Positions 1 to 64,000 are shown, numbered from the stretch's first letter. The stretch is 64,000 nt of DNA from an uncultured Candidatus Binatia bacterium (GCA_965213675.1 OZ243916.1:3872001-3936000), one strand, 5' to 3'. The notes: a model not told the origin generated them from the letters alone. Made by a program: numbers and translations.

Positions 1-10
1 GAGGTTTGTC

Positions 11-205
11 ATGGACAAGGACACCGAGGAAACCCTGAGCCGGATGTTGCGCCGCGCCGGCCTGGAAATGCCCGAAAGTGATCGCGCGCGCTTCATCCCC
101 ATGCTGGAAACGTACATGGGGAGCCTGGAGAAGCTGCATTCCATCAACCTGGCCGGCGAGCAGGTGGGCGGAGTCTTCCGGGCCGACACGGACGAAGATG
201 GGTAG
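11..205 (+). CDS. Small GatC/AtzG-like amidase partner protein (64 aa)
   Basis: GAGG RBS upstream. The RRAGLEMPESDRARF...LEKL...VF pattern resembles GatC-like peptides, and the gene lies just upstream of an amidase. Confidence 0.5.
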   Translation: MDKDTEETLSRMLRRAGLEMPESDRARFIPMLETYMGSLEKLHSINLAGEQVGGVFRADTDEDG

Positions 206-217
206 GGCGGCGGCCGT

Positions 218-384
218 CTAGGAGCCTGTCGGGATTATCGAATCGTAGCGAGAGGCAGAGGAATGGAGGCCAGTTTCGGGCGGATTTGAGGAGAATATTG
301 GTAATATTGGACGAAAATCCAACCGGAAATGGACCCATTTCGCTGCCTCGCAGCAGATTCTTGATAAACCCGACAGGCTCCTAG
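218..384. mobile_element. MITE family A, copy 1
   Basis: Terminal inverted repeats GAGCCTGTCGGG...CCCGACAGGCTC flanked by CTAG on both sides. A near-identical inverted copy is at 60434-60600. Confidence 0.85.
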
Positions 385-450
385 ACTCTGGACCCGCCCC
401 ACGCGATTCGGGTGCATTCGCGCCTTGTCAAGAATAGTGAAGGAACGGAC

Positions 451-1824
451 ATGTCGGATTTGTGTTTTTCCAGCATTGACAGCATGGCCCCGCGCTTGCA
501 GAAGCGCCAGGTCTCCCCGGTGGAGTTGACCCAAGCCTGTCTCGACCGGATTCGCGCCGTGGACGGCGATCTGCACGCTTTCGTGAACCTCATGGAGGAG
601 AGCGCGCTGGCGGAGGCGCGCACGGCGGAGGAGGAGATTCACAACGGCCGCTACCGTGGCCCGTTGCACGGCATTCCCGTGGCCGTGAAGGACCAGTACG
701 ACGTCCAGGGCGCCCTTTCCATGGTGCGCATCCCTCAGCCGGCAGGCCCGGGAGAGGACTGCGCCGCGGTGCGCCGCCTGCGTGAGGCCGGGGCGGTGAT
801 GCTCGGCAAGCTCAACATGAGCGGTCTGCCCGGAGGCATCAAGGGGGCGCGGAACCCCTGGAACCTCGACCACGTGCCGGGAGGTTCCAGCACCGGCTCC
901 GGCGCCGGCATCGCCGCTGGCCTGTGCCTGGGCTCCATGGGTGAGGACACCGCGGGCTCCATCCGGAACCCGGCGTCCTTCTGCGGCATATCCGGTCTGA
1001 AGCCCACCTACGGGCGGGTCAGCCGCTTTGGGCTGGCGCCGCTGGGCTGGTCGCTGGACACCGCCGGCCCCATGACCCGGGTGGTGGAGGACCTGGCGCA
1101 CATGCTGCAGGTCCTGGCCGGCTTCGATCCCAGGGACCCCACGTCAAGCCCGGTAGAGGTCTCCGACTATACGGCGGACCTGAAGGCCGGGGTCTCGGGC
1201 ATGGTCGTCGGCGTGCCGCGGGATTACTTCAGTCTCATCGACACCGACCCGGAGGTCCTGGACCTTCTGGACAAGGCGCTGGCGGACCTGGAGTCCCTGG
1301 GCGCCAAGGTGCGGGACGTAACGGTGCCGGGCATGGAGTACGCCACCATCGCCAACGGTCTCATCTATTCGTGCGAGTTCTACAACATCTGTCGGGCCGA
1401 CATGGACGCGGTCATGTCGGGCGAGGCTTCGGAATCCCGCCGGGCGCGGCTGTTCATCGGCGCGGTGTCCACCAGCGGCGACTATATCCAGGCCCAGCGG
1501 ATGCGCAGCCGCCTCCGGCGGGAACTGAACGCGGTCTTCCGCGAGGTCCATGTCCTGGCCCTGCCCACCAACCCGGCGCCCGCGCCGCTGGCCGCGGGAT
1601 TGGACGGCCTCGACGCGGTGAACAAGATGCTGAGTCCGGACTACCCGTCGCCGGCGAACCTTGCCGGTGTCCCGGCGTTGGCCATCCCGTCCGGTTTCAG
1701 TTCCACAGGTCTCCCGGTGGGCATGCAATTCTGGGGCAGGGCCTTTGCCGAGTCCACACTGCTCAGGGTGGGTTATGCCTATCAGCAGCATGCCCGCTGG
1801 TTCGAGCGCCGGCCGCCGATGTAG
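451..1824 (+). CDS. Amidase (amidase signature family)
   Basis: GPLHGIPVAVKD, PGGSSTGS and GEDTAGSIRNPA motifs (Ser-cisSer-Lys triad). AAGGA RBS before ATG 451. Confidence 0.9.
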   Translation: MSDLCFSSIDSMAPRLQKRQVSPVELTQACLDRIRAVDGDLHAFVNLMEESALAEARTAEEEIHNGRYRGPLHGIPVAVKDQYDVQGALSMVRIPQPAGPGEDCAAVRRLREAGAVMLGKLNMSGLPGGIKGARNPWNLDHVPGGSSTGSGAGIAAGLCLGSMGEDTAGSIRNPASFCGISGLKPTYGRVSRFGLAPLGWSLDTAGPMTRVVEDLAHMLQVLAGFDPRDPTSSPVEVSDYTADLKAGVSGMVVGVPRDYFSLIDTDPEVLDLLDKALADLESLGAKVRDVTVPGMEYATIANGLIYSCEFYNICRADMDAVMSGEASESRRARLFIGAVSTSGDYIQAQRMRSRLRRELNAVFREVHVLALPTNPAPAPLAAGLDGLDAVNKMLSPDYPSPANLAGVPALAIPSGFSSTGLPVGMQFWGRAFAESTLLRVGYAYQQHARWFERRPPM

Positions 1825-1907
1825 TGCCCTGCGTCACGGATGAGTTTCACAAGTGGCGCTTCCAGGCTGCAATTTCGCCGGAACTCGGCCGACAAGGAGG
1901 GTGCCCA

Positions 1908-3350
1908 ATGGTGGAGAATGACCTGGAAACGCTGACCATCGCCGAGGCGGCCCCGAAGGTCCGGGCCGGGGAAATCTCGCCAGTGGAACTCACGAAGCTC
2001 CATATCGAGCGCATCGAGCGGCTCAATCCGATGCTCAGCGCCTATCTCACGCCGACCCCCGAGAGCGCGCTGGCGGAGGCAGCCACCGCCGAGAAGGAGA
2101 TCCGCGCCGGCGACTACCGCGGCCCGCTCCACGGCATACCCGTGGCCATCAAGGACAATCTCGCCACCCGCGGGGTGCGCACCACGGCCGGCGCCAAGGC
2201 GCTGTCGGAGTGGATTCCGGACTACGATGCCACGGTGGTGACCCGGCTGCGGCAGGCCGGGGCGGTGAGCCTGGGCAAGACCCAGATGCACGAGTGGGCC
2301 AAGGGGAGCCACGGGATCAACCCCTTCTACGGCACCCCGTGCAACCCCTGGAACCGGGAGCGGATCCCTGGCGGCTCCAGCAGCGGCTCGGCCGTGGCCG
2401 TGGCCGCGGGCCTGTGCATGGCGTCGGTGGGCACCGATGCCGCCGGATCGGTGCGAAATCCAGCCTCCCTGTGCGGCATCGTCGGGCTCAAACCCACCTA
2501 CGGGCGTATCAGCGTATTCGGCGGCGTGCCCGGCACGGGCGGCTATTCCACCAACCACTTCGGTCCGCTGACCCGCACTGTGGCCGACTGCGCGGCGATG
2601 ATGCAGGTCATTGCCGGACCAGACCCTCTGGACCCGTTGAGTTCCACGGCGCCGGTGCCCGACTACGCCGCGAGTCTCGGGAGGTCGGTCGAGGGAATGC
2701 GCGCCGGCATCATCGAGGGCTACTTCGAGAAGTTTGCCTCACACGAGGTCCGGCAAGCCTTTGCGGCGGCCCTCGACACGCTGCGTTCCCTGGGGATGAC
2801 GGTGGAGGAAGTCCACGTTCCCCACATGGACCTGATACCCGCGGTGCAGCTCTGCGCCAGCCGGGTGGAGAGTACCGGCGACGCCGAATACTATCTGCGG
2901 CGCCACGCCCGGGACTACAGCCCCGGCATGCTTTCCACCCAGATCCAGGCGCTGACGGTGTCCGGGCTGGCCTACAACCAGTCGCAACGTATCCGCCGGC
3001 TCATCTGTGACGGGTTCGACGAGGCCCTGGAGACGGTGGACGTGATCGTGGCGCCGACCTCACCGGTGCCAGCCATTTCCATGACTGATTCGCAGGCCGG
3101 CTACGTCACCGTGGACGGAACGAAGACGCCGCTCCAGGGACCCTATGGCAATTTTCTGACGCTGTGCACCATCCCGTTCAACGTCAATGGCCTGCCGTCT
3201 CTGAGCATCAACGGCGGCTTTTCGAAGGACGGCCTGCCCATCGGCGTACAGATCGCGAGCGGTTCGTTTCGTGAGGATACGGTCCTGCGTGTGGCCCACG
3301 CCTACGAGCAGGCCTCGCCTGTCACCGGCAAAGCCCCGCCGCTCCCGTAG
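1908..3350 (+). CDS. Amidase (amidase signature family), second paralogue
   Basis: GPLHGIPVAIKD, PGGSSSGSA and GTDAAGSVRNPA motifs. AAGGAGG RBS before ATG 1908. Confidence 0.9.
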   Translation: MVENDLETLTIAEAAPKVRAGEISPVELTKLHIERIERLNPMLSAYLTPTPESALAEAATAEKEIRAGDYRGPLHGIPVAIKDNLATRGVRTTAGAKALSEWIPDYDATVVTRLRQAGAVSLGKTQMHEWAKGSHGINPFYGTPCNPWNRERIPGGSSSGSAVAVAAGLCMASVGTDAAGSVRNPASLCGIVGLKPTYGRISVFGGVPGTGGYSTNHFGPLTRTVADCAAMMQVIAGPDPLDPLSSTAPVPDYAASLGRSVEGMRAGIIEGYFEKFASHEVRQAFAAALDTLRSLGMTVEEVHVPHMDLIPAVQLCASRVESTGDAEYYLRRHARDYSPGMLSTQIQALTVSGLAYNQSQRIRRLICDGFDEALETVDVIVAPTSPVPAISMTDSQAGYVTVDGTKTPLQGPYGNFLTLCTIPFNVNGLPSLSINGGFSKDGLPIGVQIASGSFREDTVLRVAHAYEQASPVTGKAPPLP

Positions 3351-3360
3351 GAGCTTGCGC

Positions 3361-3390
3361 TGTAGGGGCGACCCGCGGGTCGCCCCTACA
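3361..3390. repeat. GTAG-type REP-like palindrome
   Basis: TGTAGGGGCGACCCGCGGGTCGCCCCTACA is a perfect palindrome in an intergenic position. Confidence 0.75.
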
Positions 3391-3434
3391 GCCGGCAGAT
3401 CGGTTCGTTGCCACGGGTCGAAAAGGAGAAGATC

Positions 3435-4523
3435 ATGAACGGTTTCATCGACGCGGACACCCACGTCATCGAATCGGAAGCAATCTGGGAACTCATGGAC
3501 AAGGATCTCTACGACCGCCGGCCGATTCTGCTCAAGGCCCCCGGCGACACCGAGTACCAGACTTCCAACGCGTTCTGGCTCATCGACGGCCAGATCTTTC
3601 CCAAGTCCGTGGGCAAGGGCAGCGCCCGGCTCAGTACTCCAGCGGAGCAGGAGCGGCAGTGGACGCGCCAGGACATCGACCTGGGCGTGCGCCAGTTGAC
3701 CGATCCGGCGGCGCGGGTGCGGGAGCTGGACAAGCGCGGCGCCGCCGCCGAGGTCATCTACTCCACCCTATGGGGCGTCTATCTCACCGATGACGTGGAT
3801 CTCGACGTGGCCCTGTGCCGCGCCTACAACACCTGGATGGGGCAGGCTTGGGCCCAGGGCGACAACCGCCTGCGCTGGACCGCGGTGTTTCCGCTGACCT
3901 CCATCGACGAGTCCATCCAGCAGTTGCACTACGCCAGGGAACACGGCGCCGTGGGCGTGAACATGCGCGGCATCGAAGGGGACCGCTCCCTGGCCGAGCC
4001 GTACTTCTTTCCGCTCTACGAGGAAGCGAGCCGCCTGGATTTCCCCATCTGCATCCACATCGGCGCGGGCTCGCCGGCCATCTCCAGCGTTTTCGACGTG
4101 CGCGTGAGCCACACGCTGCCGCACCTGCGCATGCTGCCCCTCATCGCCTTCCGCGACCTCGTGGCCAACCGCATCCCCGAGAAGTTCCCCGGCCTGCGTT
4201 TCGGCTTCGTCGAGGCGGGCGCGTCCTGGGTGCCTTACCTGCTGCATCAGCTCCGGCGCACCACCCGGGGGCAGGGCATTCCCATCGGTCCGGAGCTGTT
4301 CGAAAAATGCCGCATGTGGGTGGTGTGCGAGGTAGACGAAGACCTGCCGATGCTGCTCCACTACATCCACGAAGACCACATCATGATCGGCTCGGACTAC
4401 GGCCACCTCGACCAGTCCTTCGAGGACAACGTCGCCGCCAAGCTGCGCGCCCGCGACGACCTCCCGCCGCGGGTGGTGGAGAAGATCCTTTGCGACAACG
4501 CCCGGACGTTCTACGGGATGTAG
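3435..4523 (+). CDS. Amidohydrolase family protein (amidohydro_2-like)
   Basis: N-terminal IDADTH, plus ICIHIG, FVEAG and GSDYGH metal-binding motifs. Confidence 0.85.
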   Translation: MNGFIDADTHVIESEAIWELMDKDLYDRRPILLKAPGDTEYQTSNAFWLIDGQIFPKSVGKGSARLSTPAEQERQWTRQDIDLGVRQLTDPAARVRELDKRGAAAEVIYSTLWGVYLTDDVDLDVALCRAYNTWMGQAWAQGDNRLRWTAVFPLTSIDESIQQLHYAREHGAVGVNMRGIEGDRSLAEPYFFPLYEEASRLDFPICIHIGAGSPAISSVFDVRVSHTLPHLRMLPLIAFRDLVANRIPEKFPGLRFGFVEAGASWVPYLLHQLRRTTRGQGIPIGPELFEKCRMWVVCEVDEDLPMLLHYIHEDHIMIGSDYGHLDQSFEDNVAAKLRARDDLPPRVVEKILCDNARTFYGM

Positions 4524-4619
4524 CGTCGTGTCTCGTGCCGCCCCGTTCATTCGCAAGATAACCTGCCGGTCTTCGCTGTCGCCGGTGATCCCGCGGCGAG
4601 GATGAAGCCGAAGCAACAA

Positions 4620-4678
4620 GAGCTTGCGCCCCAGGAATTCGCAAAAGCGACAGCCGCGATTTCCTGGGGCGCAAGCTC
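4620..4678. mobile_element. Internally deleted derivative of MITE family B
   Basis: GAGCTTGCGCCCCAGGAA...TTCCTGGGGCGCAAGCTC inverted ends match the family B termini and are followed by CTGG. Confidence 0.65.
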
Positions 4679-4707
4679 CTGGCACGGGCACGAGGAGGGC
4701 GGACGTC

Positions 4708-5706
4708 ATGCAATACAGGACGCTGGGTAGCACGGGCCTTCGCGTCTCCGAGATCGGATTCGGCTGCGGCAACGTGGGTGGGTTGATGGTGCGGGGGAGC
4801 CGCGACGAACAAGTCGGCGCGGTCCGGCATGCGCTGGCCTTGGGCATCAACTACTTCGACACGGCACGAGCCTACGGCGAGGGCAAGTCGGAGACCCACC
4901 TTGGGCGCGTGCTCGACGAGGTCGGCGAAGAGGTGGTTCTTTCCACCAAGATTCGTCTCGAAGGCGACGCTCTGGGTGATGTCGCCGCGGCCGCCAGGTC
5001 TGAGGTCCAACAGGGACTCGGTCGTCTCGGACGCACCTCGGTAGACCTGATCCAGCTCCACACCCGGCTGACCCTGAAGCGCGAAGAAGGACGCTTCGCC
5101 ATGACTCCTGACGAGGTGCTGGGGCCGGGGGGCGTGGTCGAGGCGTTCAAGCGTCTGCGCGATGAGGGCCGCGTGGGCTTCTTCGGGTTCACCGGCCTGG
5201 GCGAGGTCGAGGCCATCCACGCGCTGGTGGACAGCGGCGAGTTCCACTCCTTTCAGGCCTACTACAATCTGCTCAATCCCAGCGCCGGGCAACCCGTGCC
5301 CCCGGGCTTCAGCGCCCTGGACTACGGACGGGTGATCGACCGCGCCGCGGCCCAGGGCATGGGCGTCGTGGTCATCCGGGTGCTGGCCGCGGGCGTGCTG
5401 AGCCCGACGCCCGAGTCGGGAGGCGGGACCAGCCGCGAGCCCCTGTCCGCGGGTTCGGACTACGAGCGCGACGTCGCCCGCGCCCACAAGCTCGGCTTTA
5501 TGAAGGACCACGGGCTGGAGTCCCTGCCGCAAGCCGCCATGCGCTTCGCGCTCATGAAGCCCGAGGTGAGTACGGTGCTGGTGGGGTTCTCCAACAACGG
5601 GCAGATCGACGAGGCGGTGACCTGTTCCGGCGCCGGTCCGCTGCCCGAGGCCGCCATGGCCGGCTTGCGCGAGATGTGGGACAGCGATTTCGGGGAGCGT
5701 GTGTAG
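4708..5706 (+). CDS. Aldo/keto reductase
   Basis: MQYRTLGSTGLRVSEIGFG, GINYFDTARAYG and DLIQLH motifs. Confidence 0.9.
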   Translation: MQYRTLGSTGLRVSEIGFGCGNVGGLMVRGSRDEQVGAVRHALALGINYFDTARAYGEGKSETHLGRVLDEVGEEVVLSTKIRLEGDALGDVAAAARSEVQQGLGRLGRTSVDLIQLHTRLTLKREEGRFAMTPDEVLGPGGVVEAFKRLRDEGRVGFFGFTGLGEVEAIHALVDSGEFHSFQAYYNLLNPSAGQPVPPGFSALDYGRVIDRAAAQGMGVVVIRVLAAGVLSPTPESGGGTSREPLSAGSDYERDVARAHKLGFMKDHGLESLPQAAMRFALMKPEVSTVLVGFSNNGQIDEAVTCSGAGPLPEAAMAGLREMWDSDFGERV

Positions 5707-5744
5707 CTTGCGAGTCGTTGTCACGCGGAGACGTGATGCATGCG

Positions 5745-6065
5745 TCAGCGCCCTTGGCCGATGCGCTGCACATGCTCCTGCACCACCTCGCGCGGACACA
5801 GGGCGATGAATCCCTTGGCTCCCAGAAACGACAAAAACAGGTCGTCGAAGTATCCCAGGGCGGGCAAGATGTCGGGGACGAAGTCCGCCGGCATGACCAG
5901 GTAGGCAAACACGCCCAGCGCCAGCAGCTTGGCCTTGAGGCCCACCCGGGGGTCCTTGAACAGCCGCCAGAAGAGCCGCAGGAAGCTGGGCAGGTGCTGC
6001 ACCAGCCCCAACAGCCGGCGCGGCCCGAGACGCAGGAGGTAGGCGAGGGAACTCAGTCGAATCAT
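5745..6065 (-). CDS. YkvA/DUF1232 family small membrane protein
   Basis: DPRVG..AK...AYLVMPADFVPDILPALGYFDD motif. Confidence 0.85.
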   Translation of the reverse strand: MIRLSSLAYLLRLGPRRLLGLVQHLPSFLRLFWRLFKDPRVGLKAKLLALGVFAYLVMPADFVPDILPALGYFDDLFLSFLGAKGFIALCPREVVQEHVQRIGQGR

Positions 6066-7033
6066 GGTCTCTTGGGTGGCGCCGGGGATTCGGGCGCCGC
6101 CTGTGGGCCCTTCCGGAAGAGCGCGCCGCGGTCTCCCGCCAGGAACCCCTGCCCGTCTCGTATGGCCAGGGCGGTAAGTCTTTCGGGGGTGCCGAGTCGG
6201 GTGCGTTGCCACCGGACGCCGTCCCAGCCGAACAGGGCGCCCGCCGCGCCCGCGGCCCAGCATTCGGTGGGCGAAGCGCACGCGACCGAACGCAGCCGAA
6301 AGAGGGAGCCGGGCACAGCCGACTTCTTCCACGCCGCTCCGTCGTACTCGAAGATCGCGCCGTGGTCGCCCACGGCCCAGCCCCGGCCGTCGCCCGCAAG
6401 GACCACGTCGTACATGCGCGGGATGTCCGGCATGTCCGACTTCTTCCAGCGGCTGCCGTCCCAGCGCGCGAAGAACCCTTCGCCCACCATCCAGCCCGAG
6501 CGACGCGACGCAAAGGCCAAGCCGTAGATGCGCGCCTTGCCTGCCGGGCTTCGGGCATGACGCCACTCCTTGCCGTCCCACTCGATGAGGCGTCCGTCCC
6601 GGGTGCCCGCGAAGCACCGATCCGGGGCCGCGCACCCGGCGCCCCGGAGCCTTCCCTCCGACGGCTTGCGCCGGGCCAGGGGATTGCTCACCCGTGTCCA
6701 CGCGGTGCCGTCGTAATGCAGCGACAAGGCGTCATCGCCGAACACCCACACGTCGTCCGGCGCATTCACCACGAACTTCCTCGGGCTCACCCTGGCCGGA
6801 TGGTCCACCGCGTGCATGCGGCTGCCGTCCCAGCGGAGCAGCCGGCCGTCTCGTGTGCCGAGGAATGCCTGGCCTCTGTCGAGGATGCCCACCGCGGTGA
6901 CGTCCGGGGGAGGCTTGTTGCCCTTGCGCGGGCTGTGCCAGGCGACCCTCTCCCAAGCACCCGCCCCAACGGGCAGTGCGAGACAGGCAGCGAGCAGCAA
7001 CGCGGCGCCGCGGGTTCGAGGCAATGGTGTCAT
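6062..7033 (-). CDS. Secreted beta-propeller repeat protein (YCF48/BNR-like WDG repeats)
   Basis: Signal-peptide-like N-terminus and about 7 repeats of G..G.L..WDG..W. Confidence 0.7.
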   Translation of the reverse strand: MTPLPRTRGAALLLAACLALPVGAGAWERVAWHSPRKGNKPPPDVTAVGILDRGQAFLGTRDGRLLRWDGSRMHAVDHPARVSPRKFVVNAPDDVWVFGDDALSLHYDGTAWTRVSNPLARRKPSEGRLRGAGCAAPDRCFAGTRDGRLIEWDGKEWRHARSPAGKARIYGLAFASRRSGWMVGEGFFARWDGSRWKKSDMPDIPRMYDVVLAGDGRGWAVGDHGAIFEYDGAAWKKSAVPGSLFRLRSVACASPTECWAAGAAGALFGWDGVRWQRTRLGTPERLTALAIRDGQGFLAGDRGALFRKGPQAAPESPAPPKRP

Positions 7034-7107
7034 GGGGTTGGTCCGCCTTGTCCGGCTTCTCCTTGCCGAGAACGAACATTCCTGCGGCACAAGCAGTCGC
7101 GGCCTCG

Positions 7108-7758
7108 CTAACCCGCGGCGTTGGCGCCGGTGTCCCAGAGCGCCAGCAGTTCACGTGCGTTCACCACGTCGGCGAACCGCTCCATGCGCTGCAACGCTTC
7201 GCGGTGCGCGTTCTCGCGGTTGGTGCCGACGCAGTCGCGCGCCACGATCATGGACAGGCCGCGGTAGAATCCGTCCCGGACGCTGCCTTCCACGCCCGAG
7301 TCCGTGCGGCAGCCCACGACCACGACGGTGTCCCGGTTCCAGTTGTCCAACAACTGTTCGAACTCGGTGCCGAGAAAAATGGTGGGCCGGCGCTTCTCGA
7401 TGCGGATGTCATCGTCGTCGGGTTGGAAGGGCTCGATGAGTTGCCAGCCGAAGCTGCCGCGGGCGCGCCGCGGCGCCAGCTCGCTCGGATGGCCGACGCC
7501 TTGATCCTTCATGGCGCGCCGGATCATGGCCGGGGCCTCGTCGCGCCACGCGTAGGGCGTGGCGAAGGCGTAGACCACGGGCACGCCGGCGCCCTTGGCT
7601 GCGGCGATGAGCGGGGGTGTGGCGCGCAGGAACTCCTCCTTGTTGAACGAACTGCCGGCCTGATCGTTCTGCATGTCCCACACCAGCAGGACGGCCCTTC
7701 GCGGGTCCGCCACCTCGGCGAGGGTCACGGGAATGGTTCTGCCTGCGAATTCAATCAT
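7108..7758 (-). CDS. Isochorismatase/cysteine hydrolase family protein
   Basis: [16 protein letters not shown] and [17 protein letters not shown] motifs. Confidence 0.85.
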
Positions 7759-7961
7759 GGTTCCTGGCAATCATGGTTCGTGGGCTTGACGGACGTCGGG
7801 ACGTGCGGCAGGAGCGCCGGAAGCGGATCGTGGCAGAGGATAACCACGGGCCGAAACGGTGTCAACAAGGCACTCCAGCCGTTTTTGACAATGTCCGGGG
7901 TTCGCGCTACTTGTACGTGTCGAATTGGCTCTATTCGGAGAGAGTTCAGGGAGAGTGGCGG

Positions 7962-9572
7962 ATGGAAACTCGCGATGGCATCCAGGCCTCGGTACGTATC
8001 AGCGGGAACAACGGCCCCGACAAGGCGGACCCTTCGTTCCGCGCGAGGGATCCCCTGACGGTGGTGATCTTCGGGGCGTCGGGTGATCTGAGCAAGCGCA
8101 AGCTGATCCCGGCGCTGTACCATCTGGAGCAGACGGGTTATCTGCCCGAGCGTTACGCGGTGGTGGGCTTCTCGCGCACGGAAATGACCGACGAGGCGTA
8201 CCGGGAACGCATGATCGGCGAGATGCGCCAGGACTTCACCGAGGTGGACGCTGCCAGTCCCCTGTTCGGGGCGCTGCACTACCAGCCGGGCAACAACACC
8301 GACATGGAGTCCTTTCATCGGCTCAAGGCCCGGCTCGACGCCCTCGACGCCGAACGCGACCTCCCCGGCAACCGGCTGTTCTACCTCTCGGTGGCGCCGG
8401 AGTTCTTCACGCCCATCATCCGGAACCTCCGCGCCGCGGGCCTGATACGGAAACCCGAAGAGCCCCAGTGGTCCCACGTCATTATCGAGAAGCCCTTCGG
8501 CCACGATCTCGAAAGCGCGCGGCAGATGAACGAGGACGTCACCGACATCCTCGACGAGAGTCAGATCTACCGCATCGACCATTACCTCGGGAAAGAGACC
8601 GTCCAGAACATCCTGAGCTTCCGCTTTGGCAACGCGATTTTCGAGCCGCTGTTCAACCAGAAGTACGTGGAGAACGTACAGATTACCGTGGCCGAGACCT
8701 TGGGCATGGAGGGTCGCCGCGGCGCGTTCTACGACAACGCCGGAGCGTTGCGCGACATCGTGCAGAACCACATGCTGCAACTCCTGTGCCTCATCGCCAT
8801 GGAGCCGCCGGCGGCGGTGGAGCCCGTGTCCATCCGCGACGAAAAGGTGAAGCTTCTGCGCGCGCTGGTGCCCTGGGGCACGCCCGAGGAGGTCAGGGAT
8901 AACACCGTGCGGGGGCAGTACGGCTTCGGCGAGTTGCGCGGCGACGTGGTCAAGGGCTACCGCCAGGAAGACGGCGTGGCCGAGCGCTCCAACACCGAGA
9001 CCTACGTGGCGCTGCGCGCCAAGATCGACAACTGGCGCTGGGCCGGCATCCCCTTCGTGCTGCGCACCGGCAAGCGCTTGCGCAACCGGGTGTCGGAGAT
9101 CGCCGTGCAGTTCAGGCATCCACCGCTGCGGCTGTTCCGCGATCAGGCGGTGCCCAACGGCAACGCCATGGCCGCGGCCAGCGCCAACGTGCTGATCCTG
9201 CGCATCCAGCCCCGGGATGGGATCAGCCTGTCCTTCGCGTGCAAGCGCCCGGGGATGCAGATCGATCTGGCCAAGGTCAACATGGACTTCATGTACGAGG
9301 CCTTCGAGCAGCGTTCCCCCGAGGCGTACGAACGGCTGCTGCTGGACGCCATGCGCGGCGACGCGTCGCTGTTCACCCGCTCCGACGAAGTGGACTACGC
9401 GTGGCGCTTCACCGACGCGATCCTGTCAGGCTGGCAGGAACTGCCCGCGCCGCGTTTCCCCAACTACTATCCGTTCACCGACGGCCCCGACGAGGCCGAC
9501 CGGTTGCTGCGGGACAGCAGCACGGGTTGGCGCCAGTTGAGCCAGATGGGGATCGCCGAAGTCGGCCGATAG
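7962..9572 (+). CDS. zwf: Glucose-6-phosphate 1-dehydrogenase
   Basis: [18 protein letters not shown] and [14 protein letters not shown] motifs. Confidence 0.95.
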
Positions 9573-9596
9573 CGCCTGCGCCGGATCAAACAAGGG

Positions 9597-10475
9597 GTGA
9601 TGGAGTTGCGAACGGAATTTCGCGACGGGACCTTCGAGATCGACGGGACCCGGGTGCATTATCTGGAGGCCGGCGACCCGGAGCAGGAGACCTGCGTCTT
9701 CGTTCACGGCAACCGGGACCACTGTCACAGTTGGGACTTTTTGCTGGAGTCCTTCGAGAAGGCGGGCTTCAGCCTCCCTCACATGGTAGCCCTGGACCTG
9801 CGCGGCCACGGCGACAGCGGCTGGGTCGGCCAGGAGCGCGGCTACCGGCACGAGGACTTCGTGCTGGACGTCGTGGGTCTGTTGCGCCACCTCAAGAAGG
9901 ACCGGATCACGCTCGTGGCCCACTCCCTGGGCGGCAGCATGGCCGTGGTCTTCGCCGGCGCGTTGCCGGAGAAGGTGACGCGGCTCGTGATCGTCGAGTC
10001 GGCGGGTCCCTACGGGCGCACGGAGCGCGAGACGCCCGAGCTCTTTGGCCGCTGGACCCGCGACGACGGCTCCGACACGATCCTGACCTACTACGCCACC
10101 GTGGCGCAGGCGGCCGGCGCGATTCGCCGGCGTTTCCCGCTGATCCCGAACCGGGTGGCGATGCACATGGCGCGCCACGGCACCCGTCCGACTCTGAACG
10201 GGCGGGTGTGGAAATACGATCCGCGGGCGCGGAACCCGTCGTATTCGTCCCTCTCCGAGGCCCAGGTCCAGGCATTCATCGAGCGTATCGACTGTCCCAC
10301 GCTGCTGGTGTTCGGAGCCGAGTCCGGCTACCGGGAATCGCCCCGCTACAACCGGGTCGCGCACTTTCCCAACAAGACCCTGGTGGAAATCCCCGGCGCG
10401 GGCCATCACGTGCAACACGAAAAACCCGACGAGCTGGCCGCCGTGCTGATCCCGTTTCTGAGCAGCCACGGTTGA
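9597..10475 (+). CDS. Alpha/beta hydrolase
   Basis: VFVHG, DLRGHGDS, AHSLGG and GAGHHVQHE motifs. Confidence 0.9.
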   Translation: MMELRTEFRDGTFEIDGTRVHYLEAGDPEQETCVFVHGNRDHCHSWDFLLESFEKAGFSLPHMVALDLRGHGDSGWVGQERGYRHEDFVLDVVGLLRHLKKDRITLVAHSLGGSMAVVFAGALPEKVTRLVIVESAGPYGRTERETPELFGRWTRDDGSDTILTYYATVAQAAGAIRRRFPLIPNRVAMHMARHGTRPTLNGRVWKYDPRARNPSYSSLSEAQVQAFIERIDCPTLLVFGAESGYRESPRYNRVAHFPNKTLVEIPGAGHHVQHEKPDELAAVLIPFLSSHG

Positions 10476-10589
10476 CGCCCGCGCCGCGCGAAGGGCGTAC
10501 GCGTCGCCCCCGTTCCGGCATTCCCGCGACTGCGATCGGGGGCGGGGATCCAGGTGGCCGTTACCCAACCTTCGCAAACAGGAGGAACC

Positions 10590-11744
10590 ATGGATTTTGA
10601 ACTGCCCGAGGAACTGCAACTACTTCAGGAAACCGTCCGGAAGTTCGTCGACCAGGAACTCATCCCGGTGGAAATGGAGTGCCGGGACGGGGTGAAGCTC
10701 AAGCCTGAGTACCGCGAGCGCTTTGAGGCCAAGACCCGCGAGATGGGGCTGTGGATGCTGGACGTGCCCGAGGAATTCGGCGGCGCGGGGTTGAGCTTGA
10801 TGGGCCAGGTCATCGTGTGGGCCGAGGTGGCGCGCTCGGTGGCGCTGCCGTCCCGCGGCCATAGCATCTTCGGACCCGAGGTGCGACCGGTGCTCTACGC
10901 CATGAACGAAGAGCAGAAGGAACGCTACCTCTACCCGCTGCTGCGCGAGGAAAAGCGCGCCTGCTTCGCCCAGACCGAACCCGACGCCGGCTCGGACCCC
11001 GGCTCCATGCGCACCCGCGCCGTGCGCGACGGCGACGAATACGTAATCAATGGTGTCAAGCGCTTCATCAGCGATGCGGACGAGGCCGACTTCGCCCAGG
11101 TCATGGTGGCCACCGACCTCAGCAAGGGCTCCCACGGCGGCATCTCGTGCATCCTGGTGGACATGGACAACCCGGGCGTGCAGATCACCGCCAAGTACAA
11201 GACCATGATGGGCTATGAGCCGTGCGAGATCGTGTTCGACAACTGCCGCGTGCCCGCGGCGAACATGATCGGCGCCGAAGGCGAGGGTTTCAAGCTCGGA
11301 CAGAAGTGGCTCGGCATCGGCCGCCTGAAGCACGGCGGCCGCGCCATCGGCGTGGCCCGGCGCGCCATCGAGATGGGCGCCCGCTACGCCAAGCAGCGGG
11401 TGACCTTCGGCAAGCCGTTGGCCGACCGGCAGGCCATCCAGTTCAAGCTGGCGGACTCCTACACCGAACTCCACGCCGCCACTCTGATGGTCTATCACGC
11501 CGCCTGGAAGTACGACCAAGGGCAGGACATGCGCAACGAAGGCTACATGGTCAAGGTCTTCGCCGACGAGATGTCGTTCCGGGTGGTGGACCGCGTGCTG
11601 CAGATCCACGGCGGCGTCGGCCTCACCACGGACCTGCCCATCGAGTACTGGTTCCGCGATCAGCGCAGCCGGCTCATCACCGAAGGCGCCTCCGAGGTCA
11701 TGCGCATGGTCATCGCCCGGCACGTGCTGCGGCAGTTCGACTGA
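10590..11744 (+). CDS. Acyl-CoA dehydrogenase
   Basis: CFAQTEPDAGSD, INGVKRFIS, QIHGGVG and ITEGASE motifs. Confidence 0.92.
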   Translation: MDFELPEELQLLQETVRKFVDQELIPVEMECRDGVKLKPEYRERFEAKTREMGLWMLDVPEEFGGAGLSLMGQVIVWAEVARSVALPSRGHSIFGPEVRPVLYAMNEEQKERYLYPLLREEKRACFAQTEPDAGSDPGSMRTRAVRDGDEYVINGVKRFISDADEADFAQVMVATDLSKGSHGGISCILVDMDNPGVQITAKYKTMMGYEPCEIVFDNCRVPAANMIGAEGEGFKLGQKWLGIGRLKHGGRAIGVARRAIEMGARYAKQRVTFGKPLADRQAIQFKLADSYTELHAATLMVYHAAWKYDQGQDMRNEGYMVKVFADEMSFRVVDRVLQIHGGVGLTTDLPIEYWFRDQRSRLITEGASEVMRMVIARHVLRQFD

Positions 11745-11810
11745 CGCGCTCGCGGATTTGGCGGCTTCAGCGCCCCGTGCTATAAACGTTGGATTCCAGC
11801 GAGGTTGACG

Positions 11811-12014
11811 ATGAAACCGGAAATTCACCCCGAGTACAAGCCCGTGAACGTCGTGTGCGCGTGCGGCCACTCCTTTGATGTGCGCTCCACCGCCAAGGCG
11901 ATCCATACCGAGATCTGTGCCAACTGCCACCCCTTCTACACCGGCAAGCAGAAGCTGCTCGATACCGCCGGCCGGGTCGAAAAGTTCAAGAGGAGATACG
12001 GTATCAAGGACTGA
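11811..12014 (+). CDS. rpmE: 50S ribosomal protein L31 (Zn-binding type)
   Basis: [25 protein letters not shown]. Confidence 0.97.
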
Positions 12015-12039
12015 CAGGACGTTCTTACCGGCTCTGACG

Positions 12040-12088
12040 GCAAAAGGGGCAAAGGGTGGCGCGAATTCCCTTTGCCCCTTTGCTTTTC
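12040..12088 (+). terminator. Hairpin/intrinsic terminator after rpmE
   Basis: AAAGGGGCAAAGGG...CCCTTTGCCCCTTT inverted repeat followed by a short T run. Confidence 0.6.
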
Positions 12089-12109
12089 GCGTAAGGCAAG
12101 ACTGTGGGC

Positions 12110-13174
<1,065 letters not shown>

Positions 13175-13178
13175 TGGG

Positions 13179-14132
13179 ATGGACGGACACGACGCCGGAC
13201 GGCTCCATGCGTTTCATCCTCGCGCGAATGAAGTGGACACTGCCGCGGGCGTGATCCGCCGGTCCGCCGCCAGGCTTGCGGCGGCAGGCTGCGCCACACC
13301 CAGGCTCGACGCGGAGTTGCTACTGATGGAAGCGCTCGGGTGGTCGCGGGAGGATCTCTGCCGGAGTCCCGAGGCGCCGCTGGATGCATCCTCGCTGAGT
13401 TGCCTTGCGGCGCTCGTGGCCCGGCGGACATGCGGCGAACCGGTGGCGTACCTCACCGGTGTGCAGGAGTTCTGGTCGCTGGACTTCGCGGTGACGCCGG
13501 ACGTGCTCATCCCGCGGCCCGAGACCGAGCACTTGGTGGAAACCGTGGCGGAGTTCCTGGCGTCACGTCCGGGACCGCAACGTTTGCTGGACCTGGGGAC
13601 CGGCAGCGGCGCCATCGCGGTGAGCGTAGCCAGGGAATGCCCACGGGTCGAGGTGTGGGCCACGGACGTTTCCCATGAGGCGTTGGAGGTGGCGCGGGCA
13701 AACGCATGCCGGCACGGGGTGGATCACCGGATGCGCTGGCTTCAGGGGGATCTGTTCGGCGCGCTGGGAGGTTCGGCGACATCCTTTGACGCGCTGGTGT
13801 CCAATCCGCCCTATATCCCGGGGCCGGACATGGCGCGGCTGCCCCGGGATGTGCGCGATTGGGAGCCGGCTTTGGCGCTGGACGGCGGCACGGACGGGAT
13901 GGTGTTCTACCGGCGCATCGTTGCGGAAGGAATTCCGCACCTGCGGGAAGGCGGGCTCTTGGCCGTGGAGACCGGCGCCGATCTGGGCGACCGGGTTCCA
14001 GAACTGTTTCACGCTCACCGCGGGCTTGACCAGGTTCGGGTGTTGCCGGATCATGCCGGCCTGCCCCGAGTGGTCACCGCGGAGCGGACACCACACAAGG
14101 AGTCCGCGCTGCAGGAGATGGCAGCCTTGTAG
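13179..14132 (+). CDS. prmC: Release factor glutamine methyltransferase
   Basis: VLIPRPETE, DLGTGSG and SNPPY motifs. Follows prfA. Start codon uncertain. Confidence 0.92.
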   Translation: MDGHDAGRLHAFHPRANEVDTAAGVIRRSAARLAAAGCATPRLDAELLLMEALGWSREDLCRSPEAPLDASSLSCLAALVARRTCGEPVAYLTGVQEFWSLDFAVTPDVLIPRPETEHLVETVAEFLASRPGPQRLLDLGTGSGAIAVSVARECPRVEVWATDVSHEALEVARANACRHGVDHRMRWLQGDLFGALGGSATSFDALVSNPPYIPGPDMARLPRDVRDWEPALALDGGTDGMVFYRRIVAEGIPHLREGGLLAVETGADLGDRVPELFHAHRGLDQVRVLPDHAGLPRVVTAERTPHKESALQEMAAL

Positions 14133-14159
14133 GGAGCCCTCGACTGGCGCTTCGCAAAG

Positions 14160-14305
14160 CCTGTCCGGAGCCCTTTGACGCGCTCGGGACAGGCCTGTCG
14201 AACGGCTCAGGACGAACGGTAGGGGTTTCGGCGAAATCGTAGACTTGACGCCCTTGGTCCTGGGCGTCGCGGCGCAAGCTCCTGGCGCTGCGAAGTCGAA
14301 GGGCG
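14160..14305. repeat. Cluster of REP-like (CTTCGAC..GCTCAG type) repeats and a MITE-B end fragment
   Basis: GTCGAACGGCTCAGGACGAACGG, GCGAAGTCGAAGG and GGCGCAAGCTCCTGG. Related motifs occur at ~17029-17085 and ~60381-60437. Confidence 0.5.
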
Positions 14306-14364
14306 TCCGTTCTACGGCGCAGCCTCCCAAGGCTGAAGTCTCTGGCTAGTGCCATGCAGGCAGG

Positions 14365-15642
14365 TTGAAGGACGTGGAAAGCATCATCATCCATGGCGGC
14401 GCGGTGCTGGAGGGCTCGGTGACCCTCGGTGGGTCCAAGAACGCGGCCCTGCCGGTGATCGTCTCGTCGCTGCTTTCCGCGGGCAAGTGCTCCTACAGCC
14501 GGGTGCCCGCCTTGCGCGACGTGAATACGACCCTGCGCCTGTTGTCGCGCCTGGGTGTGACCATCGAGAAGGACGTGCTCGCGGACGGGCATCTGGAGCT
14601 TACCGCGGACAAGATTCACGAGTTGGAAGCGCCCTACGACCTGGTCAAGACCATGCGGGCGTCCTTCTTGGTGTTGGGGCCGCTGCTGGCGCGGTTCGGC
14701 GAGGCGCGGGTCTCCACACCCGGCGGCTGCGCCATCGGTTCGCGGCCGGTGGACCTGCACCTTCGGGGGTTGGAGCGCATGGGCGCGTGCATCCGTCAGG
14801 ATCACGGCTATATCGAGGCGCGCGCGCGTGGACTCAAGGGCGCCGTCATCGATCTTGCGTTCCCCTCGGTGGGCGCTACTGAAAACCTCATGATGGCCGC
14901 CACCCTGGCCCGGGGAGAGACCGAGATCCGCAACGCCGCGCGGGAGCCGGAGATTGTGGAACTGGCCGCGGTGCTCACCGGCATGGGCGCGCGGGTCGGC
15001 GGAGCCGGCACCGGGGTCGTCCAGGTCGAGGGCGTGCCGGAGCTTCACGGGGTGGCGCACGAGATGGGTCCGGACCGCATCGAGGCCGGCACGTTCATGG
15101 TCGGCGCCGCCTTGACCGGAGGCGACGTGCTCATCGAGGACGCCAGAGGCGACGATCTCGAAGCCTTCCTGGCGAAGCTCCGTGAGACCGGCGCACGGGT
15201 CGCTCGCGAGTCCGGCGGCGTCCGGGTCACGGGCAATGGCCGGGTGCGCGGCGCGGACGTGGCCACGCAGCCCTATCCGGGCTTCCCCACGGATCTGCAA
15301 GCGCAAATGATGGTGCTGATGGCGGTGGCGGACGGCCCCAGCGTCATCACCGAGAACATTTTCGAGAACCGGTTCATGCACGTCCAGGAGTTGAACCGCA
15401 TGGGTGCGCGCATCGCCCTCGACGGCAACCGCGCGGCGGTGCAGGGCGTGCCCGAGCTTTCCGGCGCTCCGGTGATGGCCACGGACTTGCGCGCGAGCGT
15501 GTCGCTGGTGCTGGCCGGCTTGGTGGCGCGGGGCGTGACCGAGGTGGCGCGGGTGTACCACCTGGACCGGGGCTACGAGGACATCGAGGGCAAGCTCGCC
15601 CGCCTCGGCGCGGACATACGAAGGGTGGAGCGTGACGATTGA
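14365..15642 (+). CDS. murA: UDP-N-acetylglucosamine 1-carboxyvinyltransferase
   Basis: [22 protein letters not shown] and YHLDRGYE motifs. Confidence 0.97.
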
Positions 15643-16924
15643 CATCGTGAAGACCACGGAGGCCGCGTTCGAGAAGAAGCTCGCCCGGATCCTGGGGCGG
15701 CGCGGCGAGATCGAGAAGGAGGTCGAAGCGCGCGTGGCCGAGATCATCGACAACGTCCGGCGGCGCGGGGACAGGGCGTTGGTGCGCTACGCCAAGGACT
15801 TCGACGGGGTCACGTTGAAGCCATCCCAGCTCGAAGTGTCGGCCCGCGAGATGGACCGGGCCTGTGAAGCGGTTTCCAGGGAGGACCTGCGCGCGTTGCG
15901 TCTGGCGGCCAAGCGCATCCGGCGCTTTCACCGGCGCCAGTTGGAGAAGAGCTGGAAATACCGCGACTCCTTGGGACTGGAGCTGGGCCAGCGCATTCGC
16001 CCGCTGAAAAGCGCCGGCGCCTACGTGCCCGGCGGCAAGGCCGCCTACCCGTCCACCGTGCTGATGACCGTGATCCCGGCGATGGCCGCGGGCGTCACCG
16101 AGGTGGCCGTTGCCACGCCGGTGCGGGAAGAAGCCGCGCTCGTGCTCGCCGCCGCGCGCGTGGCCGGCGCCCACCGGGTCTTTCGCGTGGGCGGGGCCCA
16201 AGCCGTGGCCGCCCTGGCCTACGGCACCGAGACCGTCCCGCGGGTGGACAAGATCGTCGGTCCCGGCAACGTCTACGTCGCCGCCGCCAAGCGGCTTGTC
16301 TTCGGTCAGGTGGACATCGACTCCATCGCCGGCCCCAGCGAGGTGCTGCTGCTGGTGGACGGGTCCGCAGACCCACGCTACGTGGCTGCGGACATGCTTT
16401 CCCAGGCGGAGCACGATGAGTTGGCGGCCGCGGTGTGCGTCACCCCCTCCATGGCCATGGCGCGAAAGGTGCAGGCGGCCATCACCGCGCAGCTCAAGAC
16501 CACCCGGCGCCAGGCCATCACTCTCGGGGCGCTACGCCGCTTTGGCGCCATCCTGGTGTCGCGTTCGATGAAGGAAGCGGTGGAGATTACCAACGCCATC
16601 GCCCCCGAGCACGTTCAGATCATGGTGCGGGAGCCGGATGCGTGCGTGGACGCGGTGCGCAACGCCGGCGCCATCTTCGTCGGCGCCTATGCCACCCCGG
16701 CGCTGAGCGACTACGTGGCCGGACCCAACCACGTGCTGCCCACGGGCGGGAGCGCGCGTTTCTTCTCGCCCTTGGGCGCCTACGATTTCCTCAAGCGCAC
16801 CAGCATCGTGCGCGCCGAGGCCCGGGGCCTGGAGGCGCTGGCGCCGGCGGTGATCCATCTCGCGCGCCGGGAAGGGTTGGACGAGCACGCCCGGGCGGTG
16901 GAGGCGCGGCTGCCGGGGAGGTGA
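15632..16924 (+). CDS. hisD: Histidinol dehydrogenase
   Basis: [26 protein letters not shown] and GPNHVLPT motifs. Confidence 0.97.
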
Positions 16925-17101
16925 CGCGATGGATCGGCGTCGTTTGGGAACGGCGTCCTCCAACTTCACTCCCCTACGCGCAGGAGGAACGGGGCGGATA
17001 CGTCGCGAACGGTCCGGTGACGCCGTTTGTCCTGAGCCCTTCGACAGGCTCAGGGCGGGCGCCAGCGGAGCGAAGTCGAAGGACGTCATTTCTAACGACC
17101 C

Positions 17102-17268
17102 CTGGGAGCCTGCGCCGCAAGGACTCGCGAACGCGAAAATTCGCTATCGCCGTCCCTTCGGCCGGTCGATTGAGGAGAATATCAGGTCATATTTGACGAG
17201 ATCGAGCGGCTGAAGGGACGGATGAGAGCGAATTTGCAGCCGTGAATTCCTGCGGCGCAAGCTCCCAG
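17102..17268. mobile_element. MITE family B, copy 1
   Basis: GAGCCTGCGCCGCA...TGCGGCGCAAGCTC ends flanked by CTGG/CCAG. Inverted copies at 22591-22757 and 50853-50973 (truncated). Confidence 0.85.
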
Positions 17269-17302
17269 GTTGCATTCGGCATGTGCAGTTCAGGAGACAT
17301 CC

Positions 17303-17890
17303 ATGGGACGAACGGCTACCATTCAACGCAAGACCAGGGAAACGGACATCACCGCCACCCTGGACATCGACGGCACGGGGCAGGCGCGGGTGGAGACCGG
17401 CATTCCGTTCTTCGACCACATGCTGGAGATCTTCACGCGCCACGGGCTGTTCGACGTGGCGGTGAAGGCGGTGGGGGACCTTGAGGTGGACTACCACCAC
17501 ACCGTGGAGGACGTGGGACTGACCCTGGGGCAGGCGTTCAAGGACGCCTTGGGGGACAAGCACGGCATCCGCCGGTTCGGCGAAGCCACTGTGCCGCTGG
17601 ACGAGGCCCTCGCCCGGGTGGTGGTGGACCTGAGCGGCCGGCCCTACCTGGCTTACCGGGTCAAGATTCGCGGCGGCCGGGTGGGCACTTTCGACACCGA
17701 TCTGCCGCACGAGTTCTACCAGGCCTTCGTCAACCAGCTCGGCATGAATCTGCACATGGACGTGCAGCACGGCGACAACCCGCACCACGTCATCGAGGCC
17801 TGTTTCAAGGGATTCGCCCGGGCCATGGACCGGGCCACGGGGCTCGACGAGCGGATCGAGGGGGTGCTGTCCACGAAGGGGAGCCTGTAG
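17303..17890 (+). CDS. hisB: Imidazoleglycerol-phosphate dehydratase
   Basis: [18 protein letters not shown] and NPHHVIEA motifs. Confidence 0.97.
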
Positions 17891-17911
17891 GAATCTACCC
17901 TGCGACGTAAG

Positions 17912-18057
17912 CGTCATTCCCGCGAAAGCTTGCCCTCGACCCCGATCGGGGGCGGGAATACGGTGGGGTGAGGCGGGAACATGCCCACGCGGCCCCAGCC
18001 TACCCCTGGATTCCCGCCCCCGATCGGGGTCGAGGGCAAGCTTTCGCGGGAATGACG
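17912..18057. repeat. Inverted pair of GTCATTCCCGCG-type REP elements (perfect 48-bp arms)
   Basis: 17912-17959 is the exact reverse complement of 18010-18057. Short relatives at 18167-18193 and ~10516-10553. Confidence 0.85.
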
Positions 18058-18323
18058 TATTCGTAACGTCGTCGCCTGGAGAGTCTCGATGCAGTCTGCT
18101 GCGTGGGGATCTTCCATTTCGGCTTGGAGCCGGCACAGGAGGGGATGAGAACAGGCCCCACGGATGCGTCATTCCCGCGAACGCGGGAATCCAGGGGTGG
18201 TCGAGTGGGGGAACGATGACTGGGGGTGCAGGTTTGTAACCCCTTGAATGAGCAGGTCAATATTTCATTGTGAATGACTGGGGATGACCATTCCGAGGCG
18301 CTTGACTCATTGGAGGATTTGCA

Positions 18324-18950
18324 GTGATCGCGGTGGTTGACTACGGCATGGGCAATCTGCGGAGCGTGCAAAAGGGCCTGGAGCGTGTGGGCTTCGAGGC
18401 CGAGGTCACCCGTGACCCCGGACGCATCGGCGATGCCCGGGGCGTGGTGCTCCCCGGGGTGGGCGCGTTCCACTCTTGCATGGAGAACCTCCAGCGCTTC
18501 GGACTCGTCAACGTCATCCAGGACGTAGTGCGGCGGAAGCGGCCGTTCCTCGGAATTTGCCTGGGGTTGCAGCTTCTGTTCGACGACAGCGAGGAGTTCG
18601 GCTCGCCGGACGGCCTGAGGCTTGTGCCGGGCAAGGTGCTCGGCTTCGTCGCCGGAGACGATATCAAGGTGCCGCACATGGGCTGGAACGCTATCGAGAT
18701 CCGCAAGTCCACGCGCTTTCTGGAGGGCATTGACAGCGGCGCGCAGGTGTACTTCGTGCACTCGTTCTACGCCGCGCCCGCGGATGAGTCCATGGTGGCC
18801 ACCGTGACTTCCCACGGCACGCCATTCGTGTCGAGCATCGCCACCGACCACCTCTTCGCCTGCCAGTTCCATCCCGAGAAGAGTCAGGCCATCGGCCTGC
18901 GCATCCTGGAGAACTTCGCGCGCTTCGCGGATGGCAGAGTCGTTTCGTGA
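18324..18950 (+). CDS. hisH: Imidazole glycerol phosphate synthase, glutaminase subunit
   Basis: DYGMGNLRSV, LGICLG, VPHMGWN and QFHPEKS motifs. Confidence 0.97.
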   Translation: MIAVVDYGMGNLRSVQKGLERVGFEAEVTRDPGRIGDARGVVLPGVGAFHSCMENLQRFGLVNVIQDVVRRKRPFLGICLGLQLLFDDSEEFGSPDGLRLVPGKVLGFVAGDDIKVPHMGWNAIEIRKSTRFLEGIDSGAQVYFVHSFYAAPADESMVATVTSHGTPFVSSIATDHLFACQFHPEKSQAIGLRILENFARFADGRVVS

Positions 18951-19095
18951 CCCCGGTTGGCTCAGTCGGTCGGGCCGTTGACGCGGGCAAGCGCGTCTCC
19001 GCCGGGCCGTACCGCGCGGTGCATCGGCCCCAGCCCTCTGCCGCCGGGGTAGCATCTGGGGACGTGTGCGCGCGGTCAAGGAGACGTGGACAGGC

Positions 19096-19836
19096 ATGCT
19101 GATCATTCCCGCCATCGACATCAAGGACGGCCGCTGCGTGCGTCTGTACCAGGGCGACATGGACCAGGAGACCGTTTACTACTCGCAACCGCTGGACGCC
19201 GCCCGTCGCCTTGTGGACGAGGGCGCCCGCCTGATTCACGTGGTGGACTTGAACGGCGCGGTGGAGGGACGTCCGGTGCACCTGCCCGAGTTGGCCGCCA
19301 TCTGCGCAGAACCCGGCGTGGTGGCCGTGGAGGTGGGCGGCGGGCTGCGCACTCTGGATGCGGTGGAACAGGCCATGGCCGCGGGCGTGGAGCGTGTGGT
19401 CATCGGCACCCAGGCGTACGAGGATCAGTATTTCCTGCGGTCAGCCTGCGGGCGTTTCCCCGGCCGGGTGGTGGTGGGTATCGATGCCCGTAACGGAAAG
19501 GTGGCGGTTCGGGGCTGGCGCGACGACACCGCGATGGACGCGGTGGAGCTGGCGCGCCGCTGCGAGCAGGACGGCGCCGCGCGCATCATTTACACCGACA
19601 TCAGCCGCGACGGCACGGGCGCGGGCGTGAACGCGGAGCAGACCGCGCAGGTGGCTCGGTCCGTTGGCATCCCGGTCATCGCCTCCGGCGGCGTCGGCTC
19701 GCTGGACGACATCCGCGCGCTGGCGGGGTTCGCCGGTGACGGCATCGAGGGGGTTATCGTGGGCCGGGCGCTCTACAACGGCGCCTTTTCGCTCGGTGAC
19801 GCCATGGCGGCGGCTGGAGGCAACGATGCTCACTAA
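19096..19836 (+). CDS. hisA: ProFAR isomerase
   Basis: [18 protein letters not shown] and YTDISRDG motifs. Confidence 0.96.
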
Positions 19837-20590
19837 ACGTATCATCCCCTGTCTCGACGTGGATGCCGGCCGGGTGGTCAAGGGAATACGGTTCGTGGAG
19901 ATTCGCGACGCCGGGGATCCCGTGGAGGTGGCCCGGGCCTATGACGCGGCCGGCGCCGACGAACTCTGCTTCCTGGACATCACCGCGTCCCACGAGCAGC
20001 GCGGCATCATCCTGGACGTGGTGGCGCGCACCGCGGACGAAATCTTCATGCCCCTCACGGTGGGCGGCGGCATCCGTGAGAACGCCGACATCCGGCGGCT
20101 GCTCCAGGCCGGCGCCGATAAGGTCTCCATCAACACCGCGGCGGTTTCCCGCCCCGAATTTGTACGCGAAGCCGCCGAAACCTTCGGCAGCCAGTGCATC
20201 GTCGTGGCCATCGACGCCAAGCAGGTGGACGACCACTGGGAAGTCTTCACCCACGGCGGCCGCAATGCCACGGGCATCGACGCCTGCGCCTGGGCCGAGC
20301 GCATGGCCCAATACGGCGCCGGCGAAATTCTCCTCACCAGCATGGACCGCGACGGCACCAAGGACGGCTACGACCTGCCCCTGACCCGCGCCATCGCCGA
20401 CCGCGTCACGATACCCGTCATCGCCTCCGGTGGGGTGGGCTCACCCGAACACCTCTACGACGGTTTCAACCAAGGCCACGCCAGCGCCGCCCTGGCCGCC
20501 TCCATCTTCCACTACGGCGAGTACAGCATCGGCGAGTGCAAGCGCTATCTCGAGGAGCGGGGAATTCCGGTGCGGCCGGTGCAGGGCTGA
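19826..20590 (+). CDS. hisF: Imidazole glycerol phosphate synthase, cyclase subunit
   Basis: [12 protein letters not shown] and [15 protein letters not shown] motifs. Confidence 0.97.
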
Positions 20591-20996
20591 ACGGTACCCC
20601 CGCTCCGTCACCTCGGGCTTGACCCCGGGGCCAGGCGGGGAGAGGGGGGCGCCTGGAGCAGACATGCCACGATCCCGCTCCTCGACCCCGGATCAAAGCT
20701 GGAGCATCTTGGCCACGACGTCCTTAATAGACTGTAATAATTATAGAAAATTCCCTTCTTCCGACGAACTGAAAGCGATAATCCCGTTTCAGTCATCAAA
20801 TCGAATGCATATTTTCTCAATATTGGGGCGTGATTCGGCAGTGTATGGCTACCGATTGGCATTTTCGAGCTTGGAGACCAATTCGAAGCCGCCATCCGGT
20901 GGCAACGGTGAGGTCGGACGGGATCGGGACGTTTGTGTTGGCGAGTAGGCCGCTGTAGGCCAATGCCTAGCTGCGATAGCAAGGAATTCCGCGGAG

Positions 20997-21291
20997 GTGA
21001 TGGTGACGGTCCTGCACGAAATCGTCGACTGGTCCGAGGACCGGTACCCCTGGCAGCGCGATGCGCTGCGGCGCCTTGCTGTCAGCGGCAGGCTATCGGA
21101 TGAAGACGTCCAGGAGCTCGCGGAGACCTGCAAGGCCGGGCATGGCCTCGCCGAGCCGCAGAACGTCGTTCCGCTTGCGCGGGAGCATGTTCCCGCCCAG
21201 GCAGGAACGGACACCCCGGTTTCGCTTGATTCCATATTCCATCAGCGGGGGGTGAACGCCCTTGCGGAGAACCAAACCCTCGGCTTCTCTC
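20997..21291 (+). pseudogene. N-terminal fragment of a large AAA/ABC-type ATPase, truncated at the IS5 insertion
   Basis: VLHEIVDWS...WQRDALRRL...GVNALAENQTLGFS resembles the N-termini of island-borne AAA ATPases. It stops before any Walker A motif, exactly at the IS end. GGAGG RBS present. Confidence 0.6.
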
Positions 21292-21295
21292 CTAG

Positions 21296-22590
21296 CAGGC
21301 CGTGGAAAAACGCCTAGATTTGAGCGTTTGTGAGTGATTCGATGGAAAATCCGGCTTCAGGGCATCGAGATAGACTTGTTTCACCGGCCATTTCAGGCCA
21401 GCGGGCGCGGCGCAGACGCCCGGAGGCCATGGACGCATGCTCAACGTCCGACTCCCAGGGTACGCAGTCGCACCAGGTTGTAGACGGCGAAGGTGAGGGT
21501 GAACTGGAAGTCGACCTTGGGCAGGCCCCGGTGCTTGAGTTTGCGCATGCCTCCGATGGTCTTGGCCCAGCCGATGCCTTCCTCGATCCGTTTGCGGATG
21601 CGCTGGCTCACCGCGTAACCACGGTGACGGGTGGTGCGCCGGTCAATGGCGGAACGCTGGCGGGTGTCGTTCTGGGCCACATGCGGACTGACGTTGGCGC
21701 AGCGCAGTCCCTCCACAAAGTCTTTTGTATCGTATCCCTTGTCCGCCCCGAGGGTGAGCCGATCGGTGCCGGGACGCGCCGCAATCATCGCCAAGCCCGC
21801 CTCGCGCTCAGCCCGGCCGCCGGCTTCGGTGGTACGGGTATCGACGATCAGTCCATGGCGGTTATCCATCAACGCATGGCCCAGGTAGCGCAGCTTCGCT
21901 TCCTGTCCCTGGCCCTTGCGGTACAGCCGTGCCTGCGGATCGGTGCTCGACTGGTGGGTCGCATTGCTGCGCTTCTCGCCGTGGAAGTCCGCCTCCGCAT
22001 TGCGTCCGCCGCCACCAAGCCGTCCGCCTCCGTCTTTCGGCCGGAACGACTTCATCGACGCCCACGCCTCCAGCAACGTCCCGTCCACGCTGAAGTGTTC
22101 ATCCGACAAAAGGCGTCCTTCCCGGGCCTGGCCCAGTATCTGCCCGAAAAAGGCCCGCGCCATGTCCGACCCGATCAACCGCTGTCGGTTCTTGGTGAAC
22201 GTCGAGTGGCCCACACCGGATCGTCCATCGACAGTCCCACAAACCACCGGAACAGCAAGTTGTAGTCCAGTTGCTCCACCAACAACCGTTCGCAACGGAT
22301 CGAGTAAAGCACCTGAAGCAGCAACGCACGCAGCAACTGCTCCGGCGCTATCGAAGGCCGCCCCGTGTGCGAGTACATCTCCTCAAACTCCCGCGTCACT
22401 CCTTCAAGCGCACGGTTCACCATCTTCCGTATCGCTCGCAATGGATGGTCCGCAGGCACCCGCGCCTCCGGCGACACATAGCTGAACATCCCTTCCTGAC
22501 GCGGATCCGTTCCTCTCATCCCTTACTCCCGGTCGATACCAATATGTTATTTACTGTTATCCGCGTCAGGCAGAGTTTTTCAACAACCTG
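21296..22590 (-). mobile_element. IS5-family insertion sequence with frameshifted transposase
   Basis: Imperfect TIRs CAGGCCGTGGAAAAAC / GTTTTTCAACAACCTG, with CTAG/TTAG flanks. Confidence 0.85.
21441..22519 (-). pseudogene. IS5-family DDE transposase split by a 1-nt deletion
   Basis: MRG.D..Q..MFSYVS...GRPSIAPEQLLRA...LLFRWFVGL continues in another frame as HSTFTKNR..SVDGTL..ADKGYD..RKRIEE. The break is at TGG-G(A)C-CAC near 22210. Confidence 0.85.
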
Positions 22591-22757
22591 TTAGGAGGTT
22601 GCGCTGCAGGAATTCACGGCTGCAAATCCGCTCTCATCCGTCCCTTCGGCCGCTCGATTTCATCAAATATGACCTGATATTCTCCTCAATCGACCAGCCA
22701 AAAGGACGGCGATAGCGAATTTTCGCTTTCGCGAATTCCTACGGCGCAAGCTCCTAG
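22591..22757. mobile_element. MITE family B, copy 2
   Basis: Reverse-orientation homologue of 17102-17268 with TTAG/CTAG flanks. Abuts the IS5 end. Confidence 0.85.
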
Positions 22758-22829
22758 ACGACCTGCCGTCGCGATTGCCTCGTACTCTATGGATGACGTG
22801 TGCAGTTGTGCCCGACAGTCAAGGTCACC

Positions 22830-23882
22830 TTAACGTGGATCATCCAGGCTGTTCAGCGCCTGTTCGATCCGATTAGCAGACGCCAGGATTTCGTCGAAGG
22901 CAGGGGCCTCACCGAAGATCATGGCGGTCGTGTTGGTGTAGTCGCGGGAGAGAGCGTCAACCATTGCTCCGGTCGGTGCGATTGCAAACGTCCCCGGCGC
23001 TGCCGAGGAAAGGTCGTAGTCGGGCCGATCAAAGAACATGCGGGCTTGCCGCACGCAATCGGTGCCTAGATCCCGGTTCGCGAGGGCCGGCTTACCGACG
23101 TCCGAGCGAAGCAGGCAATGGAGATCGTAGTAGTGTCGCGAGACGCGCTGCCCCTCTTGCCGCAAAACGCCGCGCCGCTCATGCCAGCGGCGCAGGCCAT
23201 GTGCGATCACCACCTTGTCCCAGAAGGTGCGAATTGCGTCGATTGTGGTTACTCCGTCGATTTCCAAGTCGAGGCCGACGGTATCTTCGGCGATATAGGG
23301 TTGGATCGTGACTGGGCGGTGGGGATCAAGAGCAGACTTCGCGCCGGATTCGATCCGCACGAGGGGCTGCACATAGGTTTCATCGCGCGGCTCGACCTCG
23401 GGATACCAGACGAGCAATGTCTGCCCGTCAGGATCGGCGTCGTCGATCTCGATACGTCCGGCGCCGCCAGTGACGTCTGTGATCTGCACATGCAGAAATT
23501 CCCGGAGCGGCCCGGTGATATAGGCTTGGCATGCATCCCTGATCGCGTCGAGTCGGGCCCGGCGCCTCTTTCGCGACAAGACCTCCAGTTCCTCGACCGA
23601 GGCCGGTTCATCGAGGTCCTCGCGGAACACAGTGATGTCGATATCCTCGGAGAAGCGCTGGATCAGGCCGTAAGCTTTCGACAGGGATGTGCCGCCCTTG
23701 AAGAGGAGGCGAGGGCAGCCGACTGGTCGCTCGCGATAAAGCGCGTTCAACGTCCAGCAGACCCAGAAGTCCTTCTCGACATGATTGACTGGGGCTCCGA
23801 TCCGGTTGGCAGCGGCGAGAAAAAGATCGAGACGATCGCGCGAGGACGCGGTGCAGATTTGTCTGTAGGCCGCGGCTGTCAC
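22830..23882 (-). CDS. AbiEii/AbiGii-family nucleotidyltransferase toxin
   Basis: VEKDFWV, LLFKGGTSLSKAYGLIQRFSEDID and SRHYYDL motifs. Confidence 0.9.
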   Translation of the reverse strand: MTAAAYRQICTASSRDRLDLFLAAANRIGAPVNHVEKDFWVCWTLNALYRERPVGCPRLLFKGGTSLSKAYGLIQRFSEDIDITVFREDLDEPASVEELEVLSRKRRRARLDAIRDACQAYITGPLREFLHVQITDVTGGAGRIEIDDADPDGQTLLVWYPEVEPRDETYVQPLVRIESGAKSALDPHRPVTIQPYIAEDTVGLDLEIDGVTTIDAIRTFWDKVVIAHGLRRWHERRGVLRQEGQRVSRHYYDLHCLLRSDVGKPALANRDLGTDCVRQARMFFDRPDYDLSSAAPGTFAIAPTGAMVDALSRDYTNTTAMIFGEAPAFDEILASANRIEQALNSLDDPR

Positions 23883-24565
23883 GGGTGTCCCTCTTCTACA
23901 TCGGAGGCGCCCAGCAGATCGCGCAGGAATTCCTGCATCCAGATCGGCAGTGCGGAAAAGCCCTCCTCCAGATCGTCGCGGATCGCCTGTCCATGCCGGG
24001 GGTCCGCGAGAATGCGGCGCAACGCGGTCCGGATGCGTTGCCGCTCGTCGTCCCGGGACAGCATGTCCTGCATCCAGTGCAGCGCCTGAACCACCCGCAT
24101 GGCTGGTCGTCCGGCCCAGTAGAGGCGGCTGGGCGCCGCATATCGGAAATGTATTTCCTGGCGGCCCAGCCTGATCGGCCTCAACCGCGCATCGACCAGA
24201 ACCTCGATCCGCGCCGGCACGGCGGTGGTGAGGCCGAGCTCGTTGGCGGCGGTCATGCCGTCGATGACAGCGCGAGCTTGGTCCCGGCGGGTGACGGCAC
24301 GGATGACGGCGCGGTAGTCGGACACGGTTGGACGCCCGGTCAACCCATTGGTACGCGGATGGTCGTAGAGTCCACGGTCGATGCGACGTAGATCGCCGGC
24401 GGCAACCAAGCGCTGCAAGGTCTTGTCGACGGCGGCGCGATTGCCGAGGTCTGCAAAATCGCCGGGGACCCAGACCTCGTCCGGTTTGGCCGCTATCCGT
24501 GCGAGGAGGCGGGAGCGCAAACCGCTATCTCGCATCAACACTGTCATGTCCGAACTATGGCACAT
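23879..24565 (-). CDS. AbiEi-like antitoxin (DUF6088-type wHTH)
   Basis: DFADLGNRAAVDKTLQRL..LRRIDRGLY and AANELGLTTAVPA motifs. Overlaps the toxin start by 4 bp. Start codon uncertain. Confidence 0.85.
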   Translation of the reverse strand: MCHSSDMTVLMRDSGLRSRLLARIAAKPDEVWVPGDFADLGNRAAVDKTLQRLVAAGDLRRIDRGLYDHPRTNGLTGRPTVSDYRAVIRAVTRRDQARAVIDGMTAANELGLTTAVPARIEVLVDARLRPIRLGRQEIHFRYAAPSRLYWAGRPAMRVVQALHWMQDMLSRDDERQRIRTALRRILADPRHGQAIRDDLEEGFSALPIWMQEFLRDLLGASDVEEGHP

Positions 24566-25018
24566 ATTTCCGACAATTCAAGTGCTGTCCGAAATATGCT
24601 TCAATCTTCGGGCAAGAGACGCGCGGTCAAGCAGGGAAGACTGTCGCGGTCCTTCACGAGCGGCCGGCGGCTATAACCGGAAGCGAGCCGAAACTTGTCT
24701 TCGGCGGAAGGGGAGCCGGCAGTGGGGCTGCGGCGTTCCGGCGAACGTGAGACAGTGGGGGTCGGTTATCGTCATGGACGCGAAGGAACGCCGGAAAGTT
24801 CTGGCCTTTGTCAGAACGCTTGCACTGATGTGCGCTAGGCAAACGATGCTCGAAACTCTGCGCCGGGAGCTGACGCCGGTCGGCACGGTAACTTGGTGAG
24901 AGGGCGGGATTTTCGGGGGCCGGTGTTCGGCGGCTGTCAAGAGTTGCTGAAGGCGAGAGCGAGTGGCGCGTGAGTGGACGCCATGCAGGAAGGCGCCCGC
25001 CCGGGGGAGCGAAGCGGC

Positions 25019-25340
25019 ATGCTGAGCAGGGTGGCCAGGCTATAGCTGACCAGCACGGCTGTCGCGCCCGTGTTGTTGGCATACGCATGGGTCGCTTACC
25101 AAGAAGACAAGGAGTGTCTGGCCGCGCTGCTCTTGGCGGGATGCGCAGGTCTTTTCCTGCTGTGCGTATTCCTGTTCCGCTATGCAAGAATGAACCTTGA
25201 ACGCATGACGTTCGAAGCCGTTGCGGTGGAAGCGGCGGATCGCGAGAACATTGCCTTTCTGCTGTTTTATTTGTTGCCGCTGTTCACTGACGATATCGCG
25301 TCGTTCAACTGGCAAGTGTAGATTCCGGCCTTACTCCTCC
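25019..25340 (+). pseudogene. KwaA-like membrane protein remnant with two amber stops, truncated
   Basis: Reads MLSRVARL*LTSTAVAPVLLAYAW...VEAADRENIAFLLFYLLPLF...NWQV*IPALL. Family assignment is by recalled similarity only. Confidence 0.45.
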
Positions 25341-25547
25341 ACGGTCCAATCGCCGACCGGCCCCAGGGTGGCCCGCTTCAAGCCTGCCGGCCGGCTCGAC
25401 TGGACGATGTAGAGCTTGCGCTCGGTGGCATGGGACCCTGACCCCGAAGCCGGCGAGGTCGCGGTCTCAGAAGATGGCGTCCTTGCCGCCGGGCTTGAGC
25501 CCGTCCACAATCCGCTTGCTGAGCCTGAGGGTGCGCCGTTTCGGCAT
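25331..25547 (-). pseudogene. Tyrosine integrase N-terminal (arm-binding, DUF4102-like) remnant
   Basis: MPKRRTLRLSKRIVDGLKPGGKDAIF*DRDLAGFGVRV, then a frameshift, then RKLYIVQS..AGLKRATLG. Similar to the N-terminus of the integrase at 46.3 kb. Confidence 0.7.
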
Positions 25548-25870
25548 GGTCGCGCTCCGCCCCGAAATGCCCGCATGCTAGTCATCAAACCGAATACGGG
25601 CGGCATCAAATCGGGGCCGATTGAAGGCGATGCCTGACGGTAAGTCAAAGGCCATGAAATCGATGAGGAAATAAAAATACTAATCATCATAGTTCATTAT
25701 CATACCAGCGGCACTGGACGGCGGCTGATGGCAGGGATCGGCGACAAGTCAACAAGTCAATGCGACCCCGGATCAAAGCCGGGGTGACGCCGTGGGGTCC
25801 GGGGTGGCGGCGCCAGGGTGCTCGAGTGGCGCTCGGGGCGACGAGTGGGTAGGGATCGGGCGCCGACGGA

Positions 25871-26815
25871 TCAGCCGCTCTCCAGCTCGGTGAGAAACCG
25901 TTCCGCGTCGATGGCCGCCATGCAGCCGCTGCCCGCGGCGGTGACGGCCTGGCGATAGATGCGGTCCTGGACGTCGCCGCAGGCGAAGACGCCTTCCAGG
26001 GTGGTCTTGGTGCCGTCGTGGGTCTTGATGTAACCCAGCTCGTCCATCTCCAGTACGCCCTCGAAGAGTTGTGAATTGGGCTGGTGGCCGATGGCGATGA
26101 AGACGCCGTCGCAGGCGACGTGCTGGTCCTTGCCGGTCTTGACGTTCCGCAGGGTGACGCCGGTGACGCCGCCGGCTTGGGCGTCGCCGTGGATGTCTTC
26201 CACGGTGGAGTTCCACAGGAACTCGATCCTGGGGTTGGCGCGGGCGCGGTCCTGCATGATTCTGGAGGCACGGAGCTGGTCGCGGCGGTGCACGATGCTG
26301 ACCTTGGTGGCGAACTTGGTGAGGAAGGTCGCCTCTTCGATGGCGGTGTCGCCGCCGCCCACCACGATGAGTTCCTTGTCCTTGAAGAAGAAGCCGTCGC
26401 AGGTGGCGCAGGCGGAGACGCCGTGGCCCATGAGCCGGTTCTCGGCTTCGAGGCCGAGCAGCTTGGCGGTGGCGCCAGTGGCGATGATGAGGGCGTCGCA
26501 GGTGTAGCGGTCCTTGCCAGCCTGCAGCGTGATGGGCCGGGCGCCGGGTTCGACGGCGGTGACGTCCCCGAACACGATCTTCGTGCCGAAGCGTTCCGCC
26601 TGCTTGCGGAACTGATCCATCATGTCCGGGCCCATGATGCCATCCGGGAAGCCGGGATAGTTCTCGACGTCGGTGGTGATGGTGAGTTGGCCGCCGGGCT
26701 GGGAGCCCTCCACCACCAGCGGCTCAAGGTTGGCGCGGGCCGTGTAGAGGGCGGCGGTGAGCCCCGCTGCTCCGGAACCGAGTATGATGACGCGGTAGTG
26801 AATCTGGTCTGCCAT
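25871..26815 (-). CDS. trxB: Thioredoxin reductase
   Basis: GSGAAG, CATCDG, GGGDTA and FACGDVQD motifs. Confidence 0.97.
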
Positions 26816-26923
26816 GGAGTCGGTTCATATCATACGGGTATCCTCCCTTGTAGGTCGGAGGTGATTTGCGCTTTTGCATGGGCGGCTTTGAAAGATAGAC
26901 TTGTGTGCAGCGGAGGACTCGCA

Positions 26924-27400
26924 ATGGCAAATTTGTCTCATATCGATGAGCAGGGCCGGGTACGGATGGTGGACGTCACCGGCAAGGACGTGACCGAGCG
27001 TGTGGCGGTGGCGCATGGGGTGGTCACCCTGCGCGGGGAGACCCTGGCGGCCATCGCCGAGGGGCAGATTCCCAAGGGCGATGTGCTCACGGTGGCGCGC
27101 ATCGCCGGGATCATGGCGGCCAAGAAGACGGCCGAGCTGATTCCCATGTGCCATCCCCTCAACATCAGCGGGGTCGAGGTCAAGCTGACTCCCCGCCAGG
27201 AGCCGCCGTCCGTGGAGATCGAGGCCAGCGTGCGCCTCGCCGGCAGGACCGGTGTGGAAATGGAAGCGCTCACCGCGGTCTCGGTGGCGGGGCTCACCAT
27301 CTATGACATGTGCAAGGCCGTGGACCGGGAAATGACCCTCGGCGCCATTCGCCTCATGCACAAGAGCGGCGGCAAGAGCGGCACCTTCGAGAGGCCATAG
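26924..27400 (+). CDS. moaC: Cyclic pyranopterin monophosphate synthase
   Basis: [23 protein letters not shown] and TGVEMEALT motifs. Confidence 0.97.
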
Positions 27401-27521
27401 AGCATCTCCAGGTTCTAAAGTCTCCCTCAAAGAGGCCGAACTATTTCATGAACGCGGGTACCGGTGCGTCCGGCCGCCGGGTCGCCCGGGTGTCCGTTGT
27501 GTGTTCGTCAACCCGGAGTTC

Positions 27522-28208
27522 ATGATGACGCGAATCAACCAATGGCCCGTGGAGGACCGTCCGCGGGAGAAGCTGCTCGAACGGGGCGCGGAGCACCTGA
27601 CGGCAGCGGAGTTGCTGGCGATTCTGCTGGGCACGGGCAGCGCCGGAGAGCAGCAGAGCGCCATGGATCATGCGCGGCTCCTGTTACTGCATTTCGGCGG
27701 GCTCCAAGGCATCGACGATGCTTCCGTGGCCGAGTTGACGGTGCTCAAGGGTATGGGGAACGCCAAGGCGGCCCGCCTCAAGGCGTCCCTGGAACTGGGG
27801 CGCCGCCGCGAGGACCTGCGTTGCGAGACCGGCCAGTTGCTCAGTTCGCCAGACGAGGTGTTCCGTCATTTTCGCCCGCGGTGCGTCAACGCCAAACGCG
27901 AGTCGTTCTACGTCGTCATGCTGAACAACCGGAACCGCAAGATTCGAGAAGTGAAGATATCGGAGGGTTCGCTCACCGCTTCCGTGGTGCACCCGCGCGA
28001 GGTGTACAATCCCGTGATCCGGGAATCCGCCGCCGGGGTCATCTTCGTCCACAACCATCCCAGCGGCGACCCCTCTCCGAGCCGGGAGGACATGGAGATC
28101 ACCCAGCGTCTCCGCCAGGTGGGCGAAGTGCTCGGGGTGCGTGTGCACGACCACGTGGTGTTGGGACACGACCGTTTCTTCAGCTTCAACCGGGAGGGAC
28201 TTCTGTGA
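27522..28208 (+). CDS. radC: RadC/UPF0758 JAB-domain protein
   Basis: EDRPREKL and HNHPSGDPSPS.ED motifs. Confidence 0.93.
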   Translation: MMTRINQWPVEDRPREKLLERGAEHLTAAELLAILLGTGSAGEQQSAMDHARLLLLHFGGLQGIDDASVAELTVLKGMGNAKAARLKASLELGRRREDLRCETGQLLSSPDEVFRHFRPRCVNAKRESFYVVMLNNRNRKIREVKISEGSLTASVVHPREVYNPVIRESAAGVIFVHNHPSGDPSPSREDMEITQRLRQVGEVLGVRVHDHVVLGHDRFFSFNREGLL

Positions 28209-28344
28209 GCGGCTTGACCGCCCACCGCGCGACGGAGTAGGTTAACCCGGCCATTTCATTGAAGGATGGGGGCCAGCGCCAGGTCCGTATTCCTTGGTGG
28301 AACAGGCTGTTCAACCGCAATCGCGTTCAGGGAGGCCAGCCAGC

Positions 28345-29820
28345 ATGTCACAGACCAAGCACTTTTCCACGGATGTCGCCATCATCGGGTCCGGCGGGGC
28401 GGGTATGGCCGCGGGCATCGAGGCGCGGGATGCGGGCGCGAACGCCATCGCCTTCGAGAAGGCGGCGGACCTGGGCGGCGCCGCCATCATTTCCGGCGGC
28501 GGCTGCCTCATCGTGGGCACGCCGATCCAGAAGGCCAACGGCATCGTCGACACGCCGGACCTGGCCTTCAACGACTGGATCAAGTGGGGTGGACCTTCGG
28601 CCGACGAGGTGTGGGCGCGCTACTACATCGAGCATTCGCTGCACGACCTCTATTTCTGGGCCGAGCGCATGGGGGTCAAGTGGGTGGACATGAAGCAGCA
28701 GGAGGGCAACACGGCGGTGCGCTGGACCCGGGCCGAACGCAGCGGCCTGGGCCTGATGACGCACCTCATCGAGGCCTTCCGCGAGCGCGGCGGCGAGATC
28801 GTTTCCAACACCGAAATCACCGGGCTCAAGCGCGACAACGGCCGGGTCACGGGCTTCGTGGGCAAGGACGCCGCCACGGGCGCGGACGTGGAGGTGGACA
28901 GCAAGGTCGTGGTGGTGGCCACCGGCGGGTTCAACTCGAACATCGACATGGTGTTCGAAGCCAGCCCGGGGCTCAAGGGCGAGCGGGTCATGGAGGGCTC
29001 GGGCCGGGGCTCCACCGGAACCGGCCACCGGCTGGTGCGGCAGGCTGGGGGCTACCTCACCCACATGGACCATATCTGGTTCTATGTCTACGCGACGCCG
29101 GACTATCGCGACCCCGCCCAGCGGCGTGGCCTGGTGTTCCGGCAGGCCCCTGGCTACATCTGGATCAATCAGCAGGGCCGGCGTTTCCACAACGAGTCGT
29201 TGTCGGGCGGCAACTCGGCCACGCCTGCGCTCATGGCCCAGGAACCGCGGCACGCCTGGGCGGTGGTGGACACGCCCATGACCGCCAAGCTCGAGATCGC
29301 CGACCCCTACTACCGCGCTGGCGACAAGGTGGACCGGGACAAAGTGCAGGAGTTGCTCGACAACTCGCCGTTCATCAAGAAGGCGGATTCGCTGGAGGAA
29401 CTGGGCCGGTTCATGGAAGTGGACGTGCCGGTGCTCCTCGATACCGTGGAGCGCTACAACCAGGCGTGCGCGCAGGGGCTCGACAAGGAACCCGAATTCG
29501 GCAAGCCCCTCAAGCTGTCCAAGAAGTTCGACACCCCGCCCTACTACGCCATCCAGATTTTCCCGCTGGCGCGCAAGAACTTCGGCGGCGTCAAGACCGA
29601 CATCCGCTGCCGGGCGCTGAACAAACACTTCGAGCCGATCCCGGGTCTCTACGCCGCCGGCGAGGTGGCGGGCATGGCGGGTGGCCACATCAACGGGAGC
29701 GCGGGGTTGGAGGGGACCATGCTCGGCCCGTCCATCTTCAGCGGGCGCGTGGCCGGCGGTTGGGCGGCACACGAGGCGGGCTGCGGGGAAGGCTTCGTCG
29801 GGATTCCCAACCGCGACTGA
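28345..29820 (+). CDS. FAD-dependent oxidoreductase (fumarate reductase/3-ketosteroid dehydrogenase-like flavoprotein)
   Basis: IIGSGGAG, VVATGGF and IPGLYAAGE motifs. Confidence 0.85.
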   Translation: MSQTKHFSTDVAIIGSGGAGMAAGIEARDAGANAIAFEKAADLGGAAIISGGGCLIVGTPIQKANGIVDTPDLAFNDWIKWGGPSADEVWARYYIEHSLHDLYFWAERMGVKWVDMKQQEGNTAVRWTRAERSGLGLMTHLIEAFRERGGEIVSNTEITGLKRDNGRVTGFVGKDAATGADVEVDSKVVVVATGGFNSNIDMVFEASPGLKGERVMEGSGRGSTGTGHRLVRQAGGYLTHMDHIWFYVYATPDYRDPAQRRGLVFRQAPGYIWINQQGRRFHNESLSGGNSATPALMAQEPRHAWAVVDTPMTAKLEIADPYYRAGDKVDRDKVQELLDNSPFIKKADSLEELGRFMEVDVPVLLDTVERYNQACAQGLDKEPEFGKPLKLSKKFDTPPYYAIQIFPLARKNFGGVKTDIRCRALNKHFEPIPGLYAAGEVAGMAGGHINGSAGLEGTMLGPSIFSGRVAGGWAAHEAGCGEGFVGIPNRD

Positions 29821-29830
29821 GGCGCCGGAC

Positions 29831-32239
29831 ATGGCAAACGATTCGCACGTCGAGAAGGTCCGGGGCTATTGCGTGTTGTGCACCGCCCACTGCGCCACCG
29901 TCGCTACGGTGGAAGACGGGCGCGTGACGCGGCTCGATCCCGATCACGATCACCCCAACGGCGGCGCCATCTGCGTCAAGGGCAAGGCCGCGCCCGAGTT
30001 GGTCTACAACGGTGAGCGCCTGAACTACCCCCTGCGCCGTACTCATCCCAAGGGCGCGGAGGATCCGGGATGGGAACGCGTGAGCTGGGACGAGGCCCTG
30101 GACGACATCGCGGGGCGGCTGCTGCGCATCCGCGAGCGTTACGGTGCCGAGGCCATCGCCATGGCCCGGGGCACCGCCAGCGGCACGTCGGTGGACGACG
30201 TGAACCAGTGGTCGACGCGCCTGCTCAACCGCTTGGGCAGCCCCAACTCGGTGTCCACGACCCACGTATGCAACTGGCACCGGGACACGGCGTTCAGTTA
30301 CACATTCGGCGTGGCGCAGCCGTCGCCGGACGTGCTCCACAGTGGCGCCTTCCTCCTGTGGGGACACAATCCCGCCTCCACGCAACTCATGCTGGCCCAG
30401 GACACCGCCACCGCGCGCAAGCGCGGCATGAAGGTGGTGGTGGTGGACCCGCGCCGCGTCGGTTTCGGGAACCAGGCGGACGCCCTCCTTCAGGTGCGCC
30501 CAGGGGCCGACGGCGCCTTGGCCCTGGCTCTCATCCACGTGTTGATCGACGAAGGGCGCCACGATGAAGCATTCGTGCGCGACTGGACCAACGGCCCGTT
30601 TCTGCTGCGCCGGCACACCGGTGAAGCGCTGACCGCGGCGGATGTGATCGCCGGTGGCAGCGCGGAGCAGTATCTGGTCTGGGATGAGGCGACGCAACGG
30701 GCGGTGGCCTACGATCCCGCCGGCCGCGTGTATGCGGCCGGTGGCGTTCGGCCGGCCTTGCGCGGTGAATTCCGCGTCACCACGACGACGGGCGCGCAGG
30801 TCCCATGCGAACCGGCGTTCGCCGCCTTGGCGCGGCTGGCTTGTTCGTATGCGCCGGAACGCTCGGAGCCGGTCACACGGGTTCCCGCGGACCAGGTGCG
30901 TGAAGCGGCCCGTATTCTGAGCGACAACCGCCCGGTAAGCATGTTCATGTGGAACGGCGTGGGCCAGCACACCAACGCCACCCAGACCAGCCGGGCCATC
31001 TCCATCCTGTACGCGTTGCTGGGAGATTTCGATGCGCCGGGGGGGAATCTCATGCTGCCCATGGCGTCGTTCCAGGGTGTCGACGGCAAGGAGTTCCTGC
31101 CGGCCGAGGCCGCCGCCAGACGCATCGGTCGGGACGAGCGGCCGCTCGGTCCGGCCGCGAACCCTGGGGCGTGCGCGGCGCCGGACATCTACGCGGCCAT
31201 CCTCGAAGGAAAACCGTATCCGGTGCGCGCGCTCATCAACCTGGGCTCCAACACGGTCATCTCCAACGGCGGCACGCGGCGCGGGCGCGAGGCCCTGTGC
31301 GCCCTGGATCTCGGGGTGGCCGCCGAACTCTTTATGACGCCCACGGCGCAGCTCTGCGATTACGTGCTGCCGGCCACGAGCTTCCTGGAGATGGATCACC
31401 TTGTGGGCGGGTTCCGGCACCGCGTGGATGCGCGCACCCACGTCCAGTACCGCCGGCGCGCGGTGGAGCCCTTGGCGGAACGGCGCTCGGACACTTGGTT
31501 CGTGTTCGAACTGGCCCGGCGCATGGGCTTCGGCGACGACTTCTGGGGCGGCGACCTGGAAGCCGCCTATGGCCATCAATTGGCGCCCACGGGCCTGACC
31601 CTGGACGATTTGAAGTCCCAACCGGGTGGCGTCACCCTGCCAACCACGCGGCGTTACCGGAAATACGCCGACACGGACGACCGGGGACGGCCCAAGGGCT
31701 TCGCCAACCCGTCCGGCCGGGTGGAGATCTATTCCCACCGGCTGGCGCAGCACGGCTTCTTCGCACTGCCGCAGTACGAGGAGCCGGCCCTGAGCCCCGC
31801 CAGGCGGCCGGACCTGGCGGCGGACTACCCGCTGGTGCTCACCAACGCCAAGTTCACCACGTTCATCCACAGCCAGCAGCGCGCCCTCCCCAGTCTGCGC
31901 AAGGCCGCGCCGGAACCCACCGCCGAACTGCATCCCGAAACCGCGGCCGAGCACGGCATCGGTCAGGGACAATGGATGGTGGTGGAGAGTCCCAAGGGCG
32001 CCATCAAGGTGCGCGGCAAGCTCACCCACCGAATCCTGCCCGGCGTCGTCTGCGTGCAGCACGGTTGGTGGCAGCCATGCGGCGAGCTCGAGCTTCCGGG
32101 CCACGACCCGTTTTCGGACGGGGGCGCCAATGCCAACGGTCTGGTGGACGCAGAGCACCGCGACCCCATCAGCGGCTCGCTGCCGCACCGCTCGGCCCTG
32201 TGCCGGGTGCGCCTGTTGGGAGACGCCCCTGGCCATTGA
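29831..32239 (+). CDS. Molybdopterin (DMSO reductase family) oxidoreductase with N-terminal 4Fe-4S cluster
   Basis: CVLCTAHC...CVKG, RLNYPLRR, DYVLPA and a C-terminal dinucleotide-binding domain. No Tat signal seen. Confidence 0.9.
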   Translation: MANDSHVEKVRGYCVLCTAHCATVATVEDGRVTRLDPDHDHPNGGAICVKGKAAPELVYNGERLNYPLRRTHPKGAEDPGWERVSWDEALDDIAGRLLRIRERYGAEAIAMARGTASGTSVDDVNQWSTRLLNRLGSPNSVSTTHVCNWHRDTAFSYTFGVAQPSPDVLHSGAFLLWGHNPASTQLMLAQDTATARKRGMKVVVVDPRRVGFGNQADALLQVRPGADGALALALIHVLIDEGRHDEAFVRDWTNGPFLLRRHTGEALTAADVIAGGSAEQYLVWDEATQRAVAYDPAGRVYAAGGVRPALRGEFRVTTTTGAQVPCEPAFAALARLACSYAPERSEPVTRVPADQVREAARILSDNRPVSMFMWNGVGQHTNATQTSRAISILYALLGDFDAPGGNLMLPMASFQGVDGKEFLPAEAAARRIGRDERPLGPAANPGACAAPDIYAAILEGKPYPVRALINLGSNTVISNGGTRRGREALCALDLGVAAELFMTPTAQLCDYVLPATSFLEMDHLVGGFRHRVDARTHVQYRRRAVEPLAERRSDTWFVFELARRMGFGDDFWGGDLEAAYGHQLAPTGLTLDDLKSQPGGVTLPTTRRYRKYADTDDRGRPKGFANPSGRVEIYSHRLAQHGFFALPQYEEPALSPARRPDLAADYPLVLTNAKFTTFIHSQQRALPSLRKAAPEPTAELHPETAAEHGIGQGQWMVVESPKGAIKVRGKLTHRILPGVVCVQHGWWQPCGELELPGHDPFSDGGANANGLVDAEHRDPISGSLPHRSALCRVRLLGDAPGH

Positions 32240-32320
32240 CGTACCTGCATGTTCCGGCCTGGCGAACCGTGGCGCAGCCTGAACAGCGGAAATCCCGAAA
32301 AGGCCAGGCGGAGGAGACAC

Positions 32321-33394
32321 ATGGTTCTCGTACTCAAGAATGAACAACTGGAAGACTTGGTGCCCATGCCCGAGGAAATCGACGCCATCGAGCAGGCCTA
32401 CCGCGAGATGGGCGAAGGCACCGCGGTCAACTCACCCCGCGCACGGCTCCGGGTGCAGGCTCCCGGCAAGAAGCCCGGCTTCCAATACTACTTCAACAAC
32501 ATCATGGGCCTTGTGCCTGGCATGAAGTCCATGGGGCTCCGCATCGACTCGACCTTTTCCGATGAAGAGGAAGTGGCGGGTACCAAGCGGCGCATCTATC
32601 CCGGCGACTACGTGGGTCTCGTGCTGCTCTTCGACATGGAGGACTGCTCGTTGCTGTCCATCATGGACGACCACTACATCTCCATCTTCCGGGTCGGCGC
32701 CACCAGCGGCGTGGCAGCCAGGCACTTGGCGCGCGAGGACGCCCGGGTCATGGGTCTCGTGGGCTCGGGCGAACAGGCCAAGACCCAGCTCCTGGCCACC
32801 TGCGCGGTGCGTCAACTCGACAAGGTGAAGGTATTCAGCCCCACTCGGGCCAACCGCGAGCGGTTCGCCGAGGAGATGACCGAGAAGGCGGGGGTCGAGA
32901 TCGTGCCGGTGCATTCGGCGGAAGAAGCCGTGCGCGGCAGCGACATCGTCACCGCCGCCACCAACACGGTGGACCCGGTCATCAACGGCGAGTGGCTGGA
33001 GAAGGGTACGTTCGTCAACAGCATCGTCGGCGGCGACAGCTACCTCGCCCGCTACGAACTGGACGACGCGGTGTTCGAGCGCGCCGACCTCATCGTCGTG
33101 GGCTTCCGCAAGCAGATCTTCCTCGACCAGCAGGCCGAGATCTACCCACGCATCCAGCGTGGCCTCATCAAGGAAGAAGACCTGCACGAACTGAGCGAAC
33201 TGCTCACCGGCCAGTGCCGCGGCCGCGAGAGCGACGATGAGATCATCGTCTTCAAGAACAACACCGGCATGGGTATCCAGTTCGCCGCCACCGCCCGCAT
33301 CCTCTATGAAGCCGCCCGCAGGAAGGGCATCGGCACCGAACTCCCCTCCGAGCTGTTCATCACCGACCGCAAAGGGAAGACCTACTCGCCATAG
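32321..33394 (+). CDS. Ornithine cyclodeaminase/mu-crystallin family protein
   Basis: RVGATSGVAA, GSGEQA and FKNNTGMGIQF motifs. Confidence 0.88.
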   Translation: MVLVLKNEQLEDLVPMPEEIDAIEQAYREMGEGTAVNSPRARLRVQAPGKKPGFQYYFNNIMGLVPGMKSMGLRIDSTFSDEEEVAGTKRRIYPGDYVGLVLLFDMEDCSLLSIMDDHYISIFRVGATSGVAARHLAREDARVMGLVGSGEQAKTQLLATCAVRQLDKVKVFSPTRANRERFAEEMTEKAGVEIVPVHSAEEAVRGSDIVTAATNTVDPVINGEWLEKGTFVNSIVGGDSYLARYELDDAVFERADLIVVGFRKQIFLDQQAEIYPRIQRGLIKEEDLHELSELLTGQCRGRESDDEIIVFKNNTGMGIQFAATARILYEAARRKGIGTELPSELFITDRKGKTYSP

Positions 33395-33497
33395 GGCGTG
33401 GATGCCCAACGGCGCAGGGAACGGTACGACCTGCATTAGCATTATAATCTTCGGTGGATAGGGAACCTTCGTTCTGCGACACCTTTCGTCCGGTGCG

Positions 33498-33630
33498 GGT
33501 CATCCACCTGGAGTTGCTGGAGAAGGGTCCCTTCGTCAACGGCGACAGCGACGTCGTCCCCTACGAATTGGACGACGCTGTGTCGGAGCGCGCCGACATC
33601 ATCGTCGTGGGCTTCTGAAAACAGATCTTC
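33498..33630 (+). repeat. Degenerate direct copy of an internal segment (32977-33121) of the cyclodeaminase gene
   Basis: Aligns by eye (GCTGGAGAAGGGT..TTCGTCAAC..GAGCGCGCCGAC.TCATCGTCGTGGGCTTC..CAGATCTTC) with a 12-bp deletion and a new TGA. Confidence 0.85.
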
Positions 33631-33970
33631 TGGAGATTACCCAAAAAACAATCGCCATACTGGTCAACCAAATTGTCGAATGGGCCGTTGTTCCGAGCCA
33701 GGACTCGTCGCTAAAACCGGGCAGAAACAGGAAACATGAAACGTACACCGAGATGAAGAAGACCAGAAGGGCCACCAGTAACTTGAGGGTCGATTCGGGC
33801 AGCCGTAATCGTTGACCATAAGTGAACCAAATGACGGTGAATAGACCAAATTCAACATGCCAGGTCGAGAAAAAGGACCCAAGGTAAAACTCGTCCAACA
33901 TGAAAAATACGGCGAGGATCAGCGCGCCCAGGAGGAACGCTGTGGTGAACACAATCGGTCGAATCATCAT
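33599..33970 (-). CDS. Hypothetical 4-TM membrane protein (candidate immunity protein)
   Basis: 123 aa with four hydrophobic segments and a GAGG RBS. AT-richer than the genome. Directly downstream of precursor 1. Confidence 0.7.
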   Translation of the reverse strand: MMIRPIVFTTAFLLGALILAVFFMLDEFYLGSFFSTWHVEFGLFTVIWFTYGQRLRLPESTLKLLVALLVFFISVYVSCFLFLPGFSDESWLGTTAHSTIWLTSMAIVFWVISRRSVFRSPRR

Positions 33971-34012
33971 GACATACCTCTGTGGTAGTGGACGTTCTGA
34001 ATAGTTGGAATG

Positions 34013-34064
34013 GCCAGATCAGTCATGGGCGTCACCCACGGCGGGCCGCCACGACTGATCTGGC
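34013..34064 (-). terminator. Strong hairpin just 3' of precursor 1
   Basis: GCCAGATCAGTC...GACTGATCTGGC perfect 12-bp outer stem. No clear U-tract, so it may be a stabiliser or attenuator. Confidence 0.55.
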
Positions 34065-34074
34065 ACTTGGACGG

Positions 34075-34569
34075 TTATTTTCCGTCGCCGTCGAGGTCAA
34101 TTGCCGTACAGGCCGCCACCGCTGTGCCTGAGCTGAGACCAACACCCGCTCCGGCCGCAGCGCCGGCCACGGGATTGCCAGTTGCTGCAGTTACGGCAAC
34201 GGTAGTGGCCGCGGTGGCGGCAGTGCTGAGGGCGCCTCCCACCGTCAGGCATAGAGTTTGAAGAGCCACCTCAGCGACGGAAAGGCCGAAGTGGGAGGTC
34301 TTCTCAGTCTCTTCCTCCGGGGCCGCGCAGCTGTCGTCGCTGTCGGAGAGGTTGTCGCCGCCGTTGCTGCCGTCATTGGCGCCCGTGTCGTCGCACGAGC
34401 AGGAACAACTGCAACTGCACGCACAGCCACAATTGCATCCGCACCCACAACCGCATCCGCACCCACAGCCACAACCCTCGACTTCCAGGTCGAGCCCCTC
34501 GTGTTCGGGATCGAGAATCCACGGCGCCACCATGGTTCGGTCTTTCTCGGAATAGGCCAATAACTCCAT
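34075..34569 (-). CDS. Precursor-like protein 1: acidic leader + (GC)n(SC)m tract with 14 Cys + acidic linker + hydrophobic Ala/Gly/Thr bacteriocin-like tail
   Basis: GGAGG RBS 8 nt before the ATG. Varied codons in the Cys tract. Two paralogues within 5 kb. Confidence 0.85.
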   Translation of the reverse strand: MELLAYSEKDRTMVAPWILDPEHEGLDLEVEGCGCGCGCGCGCGCNCGCACSCSCSCSCDDTGANDGSNGGDNLSDSDDSCAAPEEETEKTSHFGLSVAEVALQTLCLTVGGALSTAATAATTVAVTAATGNPVAGAAAGAGVGLSSGTAVAACTAIDLDGDGK

Positions 34570-34598
34570 TTTGTACTCCTCCCTCTTTAAAGTTTAAA

Positions 34599-34655
34599 GC
34601 GGATGGAACCGCTCTCACAATTACAATCGCGGTGCAGGGACCGGACCTTAGGGGG
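34599..34655 (-). promoter_or_regulatory. Conserved upstream element of the precursor cassettes (copy 1)
   Basis: Aligns with 39127-39180 at the same 30-nt offset from codon 1, and partly with ~37484-37533. Confidence 0.6.
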
Positions 34656-34765
34656 ATGTGGTGATTTTTTTGAAAAATTGCGGAAAAGTGTTTCAGAAAA
34701 CAGGTTACCCCACTTTACCGGGCGTCGTGGCAAGGCGTCCTCACTTGGCGGGTGCGAGCCTCGTC

Positions 34766-34820
34766 TGCCAATGGCAACCGAAGACAGCACACTTTTGGCA
34801 ATCGAAAACTGCACAGTTCC
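34766..34820. mobile_element. Solo IS21-family-like end
   Basis: TG start followed by two 24-bp-spaced repeats, TGGCAACCGAAGACAGCACACT and TGGCAATCGAAAACTGCACAGT. No istA/istB nearby. Confidence 0.55.
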
Positions 34821-34922
34821 GAGAAGGGCGTGAGTTCAGATCTGGCGCTCTACGGTTGGTTCCGACCGGAAGCGGAAGACGTACTCGCCACAGGGTGTTG
34901 GCGCTTACCGCGGACGGCACGA

Positions 34923-36887
34923 TCAGTTCAACGGACCCGTCCGGCCGCCGAGGTGCCGTGCCAGAAACCGTTCGACTCGCCGGGCGAATTTCAGCCTGTT
35001 GGCGGGTTTCCTGATTCTATGTCCCTCTTTCGGAAAGACGAGATAGTCGAGGGACGCGTCTCCCTTTCGAAGTTCCTTAAGCAATCGGTCGAAGTGTTCC
35101 TTGGACACGCGATTGTCCTTGCCTCCATGAAAGAGCAAAAGCGGCCCTTGGATGCGCGACGCGTGGGTGACGGGGGAGTGCGCCACGAGTTCCTGAAAAT
35201 CGGCCTCTTTGCGAGTGTCGCCGGCAAAATGGAGCCACCATGAAAGCCCTTCGGGATTGGAACGAAAACTGTCTACCAGGAGAGTCAGGTCCGTGGGCCC
35301 CATGGTGCTGATCCCGGCGGCAAACTTGTCGGGTGTCAGGGCCATGGCCATCAACGCCGCATACCCACCGTAACTGTCGCCAAGGATGGCCACCCGGTCC
35401 GGGTCGGTGTGTCCCTGCGCAATGGCCCAGTCCAGTGCATCGACGAGATCGTCCTGCATCTTCCTGCCCAATTCCCTGCGCCCCTTATCCATGAATGCCT
35501 TGCCCGCTCCTGCCGAACCTCTGAAGTTCACCGCGAGGACGGCATAGCCGCGATTGGCGAGAAACTGCGTCAGGTTGTCGAAACCCCACCGGTCGAACAT
35601 CCACGGCCCGCCGTGGACCTTGACGACCGTGGGAAGACGTTTGCCGTCCGTTCCCTTGGGCAGCGTCAGAAAGCCATGAAGGCGGAGTCCGTCCCGTGCC
35701 ACGAAGTGGATCGGCCGCATCTCGGACAAGTCGTCCGCGTACGGGCTCAAGCGATGTTCCGCCAGAAGCTCCCTGGTTCCTGATCGACGGTCGACCCGGA
35801 CGGTGACCGGAGCCTGGCGGTCGGTCTCCACCAGCAACACGAGTTGCATGTAATCGATGCTTCCGTTGACAAGTTGGAACAGAACCGGTCCTGTCCCCAA
35901 GACCCGTTCGAGGTCTTCTCGTAACTCAACGTCATAAAAGTGATACCGAGGCAGCGGGTCGAAGTACCGAACGGCAACGGGGTTGCCGGTGGTGCTGTCG
36001 AGCCAGACACGCGACACTTCAGCGTCGGGCGCTTCGAACGTCAATTCCTCGATACCCGTTCGAAGATCCAGTTTGATGACCGACTGTTTGTCTCTTCCCG
36101 CATTTGTCGGAAGGTAGAGGGTGGTGCCGTCTTCCAGAAGGTTCGCATGATAGGTCGCGACGTCCCGAAATGTCCCGTTCAATACGTTGTCCCATGCACC
36201 GCCGGGGCGTCGCGCCTGGATGTTCCATCCGCCGTCTCCCGTTTTCCGGATCCGCGCCAACACCTCCCTGTCGGGGTTGACGATCCAATCCGCCGTGTGG
36301 CCGTCGTTTCTGGCCAACAAGTCGTGTTTACCCGTGTGAATGTTGACTTGGTAAAGGTCATAGGAACCGCGGTCACGAAGATTCATTTGCACGAGCACGA
36401 TATCGGGATTCCGAAGAAGAGGGACAGCGCGTCTGACGCTCACCCCGTGGAACGGCGTCAGGTCGCGCGATGCTCTTTCGGGGCGGTCGGTATCGGCCAG
36501 GAACAGGTGAATGTTGCGGTCTCGGCCTGCGCCCCGAAGAAACAACACGTGCCTGCTGTCGAGTGCCCAAGTGAAGCCCGGGACGAAACTGAGATCCTTC
36601 ATCACCAAGTCGCGCTCCTCATTCAGATGACGAACGCGAAAGCTGAGTTTGCGCGGCTCGATGGCGACCCACGCCAGCCGTGTTCCATCCGGCGAAATAT
36701 GAATCTGCCCGCTATTGCGCGGCAGGCCGTAGAATTCTTCCGCCGGTATCAGGGCGGGCAAGGACGCTGCCCGAAGTACGGGGTGAGTGGCGTCAATGCC
36801 GGTTGTGCTGGCATCCGCCAGGCGCCAGGAAAGGCATGTGAACAGCAACGACAGCGTGATCAATCGTAGGAGCATCATCAACCTCAA
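34923..36887 (-). CDS. Secreted S9 family (prolyl oligopeptidase/acylaminoacyl peptidase-like) peptidase
   Basis: Signal peptide, VHGGP, GDSYGG nucleophile, KDNRV Asp and EGH His. Confidence 0.92.
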   Translation of the reverse strand: MRLMMLLRLITLSLLFTCLSWRLADASTTGIDATHPVLRAASLPALIPAEEFYGLPRNSGQIHISPDGTRLAWVAIEPRKLSFRVRHLNEERDLVMKDLSFVPGFTWALDSRHVLFLRGAGRDRNIHLFLADTDRPERASRDLTPFHGVSVRRAVPLLRNPDIVLVQMNLRDRGSYDLYQVNIHTGKHDLLARNDGHTADWIVNPDREVLARIRKTGDGGWNIQARRPGGAWDNVLNGTFRDVATYHANLLEDGTTLYLPTNAGRDKQSVIKLDLRTGIEELTFEAPDAEVSRVWLDSTTGNPVAVRYFDPLPRYHFYDVELREDLERVLGTGPVLFQLVNGSIDYMQLVLLVETDRQAPVTVRVDRRSGTRELLAEHRLSPYADDLSEMRPIHFVARDGLRLHGFLTLPKGTDGKRLPTVVKVHGGPWMFDRWGFDNLTQFLANRGYAVLAVNFRGSAGAGKAFMDKGRRELGRKMQDDLVDALDWAIAQGHTDPDRVAILGDSYGGYAALMAMALTPDKFAAGISTMGPTDLTLLVDSFRSNPEGLSWWLHFAGDTRKEADFQELVAHSPVTHASRIQGPLLLFHGGKDNRVSKEHFDRLLKELRKGDASLDYLVFPKEGHRIRKPANRLKFARRVERFLARHLGGRTGPLN

Positions 36888-36893
36888 GAACAG

Positions 36894-37444
36894 TCATTCG
36901 AGCACTGGAGCGACCTTGGTCGGAGGAGGAAAACGCCCGGAACGACGACCGGCGCTTCTCTCCCACTTTTGTTTACAGACGCCGCGGAACTGGCCGGTCA
37001 ATCCTCCGTACACTGCGTGGTTCACGATTTCATCGGTGTTGTCGATGACCCCGTGCACGATGTCGTCGAAACAGTCGTTGTTGCCACCGTCGTCCCAGGC
37101 GGCGTTGCTGTCATCCGAATCGGCCGCATCGGCGTTGGCGCCCGTGCTGTCTCAGGTGCAAGAACAACCACAACCACATCTGCACCCTTGGATTTCGGGG
37201 TCCAGGTCGTCGTCAGGGGCGTCAAGCATCTCGTGTGGTGTCTGGTTAATTCGGGTCATAATCTGCGGGTCTTTTTGGCCGTCGGCTGCGTTGCTCTTCC
37301 GCGCGTGGTACCCGCCACTGCTCGTCATGGCGCCTTGCCGACGACAAAAAATCCTCCGCAGATTATGACGCGTATTAACCAGACACCACACTAGGAAATG
37401 GCAATACGCTCGTCTTGAAACGCCTATTTGATGGCCAGGATCGT
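36894..37444 (-). pseudogene. Precursor-like gene 2, disrupted (ACG at start position, amber, MITE insertion, TGA at a Cys position)
   Basis: After removing the MITE it reads TILAIK*AFQDERIAIS*MLDAPDDDLDPEIQGCRCGCGCSCT*DSTGANADAADSDDSNAAW..., then stays open for 85 codons after the TGA to 36894. Confidence 0.75.
37234..37390. mobile_element. MITE family C inserted in the leader of precursor 2
   Basis: 35-bp TIRs (33/35 match) TGTGGTGTCTGGTTAAT.CG.GTCATAATCTGCGG, with CTCG/CTAG flanks. Confidence 0.85.
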
Positions 37445-37794
37445 TGTTGTCTCCTCCTTGTCTGGGTCATGCGTTTCGTTACGTTAAAGCGCCTACATCA
37501 ATCAGATCGGTGGCGGGGAGCCGAACTTTAGGGTCGAATGAAAGTCTCTGGCGTTTTTTTGTCGTCCGGTGCGTGAGGGGACACCGAGGCAGGATCGTTC
37601 CGTCCCGGAAGGCAGGTGCAGGGTCTCGGGGGGAAACCGCGCGTGCAACATCCAATGCGGAAGCGGTGGAATCCCACCAGGAGGCAGGAAAGACGTACCT
37701 GCGGTGGCCAGGACTCGGTCAGTTTGTGATTCGGCGATGCTTGACGGCGCGATCAGTTACCCACAGGAGTCCCGACGAGGCCGCGTCTGTCAGC

Positions 37795-38865
37795 TTACTC
37801 TGTCTGATCGGTCTTTTTCGACCATTCCAGTGCCATGCGCCGCGCTTCCGCGACCTGTTCGGGCGTCATTTCCTGTTCCAATTTGTCCCGCGCGGCCATC
37901 CATGGTTGCCTGTCCCCGGAGGCAGCCATGGCCAGCCACATGTATGCGAGCACAAGATCGCGTCCAACTCCATGCCCGTTTATGTACATTAGACTTAGTT
38001 GGAACCGCGCCAACGCCAATCCCTCTTCCGCGGCCTTACGGTACCATTTGGCGGCCTTGACATAGTCGACGGGCACACCGTGGCCCTTCAAATGCATCAA
38101 CCCGAGGTTGTACTGTGCGGCGGCGTGTCCGTGCTCAGCCGCGAGGCGGAACCAATGAATCGCCTTGGTGTAGTCTTGGGCCACCCCGTGTGCCTTGTCA
38201 TACATCGTTCCCAAGTTATACTGGGCGCGCGGGGCGCCCTGTTCCGCGGCGGAGCGGTACAAGCGCAGCGCCTCGTCATAGTCTCGGGGTACGATGGTCC
38301 CCGAGTGGTACATGACTCCGAGTTGGGTCTGCGCCAAGGCAAATCCTTGTTCAGCCGCGGAGCGGTACAAGCGCAGCGCTTCGCGGAGGTCCTGTTGAGT
38401 GCCGCGTCCATGGTCATACATCGTCCCAAGGTTGTACTGTGCGGCCGGGATCCCCTGTTCGGCTGCGGAGCGGTACCAGCGCAACGCTGCGTCAAGGTCT
38501 TTCGGGATGCCCTGGCCCAAGACGTACATGGTTCCGAGATTGTACTGTGCCTTCCCGTGCCCTTGCTCGGCGGCAAGGCGGTACCAACGCCTCGCTTGGT
38601 TTGCATCCTGCGGTACACCGTGGCCGTTGAAGTACATGGCACCGAGGTGGTACTGGGCGTCCGCGTGTTGTTGCCGGGCGGCCGTGTTGCACGCGGTGAC
38701 CAGGTTGGTCAGGTCCGCGCGACGGTCCAGACATACGTCGAGAGGCATCTCTTGGGAGGGTGTCGTGGGTTGGGTCGCGGCAAAGCCGCTGGTCAGGACG
38801 ATCCAGAGCGTGCCCAATGTCAATGTGAGAACTGGTGAACGCAAAGCGCGAGCGTTTGTAGCCAT
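37795..38865 (-). CDS. Secreted Sel1-like repeat protein (7 repeats)
   Basis: Seven 36-aa AQYNLG.MY..G.GV.QD...A..WYR.AAEQG repeats after a hydrophobic N-terminal segment. Confidence 0.92.
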   Translation of the reverse strand: MATNARALRSPVLTLTLGTLWIVLTSGFAATQPTTPSQEMPLDVCLDRRADLTNLVTACNTAARQQHADAQYHLGAMYFNGHGVPQDANQARRWYRLAAEQGHGKAQYNLGTMYVLGQGIPKDLDAALRWYRSAAEQGIPAAQYNLGTMYDHGRGTQQDLREALRLYRSAAEQGFALAQTQLGVMYHSGTIVPRDYDEALRLYRSAAEQGAPRAQYNLGTMYDKAHGVAQDYTKAIHWFRLAAEHGHAAAQYNLGLMHLKGHGVPVDYVKAAKWYRKAAEEGLALARFQLSLMYINGHGVGRDLVLAYMWLAMAASGDRQPWMAARDKLEQEMTPEQVAEARRMALEWSKKTDQTE

Positions 38866-38950
38866 GGCGTTCCCTATCCCTTGTTCTGTGGAACCATTGG
38901 TCCCGGCCGATTGTTGATTGCATCCCTCCCGCGGAAGAGTTGCAAGCTCG

Positions 38951-39097
38951 TCAGTTTCTCCGACGTGAGGGGTCGCACGAGCAGCTACACCCACATCCAC
39001 ACCCATGCACCTCCAGGTCCAATTCCTCGTGGTCGGGGTCGATGACCCATGCGGTCAACACGGCCCGATTCTCCTTGGACAAGGCAAGCGGTTCCTT
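38951..39097 (-). CDS. Precursor-like peptide 3, not in the ORF track: (KEPLALSKENRA)VLTAWVIDPDHEELDLEVHGCGCGCSCSCDPSRRRN
   Basis: Gapless 16/32 identity to the precursor 1 leader. Codon 1 is AAG behind AGGAGG. An alternative GTG start at 39061 lies behind AAGGAG. May be a pseudogene. Confidence 0.7.
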   Translation of the reverse strand, partial: KEPLALSKENRAVLTAWVIDPDHEELDLEVHGCGCGCSCSCDPSRRRN

Positions 39098-39126
39098 ACG
39101 ATATCCTCCTGTTGTGACGCCTGAAC

Positions 39127-39180
39127 GCGGCTATCACCGCCCTCAGAAGTACAATAGCCAAGGCAAGGTCGGGCTTACGG
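39127..39180 (-). promoter_or_regulatory. Conserved upstream element of the precursor cassettes (copy 3)
   Basis: GCGG-N5-ACCGC.CTCA.AA.TACAAT.GC shared with 34599-34655. Confidence 0.6.
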
Positions 39181-39234
39181 AAGGGATCGTTAACCTTTTA
39201 ATAGATATGTAAAGTTCATTCAATACCCTGCGGG

Positions 39235-40512
39235 CTACGCCTTCACCGGCCTCCTGACCAGCAGGGTCAGCCCGGCGCACAAGATCTGCACGCAGATGAA
39301 CAGCACCAGGGAGAGGTTGTAGCTGCCGGTGTAGTCGTAGAGGTAGCCGAAGAACGGGGCGCCGATGGCGGCGCAGAGGAGGAGGATGGGCAGGCTGAGG
39401 CCGCGCACGGTGCCGAGGGAGATCCGGCCGAAGTAGTTGGCCCACATGACTTCCTGTAGCACATGGGCGCCGCCGAGGCCGGAGCCGTAGAGGAAGAACG
39501 CGACGTACAGGCCCGGCAGGCCGCCGGTTTTCATGGCCACCACCAGGCCCGCGGCCTGAGCCACGAACATGAGCGCGGTGGCCCGGCGCACGCTGACGCG
39601 CTCGCTGATGAAGCCCCACAGGAGTCCGGAGCCGAGCTGGGTGGCGGCCATGACCGTGGCCACGGACGCCGCGGCCAACATGGAGTGGCCCAGGTCCGAG
39701 ACGTAGGCGAGCACGTGCAGGTTGAAGCCGGCGATACCGATATCGACGGTGCTGAAGATGAAGGTGATGAGCCAGCAGGTCGGGGTGTGCAGGGCTTCCC
39801 GGCGCGTCCAGGTGACGTCCTCGGGGGCCGGACCCACCGGGCGGGAGCCGGCCCGGCCGCGCCTGTCCGGAGCCGTGGTTGCGGCATGGACCGGATCGCC
39901 GTCGGGGCGCAACCCCATGTCCTCCGGGCTCCGGCGCATCCACAGCGCCGCCGGAATCAGGGCCAGAATCACCACCAGCCCGCCGAACAGGGTCCAAACC
40001 GAACGCCACCCGATGGCGGTCAGGAGCCAGGCGACCACCAGCGCGATGGTGGTCTTGGAAACGCCCTGGCCCAGATGGGCGATGGCCAGCGCCCGGCCGC
40101 GCTGGCGTATGAACCAGCGGGAGATGGCGACGTTGACCACGAAATAGCACACGAAGGCGTGGCCGATGGAGACCAGGGCCACGCGCACGGCCGCGAACTC
40201 CCAGAAGGTCCGCGCGTAGCCCAACAGCAGAAAGCCCGCCACCGAGATCACCGAACCGATGACCATGAGCCGGCGGGCGCCGTGACGGTCCAGCAACGAG
40301 CCGATCCAGGGTGTGACTCCGGCGTAAGCCACCAGCTCGGCGGAGCGCATCAGCGAGAACGTGCCCCGCGAAACCCCCATCTCGGCCGTAATGGACTTGA
40401 GCATGACGCCCAGGGTGCTGGACAGATAGAAGGCGCAGGCCACCTGCACGAGAAAGCCGGTGGCGACGATGTACCAACCGTAGAAAACCCTGGGTCTTGC
40501 CGTTGTCCGCAT
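39235..40512 (-). CDS. MFS transporter (OFA/MCT-like)
   Basis: FYGWYIV, GSLLDRHGARR, RWF.RQRGRA and about 12 TM segments. Confidence 0.9.
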   Translation of the reverse strand: MRTTARPRVFYGWYIVATGFLVQVACAFYLSSTLGVMLKSITAEMGVSRGTFSLMRSAELVAYAGVTPWIGSLLDRHGARRLMVIGSVISVAGFLLLGYARTFWEFAAVRVALVSIGHAFVCYFVVNVAISRWFIRQRGRALAIAHLGQGVSKTTIALVVAWLLTAIGWRSVWTLFGGLVVILALIPAALWMRRSPEDMGLRPDGDPVHAATTAPDRRGRAGSRPVGPAPEDVTWTRREALHTPTCWLITFIFSTVDIGIAGFNLHVLAYVSDLGHSMLAAASVATVMAATQLGSGLLWGFISERVSVRRATALMFVAQAAGLVVAMKTGGLPGLYVAFFLYGSGLGGAHVLQEVMWANYFGRISLGTVRGLSLPILLLCAAIGAPFFGYLYDYTGSYNLSLVLFICVQILCAGLTLLVRRPVKA

Positions 40513-40789
40513 TTGTTCTTGCCCTGAGCTGGACCGCCGCAGGTGATGCCGGGCGACGAATTCGCTCCTGGTTTGCCTCGCCCGCACGGGTCCGTGGTCC
40601 GGACTGAATGCGCGCTTCAGGCCAGGGACACCATGATCAATGCGCTCTTCGACTGTGCTTCGCGAAGCCTGTGTCGTGTCTGTCGAAGGGCGCCAATCTT
40701 TCCGGGCGGCGGTTGATCGGAGTTTCCCCAGCCTGGCGGCTCCGGCCAAGCCCATGACTTGACACAGGGCGCGCCACTGCTCGCATGGA

Positions 40790-42109
40790 TCAGAGTTTCC
40801 CCTGTCCCATGGCTCCGGCCTCCGCCGGCAGGCGCGGTCTCCGTATCGTCAGCGTCAGCACGGATGACACCAGCAGCATGCCGATGAACAGGTAGAAGGA
40901 GATCGCGTAGGATCCGGTGTAGTCGTTCACGAAACCGAAGAAGGGCGGCCCGCACACGCCGCACAGCAGGACTATCTGAAGCGCGGCGCCACGGACGGTA
41001 CCCAGCGAAACCCGGCCGAAGTAGTTGGCCCACATGACTTCCTCCAGCACCTGGGCGCCGCCAAGCCCCAGTCCATAGAAGAAGAAACCGAGGTAGATGG
41101 CCGAGAGGTCCTGTGCGTTCGCTGCCAGGTAAAGACCGGCGGCCTCCACCAGAAACAGGAGGGAAACGACCTTGCGGACGCTCACCCGCTCGCCGACGAA
41201 ACCCCACAGCAAGCCGGAGGTCGCTTGCGTGCCGGCGATCACGGTCATGGTCAGAGCGGCCTGGACCTGGCCGAATCCCAGGTCCGATACGTAGGAGACG
41301 ACATGGAGGTTCAGGCCGGTGATGCCCACATCCACCATGCCGAAGGCGAGGATGATCAACCAGAACGTGGACGTACGCCGCACCTGTTGCCGGGTCCAGC
41401 GGACTTCCGGTTCCTGCGCGCCCCCGTCGCCGGCTCGCCGTTCCTGTCCTGCGCCCGGGCGCCCCATGGGGTCGCCGCCCCCGTCGGGCTGAAGCCCCAT
41501 GTCCTCCGGGCTTCGGCGCATGAAGATGGCCACCGGTATGACCGCCAGCACCACCACCAGCCCGCCGAACAGGGTCCACACTTGGCGCCAGGCGATGAAC
41601 GTCAGCAACCAGCCCACCACCGCGGAGATGGTTATCTTGGCGATGCCGTGCCCCAGATGGGAAATGGCCAGGGCGCGCCCCCGCATCCGCACAAACCACC
41701 GGGCCACGGTGACGTTCACCACGAAGTAACACACCAGCGCGTGGCCCACGGCCAACAGGGTGACGCGTACGGAGGCGAACTCCCAGAACGAAGCCGCCTG
41801 CCCGAGCAGCAGAAATCCGACGGCCGAGAGGACCGCGCCGGCAACCATCATGCGCCGCGGTCCGTATTGGTCCAGCTTGGCTCCGATCCACGGCGCCATG
41901 AGGGCGTACAGGAGGTGCTCGCCCGAGCGCAGGAGCGAGAAAACGCCTCGGGAAACGCCGAGATCGGTGGTGACGGGTTTCAGGAAGACGCTCAGGGTGC
42001 TGGATAGAAAGAAGGCGCAGGAGATGTTGGTCAGAAAACCGGCGCCGACGATGTACCAGCCATGGAAAAGGCGCGGTTTCCTGGCGGGATACGTGGAATC
42101 AGCGGTCAC
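40790..42109 (-). CDS. MFS transporter, close paralogue of 39235-40512
   Basis: FHGWYIV, GAKLDQYGPRR and WANYFGR.SLGTVRG shared with the neighbour. Confidence 0.9.
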   Translation of the reverse strand: MTADSTYPARKPRLFHGWYIVGAGFLTNISCAFFLSSTLSVFLKPVTTDLGVSRGVFSLLRSGEHLLYALMAPWIGAKLDQYGPRRMMVAGAVLSAVGFLLLGQAASFWEFASVRVTLLAVGHALVCYFVVNVTVARWFVRMRGRALAISHLGHGIAKITISAVVGWLLTFIAWRQVWTLFGGLVVVLAVIPVAIFMRRSPEDMGLQPDGGGDPMGRPGAGQERRAGDGGAQEPEVRWTRQQVRRTSTFWLIILAFGMVDVGITGLNLHVVSYVSDLGFGQVQAALTMTVIAGTQATSGLLWGFVGERVSVRKVVSLLFLVEAAGLYLAANAQDLSAIYLGFFFYGLGLGGAQVLEEVMWANYFGRVSLGTVRGAALQIVLLCGVCGPPFFGFVNDYTGSYAISFYLFIGMLLVSSVLTLTIRRPRLPAEAGAMGQGKL

Positions 42110-42352
42110 GGTGCATGTATCTTTCCTCGGCGCGCGGCAAGCCGCGGGTGCGACAACGGTCGGCCCTGCGGCGGGCCACCGCAATCGGCTCAGGCAGATT
42201 TACTAGGCAATCGGCTCCCCGGAGTCAATCGTTGGTGGGGCGTCCGTGGGAGCGGGGCCGGCGCCGTTCGATTCCGCTTCACGAAGTCTGGCCTCGCCGG
42301 AGCCCGCTGTCGCCATGGATCCGAGGTTCTTTGGGAGTCTGACGGGAGGCGC

Positions 42353-43603
42353 CTATCCCCCGGGCCGGCTTTCCGGCCACAACCGCCGGTCGAAGCGGCG
42401 CATCCAGTCGAGGCTCGTAACCCAAACCGCCAGGACCGAGACGATCAGGAGTCCGTTGGCCACGCTGAAGGATGCGAAATAATTCCCCGTGAGATCGTGC
42501 AGCGCGCCCCCCAGCCAGGCGCCCATGGCTCCGCCGAAGCCCACGCTGGCGACGGAGAGGCCGAAGATGGTCCCGAAGCCCCTGCCGGCGAAGATGTCGG
42601 CGGTAATGGCGGAGAGGATCACGGCGCGCGAGCCGAAGGCGATGCCGAAGCCGCCCACGTAAACGTAAAGCAGCCACGGGTGAGCCGTGTCCGCAGCCAT
42701 CATGAGGGCGGTGACCCCGACGGACGCGCACAGGACGTTGAGAGTGTAGGCCGTGGTCTTCGTCAGGGTGTCCGCGATGTAGCCGAAGGTGACCCGGCCG
42801 GCGGCGCTGACAAACGCCATGACGCCGAATACCCCCGCGGCCCAGATGTGTCCGTAGCCGATGTCCACCACGTGGGCCACCTGATGGGTGATGACCAGCA
42901 CCGTGCCGATGGACCCCAGCATCCGCGAGATGAACAGGCTCCAGAACTGGAGGCTTCGCAACGCCAGGCGAACCGACCATTGGCCGGCGTCCGTGCCGCC
43001 GCCGCTTCTCACCGGCGGCCGCGCGTCGTCCGGACTGGGGCGGTAGGTGCTCCACACCAGGGGTAGCACGGCGATGACGATGGCCGCCGCCAGCGCCTGG
43101 AACACCCGCGGCCAGCCCCACAACGAGATCAGCCACTGACAGAGGGGGGAAAGGATGAGGGTCCCCACTCCCACCGCCCCGTAGACAATGCCCAGCACCA
43201 GCCCCCGGCGCGTGGGGAACCACTCCGACACCACCACCACGTGGGGCACCACCCCGCTGGCCGCGAATCCCAGGGACATCACCACACCGAAGTAGAGGTA
43301 GAGCTCCCACGCGGTGCGCGCCTGGCTGCACAGCATCAGGCCGGCGGCCAGAAGCACCCCGCCCGCGGCCACCACCCGCCGTGGCCCCAGATGGTCGGTG
43401 AGCCGTCCAATGAAGGGCGACACCAGGGCATCCATCACGAGGCTGGCGGACTGAATCCCGGCGGTGACCCCGCGGCTCCGGTGGAACGTATCGAGGAGAG
43501 CCACGAAGAAGACCGGAAAGGACGTGTGCAGGCCGCGGACGAAGCCAAACGTCAGCGCGGCCGCGCCGATGAGGTGCCAGCCGTGGAAGATCTTGCGCGT
43601 CAC
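42353..43603 (-). CDS. MFS transporter
   Basis: FHGWHLI, GRLTDHLGPRR and WFPTRRG motifs. Confidence 0.9.
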   Translation of the reverse strand: MTRKIFHGWHLIGAAALTFGFVRGLHTSFPVFFVALLDTFHRSRGVTAGIQSASLVMDALVSPFIGRLTDHLGPRRVVAAGGVLLAAGLMLCSQARTAWELYLYFGVVMSLGFAASGVVPHVVVVSEWFPTRRGLVLGIVYGAVGVGTLILSPLCQWLISLWGWPRVFQALAAAIVIAVLPLVWSTYRPSPDDARPPVRSGGGTDAGQWSVRLALRSLQFWSLFISRMLGSIGTVLVITHQVAHVVDIGYGHIWAAGVFGVMAFVSAAGRVTFGYIADTLTKTTAYTLNVLCASVGVTALMMAADTAHPWLLYVYVGGFGIAFGSRAVILSAITADIFAGRGFGTIFGLSVASVGFGGAMGAWLGGALHDLTGNYFASFSVANGLLIVSVLAVWVTSLDWMRRFDRRLWPESRPGG

Positions 43604-43876
43604 GATGTCAGGTCTGTTTCCTGGTAGCCCTGGAAGCGGATGGTTCCCCTTTACTGGTGCGCCGGGGGAATGGCAAACGGCGCGCCCGAACAACGCCGGC
43701 GGCTTGCATACACGGCGCGCCGGACGGTCTGCCGTCCACGAAAAACATGCGTGGGTTTCGGCGGAGTCGCGAAGAAAATCTTGACTTGGGCGGGTTGGAT
43801 ACGTAATTTGAAAGCAATAATAAAATGGTTGGAAAAGGGAACCGGCCGCGGTCTAATAGGGAAGGACGGTACGGCG

Positions 43877-44311
43877 ATGAGGGAAGACACGAAAACTACG
43901 GAGGTTGCCGCCAAGGCCATGGCACCCGGGGAACAATCCAGGGAACGCTTGACGGCGGAGGCTTTTGATGCGCTCACGCTGTTCGATGCCGACGGTGTGG
44001 ACGCGGTCCTGTATGCGGAGACCCTTCAGCGCAAGACGCCGCTGGAGCCGGAAAAGCTCCTGCTGCTGGCTCTGCTCGACGATGCCCTCTCGTGCTATCG
44101 AAAGTACCTTTTCGCTCGGACCGCCAAGAGGCAAAAGGATTTCAGGGAAGCCGAAGAGTGGATCTTCCATGTGGATGACGGCCGTTTCGTCTCCTTCGAA
44201 ACCGTTTGCGGCATCCTGGGAATCGAGCCCAGCTATCTGCGCCGGGGCCTTCGAGAGTGGAAGACGCGGAAAGCGGCCGCACGCGCCGCCGCGCGGCCCC
44301 AGGCCGCGTAA
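43877..44311 (+). CDS. Conserved hypothetical protein (EK.LLLALLDDA...AEEWIF...SFETVCGILGIEP.YLR family)
   Basis: Typical codon usage, an AT-rich promoter-like region upstream, and a recognisable small helical family of unknown function. Confidence 0.7.
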   Translation: MREDTKTTEVAAKAMAPGEQSRERLTAEAFDALTLFDADGVDAVLYAETLQRKTPLEPEKLLLLALLDDALSCYRKYLFARTAKRQKDFREAEEWIFHVDDGRFVSFETVCGILGIEPSYLRRGLREWKTRKAAARAAARPQAA

Positions 44312-44360
44312 CGCACCATTCAGGCCCTCTTCGGAGTCTGTGCGGGGATTCAGGGCGGGT

Positions 44361-46064
44361 TCAATCCCGCCCGGGTCCCCCGGGGCGGTTCGTGGAAGCC
44401 GGTAGCTCCGCGGCCTTGAACTCGGACCGGAGTTCGGACCCCAGTCTGCCCAGGCGGTAGGTGCCCCAGTCGATGAACCGGGCGCAGCCTGCCAGCCTCG
44501 GGTGCACCCTGCCGATCTCACGCCACATCTTTTGAGTGATGAGGCGGTAATCGGGATGCCCCTGAGGCAGGGTCCTCAACTCGCCGATGTGCACGGCCTC
44601 CCGCAAGTTCATCTTCATGTACCAGCGCACCCGATAGGCGAACGGCACGACGTACTGCGCTTCCCGCGGGTGGTCCGTATGGATGCGGTCGTGGACCTCC
44701 GCGGCGCGCTCCATGCAGCGCTGGTACTCTCCTTCGAATCCCGCCTCGACGATTTCCGCGGGCGTTTCGTAGCCATGGGCGGTGGTGAAGTCCTGGCGTT
44801 CCTGGGTGAGCAACCGGTGCCGCTGCATGTCCCGGTAGATGCCCAGGTTTCCGACGATATCGAACGTGTAGAACACCTGCTCCAGCGCGCGTCCGGGCTT
44901 CTCGCGCCGGTGCCGGCGGTCCTTCATGTAAGCGTCGAGCACCGCCTGCCGCCGCTCCGCCGGCATGTCCGCCGCCAACTCGCGCAACCGCAACAGGGGC
45001 TGGCGCGTGTGCGGATACAGGATAGCGGCAATGACCCGTTCCTCCGCCTGATCGTCGTAGTCCACCAGGGTCACGGGAGCCTCCGGCTCCAGGGGACCGC
45101 TCCCTGGCGCGGCACTGGCCGCGAGTTCCCGGGCCAGGGCCCGTGTCCGCCTGAAGGTGTCCGACAGGTACGCGCTCGGCTGCGCCCGCTTCACGAAGGA
45201 CGGGATCAGTTCGTCGAGTTCCCGGCGCATGCCCGCGCCAAGCTCGCGCAGTTCCGCGAGGTCGCTGGAGTAGCACTTCGTTAGAAGGTACTCGAAGGCC
45301 TGGCCGACGCCGAAGAGTCCCACGTTGGTGCGAGTCGCCGCCGGCAGATAGCCTCGCAGGATGTCGCACGCATGGGCGCGTACGGTGGAGCGGTAGGCGC
45401 TCTCCGCCCACTTGGCGAGCTTTTCGTCCTTGCGCGCCTCGGCATAGGAGACCGGCGCCCCGGTGCGCGGGTTGCGCAACTCGATCTGCTCCAACGGCAG
45501 CGACCTGCGCACGTGCTCGATCATGGGTTCCATCTGCCGCGAGTACGTATCGAACAGAAGCTCCATGAGGTCGAGGTAGTCGCGCCGGTGCGGCGACGCA
45601 TCCAGGGTCGGTTCGACGCAGAACAGGTAGCGCCCGCTGGCGTCCTTGCGGTCGAAGCGCACGTAGCGCGTGGACTTCTCCAACGGCGCCATGCCGACGC
45701 GGGCGTCCTCCAGGTGCTTGGCCGCCACGTTGGAGATGTCCTCGCAGGCGACATGGGCGCCGCCGAGTTGCGCCACCGAGTCGTCGCCGTAGCCCACGAG
45801 CACCCGCTCGTAGAAGGCGCGGGCGCGGCGCACTGCCGGGTCGTCCCGGCCCGCGGTTCGCGGCGCGTCGAGCGCGGGGCCCAGATCCGCGTCGCCGAGG
45901 AACTCGTCCAGGAACATGCGCCGGAGGTCTTTCCCCGAGCGGCTGTAGCGCGAAAAGAGCGCCCCGGCCACCTCCTGGGGCAGCCGCAGGCCGAAGACGG
46001 GCCGGTCGAGGTTGGTAAAGAAGGGCGCGAGGCGTTGTATTTCCGCGGAAGTGAAGCTGGCCAT
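44361..46064 (-). CDS. thyX: FAD-dependent thymidylate synthase, tandem two-domain type
   Basis: ALFSRYSRS, YGDDSVAQLG, EKSTRY, RDMQRHR and MNLRE...ELR...GHPDYR motifs; 567 aa. Confidence 0.85.
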   Translation of the reverse strand: MASFTSAEIQRLAPFFTNLDRPVFGLRLPQEVAGALFSRYSRSGKDLRRMFLDEFLGDADLGPALDAPRTAGRDDPAVRRARAFYERVLVGYGDDSVAQLGGAHVACEDISNVAAKHLEDARVGMAPLEKSTRYVRFDRKDASGRYLFCVEPTLDASPHRRDYLDLMELLFDTYSRQMEPMIEHVRRSLPLEQIELRNPRTGAPVSYAEARKDEKLAKWAESAYRSTVRAHACDILRGYLPAATRTNVGLFGVGQAFEYLLTKCYSSDLAELRELGAGMRRELDELIPSFVKRAQPSAYLSDTFRRTRALARELAASAAPGSGPLEPEAPVTLVDYDDQAEERVIAAILYPHTRQPLLRLRELAADMPAERRQAVLDAYMKDRRHRREKPGRALEQVFYTFDIVGNLGIYRDMQRHRLLTQERQDFTTAHGYETPAEIVEAGFEGEYQRCMERAAEVHDRIHTDHPREAQYVVPFAYRVRWYMKMNLREAVHIGELRTLPQGHPDYRLITQKMWREIGRVHPRLAGCARFIDWGTYRLGRLGSELRSEFKAAELPASTNRPGGPGRD

Positions 46065-46307
46065 TATATCCTGCAACTTTGCCGTTTGGGTGTACCTACC
46101 GCATGTGGTGGTGCCCGTTGTCCTTTTTCTTCATTTTTTCAATATGTTACATTGCACATCCCGATGTGCGCGGGTTTGCATGTCCAACGACATGCGCTGA
46201 CTCCCACTACCTCTGAATTGATTACTGTCGATTGCGTGGCCATGACGGATCGGCTGTGCTCCTCTCCGGTTGCCCGAATGAAATCATGGGCCGGGACCCG
46301 AGACCGG

Positions 46308-47506
46308 TGAAGCGCCGCCCATGCCCCGACAAGCTTACCAAACGCGCCGTTGATGCACTGTCGGTCGAATCCGGCGATCCCGTGGTGTGGGACCGCGACC
46401 TGCCTGGCTTCGGCATAGCATCTACGCCTCCGGACGCAAGGTCTAGTGCGTCCAGACACGCGGTCCTGCGGGCGGGCCGAAGCGCTTCGCCCTCGGCCGC
46501 TACGGAGAAATGGCGCCGGACGAGGCTCGGCGCAAGGCGGCGACCGTGATTGACTGCATCAAGCGCGGCCTCGATCCGGAACCGGCACAGACCGCTCCCG
46601 AGCCCACCGTTGCCGAACTCGCCGAGCGCTCCGTGGAGGCCCATGTCCGGGTGAACTGCCGCCCGGGGACGGTGGAAGCCTTTGAGCGGTTGTTGCGGCT
46701 GTATGTCGTGCCGGAGTTGGGGAACCTGCGGCTCTCGGTGGTGGACCGCCCGCAGGTCCTGGCTCTGTACCACAAGTTGCGCGACAAGCCCTATCAGGCG
46801 AACCAGGCGGTGACGGTGCTTGCCAGGATGTTCCGCCTTGCCGAGGCCTGGGGCATGACGCCGCCGCGGCGCAATCCGTGCCGGTCGGTGCGGCGCTACA
46901 GGGAGAACCGCTGCGAGCGGTTCCTCACGCCTGGGGAGTACCGCAAGCTCGGCGGCGTGCTCGCCGAGGCGGATGCCGACGGCTCGGTGTTTCCGTCCGC
47001 CATCGCGGCGATCCATTTGCTGCTACTTACCGGCTGCCGAAGGAACGAAATCGTGACGCTCAGGTGGGATGACGTGGACCGGACCGCCGGAGATCTGCAC
47101 ATCCGCGACGGCAAGGCGGGGCATCGCCGTGTGCCGCTGACTCCGGCGGTGGAAGTGGCGCTCCAACGCATCCCGCGCATCGAAGGCAACCCGTGGGTGA
47201 TTACCGGGCAGAAGGCCGGGGACCCTCAAGAACCTCGACGCGGTCTGGCTGCGGCTGCGCGAGCGGGCGGGGCTGCATGGCGTACGGATTCATGACTGCC
47301 GGCATTCGTTCGCCTCCAGAGCGCTCGCTTTGGGCGAAGGATTGCCGATGATCCGGAGGCTGCTCGGTCACGCCCGGGTGGAAACCACCGCGCGGTATGC
47401 GCATCTGGCCCGGGACTCGGTGCGTGAGTCCGCCATCCGCATCTCCGACAGCATCGCGGCCGATCTCTGGAAGGGATACGTCCGGAAAGAAGACGCCCGC
47501 GCGTGA
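46308..47506 (+). pseudogene. Tyrosine recombinase/integrase pseudogene
   Basis: KLTKRAVDAL..WDRDLPGFG, LLTGCRRNE, HDCRHSFAS and LLGH...TTARY, spread over different frames with an internal TAG. Confidence 0.88.
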
Positions 47507-47760
47507 CGCGTCACGCGCGGGGAACAATCGTTTCGGTCGTGCGAGGAACCCCGGTATCAGATCGATGCCGACGCTGGATGCCAGCAACAGCGACGGAGCC
47601 AGCAGAGCCGCGAGAAACGCCGCCGCAACCAGTCGATCGGCAAGCTCTCCCCCAGAACCCCTGGGTGATCGTGGGAAAGAAGCTGGACATGCATCCCGCG
47701 AACGACAGTGATCCGTGGCTTGCCCGGCATGAGTGACCGTGATGGTCGCCCTCACGATCC

Positions 47761-47979
47761 TTACTCGAATTGCGAGCGAGGTACGCCCGACTGGCGGACG
47801 ATCGACAGCAGTGTGCCGGCGCGCTATTCTCGGTGATCCGGTACCGGAACCGTGACCGTACCGTCGGCATCGGCCTTCTGCATCGCGATGTGACTGCCGC
47901 GTAGTCGGACTTCGACGAAGCCGTGCGCGGCGAGAATGCGGCAGACATCCCGTCCCGAAGGGACGCGCAGCCTAGCCAA
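47761..47979 (-). pseudogene. hicA: HicA toxin with in-frame TAG (not in the ORF track)
   Basis: MARLRVPSGRDVCRILAAHGFVEVRLRGSHIAMQKADADGTVTVPVPDHRE*RAGTLLSIVRQSGVPRSQFE. TAG at 47824-47826. Confidence 0.85.
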
Positions 47980-48193
47980 CCGCAACCTCAATCTGCGTCA
48001 CATATATCTCGTCGCGAACGCGTCGACCGACTTCCTCGGCGGTTGCAGCCTCGAAGAACAAAGCAAGCGCCTCGGCAAGATTGTCGCGTGCCTCTGCGAC
48101 GGTTCCGCCCTGGCTTGCGACATCGACCTCCGGGCAGAGGGCCACATAGCCGTCATCCTCACGTTCCACAACTGCGGTTAAGCGTATGTTCAT
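47972..48193 (-). CDS. hicB: HicB-family antitoxin
   Basis: LTAVVEREDDGYVALCPEVDVASQGGTVAEARDNLAEAL, with a GGAGG RBS. Confidence 0.9.
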   Translation of the reverse strand: MNIRLTAVVEREDDGYVALCPEVDVASQGGTVAEARDNLAEALALFFEAATAEEVGRRVRDEIYVTQIEVAVG

Positions 48194-48277
48194 TCCATGC
48201 CTCCCGTCGTCAAAGGACCGTTTGGCTTCTGCATCGGTCCGCACGAAGCCGGACAATGATCTCTCGCGCCGGAAGCC

Positions 48278-48658
48278 TCATCGTGATGCTCCCCTGCGTC
48301 CAAGTATACGCTGAATCACCGTTGGGTGTATTTCGGCCTGCCCGTCGTGGTTCGTCAACGCGGACCGGACGTTGACCACAAGGGATCTATGAGCTGGTCC
48401 CACTTCGTTGGACAGGTAGGCGGTAGAGATAGGGTGTATTCCGGTGTAATGGATCATGCCGCCCGGGTCCTGCGAGGGGGTCCATTGGACTCCCTGCCGC
48501 GTCGCCGTGGCGCTGTATTCGGCCAAATCGATGACCTTGGCGATTTCTCCGACCACCTCCGTATGACGAAGGACTTCCAACGCCGTTTTCTTGTCGCTCC
48601 CCGAACAGGCAGTCAACAAGAACAGGAGCATAACGGCAACGCGCCACATGGAGGACAT
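48278..48658 (-). CDS. Hypothetical lipoprotein
   Basis: LTAC lipobox after a hydrophobic stretch, with an AGGGG RBS. Confidence 0.55.
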   Translation of the reverse strand: MSSMWRVAVMLLFLLTACSGSDKKTALEVLRHTEVVGEIAKVIDLAEYSATATRQGVQWTPSQDPGGMIHYTGIHPISTAYLSNEVGPAHRSLVVNVRSALTNHDGQAEIHPTVIQRILGRRGASR

Positions 48659-48960
48659 CCCCCTTTCTCCAGCCGGGAATGTCGAGTTTCTCCGGTGACC
48701 TCGGTGAATCGGCCAGCATTGGCATAGTGACGATCACGGTGCAAGACTGCCCGTCGTAGCGGACGCACGGCGCCGCAGTCATCCGCGACCCCGGCGGCAC
48801 AAGCATGGAGGATGGGAGGACCTCCGTTGGGGAAGAACGAAGTTTGGGTACCTGCGGCCGTGGCCATGCGCCCGGTGGCATGAGTCCCGGGGTGGAGAAC
48901 ACGCGTCCTTCGGGGGCTGGCTCCCGTCAGGACGTCGGCGCACGGAACAGGGGAAACGGG

Positions 48961-50208
48961 ATGAAGTCTTTTGGTCTATTGTTCGTTCTGCTTATCCTGC
49001 TTGTGCAAGGCGGGGCCTTCGCCCGGACGAGCGTCGTCCTCGAAAGCTGGAGAGAGGACGACCGCGCCATCTGGGAGGAGAAGTTGATACCGGCCTTCGA
49101 GGCAGGCCACCCGGATATAGAGGTGCGGTTCAGGCCGACGGCGCCCGCCGGCTATGATGCGGCCTTGAGCGCCCGGCTTGATGCGGGCGCCGCGGGGGAC
49201 CTGATCACGTGTCGTCCATTCGACGCGTCCCTGGCTCTGTACGAAGCCGGGCGCCTCGCCGAACTCGACGACCTGCCTGGTTTGGCGAGTTTCTCGAGTA
49301 CGGCAAAATCAGCTTGGCAGACGGATGACGGTTCGGCGACCTTCTGCGTGCCGGTGGCATCCGTGATCCACGGGTTTCTCTACAACCGGGACGCGTTCGG
49401 TAAACTCGGTCTCGATCCACCCGAAACGGAAGCCGCGTTTTTCGCGGTCCTTGAAAGAATCCGGGAAGACGGCTCCTGGGTCCCGATGGCGATGGGCCTC
49501 CACGACCGCTGGGAAGCCGCGACCATGGGTTACAACAACATCGGGCCGACCTATTGGAAGGGGGAGGAAGGCCGTCGCGCCCTGGTCGCCGGCCGGCAGA
49601 AGCTGACCGACGAGCCTTGGGTTGCCCCCTACCGGACACTGGCCCGGTGGCGCCGTTATCTGGGAGACGGGTATGAGACGCGCCGCTACCGGGACAGCCA
49701 GGACCTCTTCGCCCGAGGCCGCGCGGCTGTCTATCCCGCCGGGAGTTGGGAGATCGCCGGCTTCCACTCCCGCGCCGGGTTCAGCATTGGCGCTTTCAGG
49801 CCGCCCGTGCGGGAGGCGGGCGACGACTGTCATATTTCCGACCACATCGACATCGCCATTGGTCTGAACACTGCCAGTCCCAATGCGCATGCGGCGCGGG
49901 CCTTCCTGAACTGGGTCAGCTCGGCCGAGTTCGCTTCGCTCTACGCCAATGCGTTGCCTGGATTCTACCCGCTGTCGGATCATCCCGTGAAGATAGACGA
50001 CCCGCTGGCTCGCACGTTTCTGTTCTGGCGTAGCGACTGCCGTTCGACCATCCGTTCCACGTCCCGGATCCTGTCGCGGGGTACGCCGAATCTGGAACAG
50101 GAGACCTGGGATGCGTCGGTGGAAGCGATCATCGGGACGGCGACCGCCGAAGAGCTCGGCGCCCGGTTGCAAAAAGGCCTGGCAGGCTGGTACGCGCCGC
50201 AGCGATGA
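48961..50208 (+). CDS. ABC carbohydrate-type extracellular solute-binding protein (no permease genes adjacent)
   Basis: Signal peptide, IPAFEA.HPDIEV, AGDLITCRPFD and LYNRD motifs. Confidence 0.88.
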   Translation: MKSFGLLFVLLILLVQGGAFARTSVVLESWREDDRAIWEEKLIPAFEAGHPDIEVRFRPTAPAGYDAALSARLDAGAAGDLITCRPFDASLALYEAGRLAELDDLPGLASFSSTAKSAWQTDDGSATFCVPVASVIHGFLYNRDAFGKLGLDPPETEAAFFAVLERIREDGSWVPMAMGLHDRWEAATMGYNNIGPTYWKGEEGRRALVAGRQKLTDEPWVAPYRTLARWRRYLGDGYETRRYRDSQDLFARGRAAVYPAGSWEIAGFHSRAGFSIGAFRPPVREAGDDCHISDHIDIAIGLNTASPNAHAARAFLNWVSSAEFASLYANALPGFYPLSDHPVKIDDPLARTFLFWRSDCRSTIRSTSRILSRGTPNLEQETWDASVEAIIGTATAEELGARLQKGLAGWYAPQR

Positions 50209-50356
50209 ACGAGAGACGAGGGAAAAACGCGGTGACACGCGCCCGCGGCCACGCGCATCCCCTCGCCGTGCCTCTGATGATACCGCCCGCTATTCTGGGG
50301 TTCTGCGCGGTCGGTGGCAAGGTTCCGCGCCGCTTGCGTTGGTCGAACCATGATTG

Positions 50357-50775
50357 TGCGCACCGGCATCGCCATGATCCTCGCTGACGAACTCGAAGCC
50401 GATTGGCAACGGGTCAAGAACCGGCAGGCGCCGGGCGACGAGACCAGGTTCGACCCCGCCGGCAAGGACCAGCAGAACACCGAGGGTTCGCGCAGCATCC
50501 GCCGCCACTTCGAGGTTATGCGCGAACTGGGCGCAGCCGGCCGCCACGTAATCCGCGACCGGGGCACGTTGACGAGGCGCTGGGCTCGGCCGTCCGGGTG
50601 GTTGAGGCAGAGTATTTCATGCCCTACCTTGTCCACACGCCGATGGAGCCGCCGGTCGCCTTGGCCGACGCTACCCGTATGCCTGTCAGGGTCGTGACCT
50701 CCACCCAGGCACCCAACGAGACCCGGCAGTATGTTGCGGAGGCGCTCGGCATCGAGAAGACCGAGGTCGAATGCG
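50357..50775 (+). pseudogene. Fragments of a xanthine dehydrogenase/IorB-type molybdopterin subunit
   Basis: RTGIAMILADELEADW..TEGSRSIR, and in another frame VEAEYFMPYLVHTPMEPP..STQAP. Distant parts of the protein are joined by deletions. Confidence 0.7.
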
Positions 50776-50852
50776 TATCCTTACCCTCCCCATCGGCGAT
50801 CAGCTGGAGTCCGCTTAGCACGGCTGACGACGGGGCAGGGGGCGAACGGTCC

Positions 50853-50973
50853 CTGGGAGCCTGCGCCGCAGGAATTCACGGCTGCAAATCCGCTCTCATC
50901 CGTTCCTTCGGCCGCTCGATTTCGTCAAATTTGACTTGATATTCTCCTCAATCGACCGACCGAAGGGATGGCG
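50853..50973. mobile_element. MITE family B, truncated copy 3
   Basis: Matches 22591-22710 and lacks the second end. Confidence 0.8.
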
Positions 50974-51101
50974 TTGCGGAAGCGCTGCCGGTTGCGGAAG
51001 CCACGTGAGCCGGGCAGGGAGCGTTGTGTTCGGCCCTCGTCCTCTGGCACACTGGACCCTGGCCCGAACAGGAGTCAGTGACGACACGCGGGGTTTCATC
51101 C

Positions 51102-53168
51102 ATGAATGACGCGACGCTGGACGAATTGTGCATCAACACCATCCGGACCTTGTCCATCGACGGGGTTCAGCAGGCCAACTCCGGCCATCCGGGCACACCC
51201 ATGGCGATGGCGCCGGTGGCCTACTGCCTGTGGCAGCGCTTTCTGCGCTTCGATCCCGACGATCCCATCTGGCCCAACCGGGACCGCTTTGTGCTGTCGG
51301 CCGGGCACGCTTCCATGCTGCTCTATTCGCTGCTGCATCTCACCGGTGTCAAGGCGGTGGGCAAGGACTACGAGACCGACAGCCAACTATCGGTGCCGCT
51401 GGAGGCGCTGAAGCAGTTCCGGCAACTGGACAGCCGCTGCCCGGGCCACCCGGAATACCGCTGGACCTCGGGAGTGGAGACCACCACCGGCCCCTTGGGA
51501 CAGGGGGTGGCGACGAGCGTGGGCATGGCCATCGCCGGGCGCTGGATGGCCGCCCGCTACAATCAGCGCGGCTTCGAGGACCTCATCGACTTCGACGTGT
51601 ATGCCCTGTGCGGCGACGGCTGCATGATGGAGGGCGTCAGCGGCGAGGCAGCGTCCCTGGCCGCGCACCTGAAGCTCTCCAAGCTGTGCTGGATCTACGA
51701 CAACAACCGCATCACCATCGAGGGCCACACCGCCCTGGCCTTCTCCGATGACGTGGCCACGCGCTTTCTGGGCTTGGGCTGGAACGTGGTCCGGGTGGGT
51801 GACGCCAACGACCTGGAGATGCTGGAGCGTGCGTTCCGCGCGTTTCACCACACCACGGACCGGCCCACCCTGATGATCGTGGACAGCCACATCGGCTACG
51901 GCTCGCCCAACAAACAGGACACCAGCGGCGCCCACGGCGAGCCCCTGGGGGCGGACGAGGTGAAGCTCACCAAGAGGCGCTACGGTTGGCCCGAGGATGC
52001 GCTGTTTCATGTTCCCGAGGGAGTCCGCGAGCACTTTCAGGCGGGTATGGGAGAGCGCGGCAAGACCCTGCGGGACGCATGGTTCGCGCGCATCGAATCC
52101 TACCGGACGCGGTATCCCGAGCATGCCCGCGAACTCTACCGGATGCAGCACCGCCAGCTTCCCAACGGCTGGGACCGGGACCTGCCGGAGTTCCCCGCGG
52201 ACCCCAAGGGCCTGGCGGGCCGCGACGCCTCCGGCCAGGTGCTGAACGCGCTGGCGCGGAACGTGCCGTGGCTCCTGGGCGGCGCCGCGGACCTGGCGCC
52301 GTCCACCAAGACGCGCCTCACTTTCGACGAAGCCGGCGACTTTTCGGCCGAAAACCCCGCCGGGCGCAACCTCCATTTCGGCGTCCGGGAGCACGCCATG
52401 GCTTCGGTCATGAACGGCATGGCGCTGGTCAAGGTGCGCGCCTTCGGCGCGGGCTTCCTCATCTTCAGCGACTACGCCCGCGGCGCCATGCGGCTGAGCG
52501 CGCTCATGGAACTGCCGGTGGTCCACGTCTTCACCCACGATTCCATCGGAGTGGGGGAGGACGGACCCACGCACCAGCCGGTGGAGCATCTGGCCTCGCT
52601 GCGGGCCGTTCCGGGCCTGATGGTGCTGCGCCCGGCCGACGCCAACGAGGTCACCGAGGCGTGGAAGGTCATCATGAAGCTGCACCACGAGCCCGCGGTG
52701 CTGGTCCTCACGCGGCAGGCGCTGCCGACCCTGAACCGCACCCGCTACGGCTCGGCCGACGGCGTGGCCCGGGGCGCCTACGTGCTTGCGGACGCCCCCG
52801 GCGGGAAGCCCGAGGTGCTCCTGCTGGCCACCGGCAGCGAGGTATCCCTGTGCGTGGATGCCTACGAGACCTTGACGGCGGAAGGCGTCAAGGCGCGGGT
52901 GGTGAGCATGCCGTGTTGGGAGTTGTTCGACGACCAGGACGCGGACTACCGCGACAGCGTGATCCCGCCGGAGGTCACGGCGCGGGTGTCGGTGGAGCAG
53001 GCGTCGGTGTTCGGCTGGAGCAAGTACACCGGCCTCACCGGCCACCAGATCGGCATGCGCTCCTTTGGCGCGTCAGCGCCCCTCAAGGACCTGCAGGAAA
53101 AGTTCGGCTTCACCGCGGCCGACATCGTCGCAGCGGCCAGGGAGCAGCTCGCACGGAGGAGAACATGA
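51102..53168 (+). CDS. tkt: Transketolase
   Basis: [24 protein letters not shown] and [16 protein letters not shown] motifs. Confidence 0.97.
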
Positions 53169-54307
53169 ACCCCTTGAAGACACTGAACGAACACGGCCAG
53201 TCCGTCTGGCTGGACTTCATCCAGCGGAAGCTGCTCACCGGCGGCGCGTTGCGGCGTCTGGTGGACGAGGACGGCCTCACGGGGGTGACGTCCAATCCGG
53301 CCATCTTCGAGAAAGCGGTGGCGGACAGCGACGACTACGACGATCTCCTCGCGCGCAGCGTAGACGGGCCGGCGGACCCCAAGGCGGTCTACGAGGCCAT
53401 CGCCACCCGCGACATCCAGGAAGCGGCGGACGTCCTGCGGACCGTGTACGACGAGACCGACGGCCGCGACGGCTACGTCAGCCTGGAGGTGTCGCCCTAC
53501 CTCGCCCACGACACCGAGGGAACCGTGGCCGAGGCCCGGTGGCTGTGGAACACGGTGGCGCGGGACAACCTGATGATCAAGGTGCCGGGCACGCCCGCGG
53601 GAGTGCCGGCCATCGAGCGCCTGATCGGCGAAGGCATCAGCGTCAACGTGACCCTGCTGTTCGCCCGGGAGGCCTACGAGCAGGTGGCGCAGGCCTACAT
53701 CCGCGGGCTGGCCCAGGCCGCCGCCGGCGGGCGCGACGTGGCGCGCATCGCCAGCGTCGCGAGTTTCTTCATCTCGCGCATCGACACTTTGGTGGACGAC
53801 ACCCTCGCGAAGCGCATGGAGACCGCCGCCGAAGGGGAGAAGGAACGTTTGCGCGCCCTCATGGGCCAGGTCGCCATCGCCAACGCCAAGGTGACGTACA
53901 AGCGCTACAAGGAGATCCTCCAGGGCGAGGGCTGGCAGGCGCTGGCGGGCAGGGGCGCGCGGCCCCAACGGCTCCTGTGGGCCAGCACCAGCACCAAGAA
54001 CCCGGACTATCCCGACGTGCGGTACGTCGAGGAGCTCATCGGCGCGGACACGGTCAACACCATTCCGCCCGCCACGCTGGACGCGTTCCGGGATCACGGC
54101 AAGGCGCGGAACAGCCTGGAGGAGGATGTCGAGGCCGCGGCAGGGACGATGGCGGCCCTCGAGGCCGCGGGTGTGTCCATGAAGGAGGTGACGGACAAGC
54201 TCCTGGAAGACGGCGTGCGACTATTCTCCGACGCCTTCGACAAACTGCTCGCGGCGGTGGAGGCGGAATGCCGCAAGGCGGCGGACCGCGGCGGCGCGTC
54301 GTCCTGA
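53165..54307 (+). CDS. tal: Transaldolase (long type)
   Basis: [21 protein letters not shown] and LWASTSTK motifs. Confidence 0.95.
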
Positions 54308-54339
54308 ATGATCGGGGAGAGAACACGACCGGACCCCGC

Positions 54340-55011
54340 ATGAGCGCAATCGAGATACTCCCATCCATCCTCTCCGCGGACTTCCGAATCCTCGGACAAC
54401 AGATCGCCGACGTGGAGGAGGCCGGCGCCGACGGCATTCACGTGGACGTGATGGACGGCCGCTTCGTGCCCAATATCACCATCGGCCCGCTCATCGTCGA
54501 GGCGGCGCGGCGCAGCACCGGGTTGCCCCTGGACGTGCACTTGATGATCGTCGAGCCGGAACGCTACCTGGAAGACTTTGCCAAGGCCGGCGCCGACACC
54601 CTGTTGGTGCATCAGGAGGCCTGCGCGCATCTGCACCGCACCGTGCAGCAGATCAAGTCCCTGGGCAAGAAGGCCGGCGTGGTGCTCAACCCGGCCACGC
54701 CGCTGGCCACCCTGGACGAGATCCTGCCGGAACTGGATCAGATCCTCCTCATGAGCGTGAACCCGGGTTTTGGCGGCCAAAGCTTCATCGAGAGCAGCGT
54801 GGACAAGCTGCACCGCCTCCGGCGCATGCTCGACGAGCGCGGCCTGGATCCCGCGGTGGAGATCGACGGCGGCATCGGCCCGGACAACGCCGCGCGGGTC
54901 GTGGCCGGGGGCGCGCGGCTGCTGGTGGCGGGCTCCTCCGTCTACAAGGCGCCGGGGGGCGCCGCCCAAGGGGTCAGGCGCCTTCGGGCCAGCGTGCCTG
55001 CGGGGCGGTAG
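54340..55011 (+). CDS. rpe: Ribulose-phosphate 3-epimerase
   Basis: [19 protein letters not shown] and [10 protein letters not shown] motifs. Confidence 0.97.
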
Positions 55012-55081
55012 CCGCGTCCGGTGAGAGGCCGCCGGGGGTGCGCGCCGCCGCGGGCTCGCCGGCATGGCGGTGCGGAAAGAA

Positions 55082-55116
55082 AAAACGGGAAAGCCCCATG
55101 GGGGCCTTCCCGTTTT
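55082..55116. terminator. Bidirectional intrinsic terminator
   Basis: AAAACGGGAAAGCCCC-ATG-GGGGCCTTCCCGTTTT between convergent genes. Confidence 0.75.
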
Positions 55117-55187
55117 CTGAACCGTTTGCCGCGATGTGCCTGCCTGCGGCGGCGCTCTGCGGCTCGCTGAAGCTCCCAGGATGCCGC

Positions 55188-56111
55188 CTACAGAGCGTGG
55201 CCGCTTTCCTGGACCTCCGGATTCACCAACTCCACGGCCGGCTTGTCCTCGTCGAGCAAACCCCAGCTCTTGATCCAGGCCGCCGTCCGCTCCAGTTCGT
55301 CGGCGGGAATCGGCGCCGGATCCACCACCACGAGGCGGCTCTCGCGCAGGTCGTCGACGGTCAGGGCGGCGATCTCGGGATCGTCCTTGTGGTAGTCGAT
55401 GAAGTACTGCAGGTACTTTCTCTTGTCGGCGTTGACCCGGCGCACGGCCTCGCACACGGCGCGGTTGAACATTGCGTAGGTCTCGGCGTCCACGGTGTCC
55501 GCCGCGACCTCGGTGCCGTGGAGCGAAGCGGCCGCCACGATGCGGCAACCCTTCTTCTCCGCCAGCGTCAGGTACGGCTCGGTGAGCGTCGTGGCCTCGA
55601 TCTCGCCCTTCATCACCGACTCCAGACGGAAGCGCGAGCCGCGCGGCGCCTGACAGAGCTTGATCTCGTCGCGGGTGAGGAAGCCCTCGAGCATGTGCAG
55701 GGCCAGATAGTGGGTGCCGAAATAGAACGGCACGCCCACCAGCCGGTTGGCGAGCTGCTGGGCGGTCTGCACCGGCGAGTCGGGCCGGACCACGAGCCCT
55801 GAGTACGCGATGATGGAGCGGCGGCCGATCTGCCGGCCACTGTCGACGGCCGAATCCTGCACCCGGCAGTAGTTGCCCCATTCACACGCATTGTACATGT
55901 CGGCCTTGCCCTCTTCGAAGAGCATGCCGTGGCTCGCGTGGGGGTTGGCGTCCTTGGGATTGGTGAGGTCGGTGTGGGTCTGAATGTCGCCGGTGCCTCT
56001 GTCGGCGAACTCGACCTGAATGCCTTCCTTCTCGAACAGCCCTTCGTTGTAGGCCACCAGCTCACACAGCCCTTGAAACGGCGCGGTGCTTTCCAGAACC
56101 AACTTCTTCAT
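55188..56111 (-). CDS. NMT1/SsuA-like substrate-binding-fold protein without a signal peptide
   Basis: VAYNEGLFEKEGIQVEF, LVVRPDSPVQT.QQL and EPY.TLAE motifs. Confidence 0.7.
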   Translation of the reverse strand: MKKLVLESTAPFQGLCELVAYNEGLFEKEGIQVEFADRGTGDIQTHTDLTNPKDANPHASHGMLFEEGKADMYNACEWGNYCRVQDSAVDSGRQIGRRSIIAYSGLVVRPDSPVQTAQQLANRLVGVPFYFGTHYLALHMLEGFLTRDEIKLCQAPRGSRFRLESVMKGEIEATTLTEPYLTLAEKKGCRIVAAASLHGTEVAADTVDAETYAMFNRAVCEAVRRVNADKRKYLQYFIDYHKDDPEIAALTVDDLRESRLVVVDPAPIPADELERTAAWIKSWGLLDEDKPAVELVNPEVQESGHAL

Positions 56112-56356
56112 CGTGTGGTCTCCTTTAGACGTGGATTACTTGGGAAGTCTGCGAGAGTCTCCCCGGGTTGGTTTTCCCATGGGAGAATCTCCAAGGCTCA
56201 CGCTAGCTCAAAGCAGGTTGAATGACGCATTACCACATCCCCCGACCGGATCGCAACAAGGCGCGCCGACTCTCGAAGAGTCGCGCGGGAAGGGGAATGT
56301 CAAGAATATCACGAGTTGCCTCCCAACCTCCATCATGCCACATTCGCTGCTGCGCC

Positions 56357-57685
56357 ATGCCACAGTCTCCCTCACCACCGGTGGACCCGCGGTCCGGGAC
56401 CGGGCCGCCGCCGTCCACCGCGGGTGCGGACGGATCGCACAAACACGTCGCCCAGTCCACCGTTTCCTTCGCGGCATTGCGCCACCGTCACTTCCGCGCC
56501 TACTTCTGCTTCACCATGTTGTCCATGATGGCGGACAACATCGAGCACGTCATCAGTTACTGGGTCATATTCGAGTTGTTCCAGTGGCCGGAGCTGCAGG
56601 GGTTTGCCGTCATCAGCCACTGGTCGCCCTTCCTGCTGTTGTCTTGGTACGTGGGCCTTCTGTCGGACCGGTTCGATTGCCGGCGCGTGATTCAGTGGGC
56701 CATGGTGCTGTACTTCGTGCTGACCATCGCCTGGGCGTGGTTCATCTTCACGGGTACGCTCACGGTCTGGCACGCATGCGCACTGCTGGTGGTGCACGGC
56801 GTTGCCGGCGTGTTGTGGAGCCCCGGAAGTCAGCTCATCCTGCACGACATGGTGGGGCCGGAGTACCTGCAGAGCGCGGTTCGCCTCAACGCCACCGGCC
56901 GGCAGTTGGGGATCCTCGCGGGTCCGGCCGTGGGCGGCTGGATGATGCGGACGCTGGGCTATTCGGCGGGTCTGGTGGTGAATGCGATGTTCTACATCCC
57001 CTTGACCCTGTGGCTCTTCACGGTGCCGTACACGGGTCACGGGCAGCACACGCGGGCGGTCCGGGCGCGGCGCGCCACCTGGGCGCGCTCCCTGGAGGCA
57101 TTGAGAGAGGCGCGCACCAACCCGGTCATCGTGTCCATGGTGTGCCTCGTGGGGCTTTCCTCGCTGATCGTGGGCAACGCCTTCCAGGCGCAGATGCCCG
57201 GTTTCGCCGTCAGCCTGGGGCAGGGCGAGGCGGGCTACAGTGTGCTGCTGGCCGCCAACGGCGCCGGCGCCTTCGCGAGCGGCGTGCTGCTGGAGAGCGG
57301 CGGGTTCCTGAAGGCGCGGGCGCGCACGGCGGTGGTTCTGGCCATCCTGTGGTGCACGGCCCTGGGCATCTTCGCGTTCACGCCCTACTTCTACATGGCC
57401 GTGGCGCTGCTCTTCGCCGCCGGTTTCCTGAACCTCGCCTTCCTTACCATGTCGCAAACGCTCGTTCAGCTCATCTCGCCGGCGCACCTGCGCGGTCAGT
57501 TGATCGGCCTGTTCATCATGTCCGGCCTCGGGCTGCGCACCTTCAGCGGCATCACCGTGGGCATCATGGGCGGCGTTGTGGGGATTCAGTGGTCCCTGGG
57601 GCTGAGCTGCACCGTCCTGCTGGTGGTCATGCTCTTCCTGCTGGTGGTCACCGCTCGCGTCCGGGATGACAAAGCCATGGCCTGA
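56357..57685 (+). CDS. MFS transporter (DHA3/EntS-like)
   Basis: FAALRHRHFR, GLLSDRFDCRR, QSAVRLN and LRGQLIG motifs. Start codon uncertain. Confidence 0.88.
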   Translation: MPQSPSPPVDPRSGTGPPPSTAGADGSHKHVAQSTVSFAALRHRHFRAYFCFTMLSMMADNIEHVISYWVIFELFQWPELQGFAVISHWSPFLLLSWYVGLLSDRFDCRRVIQWAMVLYFVLTIAWAWFIFTGTLTVWHACALLVVHGVAGVLWSPGSQLILHDMVGPEYLQSAVRLNATGRQLGILAGPAVGGWMMRTLGYSAGLVVNAMFYIPLTLWLFTVPYTGHGQHTRAVRARRATWARSLEALREARTNPVIVSMVCLVGLSSLIVGNAFQAQMPGFAVSLGQGEAGYSVLLAANGAGAFASGVLLESGGFLKARARTAVVLAILWCTALGIFAFTPYFYMAVALLFAAGFLNLAFLTMSQTLVQLISPAHLRGQLIGLFIMSGLGLRTFSGITVGIMGGVVGIQWSLGLSCTVLLVVMLFLLVVTARVRDDKAMA

Positions 57686-57793
57686 ACCGCGCCGGCCCTC
57701 TCTTCGCCGACATGCATGATGCCCGGCGGCGGGGCTGCCCGGCCGCGTCACGGCACGCTTGCGCTCGTGCCGCCGGCATGTCACACGAAACCC

Positions 57794-58294
57794 ATGCGTG
57801 CCGCGCACACCCCGTCCTCGAGGACACTGTATCTCGCGAATCCTTACGGCTTTTCCGGTCAGCAACGGCAAGGGCCGCTGGCGGCGCTGACCGCGGCGCT
57901 GGAGGGGCTCGGGGTGGAGGTGTGGGAGCCCTTCGCGCGCAACAACCAGGTGGACAGGGCTGAGGCTGGTTGGGCGTACCGCATCGGACAGGCCGACCTC
58001 CGGGACGTGCGCGAGGCGGACGGCTTGTTCGCGGTGGTCAACGGCTGTCCCCCTGACGAGGGCGTGATGGTGGAGCTGGGCATGGCCATCGCTTGGGAGA
58101 AACCGGTTTTCCTCTTTCGGGACGACTTCAGGCGCTGTACCGACAGCGAGGCGTATCCGTTGAACCTGATGATTTTCACCGGTCTTCCGCAATCCGGCTG
58201 GGAGGCTTGGTGGTACGCGTCCGTGGAGGAGATCGCGGACCCTGACAAGGCGCTGTCGCGGTGGGTGAAGGAAGGACTCCGGAACAGTTCTTGA
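57794..58294 (+). CDS. Nucleoside 2-deoxyribosyltransferase family protein
   Basis: LYLANPYGF, DLRDVREAD and PPDEGVMVELGMA motifs. Confidence 0.85.
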   Translation: MRAAHTPSSRTLYLANPYGFSGQQRQGPLAALTAALEGLGVEVWEPFARNNQVDRAEAGWAYRIGQADLRDVREADGLFAVVNGCPPDEGVMVELGMAIAWEKPVFLFRDDFRRCTDSEAYPLNLMIFTGLPQSGWEAWWYASVEEIADPDKALSRWVKEGLRNSS

Positions 58295-58374
58295 CACGAT
58301 ATTGTTTGATCTATTACCCTTTCACAGTCGCAATCAGCGAATCCTGACCGTATAGACCACGTACGACGTTCAAA

Positions 58375-58824
58375 ATGACTGTCATGGAGACAGCGATCCC
58401 ACAGCTTTCCATCGACCTCGAACCCGAGCTCTCATCGGCGCTGAACGATCTGGCCGAGGCGGTGGCTCGTTTCGGCGCGGCCAACGGACTTTCCGAGCCA
58501 CAGATTCACAACCTGAGCCTCGCCCTGGACGAACTGGCGACGAACACGATCTCGTACGGGTTCGTGGATACGGAGCGAAGGGAGCTCCGGGTGGAGTTGC
58601 GCATCGAGGCCGACGAGGTGGTAGCCCAACTGGACGACAGCGGCATCGCCTTCAACCCCTTCGAGGAGGTCGCCGAGCCCGATCTCCATGCCTCCATCGA
58701 CGACCGTCCCATTGGCGGCCTGGGGGTCTTCCTCACCAAGACCCTTTTCCCGAATCCCGACTACCAACGCATTGACGGACTCAACCGAATCACTCTACGC
58801 GCCTCTTTGAAAGGAGACAGTTGA
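58375..58824 (+). CDS. RsbW-like anti-sigma factor/Ser kinase (HATPase)
   Basis: LALDELATN, DSGIAFNP and RPIGGLG motifs. Confidence 0.9.
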   Translation: MTVMETAIPQLSIDLEPELSSALNDLAEAVARFGAANGLSEPQIHNLSLALDELATNTISYGFVDTERRELRVELRIEADEVVAQLDDSGIAFNPFEEVAEPDLHASIDDRPIGGLGVFLTKTLFPNPDYQRIDGLNRITLRASLKGDS

Positions 58825-59174
58825 TGGCAACCGGAAGCGTTTTGGACCTGACCACGGAGACCGAGGGCGATATCACTGTGATCATTCCCTCGGGCCGCAT
58901 CGATGGCAGCACGGCCAGCCCTTTCCAGGAGTCCATGCTGCAGCTCATCGAAGAAGGCAAGGGATCGCTCGTGGTGGACTTCGAGAATATTGAATACATC
59001 AGCAGCGCCGGGCTCCGGGTGCTTCTCCTGGCAGCGAAGCAGTTACAGGCGGGTGGTCGCAAGATCTTTCTTTGCACCATGCGGGCCCACATTGCGGAGG
59101 TCTTCAAGATCAGCGGTTTCAGCGAGATCCTCGCCATACACCCCACGCGACAGGACGCAATCAATGCCGGATAA
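58824..59174 (+). CDS. RsbV-like anti-anti-sigma factor (STAS)
   Basis: GRIDGSTA and YISSAGLRVLL motifs. Confidence 0.92.
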   Translation: MATGSVLDLTTETEGDITVIIPSGRIDGSTASPFQESMLQLIEEGKGSLVVDFENIEYISSAGLRVLLLAAKQLQAGGRKIFLCTMRAHIAEVFKISGFSEILAIHPTRQDAINAG

Positions 59175-60372
59175 CCTCGACGACGCGGTCTCCCAAGCCT
59201 TGTCCGAAGGCTCGGAAGGACCCGTCAAGATCCTCGTCGTGGATGACGAAGTGGATCTCGAGACCTTGATGTTGCAGAAGTTTCGCCGGCGCATCCGTCG
59301 GAACGAGTTGGCGTTCGAGTTTGCGCACAACGGCAAGGAAGCCATCGAAAGGCTCGACGCCGACGAAGAGATCTCGATGGTCATCTCGGACATCAACATG
59401 CCGGTCATGGACGGACTCGCGCTTCTCAAGCAACTCAACGAGACCAAGCCCAATGTTCGCTCCGTGATCGTGTCGGCCTACGGCGACATGAACAACATCC
59501 GTACCGCCATGAACCGCGGGGCCTTCGACTTCGTTACCAAGCCCATCGACTTCAACGATCTCGAGATCACCATCGACAAGACCCTCAAGCACCTGGCGCT
59601 GCTGCGCGAGGCCTTGAACAACCGGGACCAGTTGGTGGCCCTGAGCAAGGAACTCGACGTCGCCCGGGACATGCAGGCGTCGGTGTTACCGCGCAGCTTT
59701 CCTTCCACCGACCGCTACGAAACGCACGGACTCATGGTTCCCGCCAAGGAAGTCGGGGGCGACTTCTATGACTTCGTTCCCCTGGGCGACAACAGGATCG
59801 GCGTCGCCATCGGGGATGTGTCGGGCAAGGGCGTTCCCGCCGCGCTGTTCATGATGGCCTGTCGCACGCTGCTCCGAAGCCACGCGCTGGAGGGCGGACA
59901 ACCGGACGAGTGCCTGACCCACGTCAACAATCTGCTGGCCGAGGACAACAAGAGCTGCACGTTCGTCACCCTTTTCTACGGCGTCTTCGATTCCGGGAGC
60001 GGCGTCTTCAAATACTGCAACGGCGGCCACAATCCGCCGCGCCTCGTGCACAAGGGCGGGGAGGTGGTCGCGCTGCCCACTACAAGGGACCTGGCGCTGG
60101 GTGTGCTTGGCGGCCATGCGTTCAATCATGAAACGCTTCAGCTTGAGGCCGGCGACATGCTGTTCTTCTATACGGACGGCGTCACTGAAGCCGAGGGGCC
60201 CGGGTTCGAGGAGCTCGGCGAGAAACGGCTCGACTCGTTGCTGGCCACGCTTGATGCCGCCGCGTGCGACGATGTGACATCCCGGGTGCTCGACACGGTG
60301 CGCGAGTTCGCCGCCGGGAACCCGCAATCGGACGATATCACCTGTGTGGCGTTGCGCTATCTTCAGGGTTAG
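59164..60372 (+). CDS. Receiver domain + PP2C (SpoIIE/RsbU-type) phosphatase
   Basis: ILVVDDE, SDINMP and TKP receiver motifs; VGGDFYD, DVSGKG, YTDGV and SDDIT phosphatase motifs. Confidence 0.92.
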   Translation: MPDNLDDAVSQALSEGSEGPVKILVVDDEVDLETLMLQKFRRRIRRNELAFEFAHNGKEAIERLDADEEISMVISDINMPVMDGLALLKQLNETKPNVRSVIVSAYGDMNNIRTAMNRGAFDFVTKPIDFNDLEITIDKTLKHLALLREALNNRDQLVALSKELDVARDMQASVLPRSFPSTDRYETHGLMVPAKEVGGDFYDFVPLGDNRIGVAIGDVSGKGVPAALFMMACRTLLRSHALEGGQPDECLTHVNNLLAEDNKSCTFVTLFYGVFDSGSGVFKYCNGGHNPPRLVHKGGEVVALPTTRDLALGVLGGHAFNHETLQLEAGDMLFFYTDGVTEAEGPGFEELGEKRLDSLLATLDAAACDDVTSRVLDTVREFAAGNPQSDDITCVALRYLQG

Positions 60373-60433
60373 GCCGCGTTCTTCGACTTCGCTTCGCTAC
60401 GCTCAGGACGCCGTATTCCTGCGGCGCAAATTC

Positions 60434-60600
60434 CCAGGAGCCTGTCGGGTTTATCAAGAATCTACTGCGAGGCAGCGAAATGGGTCCATTTCCGGTTGGA
60501 TTTTCGTCCAATATTACCAATATTCTCCTCAAATCCGCCCGAAACTGGCCTCCATTTCTCTGCCTCTCGCTACGATTCGATAATCCCGACAGGCTCCTCG
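60434..60600. mobile_element. MITE family A, copy 2 (inverted relative to copy 1)
   Basis: Near-identical to the reverse complement of 218-384, with CCAG/CTCG flanks. Confidence 0.85.
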
Positions 60601-60638
60601 GGAGCCCGTCTCCTGGTTGACCGGACGGGACACAGGTC

Positions 60639-61835
60639 ATGGTTGTGGATTCTACAGGGTGGGCGCGATTCCTGGGGGCCTTGCTGCTGGCGGCCGTGGC
60701 CGGCGTGGCGCTCATGTCCACGGCGGCGCGCGCGGCCAGCACGGGCGTCTCCGCGGATGAGGTGGTGTTCGGGCAATCGTGCGCCCTGAGTGGTTCCGCC
60801 AAGGCCTTGGGAGAAGGGATGCGCCTGGGCATTACGGCCGCCTTCGAGGAGGCCAATCGCGCCGGCGGCATCCACGGACGGAAACTGCGTCTTGTAACCC
60901 TGGATGATCGCTACGAGCCCGAGGCGGCCATCGGCAATACGTTTGCGCTCATCGACGAGGAGCAGGTCTTCGCGTTGATCGGCGCAGTGGGCACTCCGAC
61001 GTCGAAGGCCGCGGAACCCATCGCCACCGAGGCCGGCATTCCCTACATTGGCGCCTTTACGGGCGCGGAATTCCTGCGCGACGCGCGCCAGCGTCCCACG
61101 GTGGTCAACGTACGCGCTTCCTATTATCAGGAGACGGAAGAGATGGTCGAGCGCCTCACCCGCGACCTGGGGGTGAAGCGCATCGGCATCTTGTACCAGG
61201 ACGATTCCTACGGGCGCGCCGGGCTCTCGGGTACGCTTCAGGCACTCCGGCGGCGCGGCATGCGACTGGTATCCGAAGCCACCTACCCGCGCAACACGCG
61301 GGCGGTCAAGACCGCCGTGCTGGACCTGCGCGCGGACCGGCCCGAGGCCGTCATCATCGTGGGCGCCTACGAGCCTGTGGCGGAGTTCATCAAGTGGGCG
61401 CGCCACCTGGAGTTCACTCCCCTCTTCGTGAACATTTCCTTCGTCGGCAGTTCGGCGCTGGCCAGTGCGCTGGGTCCCTCGGGCAAGGACGTGATCGTGA
61501 CCCAGGTCGTGCCTTTCCCCCACGACCAGGAGATTCCGGTGGTCGGACAGTATCATGAAGCGTTGCGCGCGGTGGCGGCCGAAGCAGTGCCCGGCTTCGT
61601 GTCCCTGGAGGGGTACCTGACAGGAAGGGTGACGGTGGAGGCCTTGCGCCGGGCCGGAAAGGATCTCACCCGGACGGGATTCATTGACGCCCTGCAAGGG
61701 GCCGGCTCCATCGATCTCGAGGGCTTCGCGCTGTTTTACGGTGAAGCCGACAATCAAGGGTCTGATCAGGTGTACCTGACCGTGATCGACGACGGCGCGC
61801 GCTTTCGCTCGATCCAGCGTTTGGAGCGACCGTGA
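60639..61835 (+). CDS. LivJ-like periplasmic binding protein
   Basis: Signal peptide, GGIHGRKL.LVTLDDRYEP and VRASY..E motifs. Confidence 0.88.
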   Translation: MVVDSTGWARFLGALLLAAVAGVALMSTAARAASTGVSADEVVFGQSCALSGSAKALGEGMRLGITAAFEEANRAGGIHGRKLRLVTLDDRYEPEAAIGNTFALIDEEQVFALIGAVGTPTSKAAEPIATEAGIPYIGAFTGAEFLRDARQRPTVVNVRASYYQETEEMVERLTRDLGVKRIGILYQDDSYGRAGLSGTLQALRRRGMRLVSEATYPRNTRAVKTAVLDLRADRPEAVIIVGAYEPVAEFIKWARHLEFTPLFVNISFVGSSALASALGPSGKDVIVTQVVPFPHDQEIPVVGQYHEALRAVAAEAVPGFVSLEGYLTGRVTVEALRRAGKDLTRTGFIDALQGAGSIDLEGFALFYGEADNQGSDQVYLTVIDDGARFRSIQRLERP

Positions 61836-63997
61836 ACTTCGCCGGACTCGGACGATACCTTGCGGCCCGGCGCATCGGTCTCGGTGTCAAGATGTACACC
61901 GTTTTCGGCATCGGCGTATTACTGATGCTGACGGCCAGCACCGTTGCCTTGGTGTCGTTCGGCATCGTCAGCCGGTCGCAGCGCAACATTGCCGAAAACA
62001 GCTTCCCCAGCCTGGTGGCGGCGATGCGGGCGGCGCGGCAGAGCTCGGCGCTTGTGGACGCGGCGTCTCGCCTCGCTTCGGTGACGTCCGACGCGGAACT
62101 TCATGACGTCAAGTTGGCTATCCTCGAAGACAAGGAACAGCTTGACGACCTGATCGAAGAGTTGCGGGTGCTGGGGTCGTTTCGGAACCAGGATCGCGTG
62201 CAACAACTGCGCTCGCTTTCCGACGCCCTGGGCAAGACGTTGGACAAGGTCGAGCAGTCGTCGTCGCAAAGGAGGCAACTTCAGGGGCGCTTGAGTGAAC
62301 GCGCGGCGACGGTTCCGTCCATGGCCCGTCAGATCGATCATGTCCTGGTACCCGCCATCGACGATCAGCAGTTTTTTCTGGCCACCGGCTTGCGCGAACG
62401 CCAGGGTCAACCCGTGTCCATGGAGGAGCGCACGTCCTATGCCCAACTCGTGCGTTATCGGGACCTGTTGACGTTGCACACACAGGCCAATCTGGCCGTG
62501 AGACTGCTTGCGGAGGCCGCGGTGTTGGATGACCGGGCGTTGATACAGCCGCTTCGAGAGCGCTACACCGCCGCTCTCGGTTCCTTCGAACGCGCGTTTC
62601 GCTCCTCCGGGTCCCGCGCTTCTGCGGCGTCTTCGCTCGACACGGAGTTCGCGCGGCTCAAGTCGCTGGGGCAGGGCGCCGACGGGATATTCGGCCTCCG
62701 GGAAGCCATACTGAGACAGGGCGAGACCGAGGCCCGCTACATAGAGGATAACCGGATCACCGCGGCGAGGCTGCTGGCCACCATGGACCTGGTGGTGGCG
62801 GCCGCGGACCGACAGGCCGGCGAAGCCAGAGAGGCCTCCGCGGCGGCCGTGAACACCGGCATGACCGTGTTGGTGGTACTCAGCGTGTTGATGGTCATCG
62901 GGGCCATCATGCTCGGGTGGATGTTCGTCGGCCGCCATCTGATCCGGCGCTTGACCGGATTGGCCGCGTCCATGCGTTCCATGGCCGAGGGCAACCTCGA
63001 AGTTCCGGTCCAGATCGGGAGCAACGATGAGGTGGCCGACATGGCGGAAGCGCTGGAGGTGTTCCGGCGGCATGCCCTGGAAGTGCAGCGGCTCAATCTC
63101 GTGGAGAGTCTCGCGGATGAGTTGAAGGGAAAGAACGTGCAGTTGGAGCAGACGCTTCAGGACTTGAAAACGGCACAGCACCAGGTGGTCATGCAGGAGA
63201 AGCTTGCCTCCCTGGGCCAGCTTACCGCCGGCATTGCGCACGAGATCAAGAATCCGCTCAATTTCGTCAACAACTTCTCGGAAGTATCCGGCGAGCTCAT
63301 CGAGGAGGTGCGGGAGGTGTTGGGCGAGATCCGTGAGCAAATGCCCGAGGAGGCGCGCGACGAGGTCGAGGGAATCCTGGACGACCTGACCACCAATCTC
63401 CAGAAGATCAATCAGCACGGCAAGCGCGCCGACGGCATCGTGCGCAGCATGCTGGACCACTCGCGCGCCCAGTCCGGCGAGCGCCGCGCGGTGGATCTCA
63501 ACGCGCTGCTCAAGCAGTACGCCGATCTCGCCTATCACGCCATGCGCGCCAAGGACCAGCGTTTCAACGTCACTTGGGAAGAGGACCTGGATACCGGGAT
63601 CGGCGAGGTGGAGGTGGTGCCCCAGGATCTGAGCCGCGTCTTCCTCAACCTCGTCACCAATGCGTGTCAGGCGACTTTCGAGCGCGCCAAGATGCAAAGT
63701 CAGTACGAGCCGCACATCCGGTTGTCGAGCAAGCGCCAGGACGGCCGGGTCGAGTTTCGCATCCGCGACAACGGACCCGGCATTCCACGGGATATGATCA
63801 CAAAGATCTTCGAGCCCTTCGTCACCACCAAGCCCACGGGAGAGGGCACGGGACTGGGTCTGTCCCTGTCCCAGGACATCGTGTCCCAGCACGGCGGCAG
63901 GATGGGTGTCGAGTCGGAGCCGGGGGCCTTTACCGAGTTCTGGATCGACATTCCCTCGGCGGCCCCGGTCGCCATCGCCGGCGCGCAGTCTGGCTGA
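61832..63997 (+). CDS. Membrane sensor histidine kinase (TorS-like periplasmic domain, HAMP, HisKA, HATPase)
   Basis: Two TM segments, DEVADMA, AGIAHEIKNPL, DNGPG and GTGLGL motifs. Confidence 0.92.
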   Translation: MNFAGLGRYLAARRIGLGVKMYTVFGIGVLLMLTASTVALVSFGIVSRSQRNIAENSFPSLVAAMRAARQSSALVDAASRLASVTSDAELHDVKLAILEDKEQLDDLIEELRVLGSFRNQDRVQQLRSLSDALGKTLDKVEQSSSQRRQLQGRLSERAATVPSMARQIDHVLVPAIDDQQFFLATGLRERQGQPVSMEERTSYAQLVRYRDLLTLHTQANLAVRLLAEAAVLDDRALIQPLRERYTAALGSFERAFRSSGSRASAASSLDTEFARLKSLGQGADGIFGLREAILRQGETEARYIEDNRITAARLLATMDLVVAAADRQAGEAREASAAAVNTGMTVLVVLSVLMVIGAIMLGWMFVGRHLIRRLTGLAASMRSMAEGNLEVPVQIGSNDEVADMAEALEVFRRHALEVQRLNLVESLADELKGKNVQLEQTLQDLKTAQHQVVMQEKLASLGQLTAGIAHEIKNPLNFVNNFSEVSGELIEEVREVLGEIREQMPEEARDEVEGILDDLTTNLQKINQHGKRADGIVRSMLDHSRAQSGERRAVDLNALLKQYADLAYHAMRAKDQRFNVTWEEDLDTGIGEVEVVPQDLSRVFLNLVTNACQATFERAKMQSQYEPHIRLSSKRQDGRVEFRIRDNGPGIPRDMITKIFEPFVTTKPTGEGTGLGLSLSQDIVSQHGGRMGVESEPGAFTEFWIDIPSAAPVAIAGAQSG

Positions 63998-64000
63998 TCA

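Follow-up and report, generated by a model that had tools for sequence, protein, structure and literature searches.

Intact and decayed members of a rare Binatia protein family: a Gly-Cys tract probably converted into metal-binding rings by an iron enzyme from another locus of the genome

Siderophore-microcins (class IIb, e.g., MccE492) are ribosomal toxins that carry a post-translationally made metallophore, use ABC/HlyD-type export and are encoded beside a small immunity protein; a Ser-rich tail at the C-terminus bears this metallophore, a catecholate glycoconjugate of non-ribosomal origin. Captophorins (bufferins Buf1/Buf2, oxazolin/HvfA and fontiphorin) are 5-thiooxazole copper metallophores made by multinuclear non-haem iron oxidases (MNIOs), and FonB, a characterised thiooxazole-forming MNIO, is described as preferring a Cys-Gly dyad (PMC13097082). 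Two structures, TglI and NGO1945, define the MNIO partner proteins (PMC12452194). The same source catalogues an uncharacterised class, adjamnio-I, whose members are Cys-rich, lack a signal peptide and any known signature, and precede an MNIO and a PME-type 2 partner; its Table 2 gives 122–293 residues, 8–21 Cys and the order precursor, MNIO, PME-type 2 (Antoine et al. 2025), and 100 sequences are reported (PMC12452194).

The 64,000-nucleotide stretch analysed here (the window; GCA_965213675.1 OZ243916.1:3872001-3936000, positions counted from its first letter) contains three members of a rare protein family of uncultured Binatia, of which one is intact and two have decayed. The features discussed below are:

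33599–33970, minus strand: 4-TM gene, encoding a 123-aa membrane protein, candidate cognate immunity protein for the copy 1 C-terminal domain
34075–34569, minus strand: copy 1, 164 aa, sole intact family member in the window (ORF and sequence)
34577–34654, minus strand: upstream element of copy 1, promoter-like (nhmmer E 1.2e-10 and alignment)
34923–36887, minus strand: secreted S9 peptidase, a prolyl-oligopeptidase family serine peptidase with a GDSYGG nucleophile motif (PF00326, E 4.5e-49)
36894–37441, minus strand: copy 2, pseudogene (alignment to intact G003 and G002 genes)
37154–37152, minus strand: in-frame TGA at a Cys position of the copy 2 alternation
37230–37394, minus strand: MITE in copy 2, ~165 bp, terminal inverted repeats GTGTGGTGTCTGGTTAAT… (blastn)
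37454–37533, minus strand: upstream element of copy 2, kept ahead of the dead start codon (nhmmer E 2.9e-8)
37795–38865, minus strand: Sel1 gene, secreted, seven Sel1 repeats, candidate immunity protein (PF08238, E 8.9e-78)
38951–39097, minus strand: copy 3, truncated remnant (alignment with the full-length G012 orthologue preceding Sel1)
39105–39180, minus strand: upstream element of copy 3 (nhmmer E 7.3e-5)

A sequence-only reading of this DNA had placed three minus-strand ORFs (34075–34569, 36894–37444 and 38951–39097) beside the 4-TM, S9 and Sel1 genes; all were found at those positions, and translation bore out the proposed common leader (…LD[LP]E[VI]xGC) in all three copies and the TGAN and DSDDS.AA motifs common to copies 1 and 2. 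Its picture of three working cassettes did not hold, as copy 1 alone is intact. In all three paralogues a promoter-like element lies upstream, and the leader W..LD....LDLE.HGC precedes a tract in which X and Cys alternate strictly. Scanning all six frames of the entire 4.53-Mb assembly (criterion, at least four X-[Cys/TGA] pairs) recovered leader plus tract only at the three window copies and at near-identical duplicates on contig C17; occurrence at so few places indicates that the combination is not due to chance. Nor is the tract a simple DNA repeat, because its codons are a mixture of GGN and TGY.

Homologues beyond the locus, for which a leader profile search had been proposed, were found in 26 genomes over all searches, and all belong to one Binatia genus among the genomes searched. 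When 251 genomes sampled from the class were searched, the profile matched 14 of the 15 from the genus and none of 235 others. The conserved 31-aa leader, with an invariant W, L, E and G followed by HGCGCGC, is under purifying selection (pN/pS 0.26 over W…GCGCG, pS 0.66, 34 sequences).

Copy 1 consists of the 31-aa acidic leader (profile A3, E 1.5e-19), 14 uninterrupted X-Cys pairs (seven GC, NC, GC, AC and four SC, then DD), an acidic linker and a Gly/Ala-rich C-terminal domain set between two Cys, with IDLDGDGK at its C-terminal end; a strong SD sequence (GGAGGAG) lies 7 nt upstream of its ATG. The protein encoded next to it (33599–33970) gave two segments in a crude hydropathy count, versus the four transmembrane segments read previously. 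Homologues of this protein (tblastn, 41–58% identity) stand directly downstream of three other DGDG[KE]-ending genes (in G016, G004 and G017), with none detected beyond those three positions and none elsewhere in this genome, and the protein may serve as the immunity factor for the copy 1 C-terminal domain. Its gene has a G+C content of 49% versus 65% for the window, and transposases occur near family loci.

Four lesions disable copy 2: ATC stands in place of the start codon (37441–37439), comparison with the intact genes of G003 and G002 reveals a TAG at codon 6, the MITE interrupts the leader at Pro-Trp, and the core contains a TGA. The MITE belongs to a dispersed set (205 HSPs genome-wide at ~90–96% identity, blastn), one copy of which (C1:146656-146818) borders the MNIO promoter region on its upstream side. 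The peptide MTRINQTPH was rejected as the copy 2 N-terminus, being the end of this MITE. The leader reads LDPE at a position that is hydrophobic in 34 of 34 relatives, the tract reads GC RC GC GC SC T and then TGA, and the frame beyond stays open to 36894, with a C-terminal region like the G003/G008 type (…C.DD…GV.D…). That copy 2 is a selenoprotein, with the TGA read as selenocysteine, is scarcely credible: the genome does encode tRNA-Sec (C1:323213-323307), selA and selB, and the TGA falls exactly at a Cys position, is followed by 86 further open codons and is kept in the C17 duplicate, but the missing start codon, the TAG and a 165-bp insertion inside the leader all tell against it, the RNA downstream of the TGA folds no better than shuffles (z = -0.25), none of the other family members has a tract TGA (36 ORFs examined), and a single base change turns a Cys codon into TGA. 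The TGA is another lesion, not a recoding site.

Decay took a different form in copy 3, whose leader is intact (leader profile E 3.6e-18) and whose tract retains five X-Cys pairs (GC GC GC SC SC, then D). AAG replaces the family's ATG (39097–39095), leaving TTG at 39082 as the sole remaining start (ORF 38951–39082, minus strand), and the linker and C-terminal domain are deleted so that the core now adjoins the ancestral 3′ end. At three different chromosomal sites, orthologues of the adjacent Sel1 gene come directly after full-length genes of the "YDPN.DE.F..T..RG.G.MSSP" C-terminal type (four of four). The Sel1 protein is thus a candidate immunity protein kept after copy 3, its toxin-like partner, lost its C-terminal domain.

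Tabulating the neighbours of family genes, as the sequence-only reading had suggested, pointed to a candidate modifying enzyme: MNIO and partner genes recur with the family in four relatives, within an eight-gene cluster of precursor, MNIO, TglI/NGO1945-like partner, HlyB-type ABC transporter, HlyD, TauD, SDR and S9 peptidase, with a family member, or what is left of one, at its head. The G020 cluster runs GC precursor, MNIO (PF05114, E 3e-67), 253-aa partner, 730-aa HlyB-type ABC, HlyD (TIGR01843, 335 bits, exceeding the cut-off), TauD, SDR and S9; G015 has the same eight genes in identical order, in G006 the precursor heads the cluster with the S9 gene between it and the MNIO, and in G003 a 3′ remnant of the precursor lies directly upstream of the MNIO-partner-ABC-HlyD cluster. 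In this genome the cluster genes are scattered: the MNIO (C1:145471-146358) and, after it, the partner, a 608-aa ABC and an SDR together span C1:142-146 kb, 3.7 Mb from the window and with no precursor adjoining, while HlyD (311 bits, cut-off 208.65) and TauD occupy C1:213.6-215.9 kb (the 214–216 kb region). The MNIO is 79–80% identical to the precursor-adjacent MNIOs.

The S9 peptidase, taken earlier for copy 2's own partner, is instead a recurrent component of the system. It shares a protein cluster with the S9 enzymes of the precursor-MNIO-partner-ABC-HlyD-TauD(-SDR) clusters in G020, G015, G006 and G003, where its gene closes the cluster or lies inside it, and it is also found downstream of the variable cassette in six loci of the window's syntenic site.

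PF05114 was matched in 26 of 28 genomes. Strong matches to the partner (E below 1e-86) occurred in exactly the 14 genomes that carry the leader, and the one genome of the genus without a partner, G014 (98% complete), also lacks the MNIO. A single genus supplies the linkage, the co-distribution and the common upstream element, which are not mutually independent. This pattern bears on whether the proteins might simply be unmodified Cys-rich metallothionein-like or redox proteins, with MNIO proximity in a few genomes a coincidence. Alternating Gly-Cys could bind soft metals unmodified, and most family genes do not adjoin an MNIO, but a metallothionein needs no conserved 31-aa leader under purifying selection, and with the precursor-MNIO-partner order recurring in four genomes and the exact co-distribution of family and partner we consider such a coincidence very unlikely.

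Neither an MNIO nor a YcaO gene lies in the window, as had been noted, the genome's sole PF05114 match being at C1:145.5 kb and its sole PF02624 match at C1:66 kb. This YcaO-domain ORF (C1:66085-67095), the resemblance of Gly-Cys and Ser-Cys runs to microcin B17 cores and a profile match to microcin B17 at chance level (E 6.8) could suggest azol(in)e precursors of the TOMM/microcin B17 type cyclised by YcaO. We judge this highly improbable: the YcaO gene adjoins no family member and lies 3.8 Mb away from the window, and the recurrent gene clusters annotated from 31 neighbourhoods include no YcaO, whereas the MNIO is adjacent in four genomes.

Compared with captophorins, the system shares the enzyme superfamily, BufB and HvfB being the best-scoring curated models for the MNIO; because its scores fall below their cut-offs (206.7 bits versus 310 and 187.3 versus 360), the reaction could differ, e.g., oxazolone/thioamide formation or something new. 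Substrates are likewise rich in Cys, here with Cys-Gly dyads throughout, as FonB prefers, and the precursor-MNIO-partner order recurs in G020, G015 and, with a precursor remnant, G003. The partner is predicted to adopt the TglI/NGO1945 fold: the best three PDB matches of a moderately confident AlphaFold2 model (pLDDT 69.7; TM-scores 0.23–0.45) were TglI (8hi7 and 8hci, probability 0.97–1.00) and NGO1945 (3dee, 0.99). Unlike captophorins, the precursors have an acidic leader only and no Sec signal peptide, the partner lacks the DUF2063 signature (no Pfam match to it; PME-type 2), and no DoxX gene was found in the neighbourhoods examined, the clusters instead containing type I secretion, TauD, SDR and S9 genes. 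Furthermore, family precursors are mostly dispersed and would be modified in trans, the tract alternates strictly by dipeptide and has up to ~20 Cys, and the C-terminal domains are polymorphic with immunity-like neighbours. The proposed action of an MNIO on X-Cys units of a leader-bearing, signal-peptide-less peptide, giving a copper chelator, would parallel methanobactins (MbnA/MbnB/MbnC), from which the family differs in that MbnB is a distant match to its MNIO (40 bits versus a cut-off of 325; PDB E ~1e-7), MbnC was not found, and the substrates, 5–10 times longer, have far more sites as well as extra domains.

The earlier statement that this is not a named family may not be strictly true, given the similar adjamnio-I class in PMC12452194: long forms here have 144–270 residues, 12–17 Cys and the same gene order, a comparison by summary figures only. 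Unlike adjamnio-I, the window family is very rare in the databases searched, and the main-text sections on adjamnio-I make no mention of a toxin-immunity pattern, a trans arrangement or T1SS linkage.

On one conserved N-terminus the family displays at least eight C-terminal types, and the neighbouring gene changes with the type: it encodes a 4-TM protein, a small membrane protein of another kind or a secreted Sel1 protein. Across 26 long forms the tails and neighbours were:

"DGDG" tails: 4 of 4 followed by the 4-TM family
"YDPN" tails: 4 of 4 followed by a secreted Sel1 protein
Four further tail types: 13 followed by the MxFEFMGAFR membrane family
Two long forms: MxFEFMGAFR membrane protein upstream, not downstream
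Two long forms: followed by MNIO
One long form: degenerate

This co-variation resembles toxin-immunity pairs. As in polymorphic toxin systems, a conserved N-terminus precedes C-terminal types that each have their own downstream partner family, with orphaned partners, decayed toxin genes and mobile elements nearby; unlike them, the N-terminal module is a RiPP-style leader and modification tract rather than a T5/T6/T7 secretion domain, and no C-terminal type matches a known toxin family significantly (nothing significant in Pfam for any type). Most variable tails are Gly/Ala-rich segments closed by two Cys. Metagenomic relatives carry a LAS/Hedgehog-like peptidase signature, six of them ending in a Sonic hedgehog-N-like domain (E 4e-5; SxHYSGxAxD…HxHxE). 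Short forms of 66–80 aa consist of the Cys tract without cargo, and in the MNIO-adjacent precursors (G020, G015 and G006) the tail is rich in Ala and Glu and an obvious immunity gene is lacking; some tails may therefore not be toxins.

These cargo-free and immunity-free forms, the absence of significant toxin-family matches and an MNIO that is nearest to BufB and HvfB, whose products are described as protective against copper (PMC12452194, PMC13097082), would also suit plain copper- or metal-buffering metallophores of captophorin/bufferin type acting without antagonism, with tails as membrane anchors or solubility domains and neighbours as docking or handling partners. We regard this as unlikely, since the polymorphic tails tightly co-varying with the next gene, the gutted copy 3 beside its retained Sel1 partner, the nearby transposases, the low-G+C partner gene and the LAS/Hedgehog-type peptidase tail of some members better fit toxin-immunity turnover than housekeeping metal handling.

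The reading we moderately favour is that family members are leader-guided MNIO substrates that are modified in trans, carry bacteriocin-like cargo and leave the cell through a type I system; that two of the three window copies are dead and the short forms cargo-free counts against it. Both earlier proposals, dispersed precursors modified in trans and a conserved export/modification/metal-binding tag on variable cargo with a cognate downstream gene, find support simultaneously, the former in the precursor-MNIO clusters of relatives and this genome's precursor-less MNIO locus, the latter in the co-varying tails. The three ORFs would be substrates of an MNIO and an RRE-type partner, both encoded elsewhere on the chromosome; the TglI/NGO1945-like partner would bind the ~31-residue acidic leader, and, by comparison with the nearest characterised enzymes, the BufB/HvfB-like MNIO would turn the cysteines of (Gly-Cys)n(Ser-Cys)m into copper-binding thiooxazole-type heterocycles, the Gly-Cys tract thus probably being rewritten into metal-binding rings. 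Gene linkage points to export by the HlyB-type ABC, the HlyD adaptor and an outer-membrane channel, and to putative roles of the TauD-like dioxygenase, SDR and secreted S9 peptidase in tailoring or processing; the ABC of this genome lacks an N-terminal C39-like domain, and Pfam Peptidase_C39 had no match even in the 730-aa form. Variable C-terminal domains would be bacteriocin-like cargo, one metagenomic type being a putative Hedgehog/LAS-type zinc-peptidase domain, and the adjacent small membrane or periplasmic Sel1 protein the cognate immunity factor, as co-variation suggests. Under this explanation copy 1 and the 4-TM gene would, with fair likelihood, be the live pair of the window, copy 3 a gutted gene whose Sel1 immunity gene survives, and copy 2 a pseudogene ahead of the system's S9 peptidase. 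Siderophore-microcins offer a working analogy, with the difference that here an MNIO would form the metallophore in-chain, out of the N-terminal Cys tract; that a metallophore receptor would take the product up is speculative.

The upstream DNA element previously noted at all three copies was matched in each by an nhmmer profile built from the upstream regions of 34 relatives, and may act as a promoter. At copy 1 the order is CTAAGG-N16-CGATT, a GC-rich hairpin-like stretch and the SD; at copy 2 the element may now drive the S9 gene. CTAAAG-N16/17-CGATT stands ahead of nearly all family genes, at four chromosomal sites, and also ahead of this genome's own MNIO operon (C1:146501) and HlyD-TauD operon (C1:216032), where it could be a relic of deleted precursor genes as opposed to a regulon signal.

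The three minus-strand paralogues that a sequence-only reading had claimed for the window are present, both in the ORF listing and in the raw sequence, each combining a leader with an alternating X-Cys tract.

34075–34569, minus strand: copy 1, 164 aa; MELLAYSEKDRTMVAPWILDPEHEGLDLEVEGC, then 14 unbroken X-Cys pairs (ORF listing and sequence)
to 36894, minus strand: copy 2; T-TGA after five X-Cys pairs, the TGA (37154–37152) falling on a Cys position; frame open to 36894
38951–39082, minus strand: copy 3; five X-Cys pairs, then DPSRRRN-stop

The Cys tract of copy 1 is followed by an acidic linker, DDTGANDG…SDSDDSCAAPEEE, and by a Gly/Ala/Thr-rich stretch between two Cys, and its C-terminal end reads IDLDGDGK. 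None of the three copies matched a model in Pfam or NCBIfam, the sole sub-threshold match of their ORFs in these libraries being FibroRumin on the Cys tract (16 bits vs. a cut-off of 45). A six-frame scan of the whole 4.53-Mb, 21-contig assembly (criterion of at least four X-[Cys/TGA] pairs, which also returned many chance runs in wrong frames) confined leader plus tract to the three window sites and to near-identical duplicates on contig C17; a weak match on contig C20 (E 0.03) was rejected as a non-coding repetitive stretch. The C17 duplicate (C17:60000–75173) repeats window positions ~37000–45000 at 95–98% identity and spans copy 3, the Sel1 gene, the MFS genes and copy 2, whose TGA and MITE are both present there as well. 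With assembly contamination at 8%, a second strain in the bin, rather than a true duplication, is the probable source of C17. Among the sequencing runs listed as containing the locus, four are DNA runs, all from one sample, and none is RNA.

The window had been read as three cassettes, each with a partner gene; the three paralogues stand, but copies 2 and 3 are dead. Aligning the sequence upstream of the MITE with intact genes of relatives revealed that copy 2 carries ATC for ATG (37441–37439), a TAG at codon 6, a MITE at the leader Pro-Trp and the TGA in its core; its leader also has Pro at a position held by Leu or Val in 34/34 relatives. In copy 3, AAG replaces the ATG found in every relative, with the Shine-Dalgarno sequence ahead still intact. 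Its linker and C-terminal domain have been deleted, since the core runs almost straight into a stretch whose homologue in a full-length, Sel1-preceding orthologue (genome G012) is the 3′-end and intergenic region. The MITE (~165 bp, with terminal inverted repeats, window 37230–37394) gives 205 BLAST HSPs in this genome, with 90–96% identity between copies, and near-identical sequence also lies upstream of the genome's only multinuclear non-haem iron oxidase (MNIO) gene (C1:146656–146818, on contig C1). One end of the MITE carries an ATG, and insertion into a gene creates a plausible false N-terminus, MTRINQTPH.

Selenocysteine at the copy 2 TGA was considered, as the genome encodes tRNA-Sec (C1:323213–323307), selA and selB (C1:2713784–2717334 is also given for this gene set) and thus makes selenoproteins. 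This candidate was rejected: copy 2 has no start codon, a TAG and a MITE, and the RNA 3′ of the TGA forms no notable hairpin, folding no better than shuffles (z = −0.25). Given a multiply broken gene and an unremarkable fold, the TGA is read as one more lesion. In this genome with Sec machinery, a molybdopterin oxidoreductase lies at window 29681–32239. Very long antisense ORFs occupy both strands of window 29681–32347 (e.g., 869 aa opposite an 852-aa oxidoreductase), an artefact of 65% G+C; in naive gene calls such ORFs outscored real small genes, and family genes were therefore force-included. Across the genus, the variable cassette site is bordered by an MFS array on one side (three to four paralogous transporter genes of ~404–440 aa each, window 39235 to ~44000, minus strand) and by an ornithine-cyclodeaminase-like gene (32249–33394) on the other. 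A short plus-strand ORF (33454–33618) repeats the C-terminal part of this neighbouring protein (…YELDDAV.ERAD.IVVGF), a duplicated fragment at the site's edge that suggests past rearrangement.

Extracted ORFs share a common 5′-to-3′ plan of a strong Shine-Dalgarno sequence, leader, variable (GC)n(SC)m tract, acidic linker and C-terminal domain. The leader consensus is MQ(I/L)xDFS…IAVPWxLDxxxDxLDLE(I/V)HGCGCGC, in which W, L, E, G and C-G-C-G are invariant; as a whole, the leader and the first three GC pairs hardly vary across an alignment of 21 members. Long forms (144–270 aa, 12–17 Cys) carry the C-terminal domain, and short forms (66–80 aa) bear only the tract, without cargo. A Sec signal peptide is absent from 21/21 aligned members, whose N-termini, read by eye, are acidic and without a hydrophobic core. 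Searched with a profile of the window copies, most same-genus genomes yielded relatives, as did 0/16 genomes of neighbouring genera. Furthermore, a leader profile built from 21 sequences matched 14/15 genus genomes and 0/235 from the rest of the class (104 genera), and five more genus genomes all carry the family. In total, 26 genus genomes have it and only G014 (2.7 Mb) does not, with G041 outside the count. Over 561 non-independent pairs, leader pN/pS is 0.26 at a pS of 0.66, and by this measure the leader is under purifying selection. The sequence-only reading had proposed a leader search of this genome and its relatives; homologues in 26 genus genomes and the pN/pS value speak against two of the conditions it had set against itself, a lack of homologues outside the locus and a neutrally evolving leader.

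The precursor family is rare in the databases searched. At E ≤ 1e-3, 32 of 1.84 billion representative proteins matched in HMMER, as did 10 of 5.8 billion proteins in a word-indexed search. Of the 32 HMMER matches, 23 were inspected (the four long multi-stretch ones, P0023, P0026, P0028 and P0035, lie outside this set); 22 of these appear to be true members, the exception being P0029, a repeat protein with no relation to the family. A degenerate-pattern search recovered 4 loci only, the profile search of genomes being far more sensitive.

The C-terminal domains of long forms are polymorphic: by BLAST on the last 85 residues, 26 long forms separate into 11 groups (with composition correction off, the acidic linker lumped everything), and further types occur among metagenomic members. 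Tail type agrees with the adjacent gene as follows.

C-terminal tails of long forms and their adjacent genes
DGDG[KE], including copy 1; 4/4 long forms: 123–143-aa 4-TM family immediately downstream, 41–58% identity
YDPN.DE.F..T..RG.G.MSSP; 4/4 long forms: secreted Sel1 protein, across three separate chromosomal sites
four further Gly/Ala-rich types; 13 long forms: ~150-aa membrane family starting MxFEFMGAFR, downstream
one further type; 2 long forms: MxFEFMGAFR membrane protein, upstream
Ala/Glu-rich; 2 long forms: MNIO
degenerate; 1 long form: none

Agreement between tail type and partner gene is thus 4/4, 4/4 and 13/13 for the first three rows, and the 4-TM family of DGDG[KE] tails occurs nowhere else in this genome. 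As judged from gene arrangement, the pattern is that of polymorphic toxins and their immunity genes, a reading already offered for the window (conserved N-terminus, variable C-terminus, cognate gene) and now strengthened by tails that co-vary with their neighbours. Under it, copy 1 and the 4-TM gene (33599–33970, minus strand) would form a live pair, and the Sel1 gene (37795–38865, minus strand) would be an immunity gene that has outlived copy 3. Six metagenomic members carry a tail domain of the form SxHYSGxAxD…HxHxE that matches Sonic hedgehog-N (E 4e-5, PDB profile search), the LAS zinc-peptidase fold; Pfam on ten metagenomic members returned HH_signal only, and weakly (E 0.013–0.02). For the C-terminal half of copy 1, the best ESM Atlas score was 0.77, below the meaningful level; the fourth-ranked match, a Gly-zipper_Omp cluster, is no more than a lead. 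Several family loci have transposases and a group II intron as neighbours.

MNIOs (PF05114) are a fast-growing class of peptide-modifying iron enzymes. We took 31 neighbourhoods of family genes, which occupy at least four syntenic chromosomal sites, and clustered their ORFs. This tabulation, proposed with the sequence-only reading, uncovered a modifying enzyme and transporter (MNIO, partner, ABC, HlyD) at one locus, in G020. There, the order is precursor, MNIO, 253-aa partner protein, 730-aa HlyB-type ABC transporter, HlyD, TauD-family dioxygenase, SDR and S9 peptidase; the MNIO matches PF05114 at E 3e-67, with BufB and HvfB as its best curated models (each under cut-off), and HlyD scores above the TIGR01843 cut-off. 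In the regions of extra PF05114 copies, the same eight-gene cluster recurs in G015, G006 has the S9 gene between precursor and MNIO, and G003 retains only a precursor 3′ remnant upstream of the MNIO. A second, partly degraded MNIO-partner-ABC-HlyD cluster lies a few kb from the complete one in G006 (C1:3770000–3789500), separated from it by two ORFs of unknown family, giving that genome three MNIO genes in total. PF05114 is found in 26/28 genus genomes, four of them with extra copies, and RiPP mining that demands a precursor beside the enzyme would miss the family in 24 of the 28 searched.

The genome that holds the window has a single MNIO (C1:145471–146358), followed by the partner, a 608-aa ABC transporter and an SDR; it lies 3.7 Mb from the window, with no precursor upstream. 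Its HlyD-TauD pair is at C1:213.6–215.9 kb, and the S9 peptidase of this genome is encoded in the window (34923–36887, minus strand). This MNIO is 79–80% identical to the precursor-adjacent MNIOs, within the range among orthologues, and its best curated matches fall below both thresholds (BufB, 206.7 bits vs. a cut-off of 310; HvfB, 187.3 vs. 360). Within the class sample, strong matches to the partner occur in exactly the 14 precursor-bearing genus genomes, and matches elsewhere are weak (E 2e-6 or worse). In Pfam and NCBIfam the 253-aa partner matched no family and had no DUF2063 (PME-type 1) signature. Co-folding of MNIO, partner and leader scored 0.70–0.73, compared to 0.60 with the MNIO replaced and 0.00 and 0.04 with the leader replaced, values that count neither for nor against a complex. 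The 730-aa ABC transporter aligns to HlyB from residue 4, that is, over the N-terminal C39-like region, with no PF03412 match at E ≤ 0.01; the 608-aa ABC is without this region, and the leader ends in HG-C (the double-glycine test being GG, GA or GS). The genome's only YcaO-domain match (C1:66085–67095) sits within a 794-aa open frame, and no YcaO, and so no YcaO linkage to the precursor, was recognised among gene clusters that recur across the 31 neighbourhoods. All functional roles given here, MNIO modification, export and toxicity among them, are predicted from gene context within one genus.

To our knowledge, known Cys-directed MNIO products are small copper chelators, usually encoded beside the enzyme and exported by Sec. 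Characterised relatives of this MNIO make 5-thiooxazoles on Cys (PMC13097082), the copper-binding products being captophorins, and the captophorin enzyme FonB favours Cys-Gly dyads, of which the tract described here consists. Captophorin precursors have a Sec signal peptide and a DUF2063 partner, whereas the present precursors have neither. The AlphaFold2 model of our partner protein (pLDDT 69.7) has as its best structural matches TglI and NGO1945, which PMC12452194 uses as reference structures for MNIO partner proteins; the same paper associates signal-peptide-less precursors with PME-type 2 partners, the arrangement seen here. Its Table 2 lists adjamnio-I, an uncharacterised group of 100 sequences (122–293 aa, 8–21 Cys, precursor-MNIO-PME-type 2), whose length, Cys, signal-peptide and gene-order figures also describe our family; on this comparison, by description and not by alignment, adjamnio-I may overlap the window family. 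A full-text literature search returned no paper joining an MNIO substrate to a toxin domain, an immunity gene or type I secretion. The family would extend the MNIO picture by a leader-dependent, signal-peptide-less substrate with up to ~20 adjacent modification sites, by type I export, and by genome-dispersed precursors and swappable toxin-like domains with cognate protective genes. If the chemistry holds, it offers a natural scaffold for processive catalysis on a minimal X-Cys repeat, and it would tie the making of metallophores to warfare between bacteria in Binatia, an uncultured phylum.

A bolder hypothesis, which we think unlikely, is that the long forms are Trojan-horse bacteriocins, in which a chelator-carried toxin is taken up by the metallophore route of its targets. 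The MNIO would convert the N-terminal (Gly-Cys)n tract to a copper chelator of poly-thiooxazole type; target cells, importing this chelator by their own metallophore uptake, would pull in with it a toxin domain that acts in the periplasm (either a Gly/Ala hairpin that inserts into membranes or a wall peptidase of LAS type). The short forms would then be the legitimate metallophore whose receptor is exploited, and the biosynthetic genes would be dispersed on the chromosome, perhaps unified by a common promoter element. Such a molecule would match the siderophore-microcins in principle but be ribosomal, with its metallophore built in-chain, and it would be the first case of an MNIO product serving as a weapon.

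Aligning 260 nt upstream of 36 family genes identified a bipartite motif, CTAAAG-N16/17-CGATT, ~60–75 nt before the ATG at all chromosomal sites; its profile matches all three window copies, in agreement with the shared upstream element noted earlier for them. A regular-expression search of this genome found the same motif before its MNIO operon and its HlyD-TauD operon, against ~0.5 chance matches expected from a rough composition-based estimate. The geometry of the element suggests a promoter, perhaps of ECF type. It could mark a regulon or be the relic of a once-contiguous cluster, and either way it links the loci. Two more motif sites were seen, one at C1:3404339 before an Rpn/YhgA-like nuclease gene and one at C1:3864162, 7.8 kb before the window, where it precedes a gene for a 215-aa secreted lamin-tail-like protein.
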